Positions 1 to 64,000 of a DNA stretch of 64,000 bases are shown here, in pieces. Each line of letters begins with the position of its first letter. Within the stretch, counting starts at the first letter, position 1. The stretch is from contig CAYUUR010000002.1 of the NCBI GenBank assembly GCA_964448075.1, positions 222,010 through 286,009 on the forward strand, written 5' to 3'. The position numbers and the translations under genes were made by a program. Under the pieces are notes generated by a model. It was not told the origin of the DNA. It saw only the letters and a list, made by a program, of their open reading frames with translations, and did not search any database. The DNA comes from an uncultured Candidatus Saccharibacteria bacterium (GTDB lineage Bacteria; Patescibacteriota; Saccharimonadia; Saccharimonadales; CAYUUR01).

Positions 1-33
1 CGCCGCCTTAAAAGCACGGTATACTAAAGCATA

Positions 34-819
34 ATGACGATTATAGAAGCTGCAATATCGGGTGTTGTCCAAGGCTTGACGGAGTTTTTACCGGTTTCTA
101 GTTCCGGACATCTAGTGCTCTTAAGTAAATTCTTTGGTGAGAATGAAAATGCGCTGCTGTTTGACGTTGCCTTGCATGCCGGCACACTAGCAGCTTTGGT
201 TATATATTTCTGGAAGGACATCCTGCAACTAACCAAGGCTTTTTTCGTACAATCTACCTTAACCAAACCGGCCCGCTTGATTGCCGCAGCAACCGTACCA
301 GCGATAATTGCCGGTACGCTGTTGCAAGGTTTTGCCGAGGATACCTTTCGCTCAGCAGTACTCGTTGCGGTCAATATGATGTTAATGGGTGGCATGATGC
401 TCTGGGCGGAACGTTTAGCGACACAGCAAACATCTAAGCTTGAGAAAGTGACCACCAAACAGGCTATTGTTATGGGTTTCGCTCAAGCGCTTGCAGTCAT
501 ACCGGGCGTTTCGCGTTCTGGTAGTACGATAACTGCCGGTTTGTTCGTGGGGCTTGACCGAGTTACGGCAACACGTTTTTCTTTTCTACTAGGGATCCCG
601 ATAATATCAGGCGCACTACTAAAGGTGTTATTCGATGGCGGTCTGGAGTCGATCGGCACACAAGCGGGAGTATTTTTGGTTGGTATATTGGCTGCGTTTC
701 TGAGCGGGCTATTCGCAATTAGATTTATGCTTTCATTTCTCAGCAAACACAGCTTGGCAGTATTCGCCTACTACCGTATTGCGCTCGGTATCGTTGTACT
801 GCTGATAGTGTTGTTGTAG
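34..819 (+). CDS. uppP: undecaprenyl-diphosphate phosphatase (UppP/BacA)
   Basis: 261-aa polytopic ORF. The N-terminal GLTEFLPVSSSGHL signature is typical of BacA/UppP. A TATACT box at 20-25 lies 8 nt upstream of the ATG. Confidence 0.9.
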   Translation: MTIIEAAISGVVQGLTEFLPVSSSGHLVLLSKFFGENENALLFDVALHAGTLAALVIYFWKDILQLTKAFFVQSTLTKPARLIAAATVPAIIAGTLLQGFAEDTFRSAVLVAVNMMLMGGMMLWAERLATQQTSKLEKVTTKQAIVMGFAQALAVIPGVSRSGSTITAGLFVGLDRVTATRFSFLLGIPIISGALLKVLFDGGLESIGTQAGVFLVGILAAFLSGLFAIRFMLSFLSKHSLAVFAYYRIALGIVVLLIVLL

Positions 820-834
820 TAGGAAAAATTACTA

Positions 835-1039
835 CATATAGCGTGCCCGTGCTGTGATAAGCTAAAGCTAGTTAACATCAAAACGCTGGAATCTTGTGAA
901 ATTCAAGAACTGTGCCGCAACGGTGATGCTGTCGCTTGACAGCTAAGTCCGATACAGCCGCTAAAGACTCCCGAGCAGGAGCGACCGTCTAACTGATTCA
1001 GAGACCCTCGTTTTCTAGCCCAGGAGCGAGGGTATTTTT
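835..1039 (+). promoter_or_regulatory. ORF-free structured leader or small RNA ending in a terminator-like hairpin that abuts the next start codon
   Basis: Several local hairpins are visible (TCTTG..CAAGA, GCTGTC-GCTT-GACAGC, CTCC..GGAG). A final ACCCTCG..CGAGGGT stem is followed by ATTTTT and then directly by the ATG at 1040. Confidence 0.3.
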
Positions 1040-2527
1040 ATGCAACAATCAGTCGAGACCTTACCGCAATCATGGCTTAGAGCGGATGTAGTTTTCCCGG
1101 AGCTTGCCGAACGGTCACGCCAACAGTGCGCGGAACAGCTCGGTAGGCTGGTTATGAGTGATTGCGTAGAAGTTGCATGCCTCTCAGAAGAACTTGAGTC
1201 TACCACTACACTCCAATCCTCAATACAGCAGGCTGCACGGGGAGATAAGCGCTCTCGGGAGTTAGTGAAGAGTAATGTCTCAACCGATCTCTATGAGCGC
1301 CTCTTTAAAGTCGGCAAAACCCGTACGCATCTTGACGTCGCCAATAATCGCCTCGAACAACACGGCCGCCCAGTGTCGGATATTCAGCTAAATACCTTTC
1401 GCCACACCTATCTTGATGAAACAATGCAGCGGCGTAGTCGTTTAGAACTGACTAATATCATGCTCTTCGAACAGCTGATCCCAACGGGAGTATTCGAAAC
1501 GCACTATGCTTTGGTGTGGTCGCCTGCAACTGACAATCAACAAACCAAAGAGGAGTTTGGTTTTTATCAGGACACAGAGAGCTGTTCAATACAGATGCTA
1601 GGCGTTCAAGGCAATGAAGCGCTGCTAGAAACAGCGCTCGTTGCCGGTAAGGCATCTGCCGATGCGCCTCGTCATGATCTATCTGCAATCCACGCAATTG
1701 CGCACCAAAATGGCGTTGTGTTGAATGAGCATAGTCCAGATGGCATGCTGCAGTACGTTATGTTAGTGCCAAAGGCAGCCGCACCACAAGGGATTGATAC
1801 AATCGTTGAAATGTATGATCGGGCCGTCGGCGACACCTTCTACGGTGAGGCTAAGCCAGTCCAAGACTATGTACAATACGGCCAAGCATGTTTAGACCGT
1901 GCCGAATCGTTCGACAGTATCGTAGAAATTATCACCAACCAATTACTGAGCGAAGCAGCAGCATTCGCGACTCCTATGGACGCAATCATGCGTCTTGACG
2001 AATTGTCGCAATGGTACGGGGTCAAGCGAGCAGTAAACGATGTAAGTATTGACGCTGCTGTCTTTGGTCAGCAATCAGCCCTCCACATCAACCAAGCACG
2101 TCTGGCTCATGAGCAAGGAGATGAAGCTGGCTTAGATCGCGCTATTCGTTCAGCGCAGGCAACAGCTAGTTCTAGTTCATGTCCTCTCGCAAAAAGTATG
2201 TTTGAAAAAGTTCAACAAGCCGACGACACCAATAACAGTGAAGGTGCTGAAAGCACTGGAAAGCGTAAGTGGATGAAGTGTCCACATTGCGATGCTAAGG
2301 TGTATGACGACCCATGTGCACGTGTCCTTGCATGCTGGGATTGTCATGCACTCGTGGTGAATGGCAAAGTATGTTCAACAGGTAATGGCGGTACTAAGAA
2401 ACGTAAAGAAGAAAGACGTCAGGCGGCATCTGCTGAGCATCAAAAACATGTAGCCCAACCAACGACTACCGCACCACTTCAGCCGCCTCAGACACAGAGG
2501 CTACAACAATTAACACAGGCAGTATAA
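1040..2527 (+). CDS. hypothetical protein with C-terminal Cys4 zinc ribbon
   Basis: 495-aa ORF with no family I recognise. The C-terminal region carries CPHC..(x)..CWDC followed by a basic, Q/P-rich tail. Confidence 0.6.
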   Translation: MQQSVETLPQSWLRADVVFPELAERSRQQCAEQLGRLVMSDCVEVACLSEELESTTTLQSSIQQAARGDKRSRELVKSNVSTDLYERLFKVGKTRTHLDVANNRLEQHGRPVSDIQLNTFRHTYLDETMQRRSRLELTNIMLFEQLIPTGVFETHYALVWSPATDNQQTKEEFGFYQDTESCSIQMLGVQGNEALLETALVAGKASADAPRHDLSAIHAIAHQNGVVLNEHSPDGMLQYVMLVPKAAAPQGIDTIVEMYDRAVGDTFYGEAKPVQDYVQYGQACLDRAESFDSIVEIITNQLLSEAAAFATPMDAIMRLDELSQWYGVKRAVNDVSIDAAVFGQQSALHINQARLAHEQGDEAGLDRAIRSAQATASSSSCPLAKSMFEKVQQADDTNNSEGAESTGKRKWMKCPHCDAKVYDDPCARVLACWDCHALVVNGKVCSTGNGGTKKRKEERRQAASAEHQKHVAQPTTTAPLQPPQTQRLQQLTQAV

Positions 2528-2535
2528 TTCATACT

Positions 2536-2706
2536 ATGAACGACGAAGAAAACACCATATACAATGATTTGATCAAAGAACGGTCGCCGGAGTTTTTTTG
2601 CGACACATGCGGACACTATCCAATCATGCCCGTACATGGGCATTTTGTTTGTCCGCAGTGCAAGACACCCACCAAGTGCTGCGAGGGGATGCCGATTGAA
2701 ACGTAA
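2536..2706 (+). CDS. small stand-alone zinc-ribbon protein (56 aa)
   Basis: Read by hand: MNDEENTIYNDLIKERSPEFFCDTCGHYPIMPVHGHFVCPQCKTPTKCCEGMPIET. It has CxxC..CxxC pairs, and a GTATAAT box lies 7 nt upstream of the ATG. It is below the 60-aa ORF-track cutoff. Confidence 0.4.
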   Translation: MNDEENTIYNDLIKERSPEFFCDTCGHYPIMPVHGHFVCPQCKTPTKCCEGMPIET

Positions 2707-3259
2707 GACAATAGGTGTGTATTCAGGGGTATTTGATCCGATACATAACGGCCATGTAGCTTTTGCCCAACAAGCGATTGAGCAGGGCAAAGTAGACGAA
2801 GTCTACTTTATCGTTGAGTCACAACCTCGCCGTAAACAAAACGTGACGCCGTACGAGCATCGCTTTACCATGGCAGAGATAGCAACGAGAGACAAACTAA
2901 AACTTAACGTGTTAAGTGTAGACCAGTCCACTTTCTCTACGAGCCAGACTTTGCCCTTTTTACAGGCGACTTTTCCTGAGGCAACGCTCTGTCTATTGAT
3001 GGGTAGTGATTTGTTTGACTTTGTTGAGTCATGGCCTGACTACAACGTATTGCGCCGCTCTGTAACTTTTGGTGTTGCCCGCCGGCACGATGAGACCGTA
3101 GATCATCACAAACTTAACGCTACAGATTGGATGATTGATAGCCCACACCCGCATATATCGTCTTCGCTCGTACGCAATTCTGCAATCAGCCATGAGACTG
3201 CATTGCCACGGGCAGTCGCGAGCTATCTTTCCCAGACTAAGCTTTATCCTAAAGCTTAG
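2636..3259 (+). CDS. nadD: nicotinate/nicotinamide-nucleotide adenylyltransferase (cytidylyltransferase-fold, NadD-like)
   Basis: GVYSGVFDPIHNGHVAF matches the (H/T)xGH nucleotidyltransferase motif. The true start is probably the in-frame TTG at 2696 (LKRKTIGVYSG), because the ATG at 2636 would overlap the small zinc-ribbon ORF. Confidence 0.75.
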   Translation: MGILFVRSARHPPSAARGCRLKRKTIGVYSGVFDPIHNGHVAFAQQAIEQGKVDEVYFIVESQPRRKQNVTPYEHRFTMAEIATRDKLKLNVLSVDQSTFSTSQTLPFLQATFPEATLCLLMGSDLFDFVESWPDYNVLRRSVTFGVARRHDETVDHHKLNATDWMIDSPHPHISSSLVRNSAISHETALPRAVASYLSQTKLYPKA

Positions 3260-4950
3260 GACTTGTCATTGAGGACTTCGTCATAATGATTCTGAAGATA
3301 CTCCAGGTGCTTGCTACGGAATTTGTTGAACTCGGTTTTTTTGAAGCCACTCTTGCGTATGAATGAGGTTATTTTCTCGGTCCCAATGTAGTGAGGCATC
3401 ATTACGTAACTTGCTCCAAGTCCGTATAGCTCGGCCGCCTCCTGAATAGTGTCGGCATGACATACGGCCACAGCTGTAGGATTTACTTGCTCCAAGTGCG
3501 AGAGTAAAAAGGTATTAGCTGGGTGATCGGTCAGGTTTGAAACGATCAGCTTGGCGTGACTGAGATCAACTTCTTCAAGCAATTCAAGGTCAGTCGCGTC
3601 TCCATAGAGATACGGTATGCCAGCATGTTCCATGCGCTCAATTGCTTCTGGGTCGTAGTCGACAACCACATAGCGTTTAGTCATCTTTTTGAACACACGG
3701 ACAAACTCGCTACCACCATGACGATAACCAAACAGGACCGCCTCATGGTGTTTACGTACTTCTTTTTCTTGGCGGGTGTTCTTTCGCTCAAACACTCCAA
3801 GGTACCTACTGAGTCGCTTGTAGAGTGACTCCGAATAGATAATCATGTAAGAGGACAGGGCGATGGTGATAATACCAATGAGCGTGACGAGCGTGACTGC
3901 TGATTCGTCAACCTGGCCATTCTTTTGCCCGAGGATCATGAATATTAATGAGAATTCGCTAATCTGGGCAACGGCCAAACCGGCATTAAAGCTTGTTTTC
4001 TTGGTGTAGCCGAGGACACCCATGATACTCATAACAATTATTGGATTACCAACCAGCACAAACAAAGACAGCCCAATCGCTTGACCGATAATGCCGCCAA
4101 GGTTATCAATGTTGAGTTTGGCACCGAGTGCTATGAAGAAAACGACAATAAAGAAGTCGCGTAGTGGACGTAGTCGTGAGCCGATTTCTTGAGCATAGGG
4201 CATCGAAGCAAAAGCAACACCAGCTACGAGGGCACCAACCTCAAGGGAAAACCCAGCTTCATAGAATAGTGTTCCGATGCCAAACCCCCAAGCAAGTGCA
4301 AACAAGAACAGGAGCTCTTGGGACTTTGCTAAAAATCCAGACATACGTTTAACGATGAGGTTAGCAGCCAGGAACGTACCGATTGCCAAACCAAGCCCCT
4401 TAACAACCAGAACGAGTACATCCTGCCAGCTCAAACCGCCTTGGCCCGTCGCCGAAGCGATCACTAGGGCGAATGTTGCCACGATGTCTTGTACAAGCAG
4501 GAAGCCAATGGCAATCTTGCCATACAGTTTGTTTTGCTCTTTTTTGTCACTCAGGAGTTTAAGGATGATAATCGTACTACTAAAGGTCAGTGCTACCGCA
4601 ATATAAAATGCCGTCATCGGTGCGTAGCCCATCATTGTGACGAGCCAAAAACCGATAGCAGATGTAAACACTACCTGTCCGAGGCCTGTAAGCAGTGAAA
4701 CTTTACCGACTTCTTTGACGACCTTTGGATTAAGTCCGAGCCCAACAATAAAGAGTAGCAGAGCAATCCCAAAGTTACCGAGTAGCTCAATCGATTCTGG
4801 AGAATTAACAATTCCAAGCAGGGCTGGCCCAACAATCAGACCGGTCAGAATGTGCCCGATTATGAGCGGTTGTTTGAGCGCTCGCATGATTACCGACATG
4901 GTGGCGGCGAGGACGATAAGTAGACTGATTTCTGTAAAGACGCTATGCAT
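3256..4950 (-). CDS. CPA2-family cation:proton antiporter with C-terminal RCK/TrkA-N domain (Kef-like)
   Basis: 564 aa. There are about 12 TM helices with a Kef-like N-terminus (GHILTGLIVGPALLG), and the C-terminus has a TrkA-N-like Rossmann segment (VLFGYRHGG..VVVDYD). Confidence 0.8.
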   Translation of the reverse strand: MHSVFTEISLLIVLAATMSVIMRALKQPLIIGHILTGLIVGPALLGIVNSPESIELLGNFGIALLLFIVGLGLNPKVVKEVGKVSLLTGLGQVVFTSAIGFWLVTMMGYAPMTAFYIAVALTFSSTIIILKLLSDKKEQNKLYGKIAIGFLLVQDIVATFALVIASATGQGGLSWQDVLVLVVKGLGLAIGTFLAANLIVKRMSGFLAKSQELLFLFALAWGFGIGTLFYEAGFSLEVGALVAGVAFASMPYAQEIGSRLRPLRDFFIVVFFIALGAKLNIDNLGGIIGQAIGLSLFVLVGNPIIVMSIMGVLGYTKKTSFNAGLAVAQISEFSLIFMILGQKNGQVDESAVTLVTLIGIITIALSSYMIIYSESLYKRLSRYLGVFERKNTRQEKEVRKHHEAVLFGYRHGGSEFVRVFKKMTKRYVVVDYDPEAIERMEHAGIPYLYGDATDLELLEEVDLSHAKLIVSNLTDHPANTFLLSHLEQVNPTAVAVCHADTIQEAAELYGLGASYVMMPHYIGTEKITSFIRKSGFKKTEFNKFRSKHLEYLQNHYDEVLNDKS

Positions 4951-5019
4951 ATTTTTCGTATCTGTTATTTTCGCTTATGTTATATTGTAAGGAGAGAACA
5001 GAAAAATTCAAAGGACTTC

Positions 5020-5616
5020 ATGAAAGATAATAGCACTTACCGAGCAATCAGTGACAAACTAAACACTGAAGTTGATGTGCGGGGTATACTCTCAGCCGTT
5101 ACACCACACTTGTCTCATCAGGAAAATCTCAAGACACGACGAAGCGTGATCAAAAGTTTCAAGGCTAAGGCCAATGCAAAACGTTCACCATCTGAGAAGT
5201 TCGCAGACATGCTTACGACTAAATTTGGCTCGGTTGCATTCTTGTCAATGAATGCGCTATGGTTTGCTATTTGGATAAGTATAAACACCGGTCTTGTACC
5301 TGGGGTTGAGCCATTCGACCCGTTCCCATTTGGCCTACTAACGATGGTTGTTTCGCTGGAAGCCATATTCCTCGCCATCATCGTTCTTATCTCACAAAAT
5401 CGTGAAGCCAGAATCGCAGAATTACGAGAAGAAATTGATCTGCAAATCAACACAATAACAGAGAGCGAAATAACAAAACTTATCCATTGCCTGACGCTAC
5501 TCCTGAAAAAGCAAGGTATCTCACTAGAGGATGACCCGGAGCTCCAAAAGATGCTCAAACCAATAGATAATGAAGCCCTACAAAGACAACTAGAAAAAGA
5601 ACTCGACAATAACTAG
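5020..5616 (+). CDS. DUF1003-like membrane protein
   Basis: Two TM helices with PFDPFPFGLLTMVVSLEAIFL..ISQNRE, as in DUF1003. I prefer the ATG at 5020 (preceded by AAGGAC) over the ORF-track start at 4945, which overlaps the kef-like gene. Confidence 0.55.
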   Translation: MKDNSTYRAISDKLNTEVDVRGILSAVTPHLSHQENLKTRRSVIKSFKAKANAKRSPSEKFADMLTTKFGSVAFLSMNALWFAIWISINTGLVPGVEPFDPFPFGLLTMVVSLEAIFLAIIVLISQNREARIAELREEIDLQINTITESEITKLIHCLTLLLKKQGISLEDDPELQKMLKPIDNEALQRQLEKELDNN

Positions 5617-5864
5617 ATTTTTATTGACAGGTCGATAATGCTTATGGCAAACTGTAGTTACTTCAAAGTTTAGACAACTAGACGGAAGACAAAAATTAAC
5701 AAAACAAAAAGAATGCCGGCAAGGCGAGTTGCTGGTATTTGGGAGTAATGTGATGCCAATACAGGTACGCGATATGAGCACGCCCAGTGAGCGTGTGGTT
5801 GTGAAGTCTAAGAGACCTTCATGGCAACAATTCTTGGTTTACTAGTTTTACAACTAAGGCCACA

Positions 5865-5896
5865 ATAAAATCCGGACAACTAGGTCCGGATTTTAT
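5865..5896. terminator. bidirectional intrinsic terminator
   Basis: ATAAAATCCGGAC-AACTA-GGTCCGGATTTTAT is a perfect stem flanked by A- and T-runs. It sits between an orphan + strand transcription unit and the 3' end of the - strand dsbA-like gene. Confidence 0.75.
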
Positions 5897-5899
5897 TGA

Positions 5900-6541
5900 T
5901 TATTGTGCGCTAGATTGCTTGTTGATTTCTTCGTCGAGGATCTTTGCAAAGGCTTCGTATGTCTGTGGTGTTTCAGTTATCACCCGACCATTGAGCACAA
6001 ACGTTGGTGTACCAGTAATGTTAAGTTTTTGCCCCTCTCCGACATCGGCATTAATGGTATCGAGCACAGCAGAGCTTGCGCTATCTACTTTAAACTGCTC
6101 GACATTAATACCTAGTTGTGTTGCGTAATCTTCAAATATTGCTGTAGCGTTACTGCTCTTTGCCCAGGCATCCTGTTGTCCGTACAGTAGGTCATGCATT
6201 TCCCAGAACTTACCTTGTTTGCCAGCTGCTTCTGCTGCGCGAGATGAAGCCATGGCATTTTGGTGAATCTGAACGAGTGGGAAGTGTCGGAATTGGAATG
6301 CAATTTTGTCTTTGTAGTCAGTCTTTATCTGGGACACGATAGGGAAGTAGGCTGCACAAGCAGGACATTCAAAGTCGCCATACTCAACGAGTACTACTTT
6401 GCTATCAGCTTTGCCCGTTATGTGTTGGCTTGCTGTGCCTTGGCTGTTGCTGGCGGTGTCATCATTGTTCTTGGTGATGAAGAAAATACCGCCTAAAACG
6501 ACGATACAGCTGATTAAAATGAGTAAAAATCGATTGTTCAC
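5900..6541 (-). CDS. DsbA-family thiol:disulfide oxidoreductase, membrane-anchored
   Basis: 213 aa with an N-terminal TM anchor, a CPAC active-site motif (YGDFECPACAAY) and a thioredoxin-fold length. Confidence 0.8.
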   Translation of the reverse strand: MNNRFLLILISCIVVLGGIFFITKNNDDTASNSQGTASQHITGKADSKVVLVEYGDFECPACAAYFPIVSQIKTDYKDKIAFQFRHFPLVQIHQNAMASSRAAEAAGKQGKFWEMHDLLYGQQDAWAKSSNATAIFEDYATQLGINVEQFKVDSASSAVLDTINADVGEGQKLNITGTPTFVLNGRVITETPQTYEAFAKILDEEINKQSSAQ

Positions 6542-6661
6542 GTGTCTAATACCTCCATGTTGGTGCTAGTAGTGTATCTGAAAGACGATGGGTTCGTCTA
6601 GCTGTATGCGCCTTCGGGTGCGCTCTTTGTAAAATTACACTACTAATCGTAAGATAGAAGC

Positions 6662-7705
6662 ATGACCACTTTTCTACTGAGTTTATTGTGCGCTAGTTTG
6701 TTACTGATATCTATATCTCTAAAAAAGACCTACAGCCATACCCCAATACGTGAACTAAAGCGTCGCGCCCGAGCCGGAGACGAGCTTGCTAAGGGATTGC
6801 ACCAGGCCGCAAGCTTTGGCGTGAGCCTTGAGGTTTTACTCTGGTTATGGATTGGTGTCAGTGCGTCATTGTTCACCTATGTATTAGCACAGAACATGCC
6901 GACTGCTTTGGCTTTGTTTGGTGTGGCTAGTGTCGTGTGGTTCGGTTTTGCCTGGTTGCCAAAAAGTCGAGTGACACGAGTGGGGGTACGAGCCGCGGTG
7001 ATTGCCGCACCGTTTATTGCTTGGGTTTTGAACTACCTACATCCGTTGCTCGAGCGACTCGGTCTGTTTATCAAGAAACATCAACATATATCAATTCATA
7101 CAGGTGTTTATGAAAAGGAAGACCTCATGCACTTGCTTGGTAAACAAGCAAAACAAACTGATAACCGACTTACGAAAGAAGAGTTAAGCATCGCCATGCA
7201 CGCGCTACAGTTTGGCGACAAGCTTGTGCGCGATATCTTAGTGCCGCGTCGAGTGGTTCGTGAGGTTTCTGTGGACGAGAAGATAGGCCCAATACTTATG
7301 GAAGAGCTGCACAAGTCTGGGCATTCTCGGTTCCCTGTGTATGACGGCAAAAAAGATAACCTGGTTGGCACGCTGATGTTGCGAGATCTGATAGGAAAGC
7401 GCAGTGGTGGGGTTATTGGTGACGTGATGCGGCGCGACGTTCTGTACTTGCACGAGTCGCAGAATCTCTATGAGGCATTGACCGCAATGCTTAAGACCAA
7501 GCATCATTTGTTTATTGTAGTGAATTCATTTGAAGAGCTCGTGGGAATTATTACACTAGAGGACGTTATTGAGCAGATTATTGGCAAGCCCATCATTGAT
7601 GAGTTTGATGAATATGATGACCTGCGTGCCGTAGCTGCGCGGCAAGCCCAGACCATTCACACAGAACAAAAACACGAAAAACTACCAGATACCGACCAGA
7701 GGTGA
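6662..7705 (+). CDS. CNNM/CorC-type protein (DUF21 transmembrane domain + CBS pair)
   Basis: 347 aa. The N-terminal half has about 4 TM helices. The C-terminal half has a CBS pair (RDILVPRRVV..., HHLFIVVNSFEELVGIITLEDVIEQI). Confidence 0.75.
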   Translation: MTTFLLSLLCASLLLISISLKKTYSHTPIRELKRRARAGDELAKGLHQAASFGVSLEVLLWLWIGVSASLFTYVLAQNMPTALALFGVASVVWFGFAWLPKSRVTRVGVRAAVIAAPFIAWVLNYLHPLLERLGLFIKKHQHISIHTGVYEKEDLMHLLGKQAKQTDNRLTKEELSIAMHALQFGDKLVRDILVPRRVVREVSVDEKIGPILMEELHKSGHSRFPVYDGKKDNLVGTLMLRDLIGKRSGGVIGDVMRRDVLYLHESQNLYEALTAMLKTKHHLFIVVNSFEELVGIITLEDVIEQIIGKPIIDEFDEYDDLRAVAARQAQTIHTEQKHEKLPDTDQR

Positions 7706-7833
7706 TAGAATACAGGGCAATGACATACAAAAGTCGCAGCAATACCAATAAACCGGTCGGCAACCGCTAAGGCGAGCGGTCTGCTGCTATGGCCCATTTC
7801 AGCCGCGATAACTAACGAGGAGAAATTAACAAA

Positions 7834-9147
7834 ATGAGAACTTTGAGCAAAGAACTCTCCAGTCAGATTGGCAAAAAAGCCACCATCCAAGGCTGGTTAC
7901 ACAAAAAACGCTTGCTCGGTGGCCTAACTTTTATTGCAGTTCGTGACCGTGCTGGCCTAACACAAGTACTGATTGAAGATAAAAACGAAGTCGAAAAACT
8001 CCGTGGTTTGCAGATCGGTACTGTTTTGGAAGTCACTGGCACCGCGCTTGAAGAAGAGCGCGCTCCCGGCGGAGCCGAGATACACGACCCAGTCGTAACT
8101 GTACTTGTACCTGTGACTGACGAACCGCCAATCGAGATAGATAAACCAATTAGCCACAAGTCTGAGCACTTGGACACGCTATTTGAGTACCGAGTGCTTA
8201 ATGTACGGAATCTTCAAGAACAGAAAATTTTCAAGATTCGTTCCAGCCAAGTCCGCTACATTCGCGAATATCTGCAGAGCCGTGATTTCGTAGAGATTGA
8301 CACCCCAAAGATCATTGCCGGGGCAACAGAGGGTGGTGCAGAGGTGTTCAAGCTTGATTACTTTGGCCAAGAAGCAACACTTGCGCAAAGCCCACAATTC
8401 TACAAGCAAATCATGGTCGGTGCATACGAACGCGTATTTGAGATTGGTCACAGTTACCGCGCCGAGCCAAGTGCAACGACACGGCATCTGACTGAGCTGA
8501 CCATGCTAGATATTGAGATGGGCTTCGTGAAGGATCACGATGAAGTGCTTGACCTTGTCGGTGCAGTCACCCAAGATGCACTCAAGAGAACTTATCAAGA
8601 TCACGCCGCTGACCTTAAAACACTGAATGCGCCAGAACTGAAGCTACCAGAAGACGGCAAAGTACCACGTTTCACGATTGCTGATATTCACGAGATGTAT
8701 ACCAAGGCAACCAAAACCGACACCACGGATGAAAAAGACTTAACGCCTGACGAAGAACGTTGGATATGTGATTATGCCAGGAAGAAGCTCGGTACTGATC
8801 TTGTGTACGCCATAGAATTTCCTATTGAAGCTGCCAAGTTCTATCACAAGGTTGACGAAGAAAAGGGTGTAGTTTTCTGGGGTGATTTGCTTTTCCGCGG
8901 TATAGAAATTGCAACCGTGCCACTACGTGAGCATAACTACGAAAAGATGATTGCCCAAATGAAGGCAGCCGGACTTGACGTAGAGCACGACGGCTTTAAG
9001 TATTACTTGCAAGCGTTTAAATACGGTCTTCCGCCACATGGTGGTTGCGGTTTTGGTATCGATCGATTAGCTGAGAAAACCATCGGTCTCAACAACGTCA
9101 AAGAAGCCACACTCTTCCCACGTGACATCAACCGACTTGCGCCGTAA
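7834..9147 (+). CDS. aspS: aspartyl-tRNA synthetase, archaeal/eukaryal-type class IIb
   Basis: 437 aa with an OB-fold N-terminus, QSPQFYKQ, motif 2 (GHSYRAEPSATTRHLTELTMLDIE) and motif 3 (GGCGFGIDRL). A GGAG SD is present, and the roughly 120-nt leader starts from a TGATAGAAT box at about 7704. Confidence 0.85.
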   Translation: MRTLSKELSSQIGKKATIQGWLHKKRLLGGLTFIAVRDRAGLTQVLIEDKNEVEKLRGLQIGTVLEVTGTALEEERAPGGAEIHDPVVTVLVPVTDEPPIEIDKPISHKSEHLDTLFEYRVLNVRNLQEQKIFKIRSSQVRYIREYLQSRDFVEIDTPKIIAGATEGGAEVFKLDYFGQEATLAQSPQFYKQIMVGAYERVFEIGHSYRAEPSATTRHLTELTMLDIEMGFVKDHDEVLDLVGAVTQDALKRTYQDHAADLKTLNAPELKLPEDGKVPRFTIADIHEMYTKATKTDTTDEKDLTPDEERWICDYARKKLGTDLVYAIEFPIEAAKFYHKVDEEKGVVFWGDLLFRGIEIATVPLREHNYEKMIAQMKAAGLDVEHDGFKYYLQAFKYGLPPHGGCGFGIDRLAEKTIGLNNVKEATLFPRDINRLAP

Positions 9148-9174
9148 CCACATAGTCGCTAGAGTATAAGCACA

Positions 9175-9537
9175 ATGTTAGACCAGGGAGCTTTTTCACA
9201 ACAGACTGGCGGAGGGGTGCAGACTACAAACCCGCAGTCTGTTCCGTCATCTAATTTGCAACCGCAAAAAAACAGCTTGCAGGGTCCAGACTCGCAGGTG
9301 CTTGGCGCGGCTACGTTTCTAGAACAATCTAGTACTGCGGCAATCTCTGTTAATGGTCAACAGGTCAACGCAGAAATTACTGAGCTAGAAACTAATCAAC
9401 GCCTACCGGGTGATTCGCTTACGTCAGCCATTGCCGGACGTGAGTTTTTTGTGGTTGGTGCAGTTTTGATTGTTATTGGCGTATTGGCATATGTGTTGTC
9501 GCGACAAATAATGCGTGATCACCAAGATGCTTCCTAA
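9175..9537 (+). CDS. hypothetical protein, C-terminal TM anchor
   Basis: 120-aa ORF with a Q/S-rich N-terminal half and a single C-terminal hydrophobic helix. Confidence 0.5.
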   Translation: MLDQGAFSQQTGGGVQTTNPQSVPSSNLQPQKNSLQGPDSQVLGAATFLEQSSTAAISVNGQQVNAEITELETNQRLPGDSLTSAIAGREFFVVGAVLIVIGVLAYVLSRQIMRDHQDAS

Positions 9538-9571
9538 AGTCCATATGCTTATCTGATACACTAGACATACA

Positions 9572-11518
9572 ATGACAGACAAAAAAACGCCCCAAAATAC
9601 ATCTGACGAACCAATTTCCCCCGAGATTAATGAGATGATGGGTCCAACACCAGAAACGGCTATGCCACAGTCAGCAAAAGTTGACTCTGAGCCAGGTAGT
9701 GCGCCAATTATCCCTGATGACAAGTTCCCTAAGGAAGTTTTTGATTCACCAAAAAACGAACCCGTCGATCAGCCGACACATGTCATTACTGACTCCATGC
9801 CAGAACAGCCTAAGCCAGAAGATCTTGCAATTGACGAAGCGGTTAGCGATATTGTGCGCGAAGAAAGTGACACGGTACTTGCTAAAGAAGATGAAGACAT
9901 TGGCAAGGCCTTTGTTCCGGCGCCAACACCGCATGGTTTTATTGCAAAGCTAAAAAGCTTAGTTAAACGTTGGTGGTCAAACCCGAAAGCTCGCTGGGCA
10001 ACACTAGCGGGTATAGTGGTTGGGCTACTCATCATCTTTGCGGTGCCTACATCACGTTACTTTGTGTTGAACACAGTCGGCGTGCGTGCCGCTGTACAGA
10101 TGGTTGTCCTGGATGAAGGAACTCAGCAGCCGCTCAAGAATGTGCAAGTAAGTATTGACGGTAAATCAGGCGAAACAGATTCTGACGGAAAAGTTCGTGT
10201 TGCAGGCGTCAAACTTGGGAATAACAACCTGCATGTAGAAAAAGTCGCCTTTGCGCCGTATGATCGGACAGTAACGTTAGGTTGGGGGAGTAATCCACTG
10301 GGCGATATTGCTCTGAAACCAACCGGCGCACAATATACCTTCAATGTCAGTGAATTTTTATCTGAAAAACCGCTCAGTAAAGTTGAGGCAGTAAGTGGTC
10401 TGGCTAGTGCTGTGGCAAACGAACAAGGTGAGATTGTGTTAACAGTTGACGTCAAGGATGAGGAACGACTTGATGTGACATTGAACAAAGAAAATTTCCG
10501 GAGTGAAAAACGCACCATCGCAACCAAGAATAAGGAAGTGCAAAAAGTCGCCATGGTGCCTGCAAAGAAACACGTATTTATATCCAAACGTTCCGGCAAG
10601 TTTGACCTATACAAAATCGACGTTGATGGCAAGAATGAAGAATTGTTGTTGCCCGGCAGTGGTACCGAGCGTGACGACATAGTGATTGCGCCACATGCCG
10701 ATCAGTCTGTCGTTGCCCTTGTCTCGACACGAGAAAATCAACGTAATGACAATGGCTTCCTGCTCAGTAACCTGCAGACTGTTGATGTAGAAACGGGTGA
10801 AAATACTGAAGTAGCCGCCTCAGAACGTGTCCAGATTGTGGACTGGGTTGGCGACAGGCTGGTCTACGTACAGATTGACGAAGGGGTGAGCGCCAATAGT
10901 CCAAGACGTCATCGTTTGATGTCGTATGACTACAAGAAGGCTGAATCTAATGAGCTTGCAACGAGCAATTACTTTAACGATGTTATGGTTGCCAAAAACA
11001 CTGTCTACTACGCACCCTCAAGCGCTAATCAGAATGGAAAAACCTATTTCTACCGAATAAATCCTGATGGATCTAATCCGCAAACAATTCTCGACAAAGA
11101 AGTTTGGAATATCTTCCGAGTCGACTACGATAAACTCAACCTTGCGGTAGGGCAAAAATGGTATGAGTATACCCTAGGAGATGGTGCCGCCACACAACTT
11201 GACGGTGCGCCAGGTGATCCGAAGAACAAACTGTTCCGCGACGATGCAGAGAAAAAGCGTAGCCTATGGGTTGATCAGCGTGATGGTAAAGGCGTACTGC
11301 TTTCATACGACACTACGACCAAACAGGACAAGATTGTCAAAACCCAAAGCGGTCTCCGTAATCCAATAAACTGGCTGCAAAACGACTACGCAATCTACCG
11401 TATCAACACGGATCAGGAAACGGCCGACTATGTGCTGAATCTTGCTGGTGGTCAACCGCGCAAAATTCAGGACGTAACCAACACCGGTGGCATTGATCGA
11501 TGGTACTACTACCAGTAG
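9572..11518 (+). CDS. membrane-anchored protein with carboxypeptidase-regulatory-like and TolB/PD40-like beta-propeller regions
   Basis: 648 aa with an acidic N-terminus and one TM helix. VVLDEGTQQPLKNVQVSIDGKSGETDSDGKVRV resembles a CarboxypepD_reg domain. Later segments such as FISKRSGKFDLYKIDVDGKN resemble PD40 repeats. Confidence 0.6.
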   Translation: MTDKKTPQNTSDEPISPEINEMMGPTPETAMPQSAKVDSEPGSAPIIPDDKFPKEVFDSPKNEPVDQPTHVITDSMPEQPKPEDLAIDEAVSDIVREESDTVLAKEDEDIGKAFVPAPTPHGFIAKLKSLVKRWWSNPKARWATLAGIVVGLLIIFAVPTSRYFVLNTVGVRAAVQMVVLDEGTQQPLKNVQVSIDGKSGETDSDGKVRVAGVKLGNNNLHVEKVAFAPYDRTVTLGWGSNPLGDIALKPTGAQYTFNVSEFLSEKPLSKVEAVSGLASAVANEQGEIVLTVDVKDEERLDVTLNKENFRSEKRTIATKNKEVQKVAMVPAKKHVFISKRSGKFDLYKIDVDGKNEELLLPGSGTERDDIVIAPHADQSVVALVSTRENQRNDNGFLLSNLQTVDVETGENTEVAASERVQIVDWVGDRLVYVQIDEGVSANSPRRHRLMSYDYKKAESNELATSNYFNDVMVAKNTVYYAPSSANQNGKTYFYRINPDGSNPQTILDKEVWNIFRVDYDKLNLAVGQKWYEYTLGDGAATQLDGAPGDPKNKLFRDDAEKKRSLWVDQRDGKGVLLSYDTTTKQDKIVKTQSGLRNPINWLQNDYAIYRINTDQETADYVLNLAGGQPRKIQDVTNTGGIDRWYYYQ

Positions 11519-11542
11519 TGACAGATTTGCTATGATGTAGAC

Positions 11543-11815
11543 ATGCAAGAGGGTCTCAACAAAAACTGGCGTGTCATTTCTAAAGTGTCCGACGGCACAA
11601 GCCACAAGATACTTGGGCGATATTTTTCGTTTCCAGACTTCGCAGAAGGACTACAGTTTGTAATCAAGGTTGGAAGTATTGCAGAAGAACAGAAACACCA
11701 TCCGGAGATTACCTTGCGCTGGGGCGAAGTATTAGTTTTGACATGGACACATAGCGAACTTGCAATAACCGATAAGGACCTGGCGCTTGCCAAAGCAATA
11801 GATGCAATCAGCTGA
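11543..11815 (+). CDS. pterin-4-alpha-carbinolamine dehydratase (PCD/DCoH)
   Basis: 90 aa with the EEQKHHPEITLRWGEVLVLTWTHS signature of PCD. Confidence 0.8.
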   Translation: MQEGLNKNWRVISKVSDGTSHKILGRYFSFPDFAEGLQFVIKVGSIAEEQKHHPEITLRWGEVLVLTWTHSELAITDKDLALAKAIDAIS

Positions 11816-12620
11816 CCAAAAACTGTTTCTGGATGCCTTGTGGAATTACTATGCTACAGGGGCACGTGATATGCCTTGGCGGCAAGCTGAGCCAAACGGA
11901 AGTTTTGATGCATATAAAATTATGGTCTCTGAGTTTATGTTGCAACAAACACAGGTAAGTCGCGTCATTCCAAAGTACCAGCATTTTCTCGAAATCTTTC
12001 CGACAGTGAAGGATCTTACAGAGGCATCGCTTGCAGATGTGCTGCGCGTATGGAACGGACTTGGCTATAATCGCCGCGCAAAATTTATCCATGAATCTGC
12101 CAAAGCGATTGCTGAGCTGCACGGTGGTAGGGTTCCGCTTGATATCGAAAAGCTCAAGTTATTACCGGGTATTGGACACAATACGGCAGCTGCAATTGTG
12201 GCCTATGCCGACAATCAACCTGTCGTATTTATTGAGACAAACATTCGGACGGTGTATATACATCACTTTTTTCCGCAAGCAGACATTGTTGCGGATATAG
12301 AGATTTTGAGCTGCCTGAACGAGACTATCGACCATGAACACCCTCGCGAGTTCTATTGGGCGCTTATGGACTACGGAAGTCATCTTAAGGCCACGCAAGG
12401 CAATAGCGCTCGGCGAAGTCAAACATATAACAAACAAAGTAGTTTTGTAGGTTCAAAACGGCAAGTGCGTGGTCAAGTCATACGAGAGTTGCTTGAAAAA
12501 CCGCACTCAATCACCAGTCTGCAATCTGTTATTTGTGATGAACGACTCGGCAGTGTTGTTCATGATCTATGTTCAGAGGGTATCGTAGTACTAGAGAAAC
12601 AACAATATCGTTTAGCATGA
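11802..12620 (+). CDS. MutY-like HhH-GPD adenine DNA glycosylase, no Fe-S loop and no NUDIX-like C-terminal domain
   Basis: 272 aa with PWR..DAYKIMVSEFMLQQTQVSRV..WNGLGYNRRAKF, LPGIGHNTAAAIVAYA (HhH) and WALMDYG. There is no C-x6-C-x2-C-x5-C cluster. Confidence 0.7.
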   Translation: MQSADQKLFLDALWNYYATGARDMPWRQAEPNGSFDAYKIMVSEFMLQQTQVSRVIPKYQHFLEIFPTVKDLTEASLADVLRVWNGLGYNRRAKFIHESAKAIAELHGGRVPLDIEKLKLLPGIGHNTAAAIVAYADNQPVVFIETNIRTVYIHHFFPQADIVADIEILSCLNETIDHEHPREFYWALMDYGSHLKATQGNSARRSQTYNKQSSFVGSKRQVRGQVIRELLEKPHSITSLQSVICDERLGSVVHDLCSEGIVVLEKQQYRLA

Positions 12621-12648
12621 GCGAGTTGTGCTACAATGCTCGTATAAT

Positions 12649-13293
12649 ATGAAAAAACTTGCCACAATCTGCTTTGCATTTGCCATTGTGATGACATCAA
12701 CAGTTGGTCTGGCGCGTGCGGAAACTGCCACAGAAACGACCGTTAAAAAAACACCCGCTCAGATACTTGCTGAAAAAGAAGTGCTGATAAAAGAACGAAT
12801 CGCCGAGAAGAAACTGGCGCTTGAAGAGAAGATAACCGCAGCCCAGACTGCTCGTATTCAAAAACGATGTCAGGCTGCGCAGACAATTCTCAAAAAAGTT
12901 GAAACCCGCGTCACCGAGCGTTCAGAAAAGCACCAAACGCGTTATGATGCGCTCGTCTCTAAGTTAACCGGTATTTCAGAGCGTCTACAGGCTCAGCAAG
13001 TTGATACGACCAAGCTTGATATACAGATTGTGGTAGTGAAAGAAAAGATTGCAACCTACGACGCCGCGTCATCAGCGTACCTGTCAGCGATAGCAACGAC
13101 ACGTGACATGGACTGCCAGTCCGATCCCAGTGAGTTCAAGGCATCTTTGGAAACCTTACGCGAACAGCGTGCGGAGGTCGTAACAAGCATCAAAGACATC
13201 AGAACGTACGTCATAGAAACAGTCAAACCAACACTTCAAGGGATCGTTACGACACTCAAGCAGCAAGCTAATAAAACTGAAGGGTCAAACTAG
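12649..13293 (+). CDS. secreted coiled-coil protein, hypothetical
   Basis: Signal peptide MKKLATICFAFAIVMTSTVGLARA, then heptad-rich sequence. I chose the start at 12649 because TGCTACAAT and TATAAT boxes occupy the upstream extension given in the ORF track. Confidence 0.55.
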   Translation: MKKLATICFAFAIVMTSTVGLARAETATETTVKKTPAQILAEKEVLIKERIAEKKLALEEKITAAQTARIQKRCQAAQTILKKVETRVTERSEKHQTRYDALVSKLTGISERLQAQQVDTTKLDIQIVVVKEKIATYDAASSAYLSAIATTRDMDCQSDPSEFKASLETLREQRAEVVTSIKDIRTYVIETVKPTLQGIVTTLKQQANKTEGSN

Positions 13294-13769
13294 TGGATAA
13301 TAACAATACCTCAGAACCAGAAACGCCAGTTACGAAAACGGCACCACCTGTTATGGATATTCGTGCTCCGCGGCCAGCCGTAGCAGACGTCGAGTACCAA
13401 GTAACAGAGCATGGCACTCCTGATTCAGTAGTAGAGACAACGCCAATCGGAGACCTACCAGCGGCTGATTCTGCTCCGTCAGTACCCCCAAAAAGCAAGA
13501 AGCCATGGTTGTTGATTCTTATTACACTGGTTGTGGTCATCGCTCTAGCCATAGGTGCATGGTTTGTACTGGTCAAGTCTGCAGACAGTAATGACTCTGT
13601 TCCAACCACATCTACTGTGAGTTCGAGTCAACCGGCCGAAAAAACTACCCCAGTAGATAGCAGCGACGTCTCCGAAGTTGTCAGTGAACTTGAAACAGAA
13701 GTAAAAGCGATCGATGAAACAGCAGACTATGCTGAGTCTGCCGTGAGCGACCAGTCACTTGGCCTGTAG
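13293..13769 (+). CDS. hypothetical single-pass membrane protein
   Basis: 158 aa. The GTG start overlaps the upstream stop codon. The ends are proline/acidic-rich and there is a central TM helix (WLLILITLVVVIALAIGAWFVLV). Confidence 0.45.
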   Translation: MDNNNTSEPETPVTKTAPPVMDIRAPRPAVADVEYQVTEHGTPDSVVETTPIGDLPAADSAPSVPPKSKKPWLLILITLVVVIALAIGAWFVLVKSADSNDSVPTTSTVSSSQPAEKTTPVDSSDVSEVVSELETEVKAIDETADYAESAVSDQSLGL

Positions 13770-13787
13770 TAATCTGTAAAAAAACAC

Positions 13788-14675
13788 CTATTTTTTTCTA
13801 GATGGCCCAACATGCACGTGTTGGGTCTGAATAAGGCTGATGCCTTCCTTGTCAAAATTCTTACGTAGCATGCGATAGAATTCGCCTTTGACTTCCCATT
13901 GTTCGCCGTCGACTACTTTACCGAGAACTTTGACAATCATGCCGTTTGTGACAAACCCATCAACCCTACTGAAGTTCGGCGCTTCAATGATGCTTTTGTG
14001 AAACTTTTCTTTTGCAGCAAGTTCTTGTCCTACTTGGTTGATAATTCGTTCAATCTTTGCAATATCCGTATCAGCTGGCACGATTACATTTTCGTTAATA
14101 CGACTAAAACCGCTCGTCATGTTGGTGGTTACGACTATAGATCCATTTGGTACATGATGTACATTGCCGTCAAGGTCGCGGAGAATGGTCGTACGAATGG
14201 TTATGGCCTCGACAGTACCACTCTCAGTGCCGATACGAATAACATCACCAATCCTATATTGGTTCTCCGAAATAATGAAAATACCCGTCACAAGATCCTT
14301 AATAAGGCTTTGAGCGCCGAAACCAAGTGCAATACCCACTACACCAGCGCTTGCTACCAACGGTCCCGTATCTATACCAATCTCGTTAATGATCATGATG
14401 GCCGCCACAAACCAAGTGCCAACGCGCACAACAGCACTGACGAGACCATCAAGTGTCTGGATGCGTTTTTTGCGATCACGCTCTGTTGGGTAGAGGTCTT
14501 TTCTAATAGTGCGCTGCAAAAAACGGCCGATAAGCAATGTTACAACGCGCCGCACCACGTAGGCAACCAATAAGATAATCAGAATATTGAAGGCATGGGC
14601 GCTAAACCAGGCCGAGACAGTGTCGCCAATTTCGTCTAGTTTTTTAGATATGTCTGTTGCTGCTTGTTCCCACAT
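13788..14675 (-). CDS. small-conductance mechanosensitive channel (MscS family)
   Basis: 295 aa with three N-terminal TM helices and an MscS beta-domain pattern (IGDVIRIG..GTVEAITIRTTILRDLDGNVHHVPNG). Confidence 0.8.
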   Translation of the reverse strand: MWEQAATDISKKLDEIGDTVSAWFSAHAFNILIILLVAYVVRRVVTLLIGRFLQRTIRKDLYPTERDRKKRIQTLDGLVSAVVRVGTWFVAAIMIINEIGIDTGPLVASAGVVGIALGFGAQSLIKDLVTGIFIISENQYRIGDVIRIGTESGTVEAITIRTTILRDLDGNVHHVPNGSIVVTTNMTSGFSRINENVIVPADTDIAKIERIINQVGQELAAKEKFHKSIIEAPNFSRVDGFVTNGMIVKVLGKVVDGEQWEVKGEFYRMLRKNFDKEGISLIQTQHVHVGPSRKK

Positions 14676-14696
14676 TGATGGTAGTATAGCAAGTAT

Positions 14697-15293
14697 ATGA
14701 AGGTTTTTAGCACGCTTGAGGACGACAAACTAATAACATTGATTAAATCTGGTGCTGTTGGGGTACTTCCTACTGACACGGTCTATGGTTTAGTTGCCTT
14801 AGCGGCCAGCGATGACGCTGTTAAGAAACTATATAAACTAAAGCAGCGCGACAAGAAGCCAGGCACGCTCATAGCTGCCTCAATCGATCAGTTAGTCGCC
14901 CTTGGGGTAAAAGCCCGCTACCTAAAGGCGGTTGAGCAGTATTGGCCTAACCCAATAAGTGTTATTATCCCGCTCGGCACAGTATTGCCGTACTTACACC
15001 AAGGTTTATACAGCCTCGCTATGCGGATCCCTGCAGACCCAGCAGTTCAAAAGCTCCTAAGATCAACGGGACCACTGATAACCAGTAGCGCCAATCATCC
15101 CGGTGATCAACCTGCCAACACACTGGAAGCGGCCCAGAAATTCTTTGGCGATGCGGTAGATTTCTATGTGGATGGTGGCGATATGTCGTCTCGTCAAGCT
15201 TCTACTGTCATTAGAATCGTTGATGACGCAGTAGAGGTCTTGCGAAAAGGGAGTATGATGATTGATGAAGAGACGGGGAGAATCATGGCATGA
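14697..15293 (+). CDS. tsaC: L-threonylcarbamoyladenylate synthase (TsaC/YrdC family)
   Basis: 198 aa with a YrdC-domain pattern (GVLPTDTVYGLVA..., SANHPG). Confidence 0.8.
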   Translation: MKVFSTLEDDKLITLIKSGAVGVLPTDTVYGLVALAASDDAVKKLYKLKQRDKKPGTLIAASIDQLVALGVKARYLKAVEQYWPNPISVIIPLGTVLPYLHQGLYSLAMRIPADPAVQKLLRSTGPLITSSANHPGDQPANTLEAAQKFFGDAVDFYVDGGDMSSRQASTVIRIVDDAVEVLRKGSMMIDEETGRIMA

Positions 15294-15327
15294 AAAACAT
15301 TCAAAAGTATAAATTAGGTCGAAGAAT

Positions 15328-15762
15328 ATGAGTGCTAAAAGCGCCACGCCATTTGTTGCGAGTTTTGTACTGGTCGAACGCGACGGCAAATACGCCTTCC
15401 TTCTGCGAGACAATACCCCATGGATGAATGGTTACTATGGTTTACCCTCGGGTAAGGTTGACGCCAGTGAACCCTACACAACAGCGGCGATTCGCGAAAT
15501 TAAGGAAGAGATTAATGTTGACATTAAACCGGAAGACTTAAGGTTTGTTCATATGATGCACCGGCATGATAAGACCGACTGGGTCGATGTATATTTTGTA
15601 GCCGATACTTGGTCTGGTGAACCCAAGAATGTTGAGCCGCACAAGCATAAAGAGCTCGCCTGGTTTGCACTTGATGCATTACCAGAAAATACTGTGCCGT
15701 GCGTTACATACGCACTTCAACAACTACGAGCAAACAAGCAATTTAGCGAGTATAACTGGTAG
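15328..15762 (+). CDS. NUDIX hydrolase
   Basis: 144 aa with the Nudix box GKVDASEPYTTAAIREIKEEINV. Confidence 0.85.
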   Translation: MSAKSATPFVASFVLVERDGKYAFLLRDNTPWMNGYYGLPSGKVDASEPYTTAAIREIKEEINVDIKPEDLRFVHMMHRHDKTDWVDVYFVADTWSGEPKNVEPHKHKELAWFALDALPENTVPCVTYALQQLRANKQFSEYNW

Positions 15763-15765
15763 ATC

Positions 15766-16302
15766 ATGGAACTAGAGATAATTCGTCGACAGATAGCTTT
15801 CGATCCTGCATATGTTGACCTTGAGTCGTGGGGACAACAAGAATGGAAGGATCAAAAAACAAACCACATACTGCTGCATATTGGTAAAGCAGGTCTAAAG
15901 TTTGCAGGGCGTGACCTCGCCAAAATCCAGCAGGAGGTTGTACCGGATATGGCGATGGCAACCGCACAGTTGGTGCATTTGCACGGGCTGAACCCGCATG
16001 AGATTGTTGGTAGTGAACGTCCTCCCGTGTTGTTGTCACAAATGGAAGGGAGTTTGTTGGCGGCAACCGGTTATTTGGCAAGTTACCTTGAGCCACAGGA
16101 GCACGGTGCAGTTGGTGATAAGGGAGATGTGCTTGATGCGGCCAAACAACTCTACCGGTTTACGCGCGGAATAGCTGATTTTTATGGCATAGACATAGTT
16201 GTTGCTCATCGTGAACGTCTCGCGCATTTAGCTACGGTCCGCTCGGAACGTCTCGCGCAGCCATTCGTCGAGGCTATTGCCGCCGCCGGCAGTGAGGCAT
16301 AA
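15766..16302 (+). CDS. hypothetical protein
   Basis: 178-aa ORF with no recognisable motif. Its 3' end overlaps the convergent mur-ligase gene by 75 nt. Confidence 0.45.
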   Translation: MELEIIRRQIAFDPAYVDLESWGQQEWKDQKTNHILLHIGKAGLKFAGRDLAKIQQEVVPDMAMATAQLVHLHGLNPHEIVGSERPPVLLSQMEGSLLAATGYLASYLEPQEHGAVGDKGDVLDAAKQLYRFTRGIADFYGIDIVVAHRERLAHLATVRSERLAQPFVEAIAAAGSEA

Positions 16303-17523
16303 CACGATATCACCGTTGTTCAGATGGCTAGTTATCGTTTCACTCAGTTTGTTATCTAGTTGTCGTGTCTCTGCTTTTTCTGGGTGCGCAGTAAGTTTAA
16401 TAAGGTCATCTGGGCTGAGTAGTTTGAGGCTGTTGTCTTCACGCGCCAGATAGCTCGGTACGACGTAGAGTTTGTCGACGTCATCAAACAAATGCTTCAG
16501 GTCATCTCTAATAAAGTGCTGACGTGTGTTGTGGAGGCCTTCATAGACGACGACAACCTTACCGTCAGCCATCTCTTGAGCTATTTGCAGTGCGCCGCGA
16601 ATCTTTTCTGGTGTGTGGGCGTAGTCGCTATACAATCCAGGGATAATTTGTTCAAAACGGCGTGAAACACCAGGGAAGCGGTTCATTATCTCCACCGCCA
16701 GTGCAAAGTTGGTTTCTTGGATATGTTGGAGCGCAGCGATGACTTGCCAAGCGTCCTGACGATTAACAGCTCCAGGAAGTTTCAAAGATGTTGTGGCTTC
16801 ATCGGCATCATGAATAATTGAGATGCCGTGTTCTTCCTTTATTGCTAACCGGTCAGCGTCGGCCTGCCACATGATGGTTCGGTGCGATTGATCAATATAA
16901 TCTCTAAAGGCCTGTTCATATATTTCACGAGTCGGGTAAATGTCGGCGTGATCCCAATCTATACCTGTAATCAGGCTCAAGAAGGGGTGAAAGGACAAAA
17001 AATTGCGATCATATTCGTCGCACTCATAGATAAAGTACTGACTGTCGGGTTCGTAATGTCCCATCTCTGCAAAGCTTGTTTTTGCACCAACAGAATAACT
17101 AACAGGAATGCCTAGCTCTTTGAAGAGCCAGATCATCATGGCCGTTGTCGTGGTTTTGCCGTGGGTTCCTGCGATAGCAACTAGCTTGAGATGCTTGGCT
17201 TTAATGATTTCGTTGAGTAACTCATCACGCTTTGTGCAGCGAATACCATGAGTCCTAGCAAATACTAGCTCAGGGTGGTCAGGGTTTTCGATTGCCACTG
17301 CAGACGAATAAACAACCCAGTCAATTGGCTGACGTTCGTGCGCTGCAGCGATGTCGACTTCTGTCTGGCCTAAAGTAATATCAGTTACACCGTGCTTGCG
17401 AAGATAATCGATATACTGTGAGTCTTGCTTGTCGGAGCCTGACACATCGTAACCGGCTTGTTTGGCGATGAGGGCAAGTGGCCCAATCGCTGTGCCGCCA
17501 ATACCCGAGAAGAAAATATGCAT
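16228..17523 (-). CDS. murC: Mur ligase family, MurC/Mpl-like (UDP-N-acetylmuramate--L-alanine ligase)
   Basis: 431 aa. The N-terminus FFSGIGGTAIGPLALIAKQAGYDVSGSD is MurC/Mpl-like, and the ATP site is GTHGKTTTTAM. Confidence 0.7.
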   Translation of the reverse strand: MHIFFSGIGGTAIGPLALIAKQAGYDVSGSDKQDSQYIDYLRKHGVTDITLGQTEVDIAAAHERQPIDWVVYSSAVAIENPDHPELVFARTHGIRCTKRDELLNEIIKAKHLKLVAIAGTHGKTTTTAMMIWLFKELGIPVSYSVGAKTSFAEMGHYEPDSQYFIYECDEYDRNFLSFHPFLSLITGIDWDHADIYPTREIYEQAFRDYIDQSHRTIMWQADADRLAIKEEHGISIIHDADEATTSLKLPGAVNRQDAWQVIAALQHIQETNFALAVEIMNRFPGVSRRFEQIIPGLYSDYAHTPEKIRGALQIAQEMADGKVVVVYEGLHNTRQHFIRDDLKHLFDDVDKLYVVPSYLAREDNSLKLLSPDDLIKLTAHPEKAETRQLDNKLSETITSHLNNGDIVLCLTAGGGNSLDEWLRETFRADRS

Positions 17524-17575
17524 GGCTATAGTCTAGCATTTATCGGATAGTTTTCAGGTACAATAGAAACAAGTT

Positions 17576-18184
17576 ATGGTTAATAAACGTCATCTTCATC
17601 ATGTTTGGCGCCGTTTGCAGCCAATCAGCCCTTGGTTCTTCTTGGCGGCGGCAATTGCTGCCGGCATTATTTCCGTTGGAGCTTTACGTCAAAACAATAT
17701 TACTATGCTAGAGCGACGAGAAGCGGTGTACGCAGCTGATAAGAAGAACAAAGACGTTGAATCGGCTCTACGAAACCTTCGTGAATATGTCTACGCACAT
17801 ATGAACACGGATCTTTCGGCAAACAGCAACGGCATTTACCCGCCAATTCAGCTCAAGTATCGTTATGAACGATTGGTTGCGCAAGAGAAAGCACGCGTTA
17901 CTAAGGCGAATGAGAAAATCTATACCCGCGCACAAGCCTATTGCGAAAAAAAATACCCCAAAGGGCTTTCAGGCAGTGGCCGTATACCATGCATCCAGGA
18001 GTATGTGGCTAACAGTGGCGTAAAAGAGAATGAAATACCAGAGGCTTTATATAAGTTTGACTTTGTATCGCCGCGTTGGTCGCCCGATCTTGCGGGCTGG
18101 AGTCTTGTAGCAACAGTTATCTTTACGTATCTATTCGTCATCCGCTGCCTGTCAGAATGGTGGATGCGTTCCCGGTTGTCATAA
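17576..18184 (+). CDS. hypothetical membrane protein
   Basis: 202 aa with N- and C-terminal TM helices. Confidence 0.5.
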   Translation: MVNKRHLHHVWRRLQPISPWFFLAAAIAAGIISVGALRQNNITMLERREAVYAADKKNKDVESALRNLREYVYAHMNTDLSANSNGIYPPIQLKYRYERLVAQEKARVTKANEKIYTRAQAYCEKKYPKGLSGSGRIPCIQEYVANSGVKENEIPEALYKFDFVSPRWSPDLAGWSLVATVIFTYLFVIRCLSEWWMRSRLS

Positions 18185-18191
18185 CAAAGAA

Positions 18192-18215
18192 ATACCCCTC
18201 GCGGACGAGGGGTAT
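18192..18215. terminator. bidirectional terminator between convergent genes
   Basis: ATACCCCTCG-CGGA-CGAGGGGTAT is a perfect 10-bp stem flanked by A/T runs. Confidence 0.7.
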
Positions 18216-18245
18216 TTGAATACTGCGCAGTGTTTAGGCTATACG

Positions 18246-18824
18246 TTAGTTGTTAGCCTTGTCGTTGCTGGTGTTTGTATTGGTTGTTTCTGTTTCACAC
18301 TTCTGTCCGTCAGGGTTCTGTTCCTGGTATTGCTTAACAGCTTTGGCAACTTGCCCGTCAGACTTTAGGTTCTCCCAGAATATAACTTGTTCACGGTTAA
18401 TCACCATTTGATCCTCAGGACCGTGGAGCTCACAACCAAGTTTCACAAGTGAAATATCTTGATCACTTTGCTTGCTCTCATTGCCCGGTTGAACTTGTTG
18501 GTTAACACGCAAGTAGTAGATGTTACCCATACGGATATATTCTCTATTAAGGTTGGAAATATTACCGAAGTAAACTTGACCACCATTTAAGAATACTGCC
18601 TGAAGCTTTGCTTCATCGACGTAGCGACCTTCTTTACTATCCTTTTTTCCAAAAGCTAGAAGCGCAGAAGTCGACAGTACGAGTACCGCAATCGATACCA
18701 AGAGTACTAAAGACATGATGCTGAGTGACTTAAGTGGGCGCCTTCTAGATTTTGCCGCTTTTACTTGCGTCGGGTTTTGATTTTGTGACGGATTTGGTCT
18801 GCCGCCATTGACTGAAATATCCAT
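18246..18824 (-). CDS. hypothetical membrane-anchored protein
   Basis: 192 aa with a basic N-terminus, one TM helix and an extracytoplasmic domain. Confidence 0.5.
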   Translation of the reverse strand: MDISVNGGRPNPSQNQNPTQVKAAKSRRRPLKSLSIMSLVLLVSIAVLVLSTSALLAFGKKDSKEGRYVDEAKLQAVFLNGGQVYFGNISNLNREYIRMGNIYYLRVNQQVQPGNESKQSDQDISLVKLGCELHGPEDQMVINREQVIFWENLKSDGQVAKAVKQYQEQNPDGQKCETETTNTNTSNDKANN

Positions 18825-19032
18825 ATGATATGACCACCTTTTAGTGTGTTACTTGTTACGCTCAATAGTGTACTGCAAGTACTTATGGTTATGCAAGAAT
18901 TAACAGATAGTTATTGTACTCAGTAAGAAGTTGGCACTGTTGTTGTTAAGAGAAAACAGTTGACAAGCCAAAACGCTACAGAGTATGTTAGGGGTACATT
19001 ACTAACGTGATACGAGAGGGAAAATCGTCATT

Positions 19033-19233
19033 ATGGCAGCATACAAGCACACAAATTCTAAAGGGGTAACATACTTCCTTAACAGCAAAGAAGTTACACT
19101 TCGCGGTGGAAAAGTACAGCGCATCTATTACTTCAGCAAGGACGAGCGACCAGAAGGCACTGACCTTCCTGCAGGTTACTCAGTTAACGAAAACCCACGA
19201 AACGGCTTCTTGACTATCAAAAAAGGCGCCTAA
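19033..19233 (+). CDS. small hypothetical protein (66 aa)
   Basis: The ORF is bracketed by a TTGACA(-35)/TATGTT promoter-like pair near 18960-18990 and by the terminator at 19254-19283. Confidence 0.5.
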   Translation: MAAYKHTNSKGVTYFLNSKEVTLRGGKVQRIYYFSKDERPEGTDLPAGYSVNENPRNGFLTIKKGA

Positions 19234-19253
19234 GTAGCTACCTTTTCAAGCAG

Positions 19254-19283
19254 AAAAACACTCTGTAAAAAGAGTGTTTTTTC
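19254..19283 (+). terminator. intrinsic terminator
   Basis: AAAAACACTCT-GTAAAA-AGAGTGTTTTTTC. Confidence 0.7.
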
Positions 19284-19306
19284 TTTGTCCATGAGTTGTT
19301 ATACTG

Positions 19307-20071
19307 ATGATAATGAGTGATGTGATCGTAGAAGTAAATAAACTCAAAAAGGTCTATGGCACAAAGACGGTTGTAAAGGGCATATCCTTTTCTGTCAATA
19401 AAGGGGAAATCTTTGGAATTTTGGGTCCTAACGGCGCCGGCAAGACGACTACGCTAGAAATGATCGAGACAATGCGTCCGATTGATAGTGGCACAGTCAT
19501 GCTTAACGGTATAGATGTAGCCAAAAAGCCCGAGGCTGTTAAGCAGATTATCGGCGTGCAGTTGCAGAGTTCGGCATTCATGGATAATCTCAACCTTACT
19601 GAGCTTTTGACAATGTTCGCGGCTTTTTATCATGAAAAATCACACCCAGCAAAACTACTCAAGCAAGTTCAGCTCACCGATAAGTCAAAAAGCATGTTCA
19701 AAACACTCTCTGGTGGCCAGAAACAACGCTTCAGTATTGCCACTGCACTCGTAAATAAGCCGAGGGTGCTGTTCCTTGATGAACCAACTACTGGCCTTGA
19801 CCCACAAGCAAGGCGTAACCTTTGGGAGCTCATCCAATCTATTCGTGATAAGGGCATAACGGTGATTATGACTTCACACTATATGGAAGAAGCACAGTTA
19901 TTGTGCGATCGAGTTGCTATTATGGATGGCGGCAAAATTATTGCCCTGGACTCGCCAGATAACCTCATTAAACAGTTGCTCAACAAAGGCTTCAAAAAAG
20001 CCAAACATGTCGAGCAGGCTGACCTGGAGGATGTTTTCATCGATCTGACAGGGAAGGATCTAAGGGATTAG
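19307..20071 (+). CDS. ABC transporter ATP-binding protein (ABC-2 exporter type)
   Basis: Walker A GPNGAGKTT, signature LSGGQKQR and Walker B VLFLDEPT. Confidence 0.9.
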   Translation: MIMSDVIVEVNKLKKVYGTKTVVKGISFSVNKGEIFGILGPNGAGKTTTLEMIETMRPIDSGTVMLNGIDVAKKPEAVKQIIGVQLQSSAFMDNLNLTELLTMFAAFYHEKSHPAKLLKQVQLTDKSKSMFKTLSGGQKQRFSIATALVNKPRVLFLDEPTTGLDPQARRNLWELIQSIRDKGITVIMTSHYMEEAQLLCDRVAIMDGGKIIALDSPDNLIKQLLNKGFKKAKHVEQADLEDVFIDLTGKDLRD

Positions 20072-20073
20072 AT

Positions 20074-21177
20074 ATGATTCAGTATTTCAATGTGATATTC
20101 CGATTAGCTCAAACCTTGACCAAGGCGTATTTCCGCGACAAGGTCGCCTTATTCTTCACTTTCATTTTTCCACTAATTTTTCTCTTGGTTTTTGGTTCGC
20201 TCAACAGTAACAACGACGGTGTTTCATTCGATGTAGCTATCATTAATGAGTCGAAGGCGCCGTTTGCTCAGCAGTTCACAGAAGAACTAAACAAGAGCGG
20301 CTCAGTTAAGGAAAAGAAAGTAGAATCTCTTGAAGATGCCAAGGAACAGATGGGGCGAGGTGAGCTCGATACGATAATCGTAATGCCGCAAGAATTTGGT
20401 ATGCCCAACCAGAACAACCAACCTGGTGGAAATTTGATTGTGTATGTTGATCCAAACAGCGTGCAGACTGGCCAGACCTTTGCCTCGATCATGGAGTCAG
20501 TCTTAAGTGATATCGAAAGCGGAATAACCGGCCAGAAACCGCTGTTTAGCGTTGAGCAAGTTTCGACTGGCAAGAATGGGCTGGAGCCGTTTGACTATGT
20601 CTTTGCAGGTTTGCTTGGGTTTTCTATTCTTTCATTAGGCTTCTTTGGTCCGACCAACAGCATTCCTAGTCAGAAAAAAGAAGGTATCTTGCGCCGTTTG
20701 CGAACCACTCCACTCAGGACTTCTCAGTATGTACTAGGCACGACACTTAACTATTTACTGGTGGGGATTATTACAATTGCGTTGTTGTTTATTGTTGGTC
20801 TAATTGTGTTTGACTTCAAAATGCAAGGAAGTTATCTGGCCTTTGCGTTGATCGCAGCCTTTGGTGTGGTGATGATGTTTGGCTTTGGTTTGGCGGTAGG
20901 CGGCTGGGCTAAGAATGAGAATCAGGCTGCGCCACTGACTAACCTGATTGCCTTTCCAATGATGTTCTTGAGTGGTGTGTTCTTCCCGCGCTTTCTGATG
21001 CCCGAATGGCTCCAAAGTATTTCTGACTTTTTGCCACTGACACCATTAATTGACGGCATCCGCAAGATTATTACCGAAGGTCAGTCACTGCTGCAGCTTG
21101 GCCCAGAGCTCGCCATCATGACCGTTTGGACGATTGTTATCTACATCATTGCTTTCCGTGTCTTCCGCTGGGAATAG
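20074..21177 (+). CDS. ABC-2 family transporter permease
   Basis: 367 aa with an N-terminal TM helix, a large extracytoplasmic loop and five C-terminal TM helices. The start lies 2 nt after the ATPase gene stop. Confidence 0.8.
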   Translation: MIQYFNVIFRLAQTLTKAYFRDKVALFFTFIFPLIFLLVFGSLNSNNDGVSFDVAIINESKAPFAQQFTEELNKSGSVKEKKVESLEDAKEQMGRGELDTIIVMPQEFGMPNQNNQPGGNLIVYVDPNSVQTGQTFASIMESVLSDIESGITGQKPLFSVEQVSTGKNGLEPFDYVFAGLLGFSILSLGFFGPTNSIPSQKKEGILRRLRTTPLRTSQYVLGTTLNYLLVGIITIALLFIVGLIVFDFKMQGSYLAFALIAAFGVVMMFGFGLAVGGWAKNENQAAPLTNLIAFPMMFLSGVFFPRFLMPEWLQSISDFLPLTPLIDGIRKIITEGQSLLQLGPELAIMTVWTIVIYIIAFRVFRWE

Positions 21178-21863
21178 CCACTTCTTTCTCACCAGCTAAA
21201 GCTCCCGGCCTGTTCTTTGCTTAAAGGCATGCATTAAATTTATCTTACCGAGCAAAGCTCGGCGCCCATCTCCTTTTGCTCCGCCAAAAGGAGCAAAAGC
21301 TCCCGGCAGAACAATAACAGGCCTGATCTGTTGATATTGCTCACAACGGCACGGCCAACTCACCGCAGTTTACTGCGGCTCAAACACGACCGTGCCATTA
21401 TGTTGATGATCAATACAACATCTCAATCAGGGCCTTATGCTCTATGCCGGTAACCACTCCCGGACGATCAATCTAGAATATGTACGTCCGGGAGTGGGGT
21501 CCGGGCATGAAGCAGACACCTGAGTAGATGTAGTAAAAAGGGCTGGCCCTTGGGGTTCCTTCGGGTGTTTGAGGGAATAGTTATGCCTTGACGGCATGAC
21601 TATTACCGAGTTACGAAGGCAAAGCCCGTTTTTACTACAGATACATCAAGTGTTTGATTCGGCCCGGTGGTTTTACTCCACTTTTGCCATTCAAAAGTGG
21701 GATGTGATTTGGTTCTTTGGAAAAGAACTTATTGGTTTTGGCGGACCAAAAGGAGGGGGATGACAGCTTCAGCTGACAAAAGGAATATGAATCATACTAA
21801 CCACACCTTGCTCACCCCATAAAGCTCATGCTAAACTACCCCTAATAACAAGAGAGAGTTATT
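21178..21863 (+). ncRNA. large structured non-coding element, copy A (unclassified)
   Basis: 686 nt with no ORF of 60 aa or more. It is repeated at 57408-57969 with identical blocks separated by hairpins that differ in sequence but keep their pairing. T.G wobble pairs fit the + strand only. Confidence 0.55.
21829..21837 (+). promoter_or_regulatory. extended -10 box (TGCTAAACT) of propeller operon A
   Basis: Identical in both operon copies (the second is at 57935-57943). It lies 26 nt upstream of the conserved TTG start. Confidence 0.45.
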
Positions 21864-23768
21864 TTGGGTACCAAATCGCTACTAACACACAAAAAAACCA
21901 CACTAACAATCCTAGCCCTATTAGCTAGCCTATTGCTCTCCATCCTAAATCCTTTACGAGCTAGTGCTGTAATACCAGGGACGCCAGTGGAGGGTTTCTC
22001 GGTTATTGCCAGTGGAGGAGTGTATGCAACGGCCGTAACCAACGACGGTACGCTATATATTGGTGGATACTTCACCTTAGTTGATGACACTGAGTTACCA
22101 GATTATCGAACATTAGTCAGGATTTTACCCAACGGCGAGGTTGACAATAGTTTTGATGTCGGTATCGATAACCAAGTCACTACGCTTGAAGTTTCTCCAG
22201 ACGGAGAGACTCTGTTTGTCGGAGGATTCTTTAATGAGGCCACCGGGTCGAATGGAACTTTTGACAGGCGCAACCTAGTATCCTTCTCTACGGACGATGG
22301 CGTAGTAACAGCCTTTGATCCAAGACCAAGTGGCTACGTTCATAATCTTGAAATAAACGCAGCTGGAACGACAGTGTATGTTGCAGGGGAGTTTACAACT
22401 GTAAACAGCCCATTCGTCACACGCAATCGTTTAGCCGCTTTCGATACGAGCACTGGCGTTGTATCAGCTTTTAACCCCAATCTAGGAACGCGTTCATATG
22501 CACTGGCTCTCGATGAAGCGAATAATACTCTTTATGTGGGCGGCCAGTTTGTTACCGTTAATGGAGGCACGACGCGGAGGCGTTTGGCTGCCTTTAACAC
22601 TTCCACTGGCACAGCAACAGCATTTAATCCAAACATAGACAGTTCGGTCGTTACAGCGAGCTCAAGCAATATTGTATACTCGCTGCTCTATGACGATGAT
22701 AGCGGTCTGTTATACGTAGGCGGCAGTTTTACTACCGTAAACGGTGGAACTGTTCGTAACCGCCTCGCTGCTCTTAGTACTTCTACTGGTACCGCAACCG
22801 CTTTTGACCCTAACCTAGGTGCTCAAGTAGAAGATCTAGCACTTGATACCAACGATCAGGTTTTATATGCCTCAGGTACTTTCACTACCGTAAACGGCGG
22901 GACAGTTCGCAATCGTCTTGCTGCGTTCGATACGACTACAGCCACAGCGACGTCTTTTGACCCTAACCCAGATAGCCCATTGTATGCTTTGTCGTTTGAT
23001 TTGCCACGGAAGGCTTTATACACTGGCGGTGACTTTACGCAAATTGGCGGCATTGCACGTAACGGCCTTGCCGCCTTCCAAGACCCCGACCTAGACAACG
23101 ACGGCACCCCCAACACAGAAGAACAAGCTGCCCCAAACAATGGTGACGCCAACAACGACTCTATCCCAGACTCCCAACAAGCCAACGTCACCTCCATCCT
23201 CAACACCGACTCTAATGAATACGTCACCATTGTTTCTCCCTCTGGCACCACGCTCTCTACCACCACAGCAGAAGCCGCCCCCACTGAAGCAGGCTTCACC
23301 CATCTCTTTGGCCTCACTGGCTTCACTATCTCTGGTGTAACTCCCGGAGACACTATAGAAGTATCACTCTTCTATCCCAACCCAAACAACCTAGACCCAA
23401 CTGACCTAACCCCCAAGAAATACTTCCCATCCACCACCAGCTACCAAGACCTCCCAACCACTGCCCCCACTAACACCACCATCACAGAACAAACCATAGA
23501 CGGACAACCAACCTTGAACCTCACATACAACCTCACAGACGGAGGAGACTACGACCTAGACAACACAGCAGACGGACAAATCACAGATCCAGTGTCTCTA
23601 GCTTCCACTAACCCTACTACGACAACAGAAACCACCAACACCTCCACATCCAACCAAGACACCCTCGCCGAGACCGGACAGAGCCAAACCATGATCCTCA
23701 TCACCTCCATGCTCCTAGTTAGCCTAGCTACCACCGCCTACACCTACAGGAAGAGACAGGACATATGA
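21864..23768 (+). CDS. LAETG-anchored surface protein, DUF5122/delta-60-type beta-propeller repeats
   Basis: TTG start and signal peptide ...LNPLRASA. About 9 repeats fit the form LYVGGxFTTVNGGTxRxRLAAFxTSTGTATAFNPN. An acidic DLDNDGTPN..NNGDANNDSIPD stretch follows. The C-terminus is LAETG + hydrophobic + RKRQDI. Confidence 0.85.
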   Translation: MGTKSLLTHKKTTLTILALLASLLLSILNPLRASAVIPGTPVEGFSVIASGGVYATAVTNDGTLYIGGYFTLVDDTELPDYRTLVRILPNGEVDNSFDVGIDNQVTTLEVSPDGETLFVGGFFNEATGSNGTFDRRNLVSFSTDDGVVTAFDPRPSGYVHNLEINAAGTTVYVAGEFTTVNSPFVTRNRLAAFDTSTGVVSAFNPNLGTRSYALALDEANNTLYVGGQFVTVNGGTTRRRLAAFNTSTGTATAFNPNIDSSVVTASSSNIVYSLLYDDDSGLLYVGGSFTTVNGGTVRNRLAALSTSTGTATAFDPNLGAQVEDLALDTNDQVLYASGTFTTVNGGTVRNRLAAFDTTTATATSFDPNPDSPLYALSFDLPRKALYTGGDFTQIGGIARNGLAAFQDPDLDNDGTPNTEEQAAPNNGDANNDSIPDSQQANVTSILNTDSNEYVTIVSPSGTTLSTTTAEAAPTEAGFTHLFGLTGFTISGVTPGDTIEVSLFYPNPNNLDPTDLTPKKYFPSTTSYQDLPTTAPTNTTITEQTIDGQPTLNLTYNLTDGGDYDLDNTADGQITDPVSLASTNPTTTTETTNTSTSNQDTLAETGQSQTMILITSMLLVSLATTAYTYRKRQDI

Positions 23769-25762
23769 AATACTTAACGCAACACCTTAGAAACCTGAGT
23801 CTCATTAGCCTTGTTTTGATTTTAGTGATTATGGCGGTTTATCCGGTGTCATTACAGGCAGAGGAGACAGAAGAGGGCTACGGTTACACCTATACATTCG
23901 GAAGCACTGGTGCAGAATTGGCTTATTCTGTAGTAAATGATCAGGACGATAATGTATATTTGATCGGGTATTTCAACGGAACGATAGATTTTGACCCCTC
24001 AGGCGCTGTCGATAATCATACATCTGCCGGTGGTAACGATATCTTCCTAACAAGAATCAACGCTGATGGCACTTACGGCTACACCAAAGTAATCGGCAGC
24101 ACAGGAAGTGACTTTGCGCGTTTTGGTGCGATTGATGACGATGGCAATATATACATAACAGGAGTGTTTAACGGCACCGTAGACTTTGATCCAAATGCTG
24201 GAACAGACAATCAGACCGCACCTGTAGCAAGTTCTATGTTCTTGACCAAGATCACTCCAGACGGCACCTATGTCTGGACTAAGACCATGGGCGGAACGGG
24301 TTCAGCAAGCATTATTGCTGTTACTGCAGACTCAAGCGGAAACTCTTTTCTAACAGGCTACTTTCGTGACACCGTAGACTTTGAGCCAGGTGCTGGTACA
24401 GACAATAAAACCTCTGCCGGCAACACAGATATATTTCTGACTAAAATCAACGCCGATGGCACATATGGCTATACCAAAATAATAGGCAATACTAGTTATG
24501 ATGAGTCTTACTCGGTCACCACAGATGTTGCCGGTAACGTGTACTTTGCCGGTTATTTTACAGGTACCGTAGACTTTGATCCTAGTGGAGGCACAGACAA
24601 CCAGGCCGGGTCTGGTCAGGATGGTTACGTAACGCGCATTAATGCCGATGGCTCATATGGTTGGACGAAAAGATTCGGCGGCGCTACCACCGACAGTGGT
24701 CGATCAGTAACTGTAGATCCGAGTGGCAACATTTATGTAAGCGGCAGTTTTACGGGTACTGCGGATCTTGATTTTAGTGCAGGCACAGATAATCGCACTT
24801 CAGTAGGTGGAAATGATATGTTTTTCGTTAAAATTAACGCCGACGGCAGCTATGGATATGGTAAAACAATGGGCGGCATAGGAGGTGAAGGGTCGCTTTT
24901 TCTCTATCACGATACGGACAGTAATGTATATATAGTCGGTAGTTTTACTGACACAGTTGACTTTAATATCGGCGGCGCTGCAGACAACAAAACCTCTGCC
25001 GGCGGTACGGATATGTATATAACCAAAATCAACGCTGATGGTAGCTATGGTAACACTAAGACATTTGGTGGCACCGGCAATGATCAAATAAGGTCTGTAG
25101 CAATTACTTCTGACGCCAGTACCTACTTAACAGGAAACTTCAATGCCACCGTCGACTTCGACCCCACCCCCGCCACAGACAATAAAACCTCCGCTGGCAG
25201 TTCCGACGCCTTCCTCACCAAACTCACCCAAACCACCTACCAACAAATCACCAACCTAGATCCCTCCCTAGCAGCTAAAACACTCACTGACACCGACGCC
25301 ACAGACAACACTATACAAAACGGTACGAGTGCTACCATACGCCTGTCGCTGAGTGACACCACTCCCATCGCCGACGTCACCACCACCTTCACCACTGACC
25401 TCAACTGGTCCACCGTGACCGCCGACTCTAACCTCACCACCGGCACTGCCTTTGCCCACAACCTCACAGCTGCAGACGGTACTGCTGGCACCTTCACGCT
25501 TTATGTCCCCAAACTCCCGAACCACACGAGAGTAGGTATCTGTCCTGGAGCTAGCTCCCTAGCAGCAACAACAGAACAATGCGAAGGACTGTACTACCTC
25601 ACAGAAAACACAGACAACAACCTCACCACCACAACCATAGACACCCAAGACTACTGGACCATTACCGGCCTCACAGGCACCGGAGGCTTTAGTGCAGAGG
25701 CTGCAGCTACCACTACCACAACAGACAGCGATAGCTTGGCGGAGACGGGGAGAGTCAGATGA
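23765..25762 (+). CDS. LAETG surface protein, SBBP-type beta-propeller repeats; sorting-signal tail lost by frameshift
   Basis: ATGA-coupled start. About 9 repeats fit the form D..GN.Y.TG.F.GTVDFDP..GTDN.TSAG..D.FLTKINADGTYGYTK. The ORF ends LAETGRVR-stop. The hydrophobic/basic tail continues in the +2 frame to 25833. Confidence 0.8.
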   Translation: MKYLTQHLRNLSLISLVLILVIMAVYPVSLQAEETEEGYGYTYTFGSTGAELAYSVVNDQDDNVYLIGYFNGTIDFDPSGAVDNHTSAGGNDIFLTRINADGTYGYTKVIGSTGSDFARFGAIDDDGNIYITGVFNGTVDFDPNAGTDNQTAPVASSMFLTKITPDGTYVWTKTMGGTGSASIIAVTADSSGNSFLTGYFRDTVDFEPGAGTDNKTSAGNTDIFLTKINADGTYGYTKIIGNTSYDESYSVTTDVAGNVYFAGYFTGTVDFDPSGGTDNQAGSGQDGYVTRINADGSYGWTKRFGGATTDSGRSVTVDPSGNIYVSGSFTGTADLDFSAGTDNRTSVGGNDMFFVKINADGSYGYGKTMGGIGGEGSLFLYHDTDSNVYIVGSFTDTVDFNIGGAADNKTSAGGTDMYITKINADGSYGNTKTFGGTGNDQIRSVAITSDASTYLTGNFNATVDFDPTPATDNKTSAGSSDAFLTKLTQTTYQQITNLDPSLAAKTLTDTDATDNTIQNGTSATIRLSLSDTTPIADVTTTFTTDLNWSTVTADSNLTTGTAFAHNLTAADGTAGTFTLYVPKLPNHTRVGICPGASSLAATTEQCEGLYYLTENTDNNLTTTTIDTQDYWTITGLTGTGGFSAEAAATTTTTDSDSLAETGRVR

Positions 25763-25833
25763 TTATACTTTTGGCAGCTTGCGGGATTATTGGTTTGGGC
25801 GTTATGATGCGTCGCAGGTATGGGCGAGCATAA
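25747..25833 (+). other. detached sortase-signal tail (G)ESQMIILLAACGIIGLGVMMRRRYGRA in alternate frame
   Basis: Hand translation of the +2 frame starting in the G-run at 25747-25750. The paralogue at 63150 has GGGGG where this gene has GGGG. Confidence 0.7.
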
Positions 25834-26173
25834 ACCACGGGCAGAACTACTCGAGAACGTTGCGGCGTTTGCTGAGAAAATTACGGTTGGAGCTGACTAC
25901 CAGCATTTTCGAAATGGAATTATCTATCGAGTCCTTGGCTTCACGACCTTTGAAGAAGATGATAGTGTCTTAGTGCGCTACTGTCCGGTTGACGACCCCG
26001 AGTTGGAGGGCTCAAGACGTGCGGATGTTTGGCTGGACCAAGTTGAACACGAGGGCAGAATAACAGCAAGATTTACACTACTGCAGGCGGCGGCGGACGA
26101 GCTCGGCGGAGATGAGGCAGACAGGCAAGCCAATGCCTGGGTGGACATTGGCGCCGACATAGTAGAGCCCTGA
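25820..26173 (+). CDS. DUF1653-like small protein
   Basis: 117 aa. YQHFRNGIIYRVLGFTTFEEDDSVLVRY...ARFTLL fits my recollection of the DUF1653 pattern. The last 96 nt overlap the convergent crtI 3' end. Confidence 0.45.
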   Translation: MGEHKPRAELLENVAAFAEKITVGADYQHFRNGIIYRVLGFTTFEEDDSVLVRYCPVDDPELEGSRRADVWLDQVEHEGRITARFTLLQAAADELGGDEADRQANAWVDIGADIVEP

Positions 26174-27688
26174 AACTTTTTTGCTTCTGTTGCTGGGGCG
26201 GAAGATGGCAGTTTGCTTAAGCGTGTGGGCAAGGCCAAGCCCCGTGCCAGCTAGACTATTGAACCGAGCTTCAAAATCTTTCACACAAAAGAGCTTTTTA
26301 TAAATGATGTTTTTGCGTAGCCCGGGAAGTCTCATTTCTTTTTCCATAGTCATCAGAATTTTATCGGCATAGCTTTCCAGTTCTTTATCGGTGTATTCTA
26401 GTCCGGCAGCAATCGGTACGAGTACAAACATGTTCTCTTTGCCTTCTGGCGCGACGCTCGGGTCGGTTTTGCTCGGGGCACAAACGTAGAGTGATGGGTC
26501 ATCAGGGAAGCTTGGGTTATCAAATATCTGGTCAAAGTTTTGTTTCCAGTTTTTGCTAAACAATAGATTGTGGTGCTGCAAAGAATCGTATTGTTTATCG
26601 ACACCCAAATATATGAGTAGAGCAGAAGGCGCAAGCGTACGAGATTTCCAGTATTTCTCTGAATGGTCACGCTGTGGTCTCTCGAGCAGTTGCGTTTCTG
26701 TGTGGTGCGGGTCGGCGTTGCTAATCACCGCATCTGCATGGGTAGTTTTACCGTTTGATTTTACTCCTACAGCTTTTTTGTCCTTGATGATAATTTTATC
26801 GACGGGCGTATTGAGCTGTATTTTCACGCCATTTTTGTGAGCAATTTTCACAAGTGCTTTAGTTACTTCATACAGTCCACCCTGTGGGTAGAAGACGCCT
26901 TGATTAAAGTCGACATGGCTCATTAGGTTATACAGTGCCGGGGCGTTGTATGGGCTCGAGCCAAGGAAAACTAGCGGGTACTGCATGATTTGTTGCAAAC
27001 GTGGATCCTGGAAGTACTTGCTGACGTACTTATCCATCGTAGACAGCAGCGAAAGTTTGTGGGCTTCACGCGCCAGGGCCGGGCTCATAAAGTCTTTGGC
27101 GGAATCGTAATTACGGTACAGGAATTTATTAACTGCAACGTCGTAGACATAGGCTGACCTATCGAGATACTGGTGAAGTTTTTCTCCTGCGCCAGGTTCG
27201 ATAGTATTGAATGTTTTGCTGTCACGGGCTAGGTCGCCGTAGATATCTACCTGTTGATCGTAATCTTTGAAGGTTACACGGTAGCTCGGCTGGAGACGCA
27301 CTAGTTGATAGTAGTCCGAGGTTTTTTCACCGACCGACTCAAAGAATCGGTCAAAGACATCGGGCATAAGGTACCAACTCGGCCCCATATCAAACCGAAA
27401 GCCAACCTTGTCGCGGTCTGCTGCGTTGGCGCTGTGCTGCTCCTTCGCCGTACTAGTTTGTACGGCTTCAGTGTGCTGCTCGCTGCCGCCTTGCATCCCA
27501 TCGACAATCTTACCTTTCGGAGCATCGTAGAGCTCACCATAGGTTACATCCATTAGTCCGGCTCGGCCACCGGCTTGTTCGTTTTTCTCTAGAATTGTTA
27601 CGTCCCAGCCATCGCGTGCCAGCAGGATTGATAAACTCAGACCACCAAACCCGGCACCAATTATTATTGCTTTTTTCTGTTCTGACAT
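26078..27688 (-). CDS. crtI: phytoene desaturase family FAD-dependent oxidoreductase (CrtI/CrtD-like)
   Basis: 536 aa with the dinucleotide-binding N-terminus KKAIIIGAGFGGLSLSILLARDGWDVTILEKNEQAGGRAG and a CrtI-like C-terminus GANVHPGIGLPVCLISAE. Confidence 0.85.
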   Translation of the reverse strand: MSEQKKAIIIGAGFGGLSLSILLARDGWDVTILEKNEQAGGRAGLMDVTYGELYDAPKGKIVDGMQGGSEQHTEAVQTSTAKEQHSANAADRDKVGFRFDMGPSWYLMPDVFDRFFESVGEKTSDYYQLVRLQPSYRVTFKDYDQQVDIYGDLARDSKTFNTIEPGAGEKLHQYLDRSAYVYDVAVNKFLYRNYDSAKDFMSPALAREAHKLSLLSTMDKYVSKYFQDPRLQQIMQYPLVFLGSSPYNAPALYNLMSHVDFNQGVFYPQGGLYEVTKALVKIAHKNGVKIQLNTPVDKIIIKDKKAVGVKSNGKTTHADAVISNADPHHTETQLLERPQRDHSEKYWKSRTLAPSALLIYLGVDKQYDSLQHHNLLFSKNWKQNFDQIFDNPSFPDDPSLYVCAPSKTDPSVAPEGKENMFVLVPIAAGLEYTDKELESYADKILMTMEKEMRLPGLRKNIIYKKLFCVKDFEARFNSLAGTGLGLAHTLKQTAIFRPSNRSKKVSGLYYVGANVHPGIGLPVCLISAELVRRRLQ

Positions 27689-27696
27689 CTGCTAGG

Positions 27697-27703
27697 TATA
27701 ATA
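27697..27703. promoter_or_regulatory. overlapping face-to-face -10 boxes (TATAAT on + / TATTAT on -) of a 21-bp divergent intergenic region
   Basis: The entire spacer between the crtI ATG (27688, -) and the cyclase ATG (27710, +) is CTGCTAGGTATAATACTAGCT. Confidence 0.55.
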
Positions 27704-27709
27704 CTAGCT

Positions 27710-28030
27710 ATGCAGCAGTACGCCTATATTTGCGTGTTAGTTTTTTCGCTCAGCGGACTGGCTTTTCTTGACTATCATAAACGTTTGGCATGGTTCTGGG
27801 ATGCACGTAAAACTGCACTGATCCTGGCTCTTAGTCTTGTTTTTTTCCTAGTTTGGGATGTCGCAAATATTTCGGCCGGTATCATCGCCACAAACCCGGC
27901 GTGGGTGACCGGACTATACGTATATTCTTCCAATATGCCGATTGAGGAGTTTCTGTTCTTGACGCTACTCGGGTATCAAACATTGCTTTTATGGAGATGG
28001 AGGCAGCAATGTTCACGTACTTTGGTTTAG
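27710..28030 (+). CDS. lycopene cyclase domain protein, small subunit 1 (CrtYc/CrtYe-like)
   Basis: 106 aa with 3 TM helices and the hallmark PIEEFLF motif. Confidence 0.75.
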   Translation: MQQYAYICVLVFSLSGLAFLDYHKRLAWFWDARKTALILALSLVFFLVWDVANISAGIIATNPAWVTGLYVYSSNMPIEEFLFLTLLGYQTLLLWRWRQQCSRTLV

Positions 28031-28323
28031 CAATTCCATTTCTGGGATTGGTTTTATTGCTCGATACGGTGGTGCTCAAAACGTGGGTAATTAAGACGCG
28101 AGATTTCTGGGTCGTACTTGGAATAATGATGGGGTTCACGGCAGTGTTCGACCAGCTATTTACTGGGTTGCCGATTGTTTGGTACGATTTCAGCCTCACA
28201 TCTGGCCTGAAACTTTGGTATGCGCCAATCGAGGATTTTACATATACAATAGCAGCAGTAATAGGAATAGGATCAGTACTGAAATATGTCAGTGGCTCGA
28301 GCAAAAAACCAATCAAAGACTAG
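28009..28323 (+). CDS. lycopene cyclase domain protein, small subunit 2 (CrtYd/CrtYf-like)
   Basis: 104 aa from the ATG at 28009, which is preceded by GGAGG. It has 3 TM helices and the motif PIEDFTY, and it overlaps subunit 1 by 22 nt. Confidence 0.75.
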   Translation: MFTYFGLAIPFLGLVLLLDTVVLKTWVIKTRDFWVVLGIMMGFTAVFDQLFTGLPIVWYDFSLTSGLKLWYAPIEDFTYTIAAVIGIGSVLKYVSGSSKKPIKD

Positions 28324-28431
28324 CATGACTGTCAAAGCAGCTATAGAAGCTCTTTGCTTGAGCGTATGTTTGATTTTCTCATCGAGAAACGCAGTGATGC
28401 GTATATATAATACGGAGAGTGAGTATCGCAG

Positions 28432-29358
28432 ATGAAAAATCGATCAGGCGCCAAGAAGACAGCAAAGTTTGCGGCTTTGCCGAAAACAAAGATGACTGCC
28501 AAAGAGCTTCTAGTGGTGTCGCGGCCTTTTTGGTGGGTAAATACCGCAGCGCCATTTGTAGCCAGCTACTTCATTATTGCTGGATTAGTAGATTGGACAC
28601 TAGCAGTTGGTGTGCTGTTTTTTGCTTTTGGCTATAACTTAATGATGTACGGCATTAATGACATTTACGATTACGAATCTGATATTTTAAACCCGCGCAA
28701 AACAGGTGTGGACGGGTCAGTCCTTGCCAAAACCAAACATCCTACGCTGTGGAAGTGGATATTCGTTGTTAACGTACCTTTGATTATTTACTTGTATTTG
28801 GTAGGTAATGTAGCCTCAAACGTATGGCTGACAGTCATGCTATTTATGGTGGTAGCTTATAGTCAGAAAGGACTGCGATTCAAAGAAATTCCGTTAGTCG
28901 ATTCATTCACTTCTAGCTTTCACTACACTTCGCCGTTTATTTTTGGTGGACTTTTGGTCGGAGCAAGTGAACTGTACATTCCAGCCTACATTGCGTTCTT
29001 TGTCTGGGTGATGGCCAATCATGCTTTTGGCGCCATCCAAGATATCACGCCTGACCGTGAAGCAAACATTAGCTCAGTTGCAACCAAACTTGGTGCGAGC
29101 AAAACAATCATACTGGTGCTGTCTGGTTATGTTCTTGCTGCTGTCTTGCCCGTTGTTTTTTACGGCTGGGGAGCGTTACTGGTTTCAGTGTTGCTTCTGC
29201 CATACGTGGTGATGGTGGCGCGTACCTTGCCGTACCGGCATAATGACAAGGCGCCAATCTTTGGCAAAGCCTGGGATCAGTTCCTGTACTACAACTATTT
29301 CAGCGGTTTTTTACTAACCTGGGCACTGTTATTTGCATTTGACCGACTTCCATGGTGA
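28432..29358 (+). CDS. UbiA-family prenyltransferase (lycopene elongase CrtEb/LyeJ-like)
   Basis: 308 aa and polytopic, with the Asp-rich motifs NDIYDYESD and QDITPD. It has its own TATATATAAT promoter at about 28402 and sits directly next to the cyclase subunits and crtI. Confidence 0.7.
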   Translation: MKNRSGAKKTAKFAALPKTKMTAKELLVVSRPFWWVNTAAPFVASYFIIAGLVDWTLAVGVLFFAFGYNLMMYGINDIYDYESDILNPRKTGVDGSVLAKTKHPTLWKWIFVVNVPLIIYLYLVGNVASNVWLTVMLFMVVAYSQKGLRFKEIPLVDSFTSSFHYTSPFIFGGLLVGASELYIPAYIAFFVWVMANHAFGAIQDITPDREANISSVATKLGASKTIILVLSGYVLAAVLPVVFYGWGALLVSVLLLPYVVMVARTLPYRHNDKAPIFGKAWDQFLYYNYFSGFLLTWALLFAFDRLPW

Positions 29359-29402
29359 AGCATTGAAAAACTTGACTATCTGTGGTATAATACCAACCAT
29401 TA

Positions 29403-29785
29403 TGACTCCAGAACAAGCATCACTTAGTACCGCCCGCGGACACGTCTATTCTGATGATTACTTTGCTGAACTACGTGCCGAAAGGGAAGTAGCTGAACTA
29501 CGTGCAGCAAGTGAAAGAGCCGAGCAAATGGCACGAGAGGATCAATCTGATGCATTGCAGGCAGAACGTCGTGCAAAGAGCGACGGTCATCCGGTCGTTG
29601 CGAGTGCTGTTTCAGTAGAAACCACGTCTGACCATCAGCCTGCGAGCCGCGCCGAGAGTATTGCCATGGCGCGTGCAGCAGTGAGTGGGCCTTCGAAGTG
29701 GAATAATCCTAATGAACCAGCAGCGCGTCAGCCGCGACAACCAAGGCCAGCACCAAAGAGCTTGACTGATGTCAGAAGCCGCTAG
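29403..29785 (+). CDS. hypothetical, charged/disordered protein
   Basis: The ATG at 29403 lies 10 nt after TGGTATAAT. The ORF-track start at 29333 would overlap the prenyltransferase gene. G+C is elevated. Confidence 0.45.
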
Positions 29786-30650
29786 TCAGTTCCCACAAAC
29801 TGAAACGTTTCTAACAGGTATTCCAACTGCCGAAGAAGCAGAGCTGCTGCTCGCTGACGTGAATGCACGTGATGCTCGGCGCATGGCTAAGTTGGCCGCC
29901 GTTGCGGTGCCTGACACTGAGACAATGCGGGGCAGAGTTCGCGAATCGTTGGTTGAAGATCTCACGGCTGAGCCTCAGCCAATCGATCCGAGAACGCTCA
30001 CCTATGTCAGTAGACGCTTAGCTAGAGAGACTGATCCGTTAACCGACCAGTTTACCAATCATTATCACTTTAAGCATCCATTTGATTACGTGGTCTATAC
30101 AGCCAAGCCAACAGCCAAAAACAAAGATGGCGGTGCGGCGCTGATAGATGATCCTACACGTGACGAACGACAAAAACAAAATGTGCCAGATCGTGTACAG
30201 ACCGAAGTCCGGACAAATCTTCAAAATGCCCAACTCTATGTTGCGGCATTATCGACAGTGCAAAGGCAGGTAGAACAAGGGGTAACTGTCGACGAAGACC
30301 CTGGCCGACTCGCTGCCGCTGCCATCGAGGACTTTGCTCACAAGCTTCGCGCAAACCAGCGTGTATGGCAGCGAATCCAGGGAGCAAACGCCTTAGATGT
30401 TCGGGTTGAGCATATTGGGTTGTATGCCGCTGAACACCCCGCATTCCTAACCACGCAACCTGAACTTATTGGTCTTGCTAAAGATGAACACGCCAAAGCA
30501 GTAAGGTTCTGGCAACGGGTCATGGGTGTTATACTCGAGGCTGACATTGACCGTTCGACTGATGTTGACCGACGACGTGCCGCTAATATCGCTGAACTAA
30601 TCGACTTCCTAAATATTTATGACACAAGCAAACACCCGCGTACTTCCTAA
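29769..30650 (+). CDS. hypothetical protein
   Basis: 293-aa ORF that overlaps the upstream ORF by 17 nt. G+C is elevated and I recognise no motif. Confidence 0.5.
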   Translation: MSEAASQFPQTETFLTGIPTAEEAELLLADVNARDARRMAKLAAVAVPDTETMRGRVRESLVEDLTAEPQPIDPRTLTYVSRRLARETDPLTDQFTNHYHFKHPFDYVVYTAKPTAKNKDGGAALIDDPTRDERQKQNVPDRVQTEVRTNLQNAQLYVAALSTVQRQVEQGVTVDEDPGRLAAAAIEDFAHKLRANQRVWQRIQGANALDVRVEHIGLYAAEHPAFLTTQPELIGLAKDEHAKAVRFWQRVMGVILEADIDRSTDVDRRRAANIAELIDFLNIYDTSKHPRTS

Positions 30651-31596
30651 GCCTTTTTTGATACTAGCGCCAATGGACGATGTGACCGATACGGTCTTCC
30701 GGCAGATTGTGCACGCGTGTGCACCGGCAGATTTGTACATGACGGAATTTGTAAACGTCGACGGCTTACAAAGTCCAGGCAGGGAAAAGCTACTACCAAA
30801 GCTTAAGCTTGCAGCCAGTGAGGGTTCAGTGATTGCTCAGATATGGGGTAAAAACCCGGATAACTACTACAAAACAACCAAAGAACTTCAGGCTATGGGC
30901 TTTGTTGGCGTCGACATCAACATGGGTTGTCCAGTTAAGAATGTCGTACAAAGCGGTTGTTGCTCGGCGTTGATTAATAACAGGGGTCTAACAGGGGAGA
31001 TTTTGAGCGCAGTAGGGGAGGCGGCTAGGGAAGTAGCTGAAGAAACCGGCCAAGACTTCCCTGTGTCCGTAAAGACTCGTTTGGGCTTGAAAGAAGTTGA
31101 TTACACATGGCATGAGTTTTTACTCCAGCATAAACTTAACATGTTAACTATCCACGCACGGACGACGAAAGAAATGTCCAAAGTACCGGCTCATTGGGAT
31201 GATATTGTGCCCATACGGGAATTGCGCGACGCACTCTCCCCCACCACCTTGCTCGTCGGAAACGGCGATGTTGAGAGTCGAGCACAAGCGGAGGAGTTGG
31301 CAAAAGAGTACGACCTGGACGGCGTAATGATCGGGAGGGGTGTTTTTACTGATCCGTTTGTTTTTGCTACTGATTCGCCATGGGCTGCGTACTCAAAGGA
31401 GCAAAAGATAGCCCTGTATCGCCAGCACGTTCAGTTGTTTGCAGACACGTGGAAGAATAACGAGCGCCGGGTGGTGACACTCAACAAATTCTGCAAGGTG
31501 TATATCAACGGTTTTGATGGTGCTAAAGAACTACGCGAGAAGCTTATGGCCGCCCGTAGCACAGATGATCTGTTGGCTTTGCTTGACGCTACTTAG
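30619..31596 (+). CDS. dus: tRNA-dihydrouridine synthase
   Basis: LAPMDDVTDTVFR, the VDINMGCP catalytic Cys region and a TIM-barrel length of 325 aa. Confidence 0.85.
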   Translation: MTQANTRVLPKPFLILAPMDDVTDTVFRQIVHACAPADLYMTEFVNVDGLQSPGREKLLPKLKLAASEGSVIAQIWGKNPDNYYKTTKELQAMGFVGVDINMGCPVKNVVQSGCCSALINNRGLTGEILSAVGEAAREVAEETGQDFPVSVKTRLGLKEVDYTWHEFLLQHKLNMLTIHARTTKEMSKVPAHWDDIVPIRELRDALSPTTLLVGNGDVESRAQAEELAKEYDLDGVMIGRGVFTDPFVFATDSPWAAYSKEQKIALYRQHVQLFADTWKNNERRVVTLNKFCKVYINGFDGAKELREKLMAARSTDDLLALLDAT

Positions 31597-31925
31597 GCGT
31601 ATTGAGCGCCCCATTCTGACATCTGATTGAGTACTCCGCGCAAGGCACGCCCCTTCTGGCTTAACCCGTACTTGTATCGCGGCGGATGCTCGCAATACAT
31701 TTCTTTGGTTATAATTCCTTCCAGCACAAGTTTTTCCAGGCGCTGGCTGAGGGTGCGCGGACTGATGCCATCAAGCAAGGTTTCGATATCACAGAATGAG
31801 CGGGATTCGTCGGTGAGGGCGTGCAGCAACAACGGTGTCCACTTGTCACCGAGTATGCCAAGTGTGTTTTCTAGGCAGGACGAATCGCAGTCAGTATTTT
31901 TTTGCATAAACCCATTATAAATCAT
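31593..31925 (-). CDS. HxlR-family winged-helix transcriptional regulator
   Basis: LGILGDKWTPLLLHAL...SPRTLSQRLEKLVLEGIITKE. The gene is divergent from the flavin reductase gene. Confidence 0.8.
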   Translation of the reverse strand: MIYNGFMQKNTDCDSSCLENTLGILGDKWTPLLLHALTDESRSFCDIETLLDGISPRTLSQRLEKLVLEGIITKEMYCEHPPRYKYGLSQKGRALRGVLNQMSEWGAQYA

Positions 31926-32003
31926 TAAGTCACTTTACAAAATAAAGTTAGTAACTATACTAAGTGTAGTAACTAGTATTCGTAACGAAAGGACAAGCAA
32001 AAA

Positions 32004-32570
32004 ATGAAACCAAAAATTGGAGTTATCGTAAGCACAACCCGCCCTACCCGTGCTGGTCTTGGTGTTGCTGAATGGTTTGTTGATCAAGTCAAAGATATGC
32101 CAGAAATGGACTATGAACTGATTGACCTGAAGGAAGTGGACTTACCGCTTTTGAGCGAGCCGGAGTCAGCTTCGTCCGGAAACTACACACAGGATAAGGT
32201 TAAAGCATGGAGCAAGCGAATTGCTGACTTTGACGGCTTTGTGATTGTGATGGCTGAATACAATAATGGCTACCCAGCACCACTCAAGAACGCCTTTGAT
32301 ACGCTATACAACGAATGGTCCCAGAAACCTGTGGCTTTTGTTGGCTACGGTACGTATGCGGCGTCTCGTGCGATTGATCACATGGTGGCAGTCGTTGCTA
32401 AAGTTAATGCAATGCCGATTACATCGACCGTGATTGGCGTCGTGAAACCATGGGAAGCTATGGACGAAAAGGGCTGGCCAAAGGCAGAGTATGTAATGGG
32501 CAATATGGCTCACTTTGTTAATAATCTGGCTTGGTGGACGACTGTACTCAAAGCTGCGCGCAAACAGTAG
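32004..32570 (+). CDS. NADPH-dependent FMN reductase family protein
   Basis: 188 aa with the flavodoxin-like N-terminus KIGVIVSTTRPTRAG and AEYNNGYPAPLKN. Confidence 0.8.
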   Translation: MKPKIGVIVSTTRPTRAGLGVAEWFVDQVKDMPEMDYELIDLKEVDLPLLSEPESASSGNYTQDKVKAWSKRIADFDGFVIVMAEYNNGYPAPLKNAFDTLYNEWSQKPVAFVGYGTYAASRAIDHMVAVVAKVNAMPITSTVIGVVKPWEAMDEKGWPKAEYVMGNMAHFVNNLAWWTTVLKAARKQ

Positions 32571-32701
32571 CTACTCAAATCAACTCTAATCTGCTATACT
32601 CTCCCCTGTTACTTGACCTTATTTAGGTAAAGAACAGTCTGTCAAAATGTACTACATTTTGCTGACGTAAAGAGAAGAGCCAAATAGGCTTGTCTCCTAA
32701 A

Positions 32702-32777
32702 GGGGGTGTAGCTCAGTGGTTAGAGCAGTCGGCTCATAACCGATTGGTCGAAAGTTCAATTCTTTCCACCCCCACCA
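32702..32777 (+). tRNA. tRNA with CAU anticodon, probable tRNA-Ile2 (lysidine substrate)
   Basis: Hand-folded cloverleaf: GGGGGTG/CACCCCC acceptor, GCTC/GAGC D stem, GTCGG-CTCATAA-CCGAT, TGGTC, GAAAG-TTCAATT-CTTTC, A, CCA. The D arm and TTGGTCG variable region resemble E. coli ileX. Confidence 0.8.
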
Positions 32778-32788
32778 CAAGGATTAGT

Positions 32789-33697
32789 ATGCATATATCG
32801 ATTACGCGCTCAGAACATCAGATACCTGGTGCTCACTATCGCCCTATTGAACACTTCAACAAGGAATACATGGCTCACGATGTTCATCGTGTGATAGAAG
32901 ATAGGCCAGATGTTATTCGCAAACACCCAAAAAGTGTCGAACTGGACGAGATTGATCTGATACTCGCCAGTGGTAATCAAGAATACGCGTCTGCTAGCGT
33001 CGAAGATCCATACAAACGCGGCAGATTTATAAATGGCTTTATATATGTGCGGGCACTGGCAGCGTTTATGCATGAAGATGTTGCGCGACATCATGTGCTG
33101 AACGGATTCGCCGATCTGGCTGGGCGTGTCGGCACAGGAGCGATAATTGGTCGTGATGTAAAGATTGGGTCTGGTGCGCAGATTGGCAGTTTTGTCGAGG
33201 CACATCGCGGTGCTCAGATTATGGATGATGCTGTGGTTGGAGAGGGTACGATTCTGCGTAAAGGGGCACGGGTGAGTAGAGGTGCAGAGGTGGGCGCCCA
33301 CGGATACGTCGGACAGTTTGCTCACGTTGCTCCTGGAGTAAAGGTTGGTTCTTTTGGGGTGATCCAGCACAGTGTGCAGTTCAAGGAAGCAGTAATCGTT
33401 GGTAGTCAGGCCAGCATTGGCCGTGGAACATACTTTGATCAAGGTGTTTACGCTGGTGACTCGGTGACAGTTGGCCGTAATGGCTATTTTGGACCGAACG
33501 TTGCTGTAGGTGAAATGACTACCATTGGTGATAATCCGCACGTTGGTGAAGGTTCTTCAATCGGTGCCGAATCACGCTTTGGTCACTTTGTTCGTGTAGC
33601 CAAAAACACTATGCTTGTCTCGCCGACATATGCGGAAGACGGCGAACTGATTACCCAGTCAAATTTATTGGCGAGACGTCCTCGCACAGAGGAATAG
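32789..33697 (+). CDS. left-handed beta-helix (hexapeptide-repeat / bactofilin-like) protein
   Basis: The C-terminal ~200 aa is built of repeats such as IGxxVxIGSGAQIGSFVEAHRGAQI. The start is moved to 32789 because the ORF-track start at 32690 runs through the tRNA. Confidence 0.6.
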   Translation: MHISITRSEHQIPGAHYRPIEHFNKEYMAHDVHRVIEDRPDVIRKHPKSVELDEIDLILASGNQEYASASVEDPYKRGRFINGFIYVRALAAFMHEDVARHHVLNGFADLAGRVGTGAIIGRDVKIGSGAQIGSFVEAHRGAQIMDDAVVGEGTILRKGARVSRGAEVGAHGYVGQFAHVAPGVKVGSFGVIQHSVQFKEAVIVGSQASIGRGTYFDQGVYAGDSVTVGRNGYFGPNVAVGEMTTIGDNPHVGEGSSIGAESRFGHFVRVAKNTMLVSPTYAEDGELITQSNLLARRPRTEE

Positions 33698-33700
33698 AGC

Positions 33701-33856
33701 GTGGCCATAGCCCCACAATGCGACAAATGCGGTCAGGAACTTGCCGACTACGGCGCACTAGTCCTGAGTCCACCAAATAGCCAATCTGAGGTCAAGAAAC
33801 TTCATATCTGCAAGGCCTGCTACGCGCAAATCGAAGCGTTGATTGCCGAAGGTTGA
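33701..33856 (+). CDS. small zinc-ribbon protein (51 aa)
   Basis: Hand translation from the GTG: VAIAPQCDKCGQELADYGALVLSPPNSQSEVKKLHICKACYAQIEALIAEG, with CxxC..CxxC pairs. Confidence 0.35.
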   Translation: MAIAPQCDKCGQELADYGALVLSPPNSQSEVKKLHICKACYAQIEALIAEG

Positions 33857-33871
33857 TATACTATATCGGTA

Positions 33872-34321
33872 ATGCTAGAAAAGATAAAAACAGCCGATAA
33901 AAAAGCGCTGCTTAGTCAGCTGCGAGACACCCGAACGCTCGGGTTATTAGTATTTGTGGTCTTGGTGCTCTTGGTCAGCTGGAGCGGCATCAAATCCATT
34001 CAGACCAACTATGAATTACAACGAACGATTGCTCGGCTTGAGCAAGAGGTAGAAGTGATGCAACTCGAGAACGCCAACGCCAAGCTACGTAATCAGTACC
34101 TAGAGACCGATCAGTTCTTAGAGTTAGCCGCGCGTCGGCAGTTTGGCAAGGCAGCACTTGGAGAAAAGCTTATTATTGTTCCAGAAGAAGTAGCCCTGAG
34201 CTACACAACAGAACCGATCAAAGACAAAAAGACCACAAAGCAACCACAGGCACAGAAGTCGCGCTATCAGCGGAACTTTGAGGCGTGGATGGAGTTCTTC
34301 TTCAGGCAGCAGTCTTCCTAG
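33872..34321 (+). CDS. septum formation initiator family protein (FtsB/DivIC-like)
   Basis: 149 aa with an N-terminal TM helix, a leucine-zipper-like coiled coil and the pattern DQFLELAARRQFG..GEKLIIV. Confidence 0.6.
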   Translation: MLEKIKTADKKALLSQLRDTRTLGLLVFVVLVLLVSWSGIKSIQTNYELQRTIARLEQEVEVMQLENANAKLRNQYLETDQFLELAARRQFGKAALGEKLIIVPEEVALSYTTEPIKDKKTTKQPQAQKSRYQRNFEAWMEFFFRQQSS

Positions 34322-34324
34322 AAA

Positions 34325-34573
34325 TTAGCGAATTCGGGTAATCAAACGAAGGTTAGCAAGGTAGTGATCGGGGTTGACACTCGGATGTGTGGCAATAAAC
34401 TTCATGTGTTTTTCAACAAACGGCACGAGGTGGTTTGGGTACTGTGCCGTATTAGCACTATAGCTTGACTTGGTATTGTAGGTTGCGCTTTGGGTCATTT
34501 GCAGGAGCGTGGCTTGTACGCCGAGTCCTTCCTCGGACTCGTAGAAATCAACACGCTTGTGGGTTGTCGCCAT
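34325..34573 (-). CDS. hypothetical protein (82 aa)
   Basis: The ORF starts 2 nt after the stop codon of a 20-codon basic mini-ORF. Confidence 0.4.
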   Translation of the reverse strand: MATTHKRVDFYESEEGLGVQATLLQMTQSATYNTKSSYSANTAQYPNHLVPFVEKHMKFIATHPSVNPDHYLANLRLITRIR

Positions 34574-34575
34574 GA

Positions 34576-34638
34576 TTAAATGCTAATCTTTGGTTTTTTG
34601 GGTTTTTTGACCTCTTTGCGGCCCTTGTCTTTAGACAT
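34576..34638 (-). CDS. candidate 20-aa basic peptide MSKDKGRKEVKKPKKPKISI
   Basis: An AAGGA SD lies 7 nt upstream of the ATG, and the ORF is tightly coupled to the next one. It is very short, so this is speculative. Confidence 0.25.
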   Translation of the reverse strand: MSKDKGRKEVKKPKKPKISI

Positions 34639-34737
34639 ACTGTTTTCCTTATGCGTAATAACTAATCAGTGATTACTCTATAGTATACGCTTTTCCTGAC
34701 CGATGACCTAATGTTGCCAAGTAATACGAAGGCCAGT

Positions 34738-35346
34738 TTAGGTATTTTCTTGGACGAGTTCCCATGCAATGCGGCTGACTTCTTCGAGGTCTTGCTTGGC
34801 ATCAATCACATGGGCACCGACTTCATGGCTAATTGTTAAGAAGTTCTCTCTTACTCGGTTGTGAAAGTCGATATCCTTTTGTTCAAAGTAGTCTGGTGCG
34901 CCAGTACGTCTGTGCACCAATTCTTGTGGATCGCCATCGAGTAGTATCACGAGGTCAGCTTGCATGTAGTCGCCAATTGCTAATTCGTTAACCGAGCGCA
35001 CAAAGTCGAGCGTAATCTCATCCCTGGCTTGGTACGCAGCACTCGAAATCCAGCTTCTGTCTGAGACTACCGAGACACCGCTTTCTAGTGTAGGCTGCAC
35101 TACCTCAGCGATGTGTTGGGCGCGGTCGGCGGCAAATAGGAATACTTCTGTGCTTGGTTCTGTGGTAACTCCTGGATCGAGTAGGAGGGCGCGAATTCGG
35201 CTGCCCACACCTGTACCACCCGGTTCTCTTGTAGCAACAGCACCCAGTCTTTTAGAAAGTATTTTTACCTGCGTTGACTTACCAGTATGTTCGCCACCCT
35301 CAAACACAATGTACTTTCCGCGTTGTGATGATGTAGTCTGCTCCAT
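34738..35346 (-). CDS. tmk: thymidylate kinase
   Basis: YIVFEGGEHTGKSTQ P-loop, DR..S motif and a length of 202 aa. Confidence 0.9.
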   Translation of the reverse strand: MEQTTSSQRGKYIVFEGGEHTGKSTQVKILSKRLGAVATREPGGTGVGSRIRALLLDPGVTTEPSTEVFLFAADRAQHIAEVVQPTLESGVSVVSDRSWISSAAYQARDEITLDFVRSVNELAIGDYMQADLVILLDGDPQELVHRRTGAPDYFEQKDIDFHNRVRENFLTISHEVGAHVIDAKQDLEEVSRIAWELVQENT

Positions 35347-35507
35347 GCTATTAGAGACGATACTATGCTGGAGTTAGTAGATGCAAGCATGAGCAGAATT
35401 GGTAAATCAAAGGGTAAGGTCAGTGAATCATAATGGTGAACATGGTAGAGTGTAGGGATGAACATGAGCGCGATACAGAACATCGTGAAGAATAAGGAAT
35501 TGCAATA

Positions 35508-36962
35508 GTGACCACTAAGTCTCGGCGCGCTAATCGCCCAAAACAAACTCGTCGTAACGAACTACTGCTCTTTGGGGCAATGCTTGTATTGTTGGTCGTA
35601 AAGTACCTGAACATTACTAAACTTGGCGGCAACATGATGCAGTTTCTTACGGCGTATAAGTTTGTATTGACCGATAGCTTTGATTGGTTAGCAACAGGCA
35701 TAACACTGTTTCATAACGAATCAATCACCATGAGAAATCCTGGACTACCCTTGGTTGTTAAGTTCCTCAACCACTTTGGAGTGATTTACCTACTGCCGCT
35801 ACTCAATCAACTGGCTTTTCTAGGGTTAGTTGTAGTGGTGTACTACACCGTTAAACATCTGACGAAGAACGCCAAGTTTGCCGGGCTGTTTGCGATATTG
35901 GTCTTTACAAATTACGCGTTCAATCTACTAGCGAACTATATTCTGGCAGACATGTACGCCACGACGGCAATTGCGGTTGCACTGTATCTGCTGCTGACCA
36001 AACGATACACTTGGTCGTTTGTGGCGCTTGGTGTGTCTATGTTGTTTCAAAACTTTGCCTACTTTTTGTACATTATGTGGTGCGCATACTACATTACTGA
36101 GCAATGGGCAGCAATAAAGGCATTGTTTAGGCGCAAGGGATCATTACAATTACGAAAGCTGAATGTGCTTATTCCGTTACTGATTCCAGGATTGATGGTG
36201 CTGCCGTGGCATCTGTATAAATTTGTGGCCTTCGGAAACCCCTTTTATACCAAGGTTGACCAGCTGGCAGTGGTTGACCCGACGTTTACTAACTTATCGT
36301 TCTATGCCTACCACGCGCTTATTATGTGGGGGCCATTACTTCTCATAACGATTGTTGCAACGGTGGCTACGCTCATTAAGAAACCTTCGTTCTTTGCAAA
36401 TAAAACCATGCTCTTTCTACTAAGTGGTTTTGTATTCTCGGTTGTTTTCTGGGGAGTATTTTATGATTGGCCTGACAGACGGTTTCTCCTGTACATAACG
36501 CCGTGGTTCTACGCCCTGTCTGGTGTAATCGTCTATCGTTTTGTTCCACGGGCACCGCGGCTCATGAAATATGGACTGGCATTTGTCGCAATCTACGTGG
36601 CAACACTTCCAATAGTGTTTGTCGACGACCAAAAGACATTTCCATTAATTGATGACACGGTGGTAACCGTTGTCCTGCAATCACAGACGGAGCGTTTGCG
36701 TATAGATAATACCGAAGGTTTTGATTCGCCACTTATGAATGTATCGCCAACGCTCTATGATTCATTTGACCGCACAGAGTATTACAAGCAAGAAGAAAGT
36801 GGCAAGTACGTGATCGCGGAGCGAATGGTTAAACGATCTTATGATAGCCAGAAAGTCTGCGTTGAGCGCGATGCTTCTGTAAAGCCCTACATCACCAGTT
36901 CTGTTACGCTCATACTACATCCAGACGTTAATCTAGATCAGCTGAAACAAACATGTAAATAA
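35508..36962 (+). CDS. polytopic GT-C-fold glycosyltransferase-like membrane protein
   Basis: 484 aa with more than 10 TM helices followed by a soluble C-terminal domain. The architecture resembles ArnT/PMT. Confidence 0.45.
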   Translation: MTTKSRRANRPKQTRRNELLLFGAMLVLLVVKYLNITKLGGNMMQFLTAYKFVLTDSFDWLATGITLFHNESITMRNPGLPLVVKFLNHFGVIYLLPLLNQLAFLGLVVVVYYTVKHLTKNAKFAGLFAILVFTNYAFNLLANYILADMYATTAIAVALYLLLTKRYTWSFVALGVSMLFQNFAYFLYIMWCAYYITEQWAAIKALFRRKGSLQLRKLNVLIPLLIPGLMVLPWHLYKFVAFGNPFYTKVDQLAVVDPTFTNLSFYAYHALIMWGPLLLITIVATVATLIKKPSFFANKTMLFLLSGFVFSVVFWGVFYDWPDRRFLLYITPWFYALSGVIVYRFVPRAPRLMKYGLAFVAIYVATLPIVFVDDQKTFPLIDDTVVTVVLQSQTERLRIDNTEGFDSPLMNVSPTLYDSFDRTEYYKQEESGKYVIAERMVKRSYDSQKVCVERDASVKPYITSSVTLILHPDVNLDQLKQTCK

Positions 36963-36966
36963 CACT

Positions 36967-38097
36967 ATGAAACACGTTGAACGCATCCAAAAATATGTAC
37001 GCAAGAACTGGCTATACCTACTGCCGTCAGTCATTTTTATCTTTGTTTCAATGGTGTTGATTGCTATCAATCGTTCATTTATCTTTGAGCGCGAGTTTAT
37101 TAGTCAGTATGGCGATCAGCAGCTCTACTACAAACTCGCACGTGGCGTGCTCAATGGTGAGTTCCCAAAAAGTCCTTACACGCTGGGCTACCCAATGTTG
37201 TATATGCCGCTTCTTTTGCTGACGGGCATCAAAGAAAGCTGGACAAGCATCATGCCACTGGCGATTTTTGTGCAAGCTTTTGTGCTGATGCCAATTACGT
37301 TGTTTTTGGTGTTTAAGGACAAGCCCCGCAAGTGGCTGATGTATAGCTTTGCGGGTTTGTGTGCCTACTACGGTTTATTCTTTTGGGCATCAACCGACAT
37401 ATTAATGAAGTACAACTTCTTTGGACTCATTCCTTTAAGTGAGCCACTGGCAATTTTTTGTCTGATATCAGGTTACTATGTATACCTCAAGTACCTGCAG
37501 ACCGACACGCCGCGATTGCGCTTTCTTGTATTGTTCGCGGCCCTGTTTGCCTGGAGTATTATGACGCGCAGTACTAGTATCATCCTGTACCTGCCAATCT
37601 TTATAGAACTGTTACTAGATAGGCGCCTCAAACCCATCGCAATCATTGGAGGTGTTTCGGCTCTTTGGTACGCACCTCAGATTGCTTACAACTATCTCTG
37701 CAGTGGTGATCCATTATTTAATGGTTATGTATGGTGGGCAAATGGCAAGGTGGCTAAGAACACCAACAACATCGAGTCACTGTATGGGTTCCGTTCTAGT
37801 GCCATGTTCTCATTGCGCTACCTAGTAGTGAACATCAAGGATTTGGCTCTAGAGTACGTCCCGTTTCTACTGTTATGTGGCGTTGTTGCACTCAAGCGTA
37901 ATCGGCTGGTGGTGTTAGTTCTCGGCTGCTCGCTGCTTAATCTTGTTTTCCATTTGGCGTACTGGTGGTCAAATTACGGCGGGCTACTGCACCGCTTTTT
38001 GCTCCCCAACATCTTCTTACTATTGTTTGTCTTTAGGAACGAACTTGTCTATGGTTCAAATCACATAAGGAAGAAGTCACATAGTGCAGAACGTTAG
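36967..38097 (+). CDS. polytopic GT-C-fold glycosyltransferase (ArnT/PMT_2-like)
   Basis: 376 aa. The first extracytoplasmic loop, YGDQQLYYKLARGVLNGEFPKSPYTLGYPMLYMPLL, fits the D-x-x-x-Y..A..G..P..Y..GYP pattern of GT39/GT83 enzymes. Confidence 0.55.
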   Translation: MKHVERIQKYVRKNWLYLLPSVIFIFVSMVLIAINRSFIFEREFISQYGDQQLYYKLARGVLNGEFPKSPYTLGYPMLYMPLLLLTGIKESWTSIMPLAIFVQAFVLMPITLFLVFKDKPRKWLMYSFAGLCAYYGLFFWASTDILMKYNFFGLIPLSEPLAIFCLISGYYVYLKYLQTDTPRLRFLVLFAALFAWSIMTRSTSIILYLPIFIELLLDRRLKPIAIIGGVSALWYAPQIAYNYLCSGDPLFNGYVWWANGKVAKNTNNIESLYGFRSSAMFSLRYLVVNIKDLALEYVPFLLLCGVVALKRNRLVVLVLGCSLLNLVFHLAYWWSNYGGLLHRFLLPNIFLLLFVFRNELVYGSNHIRKKSHSAER

Positions 38098-38138
38098 TTC
38101 GCAAGGTCTTTAAATATACAACCATTGCTCGTCAGACA

Positions 38139-38798
38139 CTAGTTAAAACGGAATGATTTAACGATAGCTCGGTATTCATCGAGGTACTTGTCAAAGTCAG
38201 GGTTAGTTGTGTCAGCATAGTTGATTATGTACACCACATCGTCCTTATAGAACTGTGTTTTAAGGCTCGGTGGCCCTTCATAACCCAATCGATACTCAAC
38301 AGCATCTTGTCCGGCTACTTTGAGTGATTTCTCGTCACTGGTATACAGAACCTTGCCACTAACATAATCTGCGATAGATGTCTTTCCTTGGGCTGTTTGA
38401 GCACTTACCGTAACGATCGCGCCCTTAGTAACTCCACCGTAGGCATCATCAGTTTTCTCTTTGTAATCCGCTGATTTAATGTGTACTTTTGAATATACCC
38501 CAGTGAAACCTTCTGGCTTTGCGACTTTTTCAATGGTCCACTCTTTTGGATAGTCAAAAGAGTACTTTAACTCAGAATGCGTGTAGGTGGCTGTTTTGTC
38601 TTCAGTCTTATTAGTCTCGGTATCACTGTTTGTTGTTGCCGGTTGCGTCGTCTGTGTGATTGCGGCTGTATTGTCATTTTTTGATTGCTGCCGGTCATAG
38701 ACAAGCCAACCCACTGCGCCCAGAAGTCCTAAAACCACGACTACGACGATTACTTCTACAACACTGAAGCCTTTTTGATTTGTTTTCATTATATTCAT
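38139..38798 (-). CDS. type IV pilin-like protein (prepilin N-terminal cleavage/methylation domain)
   Basis: MNIMKTNQKG|FSVVEVIVVVVVLGLLGAVGWLV has a G|F cleavage site with Glu at +5. A T/S-rich linker follows. Confidence 0.85.
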   Translation of the reverse strand: MNIMKTNQKGFSVVEVIVVVVVLGLLGAVGWLVYDRQQSKNDNTAAITQTTQPATTNSDTETNKTEDKTATYTHSELKYSFDYPKEWTIEKVAKPEGFTGVYSKVHIKSADYKEKTDDAYGGVTKGAIVTVSAQTAQGKTSIADYVSGKVLYTSDEKSLKVAGQDAVEYRLGYEGPPSLKTQFYKDDVVYIINYADTTNPDFDKYLDEYRAIVKSFRFN

Positions 38799-38821
38799 TC
38801 GATTTCTCCAGAGTTAATTTG

Positions 38822-39517
38822 CTAGTTAAACCTTATTGATTTGATGATATTCTCAGCTATTTTCCACTCAGAACTGTTGACCTGCTCGTCGTATGAGTAC
38901 GTCGAGGTCATGCCTTGCCCCCAACAAAAAGAACCGTAGATAAGTAGGTACTTCCCATTTTTCAGCTTTGTTGAGTACGTGCTGTCAGTGCCGACAGAAA
39001 TCTGGGGACAGGTGCTCTTGCTTGGTCCTGTTGCATAGTTTATGTTTTCTTTTTCTTTCCACAGCGTCAGTTTATTTTGCAGTAGCTTGGTGGTTCCATT
39101 AGGGTATGTATTAAATGGAGCTGCCTCTGGCTTTCTAGTTGTGATATTGATATCCATCCCAAAGTTGTTGGATTTATTATTTTCTTCACTTTGATTCAGA
39201 ATACGTATAATATTCTCGTTCCCAGAAAGATTCGCTGTTCCTACATTATTTTCATAGCCAGTAATCCGCCACTGGGCTGGGTATTCTAGGGTAAAGCCGC
39301 CGTACTTGGAAGTATAGGTTGCCATTTCCTCAGTCTCTTTCGTATCTTCCTTTGGCTGTTCTTTTGCCTCGCTAACAACATTTGTTGGTGCAGGAGCAGT
39401 TTGGGGCGCATCTTTCTGTCGGTCATAAACTAACCAGCCTACTGCACCAATAAGTAGAACTACTACAAGTATTAGGATCAACTCTATTGCACCGAAGCCG
39501 TTTTGATCTTTTTTCAT
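38822..39517 (-). CDS. type IV pilin-like protein
   Basis: MKKDQNG|FGAIELILILVVVLLIGAVGWLV with Glu at +5. Confidence 0.85.
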   Translation of the reverse strand: MKKDQNGFGAIELILILVVVLLIGAVGWLVYDRQKDAPQTAPAPTNVVSEAKEQPKEDTKETEEMATYTSKYGGFTLEYPAQWRITGYENNVGTANLSGNENIIRILNQSEENNKSNNFGMDINITTRKPEAAPFNTYPNGTTKLLQNKLTLWKEKENINYATGPSKSTCPQISVGTDSTYSTKLKNGKYLLIYGSFCWGQGMTSTYSYDEQVNSSEWKIAENIIKSIRFN

Positions 39518-39530
39518 GGGTTCCCCTTAG

Positions 39531-40208
39531 TTAGTTTTCAAACGTGATTGTCTTAAAAGCGTATTCAACGGACTTAACATCCAAGGGTTCTTTTTCATAG
39601 TAACCATAAGACGCGTTTAGTTTTTGGTTGGCTTTCTTGAAGAAACAACCTTTAGATATGAAATCACCTTTGTCGTCAGCCATCTTTCCAATAGGGTCGT
39701 CTTTGCTTGTTGTTATTGTTTGTTTACAGTAGCCAACGGTGCCGTCGTTCAGTGTAAATTTTTCGCCGTCCGTTATTTCTTCGTTATATTCATTGACAGA
39801 AACCTTAATACCAGGAACATATCCGCCGATGCCGCTATTCGCAGTCTTTTTTACAGTGGGCTCCGTGGCTTCGTTGTATCTCAGCTTGTCTACAGAATAT
39901 TGGAAGAAGTAATCGTAGGTAGTATCCTCTTCAACCGTCCAGCCATTCAGGATGTCCATACTAAATGCGCCTTTAGATGATGTATAGCTTTTGGCCTTGT
40001 ACTTTTGTTCGCTGGCTGGCTCTTCGGTTTTCTCTGTGGTAGTTTGTGCCGCGCTCTGAGTGGTTGCCGTTTGCGTACTGTTAGTCTTCTTGTCTTGTTG
40101 TTTGCTATATATAAACCAACCAACCGCAGCGATAACGCCCACCACGGCAAGTACGATGACTATTTCTACTGCACTGAAGCCTTTTTGATTTATCTTGATT
40201 TTTTTCAT
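39531..40208 (-). CDS. type IV pilin-like protein
   Basis: MKKIKINQKG|FSAVEIVIVLAVVGVIAAVGWFI with Glu at +5. It is the first gene of a three-pilin operon. Confidence 0.85.
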   Translation of the reverse strand: MKKIKINQKGFSAVEIVIVLAVVGVIAAVGWFIYSKQQDKKTNSTQTATTQSAAQTTTEKTEEPASEQKYKAKSYTSSKGAFSMDILNGWTVEEDTTYDYFFQYSVDKLRYNEATEPTVKKTANSGIGGYVPGIKVSVNEYNEEITDGEKFTLNDGTVGYCKQTITTSKDDPIGKMADDKGDFISKGCFFKKANQKLNASYGYYEKEPLDVKSVEYAFKTITFEN

Positions 40209-40230
40209 GTGTATTCCTACATTAGGTTAA

Positions 40231-40247
40231 TACCATAAGCATAGTAT
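40231..40247 (-). promoter_or_regulatory. pilin promoter motif (TACTATGCTTATGGTA on - strand)
   Basis: The same T-A-y-T-A-T-GCTTATGGTAG motif occurs upstream of the pilin genes at 42412 and 49262. Confidence 0.5.
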
Positions 40248-40364
40248 GATTACAGGAAATAATAAAGGTAGATGGGCAATTGTTGTTTAAGGATTTGACG
40301 GAGATAGTGGATAACTCAATTACAACTGTATCGCTTATGGTATACTCAATCTAACAGGGGGAGT

Positions 40365-40595
40365 ATGCGGAAGAGACCGTTTGTATCAGCGCTCGTTATG
40401 GGACTATTTGCTAGCAAGTAGCTTAGTTACGACAGAAGACGACTCGCAAACCGCCGATAGTGAAACTCTGGCAGAAACCGGCTAGTCGCAGAACTCACTA
40501 AGTTATGTAGCAACTGTAGTATTTATGCTCGGACTAATCTTTACAGCTGCGTCGTCTAGATTATTTGCTACTAAGCAGTCAGTGGTCCGAAAAGA
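40365..40595 (+). pseudogene. collapsed LAETG-protein gene (signal peptide + sorting signal only, frameshift + TAG)
   Basis: A TGGTATACT box (40338-46) and a GGGGGAG SD precede MRKRPFVSALVMGLFASK-stop. In the +1 frame the sequence reads SLVTTEDDSQTADSETLAETG-TAG-SQNSLSYVATVVFMLGLIFTAASSRLFATKQ. Confidence 0.6.
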
Positions 40596-40622
40596 CTAGT
40601 GTCCAGATAGTTCTGCTAAACT

Positions 40623-41174
40623 ATGCTTATGAAAACAGTACATCTTGAGACTGCAAACCCGGCTGTGGAACTCGTTGAGCCAGATTTGGAGCGCGATGCT
40701 GCGCTTGGTGTTGCCTGGTTAGAAGGCGAGTTAGGGCACAGTACCTTAACACTGATGGGCGTTGCAGACAAAGATAATAAGCCAACTTCTTTGGAAGCCG
40801 AGCAAGAGAGGGTCAAGGGCTTTATTGAGCGCCCAGACCAGCTCAACTGGATGATACAGTATGAAGGCAAAGTTGTTGGTTCGGTATGGGTTGATTTATT
40901 TAAGTCAGACGAGCTTCCAGCACCGTCGGTACACATAATGATTGGCGATCCTTCGATGCGTGGCAAGGGCATTGGCTACTCGGCCGTCAGCACTGTAATG
41001 GACTATCTTATTGGTCAGGGTAATCAAACAATTTATTCTCGTCATTTGATCAAAAATGAAGCTGCCAAGACGCTGCTTGAGTCGCTCTGTTTCAGCAGTC
41101 TCGGCGAGCCTTACTCTGATACAGACAAATTAGAATGGCAGAACGTTATCTTTTCACGCAGCCAAGCTGAGTGA
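40623..41174 (+). CDS. GNAT-family N-acetyltransferase
   Basis: 183 aa. The acetyl-CoA site is MRGKGIGYSAV. A TGCTAAACT box lies immediately upstream, so the transcript may be leaderless. Confidence 0.75.
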   Translation: MLMKTVHLETANPAVELVEPDLERDAALGVAWLEGELGHSTLTLMGVADKDNKPTSLEAEQERVKGFIERPDQLNWMIQYEGKVVGSVWVDLFKSDELPAPSVHIMIGDPSMRGKGIGYSAVSTVMDYLIGQGNQTIYSRHLIKNEAAKTLLESLCFSSLGEPYSDTDKLEWQNVIFSRSQAE

Positions 41175-41235
41175 TTGATAACAAATATTTGGTTGTCGCA
41201 TTCTACTTGGGCGGCTTCGATGGCTAAGACGGTGC

Positions 41236-41403
41236 TTAATCTTTAATCCGCGCCAAACCAACGCCAATTATGAGCGAACCAAAGATCACCCCAAGGTGAC
41301 TTGTAGAATCATATGTAAATAGAACAATCAGTAAGCCAAGTATAATCATGATTTTGTGTTCATGTTTTACGAATTCTTTAGTACGTGGTTGTTGTTTGGC
41401 CAT
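41236..41403 (-). CDS. small membrane protein (55 aa)
   Basis: Hand translation: MAKQQPRTKEFVKHEHKIMIILGLLIVLFTYDSTSHLGVIFGSLIIGVGLARIKD, with two hydrophobic helices. An AAGGAA SD and an ATTATGCTTAGC promoter motif lie upstream (41426-41437). Confidence 0.4.
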   Translation of the reverse strand: MAKQQPRTKEFVKHEHKIMIILGLLIVLFTYDSTSHLGVIFGSLIIGVGLARIKD

Positions 41404-41508
41404 TTGCATTCCTTGTTAACTCTGAGCTAAGCATAATCTATTTTCTGCGAACAAGAAAGACCTACTGAGTTGAAGTTGTTATTCTTGTTGCCGTGGGAGC
41501 AGGTAAAC

Positions 41509-41624
41509 GCACATATGGAAGCCGTGCTCGGAGTAAAACTCCTGTGCGCGGCTTTGATGACCGAACCGCGACTTTCGCCAGCGGAGCTGTCGAGTCGCAG
41601 AACCGAGCCAGACTCACCGCCAAG
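41509..41624. ncRNA. structured element S, copy 1 (unclassified; strand uncertain)
   Basis: Shared with 51502-51616. It has a GCTCGG...CCGAGC closing stem and a GGAG-loop-CTCC hairpin. The central hairpin is CCGCGAC..GTCGCAG here and CTCCGAC..GTCGGAG in copy 2, so the arms are fully swapped. Confidence 0.45.
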
Positions 41625-41660
41625 AAAAAAGACCTGTCTCAAGGACAAGTCTCTTTTCTT
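41625..41660. terminator. bidirectional terminator hairpin
   Basis: AAAAAAGACCTGTC-TCAAG-GACAAGTCTCTTTTCTT, essentially identical to the terminator after tRNA-fMet at 51617-51652. Confidence 0.65.
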
Positions 41661-41735
41661 GGTAGCGCAGGTACGGTCGAATTGGAACGAAGTGCTTATA
41701 GAGTTGGCTCGGTGGAATATGTCATCCACCGAGTT
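41660..41735 (-). repeat. tRNA-fMet-derived pseudo-tRNA box, copy A
   Basis: On the - strand it ends ...CGTTCCAATTCGACCGTACCTGCGCTACCA. It retains GCTACCA, a TTCGA core and a CTCTATAA relic of the CTCATAA anticodon loop, but no acceptor pairing. Confidence 0.45.
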
Positions 41736-41746
41736 CAATCTCTCAG

Positions 41747-42412
41747 TTAATAGTCTAGAGTTTTAATACTTGCTTCAACTAGATCCTTTTGGCTAGTGTC
41801 TCCCTTGTTGACGCGATAACTTAGCACGATTGAGCCATTATCAACTCTAGCGTAGTAGCCGTAGGACACCGTTCCCTTAGTCATGCCATCCTCCCCACCT
41901 TTTCCGACGTACTTGTACTTCTTGACGGTATCACCATTGTTTAGCTTTAAGCTGCCGTCAGGTTCCGAAGCGCTGAAGTAGTTGCTTTGCGCATCTTTGG
42001 AGTACTGAATGACAAAGGTTGTTCCTGCGTAGCCGCCTCCTCTGTGCCCGTACTCATTGTTAATAGTAGCTGCAGTGCCTTCCTTGTAGTTCATGCCTGC
42101 TTCGCGGGCATAGGCGTAGTCTAGCTCTGTGTCGTTCGTGAACACCCACCCATCCGGTACGTTAAGAGTGAACTTACTGTTAAGTGATGTTAGTTTTTTA
42201 TTTAAAGAGAATTCACTTTCTGCTTTTGGCGTTGCTGGGGTTTCGTTTAGTTGTTGAGTGGGTTCTGTTTTAGTACTGGTAGTTGTTGTCGCGTTATTTT
42301 TGCTCTGCTGTCTGTCATACACGAGCCAACCAACAGTGCCGATAAGTCCAACAATTACGATAACTACAAGTACTTCTACTGCACTAAAACCTTTTTGATC
42401 TAACCTTTTCAT
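41747..42412 (-). CDS. type IV pilin-like protein
   Basis: MKRLDQKG|FSAVEVLVVIVIVGLIGTVGWLV. The start at 42412 follows an AGGAG SD. The ORF-track start at 42445 would run into the promoter. Confidence 0.85.
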   Translation of the reverse strand: MKRLDQKGFSAVEVLVVIVIVGLIGTVGWLVYDRQQSKNNATTTTSTKTEPTQQLNETPATPKAESEFSLNKKLTSLNSKFTLNVPDGWVFTNDTELDYAYAREAGMNYKEGTAATINNEYGHRGGGYAGTTFVIQYSKDAQSNYFSASEPDGSLKLNNGDTVKKYKYVGKGGEDGMTKGTVSYGYYARVDNGSIVLSYRVNKGDTSQKDLVEASIKTLDY

Positions 42413-42432
42413 ATATCTCCTGTTATTAATGT

Positions 42433-42449
42433 CTACCATAAGCATAATG
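42433..42449 (-). promoter_or_regulatory. pilin promoter motif (ATTATGCTTATGGTAG on - strand)
   Basis: Conserved with 40231-40247 and 49279-49295. Confidence 0.5.
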
Positions 42450-42495
42450 CTTTTTCACCAAAGAAAAAAGCCCCACAAATGTGAGACTCTTTCCC

Positions 42496-42570
42496 TGGTA
42501 GCGCAGGTACGGTCGAATTGGAGCGAAATAATCACTGAAGTGTGTCGATGGAGCCTAGATTAGCAACCTA
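42496..42570 (-). repeat. pseudo-tRNA box, copy B
   Basis: TGGTAGCGCAGGTACGGTCGAATTGGAGCG differs at 1 position from copy A over 30 nt. It is preceded on the + strand by a hairpin. Confidence 0.45.
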
Positions 42571-42635
42571 AACCAGCTATAAAATAAAACGTAAGGGTTT
42601 ACAAATACCGGGTATTGTAGTAAAATGTTGCAATC

Positions 42636-42752
42636 ATGAAACGATATAGCCCATATCAGCTATCGACAACAACCCGTGTGAACGGCGTTGCTGCTATTGG
42701 CGTCTTCGCAATGGATGTCGAAGCAATGGGCATATCGGATCTCGTTATCTAA
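42636..42752 (+). CDS. candidate 38-aa peptide with own promoter and terminator
   Basis: A TGTAGTAAAAT box lies 9 nt upstream. The peptide reads MKRYSPYQLSTTTRVNGVAAIGVFAMDVEAMGISDLVI. A terminator follows at 42777-42800. Confidence 0.3.
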   Translation: MKRYSPYQLSTTTRVNGVAAIGVFAMDVEAMGISDLVI

Positions 42753-42776
42753 ACAAACAACCTTAGGTCATGATAT

Positions 42777-42800
42777 GCCTCCGCAACAGGAGGCTTTTTT
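42777..42800 (+). terminator. intrinsic terminator
   Basis: GCCTCC-GCAACA-GGAGGC followed by TTTTTT. Confidence 0.7.
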
Positions 42801-42884
42801 CGTTTCAAGGATATTAACAAAGCTGATCGGAGGCATTTCAGGTCTTAAGCAAGACCGATAAATAACTAATCAAAGGAGTCCATC

Positions 42885-44045
42885 ATGGACCACTATAAAC
42901 AAAATGCCAAATTGCTTGCATGGTTTGCTCCCTTTCGGAGCTTGTCAGTTAGCGCAGCTTTTTTGGTTCCATTCTTTTTAGAGAAGGGACTATCACAGGC
43001 CGAGATATTTGCACTGCAGTCTATTTTTTCTGTGGCGTATTTGCTGTGGGAAATACCAAGTGGTTTCCTGGCCGATAAGTTCGGACGCGCTCTTAGTATT
43101 AAGCTAAGCGCCCCTCTGGCCGCGGTCAGTATGGTAGCGTACGGCTTTAGTGACCACATGTGGCAGTTCATCCTTTGTGAGCTTTGTTTGGCAATCGCAA
43201 ACGGACTGATAAGCGGTGCGGACGTGGCGCTATTGTACGACTCATTGAAAGCCGATGGAAAAGAGCAGGACTTTACTAAGTGGAAGCGCCGTATGGATGC
43301 GCTGGGTTTTGCTTCTGTGGCAGTGGCTGTGCCAATCGCAATACTTCTAGTCAGCCGTGTTGGTGTTGCCGCTACGTTAGTCGCGGACGGTATGCTAACT
43401 TTTGTAGGGCTGCTCTTTGTTTTGCGACTGCACGAGCCGCCAGTGCATAGCATCGAGTTAGAGCAAGTTGAAGAATCGGCATTTAAGGCTGCGGTCAAAC
43501 TGCTGAGAAACGCCAGAGCTCGATGGCTCATGATATTGAGCGCCGCGTTGAGCGCATCAACCTACTTTGCATTCTGGTTGTCCGCACCCTACTACGAAAG
43601 TATAGGGCTGCCGCTCGCAAGCTTTAGCGTGGTCTTTGCTGTTAGAAGTTTGTGGAAGGCGTGGCTTGCGCACCACTTTAGTGCAGACCGGCATGGCTTA
43701 AAGGCTATGTGGTCATATATTGGGCTTGTGGCGGTCGCTTACGTTGCGATGGCGAGTGCTCAACCGTGGTTGTTTTGGGCGATTTTGGGTTTTGACGTTG
43801 TTCAGGCATTGCATTCTCAGCCAATCCTCAAAAAACTCAACGAGTTTATGGTTGCTGAATACCGTGCAACACTGAATAGCCTTTCATCGCTTGTAAATAG
43901 AGTCGTATTTGCAGTCTTTGGTCCGCTGCTCGGTTTTGTTGTTGACTCTCAGGGCCTAAGGGTCGGCCTGCTTAGTGTGGCGTGCGTAGGAGCTTTTGCA
44001 GCAGCGCTAGCGCTTGTAAGGCTCAAGAAATTGCATGCACTTTAG
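42885..44045 (+). CDS. MFS transporter
   Basis: 386 aa with about 12 TM helices, a GFLADKFGR motif-A-like loop and an AAAGGAG SD. Confidence 0.8.
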   Translation: MDHYKQNAKLLAWFAPFRSLSVSAAFLVPFFLEKGLSQAEIFALQSIFSVAYLLWEIPSGFLADKFGRALSIKLSAPLAAVSMVAYGFSDHMWQFILCELCLAIANGLISGADVALLYDSLKADGKEQDFTKWKRRMDALGFASVAVAVPIAILLVSRVGVAATLVADGMLTFVGLLFVLRLHEPPVHSIELEQVEESAFKAAVKLLRNARARWLMILSAALSASTYFAFWLSAPYYESIGLPLASFSVVFAVRSLWKAWLAHHFSADRHGLKAMWSYIGLVAVAYVAMASAQPWLFWAILGFDVVQALHSQPILKKLNEFMVAEYRATLNSLSSLVNRVVFAVFGPLLGFVVDSQGLRVGLLSVACVGAFAAALALVRLKKLHAL

Positions 44046-44131
44046 TAGAAACCAGCTTCCTGACGAGGAGGCTGGTTCGCCCTTTTCAAACAATAAAACA
44101 ACCATCATCCGCAAGTCATAATGCTTATGCT

Positions 44132-44205
44132 TGGTAGCGTACGTAAAATCGGACTGGAACCTAATCTGTACCGAGCTTAACAGATGGAAGCAGGCATTAG
44201 GGGTC
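44132..44205 (-). repeat. pseudo-tRNA box, copy C
   Basis: On the - strand it ends ...TAGGTTCCAGTCCGATTTTACGTACGCTACCA. Its T-loop region is the closest to that of the authentic tRNA-fMet (CAGGTTCGAGTCCTG). Confidence 0.45.
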
Positions 44206-44243
44206 GTACCAGAGTCCCGTTAGGATGGCGTACAAGATTAAGC

Positions 44244-45911
44244 TTACTTAGATATTGTGATTTGCCTTTTTTGTCGCAAGACAAAGGACAGACCAAGGCC
44301 TAAAAGTGAAATTGCAACGAGACCAGAAGTGCTGGCATTACTTCCGGTATCGGCAAGTGTCGCGTCGGTATCAGCAACTGCAAGTCCGACAGGGTCAGCA
44401 ATTTCTCCGACGTCTGGGTCCAGATCAAGCGGACCGTTATCGACAATGTTGTAGGTTACCAGCAGTGCAGGCTTGCCATCATATGTCGTCTCGCTGACTT
44501 CGGCATCTTCAATGGTCGAATATTGGTTGTTGCCTGGGTTGTATTTGCGCACAAGCACTTCATCGGGCTTCAAGTTGGTTACAAAAAGCAGTGAAATCTC
44601 GTTGTTGGATTCTGCGCCGCTAAAGCAAAAGTCTACCAGCCCAAGCGGATAGGTATAGTCACCATCTTGGGCATCCAGGCCTGATTCTTTGGCGGCCGAA
44701 GAGCAGGTAATGGTGGTGCCTTCTGGGGTGGTGATAGTAATGGCTTTGCCGTTCTCTGCATTGCCAAGTATTACAGATGGCACTTCAACTGACTCGACAA
44801 AGTTAAGGTAGGCTGCGTCTTCCGATGCGACAAGTATCCTCGATCCGTCACTATTCAAATCGGCTGCTTTCCAGTAGTTGCTGTCTTCACCACTGCTGGG
44901 ATCTTCTTCATTCCAGGTTTCACCAGCATCATTGGATACATGAAACTTATTATTGTCATTATCAACGAGTGCGAGCGTTGAACCATCATCCGACAGGTCT
45001 AAATCTTCCCAGTCTGATGCCAGCTCATCATTTGGGCTAATATCACTCCAGCTGCTGCCATCATTATTAGACATGTATACCGAATCGATGTGGCCATAAG
45101 CAAAGCCTACGGTTGCAACGGCTATGGTGTTTCCGTCGGCTGATATCGCAGGGCTTAAGGTGTGGACTTCATCTTCCACGGCGGGGTCTATCTGTGCCCA
45201 GGTATCGCCACTATCTTCAGATATAAACAGGTGCGTATAGGTATCATCACCATTTTCTCCGCCAACAAGTATCTTCTCGCCATTATCGGATATTGCAATG
45301 TTTTTACCGCGCAATGCGGTGTCGTCATACGGACTCGTCGTCCAGTCGGCGCCATTGTTTTCTGAAATGTAAACATCGCCACTGCCAACCGTTACCGCCG
45401 CTATAGTAGTGCCATCACCAGAGACAACAATATCAGACCAGTCGTCCGTATCTGCCGGCGAAACATCACTCCAGCTGGTGCCGCCGTTGGTTGAAGCGAA
45501 GATTTTACCTTCTATATAGCCTAGTTCGCTATCCAAAGTATCTTGGCTTACTGCAACCATGGTTTGGCCGTTGTTCGATACGTCGACAGCCGTCCATCTG
45601 TTTATATTGCCGGGGTCAGCTTCTTCTGCAACGTTCTGCCAGCTTGCACCGTAATTTGCAGAGATATACAGCCCAGTACCGCTTTCACCACCGCTTACCA
45701 TCAGGTCACTGCCGCTTGCAGACATGGCTGCTGACGAAAGGAATTGGTCCCCAACTACATCAATGCCTTCTTGCTTGATCCAATCATGCTGGTTGGCGGC
45801 TAATACTGCCGCCGGAATGACCGAATGCGCTGCCATGAGGGCTGTTGATGCAGTGGCTCCGGCTACAATATATTTGTTGGATTTCTTTTGGACCGTTCCA
45901 AACTTCGTCAC
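44244..45911 (-). CDS. LADTG-anchored surface protein with BNR/Asp-box (sortilin/sialidase-like) beta-propeller repeats
   Basis: GTG start. At least six S-x-D/N-x-G-x-(S/T)-W boxes are present (SANYGASW, STNGGTSW, SENNGADW, SEDSGDTW, SNNDGSSW, SNDAGETW). The C-terminus is LADTG + hydrophobic + RQKRQ. Confidence 0.85.
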   Translation of the reverse strand: MTKFGTVQKKSNKYIVAGATASTALMAAHSVIPAAVLAANQHDWIKQEGIDVVGDQFLSSAAMSASGSDLMVSGGESGTGLYISANYGASWQNVAEEADPGNINRWTAVDVSNNGQTMVAVSQDTLDSELGYIEGKIFASTNGGTSWSDVSPADTDDWSDIVVSGDGTTIAAVTVGSGDVYISENNGADWTTSPYDDTALRGKNIAISDNGEKILVGGENGDDTYTHLFISEDSGDTWAQIDPAVEDEVHTLSPAISADGNTIAVATVGFAYGHIDSVYMSNNDGSSWSDISPNDELASDWEDLDLSDDGSTLALVDNDNNKFHVSNDAGETWNEEDPSSGEDSNYWKAADLNSDGSRILVASEDAAYLNFVESVEVPSVILGNAENGKAITITTPEGTTITCSSAAKESGLDAQDGDYTYPLGLVDFCFSGAESNNEISLLFVTNLKPDEVLVRKYNPGNNQYSTIEDAEVSETTYDGKPALLVTYNIVDNGPLDLDPDVGEIADPVGLAVADTDATLADTGSNASTSGLVAISLLGLGLSFVLRQKRQITISK

Positions 45912-45998
45912 AATTTGAATCTCTCTACTTATTACTTATGCTTAAGTATACGGCAGTACTAAGGTCGAAACAACTGTTTGAAAGATGATTTACGATGG

Positions 45999-47042
45999 TT
46001 ATTGCTTATCGGATTGAATTGCTTCTAACTGCGAAAAAAGCTTAGACAGGCGAAAACGGTACGTGCCTGATTCTATGGCAAAAAGTCCATATTCAGGTGG
46101 CAAAACTTCTTCGGCATGTGCCATAAGTATGTTGTCACTCGGCTCAATCGTTTTTCCGACCAGTTCCGTCAACGTACGTGCAATAACGAGCTGTTTTTCT
46201 CGGTATAACCGCGGAAGCTCCCTGGGCTCAAAAGTTTCATATAGCATTAGTGTTGTCATGAGCGCCGGCACCGACTTAAACCACATGGTGCTGACCATTG
46301 AACCAACAGCTTCTCTTGTGTAAGCAACACCAGTGTAGCGATGGTTAAAGACACCAAAAATCTTGGAAGGAGAGGTAAGCATTGCTTTGATGTTTGGCGC
46401 GGATACGTCGAGGGGGTGTTCGTCAGGCGTCAAGCCGCCATAGGCATAATCGAGTACGACTTCATGCCCCGCCTCAATAAATTGCTGCAAGGCATAGTCG
46501 TCATACCAGTTGCCGTCTATGGCGCTTGGATTGGACAAAAACCACACCCTGCCATCTACGGGATCGCCAGTTGCTTCAATGTTTGGAACAGAATGAACTG
46601 GTATATTCAATCCAATTGCCTCCAGAATATAGCCATCGTAGTCGCCTTGCACAAAACCAAGCTCGGTCATTTCGCCCGAGCGTGACCAACCTGCCATCAA
46701 ACGAAAGATTGCATCTGCAGATCCATGGGTTGCGTATTGGTTTTCAAAACCTGCCAACCCAGACAGTAGCGGTTCGTTTCGTTCGGTAATTCGCGATGTT
46801 ACTGGTTCTTGCAAATGTTCAAAGTCAACATATCCGTTCTGGTCTGTTGGTATTTCAAGGTCGTGAGTAAAGTGGTATCCGCCTTCATCAAGCAGCTCTC
46901 TCGCCTCGGGAACGGTCAGCGTGCTCATGTGAAAAGTCTCTGGCAGGCGCAAGCTTCCCACTAGTTCGCGAACCTCTGGGAAGGGATAGCAAAGGACGGG
47001 CACGATCAAATCATTCGGCTCAACAATAAGTCGCTCGCTCAT
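45999..47042 (-). CDS. PLP-dependent aminotransferase-fold protein (class I/II-like)
   Basis: LTSPSKIFGVFNHRYTGVAY fits the S-x-S-K..G..G-x-R-x-G PLP-lysine motif. I chose the start at the ATG 47042, which forms an ATGA overlap with the upstream stop codon. Confidence 0.6.
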   Translation of the reverse strand: MSERLIVEPNDLIVPVLCYPFPEVRELVGSLRLPETFHMSTLTVPEARELLDEGGYHFTHDLEIPTDQNGYVDFEHLQEPVTSRITERNEPLLSGLAGFENQYATHGSADAIFRLMAGWSRSGEMTELGFVQGDYDGYILEAIGLNIPVHSVPNIEATGDPVDGRVWFLSNPSAIDGNWYDDYALQQFIEAGHEVVLDYAYGGLTPDEHPLDVSAPNIKAMLTSPSKIFGVFNHRYTGVAYTREAVGSMVSTMWFKSVPALMTTLMLYETFEPRELPRLYREKQLVIARTLTELVGKTIEPSDNILMAHAEEVLPPEYGLFAIESGTYRFRLSKLFSQLEAIQSDKQ

Positions 47043-47716
47043 GTCTTCGTTCCTTGCGGTTTGGGTTTTTGGATATTTTGCATTTCGATCTTGCAGGTTT
47101 TGCACTCGCCGCATTCAATTGGCTTGCCGCGGACGTATCGCGGGGTCCGGCATGACCATGTCAGGGCGGCTAATTCTGGTGGCAGCGTTTTGTAGACCTC
47201 GGCTTTGGTGAGGTGGCTGTGCGGGTATTCTTTGATGCGAGCACTGTGGTCGTCTTCGTCAGGATGATAGGCGTTATGCATACGTTTTCCGCGCATAACG
47301 GAACCACTAACGCCGAGGTCAAAATCAGTCTTGGTAGCGGCAATCACCACTTTGGTAATGCTTGGGTCTCGAGATGTCATGTAGCCGGTGATAAAGCCCA
47401 TGACCTCAACATCATAAAGAAAGTGATTGCCAAAGTGCGGGGTATTGATGGTCGATTCGCTTGTAGTGAAAGGGGTTGGAGCGTGTCTACGCATGTATTC
47501 ATATATCGCTTGCACGGCTGCAGCCTCAGCCTGCCACCGCCTTTCGACATTCTTGATATGGATGTGATGAACGTGCACCTCGCCATAATCTTTAGGATGG
47601 TTGAGTACATGCCACAGTGCGGCCGTCGAATCCATGCCACCAGAAAACATCACCAGCGTGCGCTGCTTCTGCTTGCGCCGCGGTTTGCTTGCCTGCCTCT
47701 TTGCCTTTTCCACCAT
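47039..47716 (-). CDS. QueC-like PP-loop ATPase (7-cyano-7-deazaguanine synthase family)
   Basis: LVMFSGGMDSTAAL is an SGGxDS PP-loop. C-x12-CGECKTC near the C-terminus resembles the QueC zinc site. The gene has its own TATACT promoter and a GAGGGA SD. Confidence 0.65.
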   Translation of the reverse strand: MVEKAKRQASKPRRKQKQRTLVMFSGGMDSTAALWHVLNHPKDYGEVHVHHIHIKNVERRWQAEAAAVQAIYEYMRRHAPTPFTTSESTINTPHFGNHFLYDVEVMGFITGYMTSRDPSITKVVIAATKTDFDLGVSGSVMRGKRMHNAYHPDEDDHSARIKEYPHSHLTKAEVYKTLPPELAALTWSCRTPRYVRGKPIECGECKTCKIEMQNIQKPKPQGTKT

Positions 47717-47766
47717 CTGACTAGATGTCCCTCATAAGTAGTTTTCAGTATACAGCAATAGATGTT

Positions 47767-48342
47767 CTAATCTTGTCTGATGTGGTTGGCAATGTATTCC
47801 TTGCCAGAAGTAATGGCCTCAACAATACCGCTGACATGATCCTGACCACCTACGATTAGTCCTTCTGCGCCCGGCAAAACTGCATCTGCTGGCGCAACGA
47901 CTTCATCTGTCGGTGGATGAACACAGAGTATTCGAGGCAGTAATTCGCCATGCAGTGCTGGTAAGTCTGCGGCAAACACATCTGAAGAAATCACCAAATT
48001 CGGGAGCTGTTCTTGAGACGCTGCGCTCAGTATGTACGGATCGACCTTACTGCTAATGGTCACTACCCGGTGGAGTACATCAGCATGTCGGGCGAGTAAG
48101 CTCAAAGCAACTTTCCCGCCACCGCTTTCTCCCACCACAGACACCCGCTTGCCCTGCTGGGCGAGGTGCACTGCCCGCTGACCAATTTCTTGGAGCCGCA
48201 TGTGGTAGTTTGACTTGGTCCAGTCGATACGCTGGAACTCTACTTTCAGACCCAATGGTGCCCAAAGCCTGGGCACATCCTCGCGCTCCTTCGGCACATT
48301 CCCCACGCCTGGGATGTAGAGCACGTGTTCACCTCTTTTCAT
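47767..48342 (-). CDS. alpha/beta-hydrolase fold protein
   Basis: VVGESGGGKVAL is a G-x-S-x-G nucleophile elbow. The length is about 191 aa from the ATG at 48342. Confidence 0.6.
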   Translation of the reverse strand: MKRGEHVLYIPGVGNVPKEREDVPRLWAPLGLKVEFQRIDWTKSNYHMRLQEIGQRAVHLAQQGKRVSVVGESGGGKVALSLLARHADVLHRVVTISSKVDPYILSAASQEQLPNLVISSDVFAADLPALHGELLPRILCVHPPTDEVVAPADAVLPGAEGLIVGGQDHVSGIVEAITSGKEYIANHIRQD

Positions 48343-48368
48343 CAGCACATGATAACAAACAACTACAC

Positions 48369-48385
48369 AGGACTCGAACCTAATT
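48369..48385 (-). repeat. isolated tRNA T-arm fragment
   Basis: CAGGACTCGAACCT is identical over 14 nt to the T-arm of tRNA-fMet at 51664-51677, in the same orientation. No acceptor or anticodon arms are present. Confidence 0.4.
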
Positions 48386-48402
48386 AACAGAGGTGATATT
48401 TT

Positions 48403-48443
48403 CAGAAATAAAAAGAGGTAAATCTTGGAACCAATTTACCTCT
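48403..48443 (-). terminator. intrinsic terminator of pilin gene 48549..49262
   Basis: On the - strand, AGAGGTAAAT-loop-ATTTACCTCT is followed by TTTTATTT. Confidence 0.65.
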
Positions 48444-48455
48444 GTATCTTGCACT

Positions 48456-48530
48456 TGGTAGCCCAGGTTCGGTCGGATTGGAACGAAGTATTTGCGGAGT
48501 TGAATAGGTGGATGCGGCTTTCTGGTGATG
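48456..48530 (-). repeat. pseudo-tRNA box, copy D
   Basis: TGGTAGCCCAGGTTCGGTCGGATTGGAACG lies between the pilin stop codon and its terminator. Confidence 0.45.
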
Positions 48531-48548
48531 TGCTGGTATGAAACCGAT

Positions 48549-49262
48549 CTATTTGATCACGACAGAGTTCGCGATATCTTTAACTTTGGATTCGTATTCT
48601 TGGAAATCATAGGTCTTGCCACCGTAAGGCTTATATTCTTCGCCGCTATACTCAGAGCCAGTAAAATCATACCTTGTTCTTGCTGACACATATACAATCT
48701 TGCCCTGTGCTGAGATGATATAGTAAACGTCTTCAATGCCGCCGTGTTCTTGCCTAGTGAATTTAAGATAATACGCCAAATTGCCATTTATAGGTTCCTC
48801 AGATGTTATATCGTTTTCAGAAGGATAGCCTATTGAAGCTCCACCATCGGTTGAGTTTGCCCACTCCTGAGGAGTCTGGTCTTGCGGGTTATCAAACACG
48901 CATACGTCTACAGAAAAACTTGGTTCTTTTGAATCCTCCGATTTCTTAACAGGCAGTAACTCCACTGAATCCAAAACTTTCTCGTTACCAAATATGGGAG
49001 CACCCTGTTTGCAGCCTACATTACCTTGTGCCCAAGCTTCAGGAGCTTCAAAAGAAACGGCATCATCTGCAAGGGTTATTTTTTGGGTTGGGAGTTTTTG
49101 CTCCGTTTCTTGTGCTTGTGTTTGATTTGTCGAGTTACCAGGTGACTTGTTGTTTTGCCGTTGCCATACAAACCAGCCGATTCCACACGCGAGAACGACA
49201 ACAACTGCGACTACCAATACTTCTACTATACTAAAGCCCTTTTGATTCAACTTTTTCATCAA
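48549..49262 (-). CDS. type IV pilin-like protein
   Basis: MMKKLNQKG|FSIVEVLVVAVVVVLACGIGWFV with Glu at +5. Confidence 0.85.
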   Translation of the reverse strand: MMKKLNQKGFSIVEVLVVAVVVVLACGIGWFVWQRQNNKSPGNSTNQTQAQETEQKLPTQKITLADDAVSFEAPEAWAQGNVGCKQGAPIFGNEKVLDSVELLPVKKSEDSKEPSFSVDVCVFDNPQDQTPQEWANSTDGGASIGYPSENDITSEEPINGNLAYYLKFTRQEHGGIEDVYYIISAQGKIVYVSARTRYDFTGSEYSGEEYKPYGGKTYDFQEYESKVKDIANSVVIK

Positions 49263-49278
49263 GAGTTCCTATTATTAA

Positions 49279-49295
49279 CTACCATAAGCATAATA
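49279..49295 (-). promoter_or_regulatory. pilin promoter motif (TATTATGCTTATGGTAG on - strand)
   Basis: Conserved with 40231-40247 and 42433-42449. An AGGAAC SD lies downstream. Confidence 0.5.
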
Positions 49296-49349
49296 CTTTC
49301 CTCATCAATAAAAAAGACCTCCCAGAAGAGAGGCCATAATACTTATGCT

Positions 49350-49425
49350 TGGTAGCCCAGGTTCACTCGAATTGGAACGTGACTAGCGTGGAGTTAGCGA
49401 GATGGATAAGGCTATCTGCTCAAAT
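49350..49425 (-). repeat. pseudo-tRNA box, copy E
   Basis: TGGTAGCCCAGGTTCACTCGAATTGGAACG. The downstream GCGAGATGG aligns with GCGAGCTGC in the tRNA-fMet D arm. Confidence 0.45.
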
Positions 49426-49478
49426 AACACATGTAGCTACCCAACCAGTTATTACTTGAACCTATAGTCAATAGTGCT

Positions 49479-50147
49479 TTACTCGCTTATAGCCTCAAGG
49501 TTGTCGGGCAGGATTTTGGAGATTTCTTGCTTCAGGGCAGAAACTTCGGCAGCTTCATCTTCAGTATCACTGCACTGTGCTTGGCCTCCAGCAATAAAGA
49601 AGTAATACTCACCGATCTTCTTGCTATCTTTTTTAATCACAGCTGCGGCAGGATCAGATGCTAAATCCTCCGTCGTGTATCGAGTTAATGCCATTGGAGA
49701 GACCTTTTCAGCGGCACAATCTGTATCTTTTAGTCCCGTGAGAGAGAAGTAGGCTGTCTTGCCTTCGTTACCGATCGAGTAGTAAAGGTTCTTTAGAGTC
49801 GGGTTAGTTTTGAACTTGACGCCCAGCTGCTTAATTTCAAAGTATTCCGTTGTAGCTTTTGCCGCAGAGTCGCTATTGGCTTCTGTTGTTTTTGCAGATG
49901 CCTCCGTCGTTTGCTTTTCTAGCTCAGTAACTTTTGCTTCACTTGCACTGAGCTTTGTTGAAAGATCATCAATCTTAGACTGTTGCAAAAAATAGGCACC
50001 AGCAAATGCAGCGGCACCGACTAGCAGCACCATTAGCACGACCAGGGCTAGCTTCTTTTTACTTGTTTCTGGTTTTGAGCCAGCGCTTTGTGAGTGCATA
50101 TTGTTTGTTTCGAGCGGAACGTTTGATTGTAGTTGTTGTTCATCCAT
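49479..50147 (-). CDS. membrane-anchored coiled-coil protein, hypothetical
   Basis: 222 aa with a TM helix (LALVVLMVLLVGAAAFAGAYFL), a short coiled coil and a globular C-terminus. Confidence 0.55.
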   Translation of the reverse strand: MDEQQLQSNVPLETNNMHSQSAGSKPETSKKKLALVVLMVLLVGAAAFAGAYFLQQSKIDDLSTKLSASEAKVTELEKQTTEASAKTTEANSDSAAKATTEYFEIKQLGVKFKTNPTLKNLYYSIGNEGKTAYFSLTGLKDTDCAAEKVSPMALTRYTTEDLASDPAAAVIKKDSKKIGEYYFFIAGGQAQCSDTEDEAAEVSALKQEISKILPDNLEAISE

Positions 50148-50213
50148 GAATTTACTATAACTAAAGTAAGCGTAAATAGAAAGGACGAGGCATACACATA
50201 AGTATGGTTGTCG

Positions 50214-50867
50214 TTACTCTGCCGCGTCGGCTGGTTCGTAGCCAAGGGAGTTTACCCAATCAAACACGGGCTGTTTGCTAACGCCGTACACTACTTCAAA
50301 GTGACCTGGTTCTAAGGCCGCTTCTAGTGCTTTTGTGATTAGTTGCCCTAAGTCTCGATGGCTCATCCACCTTGAAGGTGTGTCTGGCCGTGGCTTGTCT
50401 TCAGGGTTCACATTACCGATTCGTAGGCAAATAACGCGTAGGCTATATTCTTCTGCAAACTGTTTGCCGCGGGCTTCCATATGTTGTTTTTCCTCACCGT
50501 ACGCGTTGTTAGGGGTTTCCGGTTTGCCCGTGTATCTTATTCTGTCATCTGCTTCTCGCTCATCATGTTTGCGAGCGTGGTTAGAGCTGCCCATGATTAT
50601 CATGCCAATGTTGTTCTCAATCGCAGCAGCGTAGGCATTCTCGTACATAGTTCTATTGGCAGGATCGACGTTGCTTACATCGAGATCTTTCCATGCCAAG
50701 TGAATAAGTGCATCATACCCACGAGTGGCATCTGTGAGATCCTCAAGGTTAGTAGCATCGTGTTCTGGTAGGTCTAGTTGGCTGATTTCAAACTTTGCTG
50801 GGTCCAGCTGCGCGATAAGTGCCTGCGCAACTTTGCCCTTAGCGCCTGTAATTGCAATCTTCATCAC
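50214..50867 (-). CDS. NAD(P)-binding Rossmann-fold protein (short SDR/epimerase-like)
   Basis: KIAITGAKGKVAQ glycine-rich loop; 217 aa. Confidence 0.6.
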   Translation of the reverse strand: MMKIAITGAKGKVAQALIAQLDPAKFEISQLDLPEHDATNLEDLTDATRGYDALIHLAWKDLDVSNVDPANRTMYENAYAAAIENNIGMIIMGSSNHARKHDEREADDRIRYTGKPETPNNAYGEEKQHMEARGKQFAEEYSLRVICLRIGNVNPEDKPRPDTPSRWMSHRDLGQLITKALEAALEPGHFEVVYGVSKQPVFDWVNSLGYEPADAAE

Positions 50868-50881
50868 CTCAGTGTATCAAA

Positions 50882-51463
50882 CTAGCTTTTTATTGAGATT
50901 CCGCTCATGTCAAGTAGTTTGTATGTACCGTCAACAGCTTCAATGATAGCGTACGCACAGTCACTTACACCTATCTCTCCAAGCTGTAGAATGTCTCTAA
51001 AAATGAGACGGATGGGGCCGCCATGAGTTACGACGGCAATGGTTTCAAAATCCTGGCTGCTCACGTCATCAAGGGCGTCTGTGATTCTACGTTGAAAGTC
51101 TGGGTACTCCTCGGCACCTTGGACGGCGGCGTGCACGTCTTTCAGGATTTCCACTTGATCAGGATGCTTTTGGGCGGCTTCATCCTTAGTTAATCCGGTG
51201 AGAATGCCATACCCATTACGTTCTTTAAATGTCGGAAGTATCTCGATCTCGAGCCCTGCCTGTTTGGCAACCATCGTTGCTGTTTCTTGTGCTCTAGCAA
51301 GTGGACTGGCATAGAGTTTTTCAATTTGTTTCGTGCCTAGCTGTGCAGCGAGTATCTCAGATTGTTGTCGGCCTCGATCAGTAAGGTGATCGTCGTAGTC
51401 GCCACCGTAACGGTTTTCGATGTCGCCGGTAGTTTCTCCATGGCGTGCCAAGTAATTAATCAT
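50882..51463 (-). CDS. histidine phosphatase family protein (phosphoglycerate-mutase-like)
   Basis: An RHGET catalytic motif at the N-terminus and VTHGGPIR later in the sequence. A TGATATACT box lies 7 nt upstream of the ATG. Confidence 0.8.
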   Translation of the reverse strand: MINYLARHGETTGDIENRYGGDYDDHLTDRGRQQSEILAAQLGTKQIEKLYASPLARAQETATMVAKQAGLEIEILPTFKERNGYGILTGLTKDEAAQKHPDQVEILKDVHAAVQGAEEYPDFQRRITDALDDVSSQDFETIAVVTHGGPIRLIFRDILQLGEIGVSDCAYAIIEAVDGTYKLLDMSGISIKS

Positions 51464-51501
51464 TCTCAGAGTATATCAAACTACAGTGAGAGTAGGGCAA
51501 T

Positions 51502-51616
51502 GCACATCTGCAGCCGTGCTCGGAGTAAGCTCCTGTGCGCGACTTTGATGACCGAACCTCCGACTTTCATCTGCTGAAACAGCTGAGTCGGAGAACCGAG
51601 CCTAACTCACGTCCAA
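51502..51616. ncRNA. structured element S, copy 2
   Basis: See 41509-41624. It lies between the terminator of tRNA-fMet and the promoter of the histidine phosphatase gene. Confidence 0.45.
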
Positions 51617-51652
51617 GAAAAAAGACCTGTCACAAGGACAAGTCTCTTTTCT
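51617..51652. terminator. bidirectional terminator after tRNA-fMet
   Basis: AAAAAAGACCTGTC-ACAAG-GACAAGTCTCTTTTCTT. The internal C.A mismatch on + becomes a G.U pair on -, which fits termination of the - strand tRNA. Confidence 0.65.
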
Positions 51653-51727
51653 TGGTAGCGGGAGCAGGACTCGAACCTGCGACCTCGTGGTTATGAGCCA
51701 CGCGAGCTGCCACTGCTCCATCCCGCG
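51653..51727 (-). tRNA. tRNA-Met (CAU), probable initiator
   Basis: CGCGGGA TG GAGC AGTGGCA GCTC G CGTGG CTCATAA CCACG AGGTC GCAGG TTCGAGT CCTGC TCCCGCT A CCA. It has an unpaired 1:72 (C.U) and A11:U24, both initiator hallmarks. Only 2 of the 3 usual G-C pairs in the anticodon stem are present. Confidence 0.8.
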
Positions 51728-51905
51728 TTATCAAAACTAACTCAAGGAGCTAAAGCATAGTATCAAACAGAGGTAATCCAGTCAAGGACATAATACATAA
51801 GCTTTATAGTTGACATATAAGCAAAAGCGTGATAGTATATGAGTGTTGTCATGACAAAACAAACAACCAACCAATAAAAGCATTATAGAAAGGGCACCTC
51901 TAACA

Positions 51906-51986
51906 ATGCAACAACTATCATACGAATTTAGCGCAACTGATAACGAGAAGATTCTCGAAGTCGATCAAATGATTCGCGAACTCTGA
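51906..51986 (+). CDS. candidate 26-aa peptide MQQLSYEFSATDNEKILEVDQMIREL
   Basis: An ATTATAG box lies upstream, and a 10-bp hairpin (AGAAAGAGCC..GGCTCTTTCT) lies downstream at 52006-52045. Very speculative. Confidence 0.2.
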   Translation: MQQLSYEFSATDNEKILEVDQMIREL

Positions 51987-52224
51987 TTCGCACCCGCACA
52001 ACAATAAAGAAAGAGCCTTACAATCTCACGAGAGGGCTCTTTCTTAATTTACTGGTATATGGTATATTCACATCTGTTCTTTAAGGCAAAACCAAAAGGT
52101 CAAACCAAGCAATTTATTGCTGTTTGGACTTTTGTAAGGAAACGTAGTGATAAGCTAGCGAGTCCGAAGCAGCAAACTTGTTTTGTGCTTGGGGCTTGCT
52201 AGCTTCCTCAACTAACGTTGACGT

Positions 52225-52301
52225 GGCGGCGTAGCTCAGCTGGTTAGAGCGCAGGACTCATAAGCCTGAGGTCAGTGGTTCAAGCCCACTCGCCGCTACC
52301 A
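52225..52301 (+). tRNA. tRNA-Met (CAU), elongator type
   Basis: GGCGGCG TA GCTC AGCTGGTTA GAGC G CAGGA CTCATAA GCCTG AGGTC AGTGG TTCAAGC CCACT CGCCGCT A CCA. Y11:R24 indicates an elongator, and the D arm resembles E. coli metT. Confidence 0.8.
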
Positions 52302-52368
52302 CTTACATCACCCCTGATATTGCAGGGGCGTTGTTTTTTTAAAGCAAAGATGGTATAAACTGATTACT

Positions 52369-52926
52369 ATGTTGAATGTTATTCGTCATGAAGGTAGAGA
52401 GGTCATGTTTGGCTACGGTTTTAACGAAGCCAATGACTTTGGGATTTATTTTCCAGAGCAAGTTAATGCTGAGGATGTGGCGGAGTTTGCGAGAGCGCAA
52501 AGTGATTTAGTTGCCGATGTTGAACTAGTAGAGCCAGTTCAGCTACTCCCCCGTATGTTTGATCCCCGACTGGCACATTTAAATAAAGGTAAAGAACAGG
52601 CGGCACGAGTTGAATTGTTGGACAGGTGTCGGCATTTTGAATTACCTGAAAGACTAGAACAAGAGTTTGACCCTGTAGCTAAGCCATGGCAGGCGAATTA
52701 CGCAGGCACCTTAACCGGTGACCCGAACACACCTTTGTACGTAGTAGTTGAAGGCGATAGAGAAGATCTGCGTAGCTTCTTGAGCGAAACAGATGAGATA
52801 CGCCTTGGCGCGCTTGCGGTAATCGATCAGTTAAGTTTTTCGATTGAATCTCCAGATGCGACTAAGGTTGCCAGAGAGCTTCCTCGCCAATACACTGCTA
52901 GTCTTTCCCCGTGGCTAGAACCATAA
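52369..52926 (+). CDS. hypothetical protein
   Basis: 185-aa ORF. A TGGTATAAA box lies 9 nt upstream. Confidence 0.5.
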   Translation: MLNVIRHEGREVMFGYGFNEANDFGIYFPEQVNAEDVAEFARAQSDLVADVELVEPVQLLPRMFDPRLAHLNKGKEQAARVELLDRCRHFELPERLEQEFDPVAKPWQANYAGTLTGDPNTPLYVVVEGDREDLRSFLSETDEIRLGALAVIDQLSFSIESPDATKVARELPRQYTASLSPWLEP

Positions 52927-53245
52927 ATTAGGTTCTGACCTGTTTGTTCACAGAAGCTTCGGCTTAAACTCCTGGTAATCACTAACTGTCTGTCATATGG
53001 TGATGAGTTCTGACTTGACCACTCACCACGGGTGGTTTTTTGCTAGCTGGCATCAGTAAACTGTGGAAAAGTTGTGGAAGAATCTTGTTTACGAAGCTTC
53101 TGCATAAGCGATATACTATAGTCCCAGCCCGCGAGGGTTGGTAAATAAACAAAATCGCAAAAATAAGCACCCCAGCGATTGCCGGGGTGTTTTTTTCATC
53201 ATACGTTTGCAATAACAAGAACACATGCTATAATTAAATTCTAGT

Positions 53246-54076
53246 ATGTCAATTACAGCTACTAGAACTCCAGAACAACAATCGCCATCTACCGGCGATA
53301 TTTTTTTGCCCGAAGACAAGCTGCGGGAGGCGCAGTGGGCGCTTGACCGATACCAAACCATTGGCGTCACCGCGACTATGGCAGAGGTAGAACTTGCTCC
53401 ATACGTTAATGACATAGATACCATTGCCGAGAACCATCAGTCGGTACGCAGTTATGTGAGTAAGGTTGGCGCTCCATATTCCAAGCGTCGTGAAGAAATA
53501 TTTGTAAGGCTAGCAAGTATCTATGCAGCAGGACTCCCCGAGTCAGAGTTTGTTGTAGCACGCAAAGCAGCAAAAGATAAGTTACAAGCAATGTATGCCG
53601 GCAAGGAAGTAACTGCTTCAAGTAATGCAAGAAATCGGCAACAAGTTATCGGTATTGCTTGTCTGATGCATTGGCTTGACCCGTCGATCCCGAGTTGGGA
53701 AATTGAAAAACCAGAAATTCCCAATGACCTACGCGATTCGGTCGTTCGTTTGCAAAACATCAAGCACGATGCAGCGTTAGAGCAAGATATTGGTGGTCAC
53801 ATCCAGAGTCTGGCGGGAAAGATTCAATATGAGATAGCGGTAAGGACTGAGCAGTGGGGATTTGCTGGCTGGATAATCAACGGAAGACACTATCAGTTAG
53901 AACACTACCCGCTAGATAACACGCCATATTTGAGCTGTCTTGATGAAAAAGACGGAGCACGAGTGCACTTCTCTGTGGCTGGTTTGTTTGCGGACGCCAA
54001 CAACCGCAACGCTACAGTGCCGGACAGTCAGCGGTTTTTAGAAGATTGCATCACTGCTAGTACACAGCTTAGATGA
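53246..54076 (+). CDS. hypothetical protein
   Basis: 276-aa ORF. A TGCTATAAT box lies 11 nt upstream. Confidence 0.5.
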   Translation: MSITATRTPEQQSPSTGDIFLPEDKLREAQWALDRYQTIGVTATMAEVELAPYVNDIDTIAENHQSVRSYVSKVGAPYSKRREEIFVRLASIYAAGLPESEFVVARKAAKDKLQAMYAGKEVTASSNARNRQQVIGIACLMHWLDPSIPSWEIEKPEIPNDLRDSVVRLQNIKHDAALEQDIGGHIQSLAGKIQYEIAVRTEQWGFAGWIINGRHYQLEHYPLDNTPYLSCLDEKDGARVHFSVAGLFADANNRNATVPDSQRFLEDCITASTQLR

Positions 54077-54587
54077 GTTCTATGAGCTCTGCGTTACTAA
54101 TGCGCACATAGCGGTGCATTGGGAAATCACTGAGAGTAAGGCTACGGATGGCACGGCCAAAACCACCATGACTAACGATTAGGATGGTATCGGCGTCAAT
54201 TGTCTTGAGCCATTTGAGTGCCAGGTGAGCCCGTTCTATTAGTGTGTCATCGGTTTCAATATCTGAGAATCCATCCAAGTTGAGGTCTGGCGCCCACGGC
54301 TTGCCTTCGAGTTCACCGTAGTGTCTCTCAATCAAGAGTTGATTGGTGTGAATTTTTTCTGGATCGTAGCCAATCTCTTTTGCGACAATTTTGGCCGTTT
54401 CATGCGCTCGGGATAGTGGCGATGCGGCAATAAAGTCAACCTTGATGTCGTTTGCACGCATCATTTGGCCGGTTGCTTTTGCCTGAGCACGACCTTCGTC
54501 AGTCAGCGGGGTGTTAGTACTACCTGCGAGTTTGCCCTGGACATTGAAGACACTTTGTCCGTGACGTATGAAGTATAGTTTTTTCAT
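54069..54587 (-). CDS. histidine phosphatase family protein
   Basis: FIRHGQSVFN (RHG motif) and VSHGGFGR; 172 aa. Confidence 0.8.
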   Translation of the reverse strand: MKKLYFIRHGQSVFNVQGKLAGSTNTPLTDEGRAQAKATGQMMRANDIKVDFIAASPLSRAHETAKIVAKEIGYDPEKIHTNQLLIERHYGELEGKPWAPDLNLDGFSDIETDDTLIERAHLALKWLKTIDADTILIVSHGGFGRAIRSLTLSDFPMHRYVRISNAELIELI

Positions 54588-54605
54588 TGCTGGTAGAATT
54601 ATAAG

Positions 54606-55499
54606 ATGAAAATTGCTCGTTTGCCAAAAGGTCGCTACGTCGTGGCTGTTTCTGGGGGTGTTGATTCGGTTGTATTGCTTGATCTTTTGCGACGGCAGCC
54701 CCAGCTAGAACTCATAGTAGCTCACTTTAACCATGGCATACGTGCTGACGCTGATGTAGACGAAATTCTCGTCTCCAAACTGGCTACTGATTATAATCTT
54801 ACGTTTGTAAGTGAACGTGGCCAGCTGGGGATTGATGCAAGTGAATCAGCGGCCCGCACGGCACGATACCGTTTTTTGCACCATATCAAAGAATCAAACA
54901 AAGCTCGGGCGATAATTACGGCGCACCACGAAGACGATATGCTCGAAACAGCAATCATTAACGTCTTGCGCGGGACTGGTCGGCGCGGTCTGAGTGCGCT
55001 TGGTTCAAATGAGGTACTGATCCGTCCACTACTCCACGTTCATAAAAAGGCTATTTATGACTACGCCGAGAAACAAAAACTAACCTGGCACGAAGACAGC
55101 ACTAATCAAGACGAGAAGTATCTACGCAACTATGTCCGCCAGAGCATTCTGGCCAAGTTTAGCCAAGAACAAAGGGAGCAATTATTGGAGATTGTACAAA
55201 AGGCCCGACAGCTCAACACGGCGATTGATGAGATACTGCACAAAGACTTCCATATTGATGTTAATGCTGACGCCATTAGTAGGCACTGGTTCATTATGCT
55301 GTCTCATACGGTCGCAAAGGAATTTATGCTCAGTTGGCTTCGTAAGCAAAACGTCACGTTGCAACTTGACCGAAAAACGCTTGAGTACGTGGTGCAGCAA
55401 GCCAAGACGCTCTCACCCGGGCAGGAAATCACTGTTAACAAGGAATGGAAGATAAATATCAGCAAAGAAGGATTAGCACTCGCGCGGCGAGACCGCTAG
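54606..55499 (+). CDS. tilS: tRNA(Ile)-lysidine synthase
   Basis: VAVSGGVDSVVLLDLL PP-loop, AHFNHGIR and HHEDD motifs. A TGGTAGAAT box lies 6 nt upstream of the ATG. Confidence 0.85.
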   Translation: MKIARLPKGRYVVAVSGGVDSVVLLDLLRRQPQLELIVAHFNHGIRADADVDEILVSKLATDYNLTFVSERGQLGIDASESAARTARYRFLHHIKESNKARAIITAHHEDDMLETAIINVLRGTGRRGLSALGSNEVLIRPLLHVHKKAIYDYAEKQKLTWHEDSTNQDEKYLRNYVRQSILAKFSQEQREQLLEIVQKARQLNTAIDEILHKDFHIDVNADAISRHWFIMLSHTVAKEFMLSWLRKQNVTLQLDRKTLEYVVQQAKTLSPGQEITVNKEWKINISKEGLALARRDR

Positions 55500-55535
55500 C
55501 ATTCTAGTCAACCACTCTGTATAATAGGTGCCTGT

Positions 55536-57407
55536 ATGGATAAAAAACCCTTCAAGAACAAGAAGAAGCTTACCGGTGGGGACAAGAAAAAAGGTATCAA
55601 GAATGTCATCTTTGCCTTCATGCTGTTATTTGTGGGCCTGCTGATACTAGCGGCAACAAATCAGCCAAGTAAACTTGAATCAGTACCAATCAACGAAGTT
55701 ATTAACCGAGCTAACAATGGTGAAATAAAGCAAATCACTGTTCAAGGCAATGAACTGACGATTACTAAGCAAGGTGAAGATCAACCGAGCCAAGAATCTC
55801 GCAAAGAAGCGGGCTCAAGTATTTACGAACAAGGGCTAGAAAACCGAGATGTAAAAGTTCTGATAGAGCCAGCGTCAGACAGCGGATCAACCTGGACAAA
55901 CCTAGGCATTTCACTCCTCCCGGTGTTGCTCATTGGTCTGATCTTGTTCTTTATGCTGCGTAGTGCACAGGGTCAGGGCAACCAAGCAATGAGCTTTGGT
56001 AAGAGCAAGGCGCGTCTATATGGCAATGAAAAGTCAAAAGTCATGTTCAAAGATATTGCCGGGAGCGAAGAAGCCAAACAAGATCTTGAGGAAGTAGTTG
56101 AATTCCTCAAATTCCCGAAGAAGTTTGAGTCAGTTGGCGCCAAGATACCAAAAGGCGTACTGCTCGTTGGCCCTCCAGGTACCGGAAAAACAATGATCTC
56201 ACGGGCAGTAGCTGGGGAAGCGAATGTACCGTTCTTTAGTATCTCCGGTTCAGAATTTGTGGAGATGTTTGTCGGTGTAGGTGCATCGCGCGTGCGTGAC
56301 TTGTTTGCCAAGGCCAAAAAGAATGCACCGTGCATTATTTTCATTGACGAGATCGATGCAGTCGGCCGTCGTCGTGGTAGTGGAATGGGTGGCGGACACG
56401 ATGAACGCGAACAAACACTGAACCAGATTCTGGTTGAGATGGACGGATTCGAACAAGGGCAGAACGTTATTGTTCTCGCTGCAACTAACCGAGCAGATGT
56501 ACTCGACCCTGCTCTGTTGCGTCCGGGCAGATTTGACCGTCGAGTCGCTGTAGGGCTGCCTGATCGCAAGGATCGGGAAGCAATTCTGAAAGTGCACTTC
56601 GAGAAAAAACCTTTGGCTAAGAATGTTGATCTTGATGCTTTGGCAGCCAAAACCGCCGGTTCGTCAGGTGCTGATCTTGCTAACATTGCTAACGAAGCAG
56701 CCATTACGGCCGCGCGCCATAACCGCAAAGAAATTACCCAGTCAGATCTGACTGCTGCGTTTGAAAAAGTTGCCATTGGTCCAGAGCGTAAGAGCAAGGT
56801 AATGAGCGAAAAGGAAAAAGAACTTACGGCCTATCATGAGGCTGGTCATGCAATTGTTGGTCACGTTCTGCCTGACAGCGACATGGTGCATAAAGTTACG
56901 ATTATTCCGCGCGGTGGAACCGGTGGAGTCACCTGGTTTATACCGCCCGAGGACAAGAGTTATCATTCGATTGTTGAGTTCAAAGACGTACTGGCACGTA
57001 TGCTCGGCGGTCGTATTGCTGAAGAAGTCATGTACGGTAAAGACCATGTAACGACAGGTGCAGGTAATGATCTGCAGAAAGCTGCAGAACTTGCCCGTGA
57101 TATGATTGTAAATCAAGGCATGGGCAAAAAGCTGCGCGACCAAGTCTTCCATGTAGAAGAAGGCATCATGATGGAACGAGTTATGCACGAACGACAGTAT
57201 TCTGACGAAACAGCTAAGGTTATTGACGATGAAGTCGAAGCACTCATCAGCGAAGCAGCCGATCGTGCCCGTAAAGTTATACGTGCCAACAAGACGAAGC
57301 TTGAAGAACTTAAAGTAGCTTTGATCGAGAAAGAAACAGTCGAAGCCGAAGAAGTGCTCGAGATCCTTAAAGGCAGCAAAATGCCCGCCGATGCCGCCCT
57401 GTACTAG
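55536..57407 (+). CDS. ftsH: ATP-dependent zinc metalloprotease FtsH
   Basis: Two N-terminal TM helices, an AAA+ module with Walker A GPPGTGKT and Walker [12 protein letters not shown], and the HEAGH zinc site. Confidence 0.95.
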
Positions 57408-57969
57408 CCTACAGTAAAGCAAACTCCATCATGCCAGCTAAAGCTGACGTTCATCTCCTTTTGGACCGCCAAAAGGAGCAAAAGCTCCCGGCAGCCTCCT
57501 CCCTTGACTGGTCTATTGCTGAAATTGACAATGGCCAGGCCAACTCACCGCAGTAAACTGCGGCTCAAACACGACCTGTCCTTGTATTGCTCAATTTCAC
57601 AATATCCCAATCAGGGCAGAAGACTCTATGCCGGCAACCCCGCCCGGACGTCCATAGCCGCCACTGACGTCCGGGTATGGGCGGGCATGTCCAGGAGTCC
57701 TGAGTAGATGTAGTAAAACGGGCTGGCCCTTGGGGTTCCTTCGGGTGTTTGAGGGAGTTAATATGTCATGTGGCATATTAACGAGTGAGTTACGAAGGCA
57801 AAGCCCGCTTTTACTACAGATACATCACGACTACAGGACGGCCCGAGGGTTTTGGCTACTTTTGCTATTCAAAAGTAGTGAAGGATTTGATTCTTTGAAA
57901 AAGAACGGTGAGGTTGCTCACCCCATAGCGCTCATGCTAAACTACCCCTAATAACAAGAGAGCGTTATT
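57408..57969 (+). ncRNA. large structured non-coding element, copy B
   Basis: 562 nt between ftsH and propeller operon B, collinear with 21178-21863 apart from two A-specific insertions. Confidence 0.55.
57935..57943 (+). promoter_or_regulatory. extended -10 box (TGCTAAACT) of propeller operon B
   Basis: Identical to 21829-21837 and 26 nt upstream of the TTG start. Confidence 0.45.
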
Positions 57970-59868
57970 TTGGGCACTAAAGCACTGCTAACACATACAA
58001 AAACCACACTAACGATTCTAGCTCTAACTGCTAGCCTATTGCTCTCTGTCATTAGTCCTTTACGAGCCAGTGCTGCGATACAAAGCGCGCCGATTTCAGG
58101 TTTCCCACAAACAAATACAAATGGGGCAGTCTACGCTATCGCTGAAGGTTCAGATGGTTCGGTATATGTGGGAGGTCAGTTTACGACAATCGGTGGGGTG
58201 AGCAGGAATGACGTGGCTCGTATTTTATCAGACGGCAGTGTCGACCCTGATTTTAATCCCAATGTAATTGACGGCAGCCATTACGAGGATATGACAGAGG
58301 TAAGGTCGCTAGCCTTTGATAATCAAGCAGGCACGCTCTATATTGGTGGGAATTTCGATACGATTAATGGTAATGTCGCACGGAACGGCCTCGCTGCCGT
58401 TGATGGGCAAACAGGAGTTGTCACGGGCTTTAATCCAAATATTATCTACGGAGATGCCCCTTTTGATTACGTTGGCACAGTAAACACCCTGGAAATCAAT
58501 CAAGATACCAATACCATATACGCGGGTGGTGCTTTCGGCTATGTGAATGGAGCCACCGAGCGCGTTGACTTAGCAGCATTTAGTATGAGTACCGGCACAG
58601 TAACAGGTTTCAATGCCGACATAAGCAACTTTGCATGTATCGAAAAAACAGTCTACGATCTCGATTATGATAGTACTGGCGGGCATCTCTACGTAGCAGG
58701 TCACTTTGGCACGTTTAGCGATACGGCGCGAGGCGGAATAGCGCGCGTTGATTCAGACACTGGGGCGCTTGATGAAGGCTACAATCCAGATATCTCATCT
58801 ACGGAACAACTATGCGCGTATGTATATTCCATTGAGCGATACGATAATGTGGTATATGCAGGTGGAATTTTTGACACAGTTAATGGTTCCGTATCACGTT
58901 CAAACGTTGCAGCTTTTGACACGACCGACGGCACCGTAACTGCGTTTGCACCCGAGCTCGTTATCGATGAGTACCCATTCGTACTCAAATATTTACCTGC
59001 AAGCGAAACATTGCTCATCGGAGGATCAATCTCTCAAGTTAATGGGGTTACAAGGAACGAGCTGGCGGAAGTAAAGGTAATTGACGGAAGTCTCACAGAC
59101 TTCAACCCAAATATTACGAGTAACGCAAATAGTGTCCATGCCCTGGAGTCTCACGCTGATGGTACGCTGTATGTAGGCGGTACCTTTTATCGAGTCGGGG
59201 GAGTCTCCCGCAACGGCCTCGCCGCCTTCCAAGACCCCGACCTAGATAACGACGGCACCCCCAACACAGAAGAACAAGCTGCCCCAAACAATGGTGACGC
59301 CAACAACGACTCTATCCCAGACTCCCAACAAGCTAACGTCACTTCCATCCTCAACACCGACTCTAATGAATACGTCACCATTGTTTCTCCTCCCGGCACC
59401 ACGCTCTCTACCGCCACAGCAGAAGCCGCCCCTAATGAAGATGGCTTCACTCATCTCTTTGGCCTCACTGGCTTCACTATCTCTGGTGTAACTCCCGGAG
59501 ACACCATAGCAGTATCACTCTTCTATCCCAACCCAGACAACCTCAATCCTGACTCGCTAACTCCTAAGAAATACTTCCCGAGTACTACCACGTACCAAAA
59601 CATAGAAGGCGCCACGCTCACTCATGAGATCATCAACTCTCAAGCTACTCTTATGCTCAATTACTCACTGACTGATGGCGGAGGCTATGACCTTGATGGT
59701 GTTGTAGACGGTAGCATTACTGACCCAGTATCGTTAGCGCTCGCCGACGTGGACAGTCAAGCGCTCGCCGACACCGGCAGTATGGTAATGAGCACGTATG
59801 TCTCAATATTGACGTTAGTGGGTGTAGGGGCGGTTCTATTGGTCTTCCAGAGAAGGAGGCGTGTATGA
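57970..59868 (+). CDS. LADTG-anchored surface protein, DUF5122/delta-60-type beta-propeller
   Basis: TTG start. The signal peptide is about 85% identical in nucleotides to that of 21864. The propeller body is divergent. The acidic and pre-anchor module is near-identical to 23061-23450. The C-terminus is LADTG + hydrophobic + QRRRRV. Confidence 0.85.
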   Translation: MGTKALLTHTKTTLTILALTASLLLSVISPLRASAAIQSAPISGFPQTNTNGAVYAIAEGSDGSVYVGGQFTTIGGVSRNDVARILSDGSVDPDFNPNVIDGSHYEDMTEVRSLAFDNQAGTLYIGGNFDTINGNVARNGLAAVDGQTGVVTGFNPNIIYGDAPFDYVGTVNTLEINQDTNTIYAGGAFGYVNGATERVDLAAFSMSTGTVTGFNADISNFACIEKTVYDLDYDSTGGHLYVAGHFGTFSDTARGGIARVDSDTGALDEGYNPDISSTEQLCAYVYSIERYDNVVYAGGIFDTVNGSVSRSNVAAFDTTDGTVTAFAPELVIDEYPFVLKYLPASETLLIGGSISQVNGVTRNELAEVKVIDGSLTDFNPNITSNANSVHALESHADGTLYVGGTFYRVGGVSRNGLAAFQDPDLDNDGTPNTEEQAAPNNGDANNDSIPDSQQANVTSILNTDSNEYVTIVSPPGTTLSTATAEAAPNEDGFTHLFGLTGFTISGVTPGDTIAVSLFYPNPDNLNPDSLTPKKYFPSTTTYQNIEGATLTHEIINSQATLMLNYSLTDGGGYDLDGVVDGSITDPVSLALADVDSQALADTGSMVMSTYVSILTLVGVGAVLLVFQRRRRV

Positions 59869-61727
59869 GTTTGGCGCGAAGAATGACTGCGTTCTCTTTG
59901 GCAATTAGCTTTGCATTTATTGGCATGATTACTTTACTCAATCCTATGAGTGTGCATGCGGCCTTACAGGACACGGCGATTGCTGATTTTCCTGTAACAA
60001 ACGGTGCAGTGTATGCAATTGCTGCTTCATCTGACGGGTCAGTATATATCGGCGGTACATTTACCTCTGTAGACGGAGTTTCACGACGTAATGTTGCACG
60101 GATATTGAGTGATAATTCTGTCGACCCAGACTTTAATCCGAGCATTTATGCGGACGGGGATAACCCTGATGTAGTCAATTCATTTGTACTTGATGAGAGC
60201 ACTGCAACATTGTACGTTGGCGGTGGCTTCAATACTGTTAATGGGTCAACGACCAGGAATAATGTCGCAGCCGTTAATTCAGAAACAGGCCTTGTGACGG
60301 CGTTTAACCCGAACGTGAATGGCATGGTTCATACCCTTGAGCTTAATCCGGATGATGACATCCTGTATGCCGGCGGAAGCTTTACGACGGTCAATGGCGG
60401 TACGAGTCGCAAAGACCTGGCAGCATTCAACATTAATACGTCGACAACAACAGCATTCGATGCAGACATAGAAACGACAACGTGTGATGTGGGGGCAGAA
60501 ACAGTGTATGACTTGCTGTTTGACGCAAACGCCGATCGTCTATACATAGCTGGTCATTTCTATTCAGTCGCAGAACATTATTCACGTGGTCTGGTGTCCG
60601 TTAATCCAACAAGTGGCGCACCTGATGCAGCATTTGACCCAGATATAAGGTATTCAGGTGATGACGCCGATCTTGGACAGTGTTCAGATATATACAGTAT
60701 TGAAAAGTTAGGTAGTACGATATATGCTGGCGGATTCTTTGATAATGTCAATTCAGGTGCTGAAACTCGCACTAACTTCGCTGCATTTAACGCTGCAACC
60801 GGCGAGGTGACCACACTAGATATGGCATTCGATTATGCTGTGTATGATCTGGCGATCGACCCAATAGGTGGGGATCTTTACTTAGGCGGTAGTTTTTCTA
60901 TGGTTAATGGCTCAACTCAGAGAAATGAAGCCGCTGCCATTGATCTCGATACAGGTGAACTCACAACCTTTAACCCAAACATAACTACCGATCCTCCCGA
61001 ACCCTCTGTCCATACTATAGCTTTTAGTGATCGTGGCTATTTTTACGCTGGCGGTACTTTTGATCGTGTTGCCGGTGAGCCGCGAGCGAGTTTGGCGGCC
61101 TTTGCTAACCCCGATCCTGACAACGATGGCACCACCAGTGAAGTCGAAGATGCTGCCCCAAACAACGGTGATGCCAACAACGATGGTACCCCCGATGCCG
61201 AACAGGCTAATGTCACCTCATTCGTTAGTGCCGAAACAAACCAATATGTCACCATCGTCACGCCGTCAGGTACGACGTTATCAACGGTAACAGCCGCAGC
61301 AGCCCCAACTGAAGACGCCTTCACTCATTACTACGACCTCGTGGGCTTCACGGTAGAAGGAGTGACGCCAGGGGCTTCCATAGACATAACTATCCTGCAG
61401 CAAAATCCTGATTCAATTGAGGCCGACCAGCTGACTGCCCGCAAATACTTCCCAAGCACGGCCAGCTACCGAACCATTCCAAATGCCACCATTAGCAATC
61501 AAACTATCAACGATCAACCCGTACTCAGCCTGGCATTCAGCATTACAGACGGCGGAGACTACGATCTCGACCAAGCAGCTGACGGCAGCATTACCGATCC
61601 CGTATCGCTCGCCGCCACAGACCAAGACACCCTCGCCGAAACAGGACAGAACCAAACCATGATCCTCATCGCCTCCACACTCCTACTCGCCCTATCTCTA
61701 TACAAAGCCAGAAAGCTATACACATGA
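59865..61727 (+). CDS. LAETG-anchored surface protein, DUF5122/delta-60-type beta-propeller
   Basis: ATGA-coupled start. Repeats fit the form LYxGGxFxxVNGxxxRxxxAAxNxxTGxxTxFNPN. The C-terminus is LAETG + hydrophobic + KARKLYT. Confidence 0.85.
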   Translation: MSLARRMTAFSLAISFAFIGMITLLNPMSVHAALQDTAIADFPVTNGAVYAIAASSDGSVYIGGTFTSVDGVSRRNVARILSDNSVDPDFNPSIYADGDNPDVVNSFVLDESTATLYVGGGFNTVNGSTTRNNVAAVNSETGLVTAFNPNVNGMVHTLELNPDDDILYAGGSFTTVNGGTSRKDLAAFNINTSTTTAFDADIETTTCDVGAETVYDLLFDANADRLYIAGHFYSVAEHYSRGLVSVNPTSGAPDAAFDPDIRYSGDDADLGQCSDIYSIEKLGSTIYAGGFFDNVNSGAETRTNFAAFNAATGEVTTLDMAFDYAVYDLAIDPIGGDLYLGGSFSMVNGSTQRNEAAAIDLDTGELTTFNPNITTDPPEPSVHTIAFSDRGYFYAGGTFDRVAGEPRASLAAFANPDPDNDGTTSEVEDAAPNNGDANNDGTPDAEQANVTSFVSAETNQYVTIVTPSGTTLSTVTAAAAPTEDAFTHYYDLVGFTVEGVTPGASIDITILQQNPDSIEADQLTARKYFPSTASYRTIPNATISNQTINDQPVLSLAFSITDGGDYDLDQAADGSITDPVSLAATDQDTLAETGQNQTMILIASTLLLALSLYKARKLYT

Positions 61728-63244
61728 TCTCTCGCGTAAAACAACAACTAAACTTACTGACCAAATTCTTCACCATAACTGCACTAACTTTAAGCCTTCT
61801 CTTACCAGTCACTATCAGTGCAGCGCCAGAGCCAACTGATGTACCGGAGTTTATGGCTACCTGGGGAAGTAATGGTACCGGGGATGGACAGTTTGGTACT
61901 CCTGCAGGTGTAGAAACGGACCAGTTCGGTAATCTATATGTTGCAGATTCAGAACAAAACCGAATACAGAAGTTTAATCCATCGGGTGAATACCTAGACC
62001 AGTGGGACGGTAGTGCCAGTGGGAACGGTACTTTTAATTTGCCAGCCGGCTTAACGTTTACGCCAGATGGTAGCATTTATGTACTGGAAACATACGGCAG
62101 CAGGCGAGTCATGAAGTTTGATTCAAATTGGAATTATTTGTCACAATGGGGCGGTACTGGTTCTGGCAATGGTAAGTTTAATTCTCCATCAGGTATTACG
62201 AGCGACTCCCTTGGTAATATATACATTCTTGATGCCGGTAATAGGCGGGTACAGAAGTTCGACTCGGATGGTACCTACATAACAAAGTGGGGCAGTAATG
62301 GCTCAGGTAATGGGCAGTTCTTTATTCCGCAAGGTATTGCAACAGACAGTGATGACAATATTTACGTTGCAGATACTTATAACGACCGGGTACAGAAGTT
62401 CGACTCGGATGGTGCCTACATAACAAAGTGGGGCAGTAATGGCTCAGGTAATGGGCAGTTCAATCAGCCTTTTGGTATAGAAATTGACTCTCAGGGCAAT
62501 GTTAACGTAGCTGATATCGGAAATTCTCGTATCCAAAAATTTGATGCTAATGGCACCTATCTAGCACAATGGGGTACTGAAGTTCCTAGCTTCGCCCCAT
62601 ACTACATTGCTGCCGATTCTAAAGGTAACGTGTATGCGTCAGACGGTAATAACTTACTTATTCAAAAATTTACCTATGCCCCAGAAACTGTAACTCTAAC
62701 GAGTGCCGAGTCTGGTGCAGACATAAAACTATCTGCCGACGCCTTCACTACCTTCAGCTGTAGTACGTCTGTAACTGAAGACTCTCTAGCTACATCAGAC
62801 ACCACTCAAGACTACCCCCACGGTCTGGTAGACTTCTGTCTTGATGTAGTACCCGGTTCTGCTAATACCGTATCCCTGACCTTTGCAACAGACCTCACTC
62901 CCGACCAGGTCACCGCCAGAAAATATAACCCTACCACCCAGACTTACACTGATATACCTGACGCCACAATAACTGCAACCACCCTCAACGGTAACCCAGC
63001 CCTCCTCCTCACCTATGACATAACAGATGGTGGAGACCTAGACGATGACAATACAGCCAATGGAACTATCCTTGATCCAGTAGGTCTAGCGATAGCTGCC
63101 GAAACCACAACCAACACCAATACGTCTGATACGGACGCTTTGGCGGAGACGGGGGAGAGCAGATACGTTGGCTTGGCAGGCGCTTTAATCCTGACGATTA
63201 TGGGATTGCTTGTGCTTACGAAACGCCTCTACATTCGACAATAG
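61724..63244 (+). CDS. LAETG-anchored surface protein, NHL-repeat beta-propeller
   Basis: ATGA-coupled start. Six repeats fit the form G.G.GQF..P.GI..D..GN.YV.D..N.R.QKFD..G.Y. The pre-anchor module is shared with the BNR protein. The C-terminus is LAETGESRYVGLAGALILTIMGLLVLTKRLYIRQ. Confidence 0.85.
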   Translation: MISRVKQQLNLLTKFFTITALTLSLLLPVTISAAPEPTDVPEFMATWGSNGTGDGQFGTPAGVETDQFGNLYVADSEQNRIQKFNPSGEYLDQWDGSASGNGTFNLPAGLTFTPDGSIYVLETYGSRRVMKFDSNWNYLSQWGGTGSGNGKFNSPSGITSDSLGNIYILDAGNRRVQKFDSDGTYITKWGSNGSGNGQFFIPQGIATDSDDNIYVADTYNDRVQKFDSDGAYITKWGSNGSGNGQFNQPFGIEIDSQGNVNVADIGNSRIQKFDANGTYLAQWGTEVPSFAPYYIAADSKGNVYASDGNNLLIQKFTYAPETVTLTSAESGADIKLSADAFTTFSCSTSVTEDSLATSDTTQDYPHGLVDFCLDVVPGSANTVSLTFATDLTPDQVTARKYNPTTQTYTDIPDATITATTLNGNPALLLTYDITDGGDLDDDNTANGTILDPVGLAIAAETTTNTNTSDTDALAETGESRYVGLAGALILTIMGLLVLTKRLYIRQ

Positions 63245-63302
63245 TGTAAACATAAAAAAACGAGGTTTCTAATTATGGCGCATGAATCTATAATTGTAGG
63301 TA

Positions 63303-64000
63303 ATGAATCGATTATTAAAACGCGCTAACTCCCGGGTTAGCTTTGGTAGCGCCGCAACGATTCTGTTTGTGGTTACCTTAGCCGGGCAGTTTTTGGGCTT
63401 CCTGCGCAACCGCCTGGTGAGCGCTAACTGGAACACGCCAACAGAGCTAGGATCGACAGACGCGTTCTTTGCGGCGTTCCAAATACCTGATTTCTTCTAC
63501 TACACCATTGCCGCTGGAGCACTTGGCGTGGCATTTATGCCAATTTTAGCAGAGCGGCTTCAGGCTGGTGACCGAAAAAACCTATGGAAGATTACAAGCA
63601 GCTTGCTCAACTTGATGGCAGTTGCGATGGTGGGTGTTGCGGCAATACTTATTATCTTTGCCGAACCGTTGATCCATACGTTGTATCCAAAGCTACCTGC
63701 CGAGAATCTACAAGAAGCAGTAACTATGCTGCGACTCATATCGTTTAACCCACTCTTTTTCACTCTCGCAGGTATAATGTGGAGTGCTCAGCAAACGTTT
63801 GGCAGATTCTTCTTTTATGCCATCGGTCCTTTGATATATAACGCTTGTATTATCGTAAGTATCTACGTCTTTAAAGATAACCTAGGAATCGTTGGTCTGG
63901 GAATTGGCGCACTTGTTGGCGGTATCCTGCAGCTCGTGACCGCCTGGTTTGGTTTGTTTGGACTTAGGTTCAAATACTCACCGGTCATTATGTTCAAAAA
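63303..64000 (+). CDS. murJ: lipid II flippase MurJ/MviN, 5' fragment running off the window
   Basis: Hand translation from the ATG at 63303: MNRLLKRANSRVSFGSAATILFVVTLAGQFLGFLRNRLVSANW...DAFFAAFQIPDFFYYTIAAGALGVAFMPIL. This is a typical MurJ N-terminus. No stop codon occurs before 64000. A TATAAT box lies 8 nt upstream. Confidence 0.8.
   Translation, partial: MNRLLKRANSRVSFGSAATILFVVTLAGQFLGFLRNRLVSANWNTPTELGSTDAFFAAFQIPDFFYYTIAAGALGVAFMPILAERLQAGDRKNLWKITSSLLNLMAVAMVGVAAILIIFAEPLIHTLYPKLPAENLQEAVTMLRLISFNPLFFTLAGIMWSAQQTFGRFFFYAIGPLIYNACIIVSIYVFKDNLGIVGLGIGALVGGILQLVTAWFGLFGLRFKYSPVIMFK

Follow-up and report, generated by a model that had tools for sequence, protein, structure and literature searches.

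A hairpin-rich unit, termed here S, occurs twice within the 64,000-nucleotide stretch of Candidatus Saccharibacteria DNA that was analysed (the window), and at every locus where it was found it proves to be a mosaic of the tRNA gene beside it. The best reading is that S is not an independent small RNA (sRNA) gene and that it acts at the DNA level. Tentatively, and with somewhat less than an even chance of being right, we take it to be a small, non-autonomous, att-like DNA module that sits at the 3' halves of tRNAs, at an integration hotspot of Saccharibacteria. S looks like an insertion or recombination module because it consists mostly of direct and inverted tRNA copies arranged around a single hairpin.

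Two copies of S in the window

The two copies of S (W1 and W2) occupy positions 41489-41668 and 51482-51660, which is slightly wider than the limits given in a first-pass annotation made from the sequence alone. They share 87% column identity over about 225 columns (MAFFT, 41480-41700 versus 51473-51692); an independent repeat search of the window recovers the pair as D11 and D20, with a spacing of 9991-9993 nt; and the 14-mer TTGATGACCGAACC occurs exactly twice in the 64 kb. These results bear out the two copies that the annotation had reported, and the features that it had quoted--the common sequence blocks, a GGAG/CTCC hairpin, the central hairpins and a common terminator hairpin--are all found in the sequence. 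It was also right that a C.A mismatch in the terminator on the plus strand reads as a G.U pair on the minus strand. The observation of a real, conserved, hairpin-rich unit is thus confirmed; the interpretation placed upon it is supported in part.

Open reading frames overlap copy 1 on both strands, but single-nucleotide indels between the copies break every frame, and S is therefore taken to be non-coding.

A mosaic of the neighbouring tRNA

Local alignments to the neighbouring tRNA reveal the same mosaic at every S locus found (W1, W2 and, from relatives described below, L023 and L028). Along the window's plus strand a unit begins with a displaced copy of the terminator and positions 1-16 of the tRNA reverse complement, a piece that covers the acceptor 3' strand and the T-stem 3' strand, that is, the last 16-20 nt of the tRNA. 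For copy 1 this is a decayed segment at 41450..41503 (minus strand), identified by local alignment to 51615-51668 and by an exact match to GGGAGCAGG; it forms the distal direct repeat of that copy. Beside copy 2 a remnant of the displaced tRNA 3' fragment (GTGAGAGTAGG) lies at 51486..51496 (minus strand) and is 82% identical to the copy-1 fragment; the remainder of the distal direct repeat there is not recognisable.

Next comes a predicted hairpin of about 50 nt, termed INS, with fixed feet GCACAT...TGATGA(C). INS occupies 41504..41559 in copy 1, with feet and architecture that are conserved in L023 and L028, and 51497..51550 in copy 2, where it is recognised by its fold. It is followed by a left arm corresponding to positions 16-31 of the tRNA reverse complement, which comprise the T-loop, the T-stem 5' strand and the variable region, all reading in the direction of the tRNA gene (copy 1: GAC-CGAACC-GCGAC, 41560..41572, minus strand). 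Then come TTTC, a small apex hairpin and GAG; by its fold the copy 1 apex, TTTC GCCAGC GGA GCTGTC, spans 41573..41591. The right arm corresponds to tRNA sense positions from about 41 to 70 and runs through CCAAG; it is, in other words, the tRNA 3' half in inverted form (copy 1: variable region, T arm, acceptor 3' strand and CCAAG, 41592..41624, plus strand). In copy 2 the left arm, apex and right arm together form a palindrome at 51551..51617, delineated by local alignment, folding and pair counts; this tRNA-derived palindrome, or long helix, is termed here P2.

Each unit ends in a terminator hairpin, beyond which lies the real tRNA gene. The copy 1 terminator (41625..41660) has T-runs on both strands and, together with an adjoining GGTAGCG, is 98% identical to the one that follows tRNA-fMet. 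That GGTAGCG is a tRNA 3' end fused to a pseudo-tRNA-fMet repeat (D5 copy c41648; 41661..41716, minus strand, from repeat alignment). The copy 2 terminator (51618..51653), assigned by its fold and the same 98% identity, is common to S and the tRNA-fMet gene that abuts it. That gene, which the annotation had correctly taken to be authentic, is an intact tRNA-Met(CAT) at 51727..51653 (51653..51727, minus strand), found by ARAGORN and by Rfam (62 bits); it is initiator-like, having a 1-72 mismatch, and its 3' CCA is gene-encoded.

The S unit thus comprises about 110-120 nt between an intact tRNA with its terminator and a displaced second terminator with a tRNA 3' end. About two thirds of it is the 3' half of the adjacent tRNA, in one direct and one inverted copy; the two copies can form a long paired palindrome, within a unit whose predicted overall fold is a Y. 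The arms track the adjacent tRNA: beside tRNA-fMet they are fMet-type (CGAACCTGCGAC and GTCGCAG...), and beside tRNA-Arg they are Arg-type (CGAACCACCGAC and GGTCGACGGCTCAAATCTGTCC, with a 19/22 match to the tRNA-Arg T arm). Between W1 and W2 the identity varies by segment (terminator 98%, INS 84%, arms 85-86%, apex 55%), which fits a mosaic history.

Because these alignments disclose a tRNA mosaic, the central hairpin is best described as an inverted repeat of the adjacent tRNA: of its two arms, one copies the variable region and T arm directly and the other in inverted form, which is why they pair. The first-pass annotation had called this hairpin fully swapped but still paired. The arms, being fMet or Arg copies according to their neighbour, speak against an RNA stem that evolved independently by compensatory change, and 'fully swapped' suits the apex only; for the outer stem it is too strong, inasmuch as CCGCGAC/GTCGCAG in copy 1 and CTCCGAC/GTCGGAG in copy 2 are one compensatory pair and one indel apart. 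Relative to the tRNA itself, the outer stem of copy 2 differs by one compensatory pair (TGCGAC/GTCGCA to TCCGAC/GTCGGA). The W1 apex is of the type seen in the tRNA-Arg version L028 and is unlike the W2 apex. A proposed long-range pairing of GCTCGG with CCGAGC does recur in L023 (as CGCTCGG/CCGAGCG) but is missing from the tRNA-Arg version; moreover, it competes with a local stem, and it is the local stem that covaries.

INS is the only part of S without a tRNA derivation. It interrupts the direct tRNA copy within the T-loop (at about position 57-60/61), and compared with shuffled sequences it has no significant similarity to the tRNA, to the tRNA 5' half or to the terminator (best p = 0.07); an origin from the 5' half or the terminator was rejected on this basis. 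In the fMet and Arg versions INS has the same feet, the same T-loop position and the same architecture, and its stem sequences are completely different. Across the three lineages pairing is kept with wholly different stems, and GGUUCGGUCAUCA and GAAAGUCG are invariant; the stems covary, in sequences too few for statistics.

Relatives and signs of insertion

Among 25 matches in GTDB representative genomes one is a true relative (L023) and the other 24 are due to chance. L023 is a Candidatus Saccharibacteria MAG in which S lies directly beside tRNA-fMet on the same relative strand, so that the placement next to tRNA-fMet for which the first-pass annotation had looked to other genomes does recur. 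A metagenome scan returned three true contigs (L028, L032 and L035), all from one lake population, along with six chance matches in coding DNA. Judging by a neighbouring protein, this population also belongs to the Saccharibacteria; its S adjoins tRNA-Arg(TCG), not tRNA-fMet. These three lineages are the only ones from which S is known.

Searches elsewhere were negative. S had no match in phage or plasmid collections, which led us to reject a phage or plasmid origin; within IMG/VR the specific S patterns gave no matches, and a loose pattern gave 48 chance matches that fall in coding DNA, none of them near a tRNA. Exact look-ups of neighbouring proteins returned the same genome only, in contigs that break at S or at D5. 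Homologues of a histidine phosphatase (His_Phos_1) encoded next to copy 2 sit in mobile contexts (type IV secretion, reverse transcriptase and defence) without a tRNA, homologues of a 185-aa gene (52369-52926) have other neighbours, and neither set led to a further S.

Several features indicate insertion. In L028 a perfect 57-nt direct repeat, consisting of the terminator and 16 nt of the tRNA, stands on either side of a 111-nt S, and W1 and L023 have decayed equivalents of it. This is an att-type arrangement: direct repeats of a tRNA 3' segment flank S, and an intact tRNA is present. L032 and L045 contain at least two tandem S units with a period of 168 nt, and L023 has a second, degraded unit distal to the first. 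The difference between one unit in L028 and two in L032 and L045 could reflect assembly collapse and, for this reason, is not relied on here. An empty site occurs in L041, a relative with 78% identity in the neighbouring protein; there tRNA-Arg(TCG) and its terminator are followed directly by unrelated sequence, with no S. Such a site was seen for tRNA-Arg only. Because only three lineages are known, the argument for mobility rests on this one empty site and on the contrast between the fMet and Arg versions.

Pseudo-tRNA repeats and gene sets at the tRNA-fMet locus

The first-pass annotation had described a badly decayed pseudo-tRNA beside copy 1, and had concluded that S was kept while the adjacent tRNA decayed. 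The pseudo-tRNA is there, but it is no singular relic: it belongs to a five-copy, 60-70-nt pseudo-tRNA-fMet repeat, D5, that lies on the minus strand throughout. The conclusion fails accordingly, since copy 1 has a repeat-family member as its neighbour and since both S copies would derive from one flank distal to the tRNA, duplicated to either side of some 10 kb of inserted gene sets.

In alignments, D5 covers tRNA-fMet from its anticodon loop as far as its 3' end. The D5 copies have derived defects in common, including a 4-nt deletion in the acceptor strand; the family was therefore propagated as a pseudo-tRNA. Besides c41648, the repeat search placed copies at 42484..42552, 44117..44212, 48444..48512 and 49338..49406 (all minus strand). 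The first of these four ends in GCTACCAGG, as the only one of the five to do so, and the others, like c41648, end in GCTACCAAG; most copies then carry a terminator of their own (copies 2, 4 and 5 among them). A GCTACCA(A/G)G junction is common to all copies of D5, to S copy 1 and to the tRNA, with seven exact matches versus 0.5 expected. A stray 14-nt stretch identical to part of the tRNA-fMet T arm (AGGTTCGAGTCCTG; 48368..48381, minus strand) lies just downstream of the terminator that follows copy 4. Neither ARAGORN nor RF00005 makes a call at S or at any D5 copy, though the similarity to segments of tRNA-fMet is clear. D5 was rejected as a structured RNA, RNAalifold having found no consensus pairs.

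The D5 copies split the 10 kb between the two copies of S into five small gene sets. These encode a pilin-like protein; an MFS transporter; four genes that include a BNR-repeat protein; a second pilin-like protein; and three genes, the last of which is the histidine phosphatase next to copy 2. A Pfam scan of window ORFs for recombinases (integrase, resolvase or transposase) found none; between 11.8 and 57.4 kb it covered every ORF that reaches 180 aa in 26-57.4 kb, together with ten ORFs in 11.8-23.8 kb. The 8 kb scanned in L023 and the 3.5 kb scanned in L028 likewise contain no recombinase, and no compositional signal of an island is seen across 41.6-51.5 kb. The position to the left of the 185-aa gene is variable among relatives; in one of them it holds an island with a large serine recombinase beside tRNA-Leu. 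The window's tRNA-fMet thus appears to be an integration hotspot at which small gene sets have accreted.

A proposed att-like module at tRNA 3' halves

On the favoured reading, recombination at the 3' half of the tRNA would have given rise to S and would let it spread or persist. S would then resemble an integrated element cut down to its attachment site, with the recombinase encoded elsewhere and acting in trans, and the hairpins of S may represent the architecture of a recombination site, either as protein-bound inverted repeats or as a folded single strand. The five gene sets, each ending in a D5 joined at GCTACCAAG, would have accreted at the 3' end of tRNA-fMet; copy 1 and its terminator would be the old downstream flank, displaced by 10 kb and joined to D5 at GCTACCAAG, and copy 2 would be the equivalent flank that now lies beside the working tRNA gene. 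The mechanism, the enzyme in trans and the order of events are what we infer from these arrangements.

Several observations count against an att-like module. No recombinase turned up among the ORFs scanned, and S is known from three lineages only. S has also held up better than the displaced tRNA fragment beside it, a sign of some constraint. The duplicated segment is host-specific, spans the whole terminator and is longer than a typical crossover core. Furthermore, INS has covarying stems and fixed feet, and the wobble pairs described below favour one strand; this is the pattern of selection on a folded RNA or single-stranded DNA, and covarying stems with one-stranded wobbles would not be expected of protein sites in duplex DNA.

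Folded-strand readings and other alternatives

The latter observations would be accounted for if S were a structured RNA made from the tRNA-sense (minus) strand, either as a read-through 3' trailer of the tRNA or as a separate transcript extending to the displaced terminator. Its Y fold (the long helix plus INS) would then be functional, for example, as a processing or stability element or as a mimic of a tRNA arm. This we consider unlikely. The long helix has a predicted energy of -23 to -24.5 kcal/mol on the minus strand versus -17 to -21 kcal/mol on the plus strand, and is 3-6 kcal/mol more stable on the minus strand in all four versions; INS is more stable there in three of the four, the exception being W1 (-26.1 on plus versus -18.7 kcal/mol on minus). 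In an alignment of five minus-strand sequences over the 21-pair P2 helix, with the structure predicted on that strand, 97% of cells pair, and in 7 of the 21 pairs both partners have changed. The helix has 18 wobble cells, every one of which is G.U on the minus strand and A.C on the plus strand, with none reversed, so that, if S folds as a single strand, they would all point to the tRNA-sense strand. The minus strand of L028 is predicted to form a clean three-way fold (z = -3.7), the INS stems differ by lineage yet pair around the invariant GGUUCGGUCAUCA and GAAAGUCG, and the terminator mismatch, too, is a G.U pair on this strand.

As the helix originated as a palindrome, however, its pairing is expected without selection. 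The arms of inverted repeats can become homogenised, and paired changes can appear in them, through template switching alone, with no selection on RNA (PMC8604942; bioRxiv 10.1101/2023.04.19.537475). A single multi-nucleotide change (AAC to GUU) accounts for the wobble block in the fMet group, which leaves few independent wobble events, and G.T pairs would favour a folded minus strand of single-stranded DNA equally. In addition, S lies downstream of the hairpin and T-run of the tRNA terminator, neither strand of S has a promoter-like site, such an RNA would need for its completion the displaced tRNA 3' fragment, which has decayed in W1, W2 and L023, and Rfam holds no relative.

A folded strand of DNA, rather than of RNA, is the basis of a more specific proposal, which we regard as quite unlikely: that S is the attachment site of undescribed, tiny, non-autonomous integrative elements in Saccharibacteria, used as a folded circle or single strand of about 170 nt. 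The inverted tRNA-arm copies would imitate the double-stranded T arm of the target, and INS would mark the crossover; the site would work like an integron attC or CTX attP(+), with a recombinase in trans. At tRNA-fMet the result would be an integron-like array of pilin and surface-protein gene sets, each bounded by D5.

Alternatively, S could be a passive scar of replication error, with neither function nor mobility. Template switching at two natural hairpins, namely the terminator and a hairpin near the anticodon or variable region, would produce a direct-inverted-direct triplication that was later trimmed. As in a tandem inversion duplication, the copy order and junctions fit S: direct copy, apex hairpin, inverted copy, terminator hairpin and real gene follow one another with the junctions at hairpins, and the inverted copy continues through CCAAG into the terminator. 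Short-range template switching is, moreover, documented to create and homogenise hairpins (PMC8604942, PMC5453318). What makes a scar improbable is INS, which is not derived from the target and yet is homologous between the fMet and Arg versions, something not to be expected of replication accidents that happened independently. The apex type that W1 has in common with L028, rather than with W2, is likewise unexplained by a scar, and the conserved blocks of S outlast the displaced tRNA fragment next to them, which suggests some constraint.

Least supported, and very improbable, is the first-pass proposal of a plus-strand sRNA of 120-150 nt that ends at the bidirectional terminator and evolves by compensatory change: S does run directly into a hairpin and then a T-run on that strand, the W1 INS is more stable there and the whole unit folds well (z = -3.0 to -3.5), but upstream lie only a decayed tRNA fragment and a terminator, with no promoter-like site, the long helix would contain 18 mismatched A.C cells, the C/D-box-like Rfam matches reach 14-15 bits where the thresholds are 45-50, and conservation of the CUGA box is lacking. 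A minus-strand RNA or a folded minus strand of DNA is more plausible.

Identities rejected

At gathering thresholds in Rfam 15 only three tRNAs pass in the window. Under permissive settings, the best models for both S copies and L032 are those of miRNAs and snoRNAs, at 14-33 bits versus thresholds of 45-180. The Rfam comparison that the first-pass annotation had proposed thus yields no family, and a known RNA family was rejected, only tRNAs having been recovered at either setting. UGAUGA is present in all versions of S, CUGA in W2 and L023 only, and UCGAG in W1 and L028; box D not being conserved, and the C/D models scoring as low as noted above, a C/D-box RNA or K-turn was rejected. A resemblance to SRP or hammerhead motifs was seen by eye only (CUGAUGA in L028), with no stem II/GAAA arrangement and no Rfam support. 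A riboswitch or leader of a downstream gene was rejected on the ground that the genes adjoining S, downstream ones included, differ at every locus. As an integron attC, S offers (by inspection of W1, W2 and L028) ACCGAAC, a 6/7 match, and no inverted GTTRRRY partner. A MITE-type transposon was rejected in view of two copies in 64 kb, both at tRNA-fMet-derived junctions, and a flanking duplication of about 55 nt. Accordingly, S is not the randomly scattered repeat that the first-pass annotation had held up as the opposing case: its copies, which appear to be inserts, are confined to the 3' ends of tRNAs.

Comparison with known systems

The repeats flanking S are within the range described for identity segments at tRNA att sites. 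As at att sites and in cis-mobilizable elements (CIMEs), a complete tRNA is regenerated and a copy of the displaced tRNA 3' end stands at the far side of the unit; as in CIMEs, S has no recombinase in cis; as in accretion arrays, units pile up in tandem at one tRNA; and, as with att elements, the locus is a variable hotspot among relatives. Att remnants, CIMEs and accretion arrays at tRNA genes are reviewed in PMC5704250, and tandem islands at ssrA have been described in Dehalococcoides (PMC3146451). Unlike these, the S unit measures only about 110 nt plus a 55-nt repeat, it has an inverted tRNA 3' half and a hairpin in the T-loop, its repeat covers the host terminator, and no integrase was found in the sequences scanned.

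Integron attC sites and the attP(+) hairpin of CTX phage are recombination sites that act as folded single strands. Like them, S keeps its structure while its stem sequence varies, and it has short fixed feet; when folded, its inverted repeat can mimic the double-stranded target (the T-arm region of the tRNA); its layout of target half, arm, loop, arm and restored target fits a single-strand exchange; and one of its strands folds better. Unlike attC, S is without R''/R' boxes (RYYYAAC/GTTRRRY) and shows no evidence of IntI or Xer, and the D5 repeats at the borders of the gene sets show no fold.

With the products of tandem inversion duplication and template switching (PMC8604942, PMC5453318, bioRxiv 10.1101/2023.04.19.537475) S shares direct-inverted-direct copies with junctions at hairpins, and apparent compensatory changes that arise at the DNA level; unlike those products, it carries a non-target INS that is common to different tRNAs and lineages. 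In being hairpin-rich, non-coding and about 100-170 nt long, it resembles MITEs, REPINs and Correia-type elements, and the ends of L028 form an imperfect inverted repeat (C-GGACAG); unlike them, S occurs only at tRNA 3' ends and only twice in 64 kb, is flanked by a duplication of about 55 nt rather than 2-10 nt, and is for the most part target-derived. Bacterial sRNAs with intrinsic terminators and tRNA-like RNAs (such as the Y RNA module) likewise have compact hairpins by a terminator and T-arm-like sequence; unlike these, S has no Rfam match, promoter or cloverleaf, and its T-arm sequence is locked in a palindrome. The closest systems are att remnants, CIMEs, folded recombination sites and tandem inversion duplications, none of which S fits fully.

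Implications

For RNA discovery, S is a caution: what looks like perfect compensatory change in a hairpin may come from a palindrome that was copied from an adjacent tRNA and that template switching or recombination can keep paired. If the single-strand folding signal does reflect function, then S would represent a new RNA linked to tRNAs or else a new folded recombination site.

Type IV pilin-like proteins are thought to be important for the attachment of Saccharibacteria to their host bacteria. If S is indeed an att-like module, then tRNA-fMet (and tRNA-Arg) would mark sites at which these ultra-small bacteria take up small gene sets, including those for type IV pilin-like proteins, without a recombinase in cis.

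Gene array bounded by pseudo-tRNA repeats

The 10 kb between the two copies of the hairpin-rich element S form a cassette-like array, in that they are divided into five small gene sets by copies of the pseudo-tRNA-fMet repeat D5. The five D5 copies, all on the minus strand (window positions 41648-41716, 42484-42552, 44117-44212, 48444-48512 and 49338-49406), each have GCTACCA(A/G)G as their final nucleotides, and a separate terminator belongs to most of them. Encoded within the sets are two pilin-like proteins, an MFS transporter, a BNR protein, a QueC-like protein, a hydrolase, an epimerase and a histidine phosphatase; no recombinase was found near the array. An isolated and exact 14-nt piece of the tRNA-fMet T-arm (AGGTTCGAGTCCTG; 48368-48381, minus strand) lies about 30 nt beyond the terminator of the fourth D5 copy, immediately upstream of the hydrolase-like ORF.

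In several samples, short-read contigs terminate within the tRNA T-loop, S or D5 (the contig ends of loci L046 and L047; loci L001 and L055). These repeats break assemblies, and copy numbers taken from MAGs are therefore unreliable.

Paralogous genes of the window

A group of five paralogous ORFs, about 220-237 aa long and with a common 5' end (repeat family D3), is located on the minus strand at 38139-40208, 41747-42445 and 48549-49262. N-terminal methylation motifs of the type IV pilin-like kind occur in the four of these five ORFs that were scanned, including both of those within the D5-bounded array. Common to the D3 ORFs is an upstream motif, ATTATGCTTATGG (family D15), which looks like a shared promoter or leader. 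Long paralogous blocks (families D1, D4, D9, D12, D14, D17 and D18), 80-98% identical between 21267-23768 and 57452-61700, span two gene clusters for large beta-propeller or surface proteins. The blocks also take in the conserved non-coding DNA, about 700 nt in length, that lies upstream of each cluster (21267-21998 and 57452-58104); they have no Rfam match.

tRNA genes of the window and its relatives

Within 20 kb lie three tRNA genes whose anticodon is CAT (32702-32777, 51653-51727 and 52225-52301). Because a gene for a TilS-like PP-loop protein (54606-55499) lies about 2.3 kb downstream of one of them, this tRNA may be a lysidine-modified tRNA-Ile rather than a tRNA-Met.

In the lake Saccharibacteria population that carries S beside tRNA-Arg, tRNA-Lys(CTT) of one contig (L028, 863-1010) carries about 106 nt of inserted sequence at its 5' end, accompanied by a 22-nt duplication of that end (CCAGCTGAGCTACTGGCCCTTA); the insertion is absent from another contig of the same population (L035). 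After S itself, this is a second case there of a small indel at a tRNA gene, and the two are unrelated in sequence. In L023, a MAG with S beside tRNA-fMet, a second, degraded unit (6381-6530) lies distal to the intact S. It comprises the end of one right arm, a terminator and the last 20 nt of tRNA-fMet, followed by GCGCACATC and a short hairpin; it lacks both TGATGAC and the arms.

Possible mobile contexts in relatives and homologues

At the position equivalent to the window's tRNA-fMet hotspot, one relative (L052, 1-9000) harbors an island that adjoins tRNA-Leu(TAG) and that carries copper-resistance genes as well as genes for a large serine recombinase and an AAA_13 protein. The closest homologues of the histidine phosphatase beside S copy 2 (60-70% identity; loci L036-L040) reside in neighbourhoods of type IV secretion (VirB4/VirD4-like, CHAP), reverse-transcriptase or HEPN-defence genes, contexts which suggest that the phosphatase gene is carried on mobile elements.

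Follow-up and report, generated by a model that had tools for sequence, protein, structure and literature searches.

A gene-free, possibly mobile cassette of paired, oppositely oriented candidate structured RNAs in Saccharibacteria

Two copies of a gene-free element occupy intergenic positions in the 64-kb window, by which we mean the whole stretch of DNA analyzed here. Copy A lies 3′ of an ABC-2 permease gene (20074-21177), and copy B lies 3′ of ftsH (55536-57407; stop codon at 57405-57407). Both copies precede operons for secreted delta-60/DUF5122 beta-propeller proteins, each with a signal peptide and, at the C terminus, an LAETG-type sortase signal. Among named proteins, the closest relatives of the downstream protein are from Saccharibacteria, and the assemblies of SRR16481186 and SRR16481187 contain a protein identical to one from this locus. 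Neighboring paralogous propeller genes share a 393-nt tract at 91% identity (blastn), a similarity that shows gene conversion at work in this region. The presence of a second collinear but diverged copy, as described in the initial annotation, is borne out by blastn, which aligns A and B at 76% identity over 486 nt and at 95% over a further 61 nt; at the level of the whole element, A 21236-21735 is collinear with B 57421-57913 and ≈76% identical to it. Beyond A and B, neither blastn nor the covariance model R1 (built from the minus-strand sense of domain 1) finds a further copy in the window. The earlier observation that neither ftsH nor the permease gene is followed by a recognizable intrinsic terminator also holds, in that no canonical plus-strand terminator separates either upstream stop codon from the element.

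Comparison of the copies redraws their boundaries in two places. Copy B was originally delimited as 57408-57969 (562 nt); the element within this interval is confirmed, but its last 56 nt, 57914-57969, are not part of it. These nucleotides instead hold a promoter-like block of the pattern TTGCTC-N18-TGcTAAACT (in copy B, −35 TTGCTC at 57914-57919 and extended −10 TGcTAAACT at 57935-57943), a putative promoter of the propeller gene inferred from sequence, followed by a 5′UTR hairpin that includes the TTG start codon of that gene at 57970. The same block is 93-98% identical in four relatives (L001, L005, L007, and L008), where it directly follows short spacers in an intergenic gap of only 28-113 nt. 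Since relatives without the element also conserve this block, the element would lie 3′ of the upstream gene and 5′ of a promoter belonging to the propeller gene itself rather than form a leader of the propeller mRNA. In all, nine comparable sites in relatives (L001, L002, L005, L006, L007, L008, and L012-14) lack the large element, and these empty sites cover both locus types, ftsH-to-propeller and ABC-permease-to-propeller.

The second correction concerns two insertions that had been regarded as specific to copy A. The hairpins named in them are present, and the second insertion is genuine: at 21736-21778 the left end of the element itself recurs in inverted form, and this segment matches the reverse complement of B 57432-57474 at 81% over 43 nt and A 21270-21289 at 95% over 20 nt (blastn). 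The first, with its CCGAGC hairpin, is not specific to A, since an alignment guided by the third copy described below places A 21236-21268 opposite B 57421-57449. What remains as the A-only left segment is 21192-21235, which repeats AGCTAAAGCTCCCGGC in part. In copy B, the corresponding left tail reads on the minus strand as a small hairpin, CAGC-TAAA-GCTG, followed by AGUUUGCUUUAC. The resulting features of both copies are collected in Table 1.

Table 1. Features of the two element copies and their flanks (positions in the window).
Copy	Feature	Positions	Strand	Basis or remark
B	Spacer after ftsH stop codon	57408-57420		
B	Left tail (minus-strand 3′ tail after the domain-1 unit)	57421-57454	-	Alignment to A 21236-21269 and, in reverse complement, to L011 9405-9440
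B	Left end hairpin CTCCTTTTGG-ACCG-CCAAAAGGAG	57455-57478	.	CTTTTG-N(2-12)-CAAAAG pattern
B	Domain-1 unit, long irregular hairpin, RNA-like on the minus strand	57475-57644	-	R1, MFE, z, GC skew
B	Central GC-rich palindrome h (CCCGGACG...CGTCCGGG), head-to-head symmetry center	57637-57686	.	Predicted hairpin
B	Domain-2 unit, long hairpin with three-way junction, predicted paralog of domain 1	57674-57858	+	R1, 17.3 bits end to end
B	Right end module: hairpin GCTACTTTTGC-TATT-CAAAAGTAGT, U-rich tract, small hairpin TTCTTTG-AAA-AAGAA	57855-57905	+	Homology
B	Promoter-like block and 5′UTR hairpin of the propeller gene, outside the element	57914-57969	+	Same block in L001, L005, L007, L008
A	Left tail	21192-21269	-	21236-21269 homologous to B and L011 tails; includes CCGAGC-AAA-GCTCGG
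A	Left end hairpin CTCCTTTTGC-TCCG-CCAAAAGGAG	21270-21293	.	End-hairpin pattern
A	Domain-1 unit, RNA-like in the minus sense	21290-21460	-	R1, 185 bits on the minus strand; MFE -68.9 vs -50.2
A	Central palindrome h	21455-21499	.	Sequence and predicted fold
A	Domain-2 unit, RNA-like in the plus sense, predicted paralog of domain 1	21492-21679	+	R1, 29.8 bits
A	Right end module: hairpin TCCACTTTTGCC-ATT-CAAAAGTGGG and small hairpin TTCTTTG-GAA-AAGAA	21677-21728	+	
A	A-only inverted copy of own left end (TTTTGG-CGGA-CCAAAAGGAG...CAGC-TTCA-GCTG)	21736-21778	.	blastn
A	Promoter-like block and 5′UTR of propeller gene 21864-23768, outside the element	21808-21863	+	

A third copy was reached at locus L011 of a related MAG (GCA_018001115.1) through synteny of ftsH, after DNA-pattern scans of public collections had failed. 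L011 carries the closest FtsH (99% amino-acid and 83% nucleotide identity), and the order there is ftsH, a 735-nt gene-free gap that holds the element, and murJ, with no propeller operon adjacent. The ftsH gene of L011 is on the plus strand, and the core of the element is inverted relative to it: L011 9197-9438 corresponds to the reverse complement of B 57421-57658 (75% identity) and of A 21243-21466 (80%). The right-hand hairpin module at L011 9448-9503, by contrast, is matched in direct orientation, with 92-93% identity among this segment, A 21680-21728, and the right end module of B. Core orientation thus flips between genomes, and the orientation of the right-hand module is kept. Homology of the second half of L011 to domain 2 is not recognizable (8 bits). 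This half is a hairpin of similar size; 8887-9175 folds at -123 kcal/mol on one strand vs -104 kcal/mol on the other, the better strand being that of the expected polarity, and it is closed by a minus-strand terminator-like hairpin that lies on the better-folding strand.

All three copies fold far more stably than shuffled sequence (z = -6.7 for B, -10.0 for A, and -9.4 for L011). The helices that the initial annotation reported as retained in both window copies are indeed kept: of 150 pairs in the A/B consensus, 24 are changed on both sides, 5 on one side (all compatible with G-U pairing), and none is broken, in structures that came from, or were adjusted to, the few sequences that also supplied the covariation counts. 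Controls in which the pairing register was slid give 0-3 double changes, and none of 500 shuffles reaches the observed number of pairs changed on both sides. Compensatory substitutions therefore exceed the controls, as is looked for in structured RNAs generally, and the contrary scenario of a duplication under random drift, with stems no more compensatory than expected, fails. The copies also share blocks of 39-57 nt without substitutions, which may reflect gene conversion rather than constraint.

Both ends of every copy are marked by related CTTTTG...CAAAAG hairpins. The pattern CTTTTG-N(2-12)-CAAAAG occurs five times in the window against an expectation of 0.07, and four of the five matches fall inside the two copies; it occurs three times in L011 and in none of 13 other loci. 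In L011 the stem of the end hairpin, GTTACTTTTGG...CCAAAAGTAAC, differs by compensatory changes. An SD/anti-SD sense for the left end hairpin of B, CTCCTTTTGG...CCAAAAGGAG, was considered and rejected, as L011 has TTAC/GTAA at this place.

The two halves of the element differ in the strand on which they look like RNA. For domain 1, the minimum free energies of A, B, and L011 are -69, -72, and -73 kcal/mol in the minus sense vs -50, -48, and -57 kcal/mol in the plus sense (for B, -71.7 vs -48.3), the corresponding z-scores are -7.4, -8.8, and -6.6 vs -5.5, -5.3, and -5.0, and the three-sequence consensus energy is -80.6 vs -63.0. The plus strand of this domain is C-rich, with a GC skew of -0.18 to -0.26 (-0.26 in B), and R1 scores B domain 1 at 187 bits on the minus strand vs 24 bits on the plus strand. 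In domain 2 the tendency is opposite, with minimum free energies for A and B of -85 and -70 on the plus strand vs -72 and -58 on the minus strand (for B, -69.8 vs -57.9), an A/B consensus energy of -76.1 vs -57.0, and a GC skew of ≈+0.2, G-rich on the plus strand (+0.21 in B). The z-scores of domain 2 fail to distinguish the two strands, and the polarity of this domain is therefore less certain. G-U pairs agree with these assignments, with 21 instances on the minus strand vs 3 on the plus strand in domain 1 and 12 on the plus strand vs 2 on the minus strand in domain 2, although, with only three copies from two genomes, many of these positions are shared by descent; a rough count of independent events gives ≈12 vs 3 for domain 1 and only 4-8 vs 2 for domain 2.

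Loop motifs point the same way. In B, domain 1 contains a tandem G-A motif and an internal loop formed by UGUUUGAG and GAGU below an apical CCGCAG hairpin. Three features are sensible only on the strands assigned here: GA dinucleotides that face each other in the main stem, the UGAG/GAGU arrangement of the internal loop, and a loop of sequence UUCG. That the first of these form a tandem G-A motif is something we infer from the alignment. Taken over energies, G-U pairs, skew, and loops, the folding models show opposite polarity, the minus strand being the predicted RNA-like sense of domain 1 and the plus strand that of domain 2.

The opposite polarity has a counterpart in a common ancestry of the halves. 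Plain local alignment of one half with the other is significant only around the central palindrome, and recognition of the paralogy needed the covariance model. R1, which represents the minus strand of domain 1, matches the plus strand of domain 2 end to end in both copies, with 29.8 bits for A 21492-21679 (E = 7.7e-6 over 77 kb, filters off) and 17.3 bits for B 57674-57858. In a four-sequence alignment of the unit 1 copies with unit 2 of A, which was fitted to the structure of R1, 32 of 61 pairs carry changes in both partners, and 93% of cells form pairs; sliding the register brings the 32 double changes down to 5-11. The halves differ at most aligned positions. The blocks common to them are GC(C/G)GGCAU(A/G)(G/A)AG, CCUGA.U.GAUGU.GUA, GUGUUUGAG followed by a hairpin and GAGUU, ACAGAU, and GCC(G/C)GG.G.UUUU. 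The modeling thus shows the halves to be paralogs in inverted orientation, and the end-to-end match of minus-strand domain 1 to plus-strand domain 2 suggests an old head-to-head duplication. Two pseudoknots that the element seems to offer, CUCAAACAC/GUGUUUGAG and CAACUC/GAGUU, were rejected on this ground, because they represent the same motifs in inverted paralogous halves and are not conserved as complementary sequences in L011.

The symmetry center of this arrangement is the GC-rich palindrome h, whose arms are kept in all three copies; a self-inverted blastn match within copy A is centered on the point equivalent to it. Read from the sequence, the palindrome loop of A carries back-to-back −10-like hexamers, TAGAAT on one strand and TAGATT on the other. 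Their counterparts in B, CATAGC and CTATGG, fit the −10 consensus poorly.

The element does not appear to encode protein. The 67-aa and 73-aa ORFs that had been listed in copy B are not conserved in A, as already remarked in the initial annotation, and the concatenated translations of all element ORFs have no match at E ≤ 10 in the protein database. Nor does it belong to a known RNA family: Rfam 15 at the gathering threshold returns only three tRNAs from the window, among tested families that include OLE, GOLLD, ROOL, HEARO, raiA, 6S, RNase P, tmRNA, group I and II introns, and small ribozymes, and a search of both strands of A, B, and L011 at E ≤ 10 yields only chance microRNA and snoRNA matches, none above 19 bits. 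A group II intron was rejected for want of a GUGYG 5′ end, a domain V-like hairpin (by eye), and an Rfam match, and a retron or DGR was rejected as no reverse transcriptase was found in the window. More broadly, the ORFs of at least 100 aa in the 64-kb window include no recombinase, transposase, or reverse transcriptase.

So far the element is known from two related Saccharibacteria genomes, with two copies in the 64 kb and one in contigs fetched from the related MAG. R1 finds no further copy in the window and 11 loci. A pattern scan of genome contigs with the apex block of domain 1 found nothing, at a fixed 16-nt gap that would miss the 17-nt hairpin of L011, and a scan with the promoter block returned only L007, an empty site. 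Metagenome-contig scans with the domain-2 block and the promoter block were also empty, the latter missing a known JGI contig (L005). Because these were exact-pattern scans, one of which missed a known relative, failure to find the element elsewhere carries little weight. Blastn against phages and plasmids at a distant setting gave no match, and viral pattern scans gave one chance match inside a coding region (L004). Separately, the viral scan turned up a 20-nt exact match in L003 that extends to 29 of 31 nt.

The description that these comparisons support best is that of a cassette formed through an ancient head-to-head duplication, both halves of which appear to have been kept in shape since then by selection, each on one specific strand. 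As to what they are, we give about even chances to the reading that the element comprises two divergent structured noncoding RNAs borne on an ORF-less, rearranging, and possibly mobile cassette. The cassette would have arisen by an old head-to-head, that is inverted, duplication of one structured-RNA unit, a rod-like hairpin of ≈170 nt (≈230 nt with leader and end hairpin). Each unit would be closed by a GC(C/G)GGCAU...GCC(G/C)GG helix, would carry the conserved tandem G-A mismatch motif, would hold a second candidate G-A motif in the internal loop with UGUUUGAG on its 5′ side and GAGU on its 3′ side, below the apical hairpin, and would be followed by an A/U-rich 10-bp hairpin (CTTTTG...CAAAAG). 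Unit 1 would be read from the minus strand and unit 2 from the plus strand, their 5′ ends meeting at the GC-rich central palindrome. Separately transcribed, each strand would yield a stable structured noncoding RNA acting in trans, probably in a particle with bound protein. The cassette itself would have been acquired, would have spread by copying to a second locus, and would have flipped via recombination at its palindromic ends; its narrow lineage, its two unrelated loci, the flip in L011, and the extra left end of A make recombination or mobility at these ends likely. Against transcription as two RNAs stand the GC richness of the center, where divergent promoters would be expected and good −10-like hexamers occur only in A, and the lack of a canonical terminator at most 3′ ends.

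The main rival is a DNA-level selfish foldback or MITE-like repeat with no RNA function, whose hairpins would serve, in DNA or single-stranded DNA form, a transposase or recombinase that is encoded at some other place and whose paired changes would come from quasi-palindrome template switching or arm-to-arm conversion. DNA quasi-palindromes are open to template-switch correction or gene conversion, either of which can also create paired changes. The helices here are almost entirely Watson-Crick, and a DNA-level element is also consistent with the absence of the element from all nine sites compared in relatives, the presence of two copies at unrelated loci of one genome, the opposite orientation at the orthologous locus of L011, the related palindromic end hairpins together with the extra inverted left end of A, and the failure to find a promoter for the element. 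Yet the copy number is low, and comparison by eye of the flanks with the empty sites L005 and L007 reveals no consistent direct repeat that could be a target-site duplication (CTCACC flanks copy A only). A terminal inverted repeat exists only in A, whose 43-nt inverted left end (81%) lies at its right end and has no equivalent in B. None of the window ORFs of at least 100 aa encodes a transposase, recombinase, or reverse transcriptase. Conservation extends to internal loops, bulges, and G-A motifs, which have not been corrected to perfect palindromes, and a strand polarity specific to each half and held across diverged halves would not be expected of cruciform DNA. We therefore consider a purely DNA-level element unlikely, while treating it as the most serious competitor of the paired-RNA reading.

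A single RNA of ≈500 nt from the plus strand, made by read-through from ftsH or the permease gene and then processed, was the interpretation favored in the initial annotation, and we now regard it as improbable. The missing plus-strand terminators upstream would permit it, the right end module of A is flagged as terminator-like at what would be the plus-strand 3′ end, and the whole-element consensus fold is slightly better on the plus strand (-168.3 vs -161.2 on the minus strand). The whole-element single-sequence MFE, however, favors the minus strand, and domain 1 alone is clearly better on the minus strand in three of three copies. One large plus-strand RNA is at odds with halves that are opposite in folding energy, z-score, G-U pairs, GC skew, and tandem G-A motifs and that are predicted to be inverted paralogs, an arrangement that also explains the pseudoknot-like complementarity. 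The supply of such an RNA by read-through fails on L011: because the orthologous core is inverted relative to ftsH there, read-through from ftsH can be no general source of the RNA. For the same reason the element is not simply a 3′UTR of its upstream gene, which would be contiguous with that gene and in the same orientation in all members.

The alternation of core orientation between related genomes, with the right-hand module constant, could also suggest an inverton, in which the segment flips between inverted repeats and varies transcription into a surface-protein operon by phase. Copy A is bracketed by inverted repeats, and both window copies lie directly upstream of sortase-anchored propeller operons. 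However, B has no right repeat, no propeller operon adjoins the L011 copy, no recombinase is found nearby or as a domain in window ORFs of at least 100 aa, and the propeller genes have their own conserved putative promoter 3′ of the element. An inverton would not need 150 conserved base pairs, and the difference in orientation has been seen only between species. We judge this explanation highly improbable. The remaining proposal would make the element either a leader that regulates the propeller operon in cis, as a giant riboswitch or attenuator, or a gene for a small protein. It is largely refuted and hardly credible, for although propeller genes adjoin both window copies and the start codon is buried in a 5′UTR hairpin, the promoter block lies between element and start codon and is present without the element in relatives, no propeller gene is next to the L011 copy, and the ORFs are broken between copies and have no homologs. 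An apparent link to the downstream gene is likewise not supported by the sequences, which place the element upstream of that gene's putative promoter and, in L011, without an adjacent propeller gene.

The proposed paired-RNA cassette shares features with several known systems and differs from each. Similar to the large, "ornate" bacterial RNAs OLE, ROOL, GOLLD, and raiA (Rfam; cryo-EM work PMC12286853), it is several hundred nucleotides long, intergenic, ORF-less, and multi-helical, with compensatory change and conserved unpaired blocks between covarying stems; unlike these RNAs, it matches no covariance model, is found in two genomes only, and consists of apparently paralogous halves on opposite strands. 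MITEs, foldback elements, and REPIN-type repeats (Correia elements, REP/BIME clusters) are also ORF-less, with related palindromic end hairpins, patchy syntenic presence, either orientation, and positions beside promoters. The element differs from them in its low copy number, in having no target-site duplication and no cognate transposase that we could see, and in an elaborate, conserved internal architecture of covariation, loops, and strand polarity. It is comparable to invertons of the fimS type in size (a few hundred base pairs), in the inverted repeats around copy A, in its position upstream of surface-protein operons, and in its occurrence in both orientations, but the window has no recombinase gene, the putative promoter of the downstream genes lies outside the element, the flip is seen between genomes, and structural conservation would lack an explanation. 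Divergent type I toxin-antitoxin loci, such as tisB/istR-1 and zorO/orzO, likewise place two short RNA genes back to back around a common central region, whereas the RNAs proposed here would be paralogous, not complementary, and are accompanied by no conserved small hydrophobic ORF. Finally, 6S RNA and other rod-like regulatory RNAs resemble a single unit in being long irregular hairpins of ≈170 nt with conserved internal loops; unlike 6S RNA, the units lack a large central bubble, and Rfam gives no 6S match at E ≤ 10.

A bolder extension of the paired-RNA reading is that the cassette represents a new class of element in episymbiotic CPR bacteria, composed of twin head-to-head RNA genes that move and flip at their own end hairpins. 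Its RNAs, with the invariant UGUUUGAG/GAGU loop, might form a new ribonucleoprotein or might aid recombination of the cassette, which would then be a mobile element that depends on RNA and has no protein gene linked to it. We consider this a long shot, well below the paired-RNA reading on which it builds.

Noncoding DNA is very scarce in the tiny genomes of Saccharibacteria and other CPR bacteria, and almost no regulatory RNAs are known from this lineage. In such genomes, a gene-free element of ≈0.5 kb with dozens of compensatory changes, present twice in 64 kb, is unlikely to be idle. The findings also carry a caution for the study of large structured RNAs, in that complementarity between "loops" of an apparent single large RNA may stem from inverted duplication, and strand polarity deserves to be checked domain by domain. 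If its halves are expressed, the element would constitute a new structured-RNA family in this lineage, with the unusual layout of back-to-back paralogous RNAs on a cassette that has been gained, copied, and inverted.

The promoter-like block and 5′UTR of the propeller genes, the delta-60/DUF5122 beta-propeller genes downstream of copies A and B, are 93-98% identical across genomes (62-72 nt compared), whereas the ftsH genes of those same genomes share just ~75% DNA identity. The 5′UTR folds as a hairpin, with the TTG start codon buried inside. This block is a separate case of non-coding ultraconservation. Copy A alone has an AAGGAGG, a strong Shine-Dalgarno-like sequence, ahead of an ATG and a 20-codon ORF that stops within the block; this ORF is absent from copy B and from L011, a contig of the related MAG GCA_018001115.1.

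Coordinates of features in the window and in related or matching contigs
Feature	Window	Other contigs	Remark
Promoter-like block + propeller 5′UTR	57914-57975, 21808-21870	L005 3237-3300; L007 1885-1948; L001 1366-1431; L008 4162-4208	Contigs of relatives without the element
Propeller genes with anchor signals	21864-23768, 57970-59868 + neighbours		delta-60/DUF5122
High-identity propeller tract	23058-23450, 59209-59601
AAGGAGG-ATG ORF	21752-21822		Copy A
ftsH-murJ interval	57408-63263	L011 8887-9621
Viral contig match	21597-21627	L003 167-197	Domain 2, copy A
ORFs lacking Pfam match	1040-2527, 35508-36962, 36967-38097, 45999-47114
Pilin-like ORF	38139-38798		Minus strand
CTTTTG...CAAAAG pattern	38543-38560

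Between ftsH and murJ there are three genes in the window and one to three in other relatives. The propeller operon is absent from this interval in L011, a deletion or insertion that coincides with the flip of the element there.

A 31-nt stretch of IMG/VR viral contig L003 (IMGVR_UViG_3300005758_000102) matches the three-way-junction strand of domain 2 at 29/31 nt, the common sequence being TGACTATyAmCGAGTTACGAAGGCAAAGCCC. The site is intergenic, directly past a terminator. Because the remainder of the element is absent from L003 (5 bits with R1, the covariance model from minus-strand domain 1), the likeness reflects either a short common motif or chance. Outside the element, the window holds one CTTTTG...CAAAAG hairpin pattern, probably of chance origin, within an ORF bearing an N-terminal methylation (pilin-like) motif. 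Several of the window's long ORFs, 371-495 aa in length, lack any Pfam match at E<=1e-5.

The two propeller paralogues are 91% identical along 393 nt and share 64-76% identity outside this tract, a pattern that suggests gene conversion between the two loci. The short-read Logan contigs L009 and L010 end at roughly this tract. The window's propeller proteins carry a signal peptide; their C-terminus has a LAETG/LADTG motif, then a hydrophobic segment, then a basic tail. In this episymbiotic bacterium, such an arrangement is a cell-surface anchor of the sortase type.
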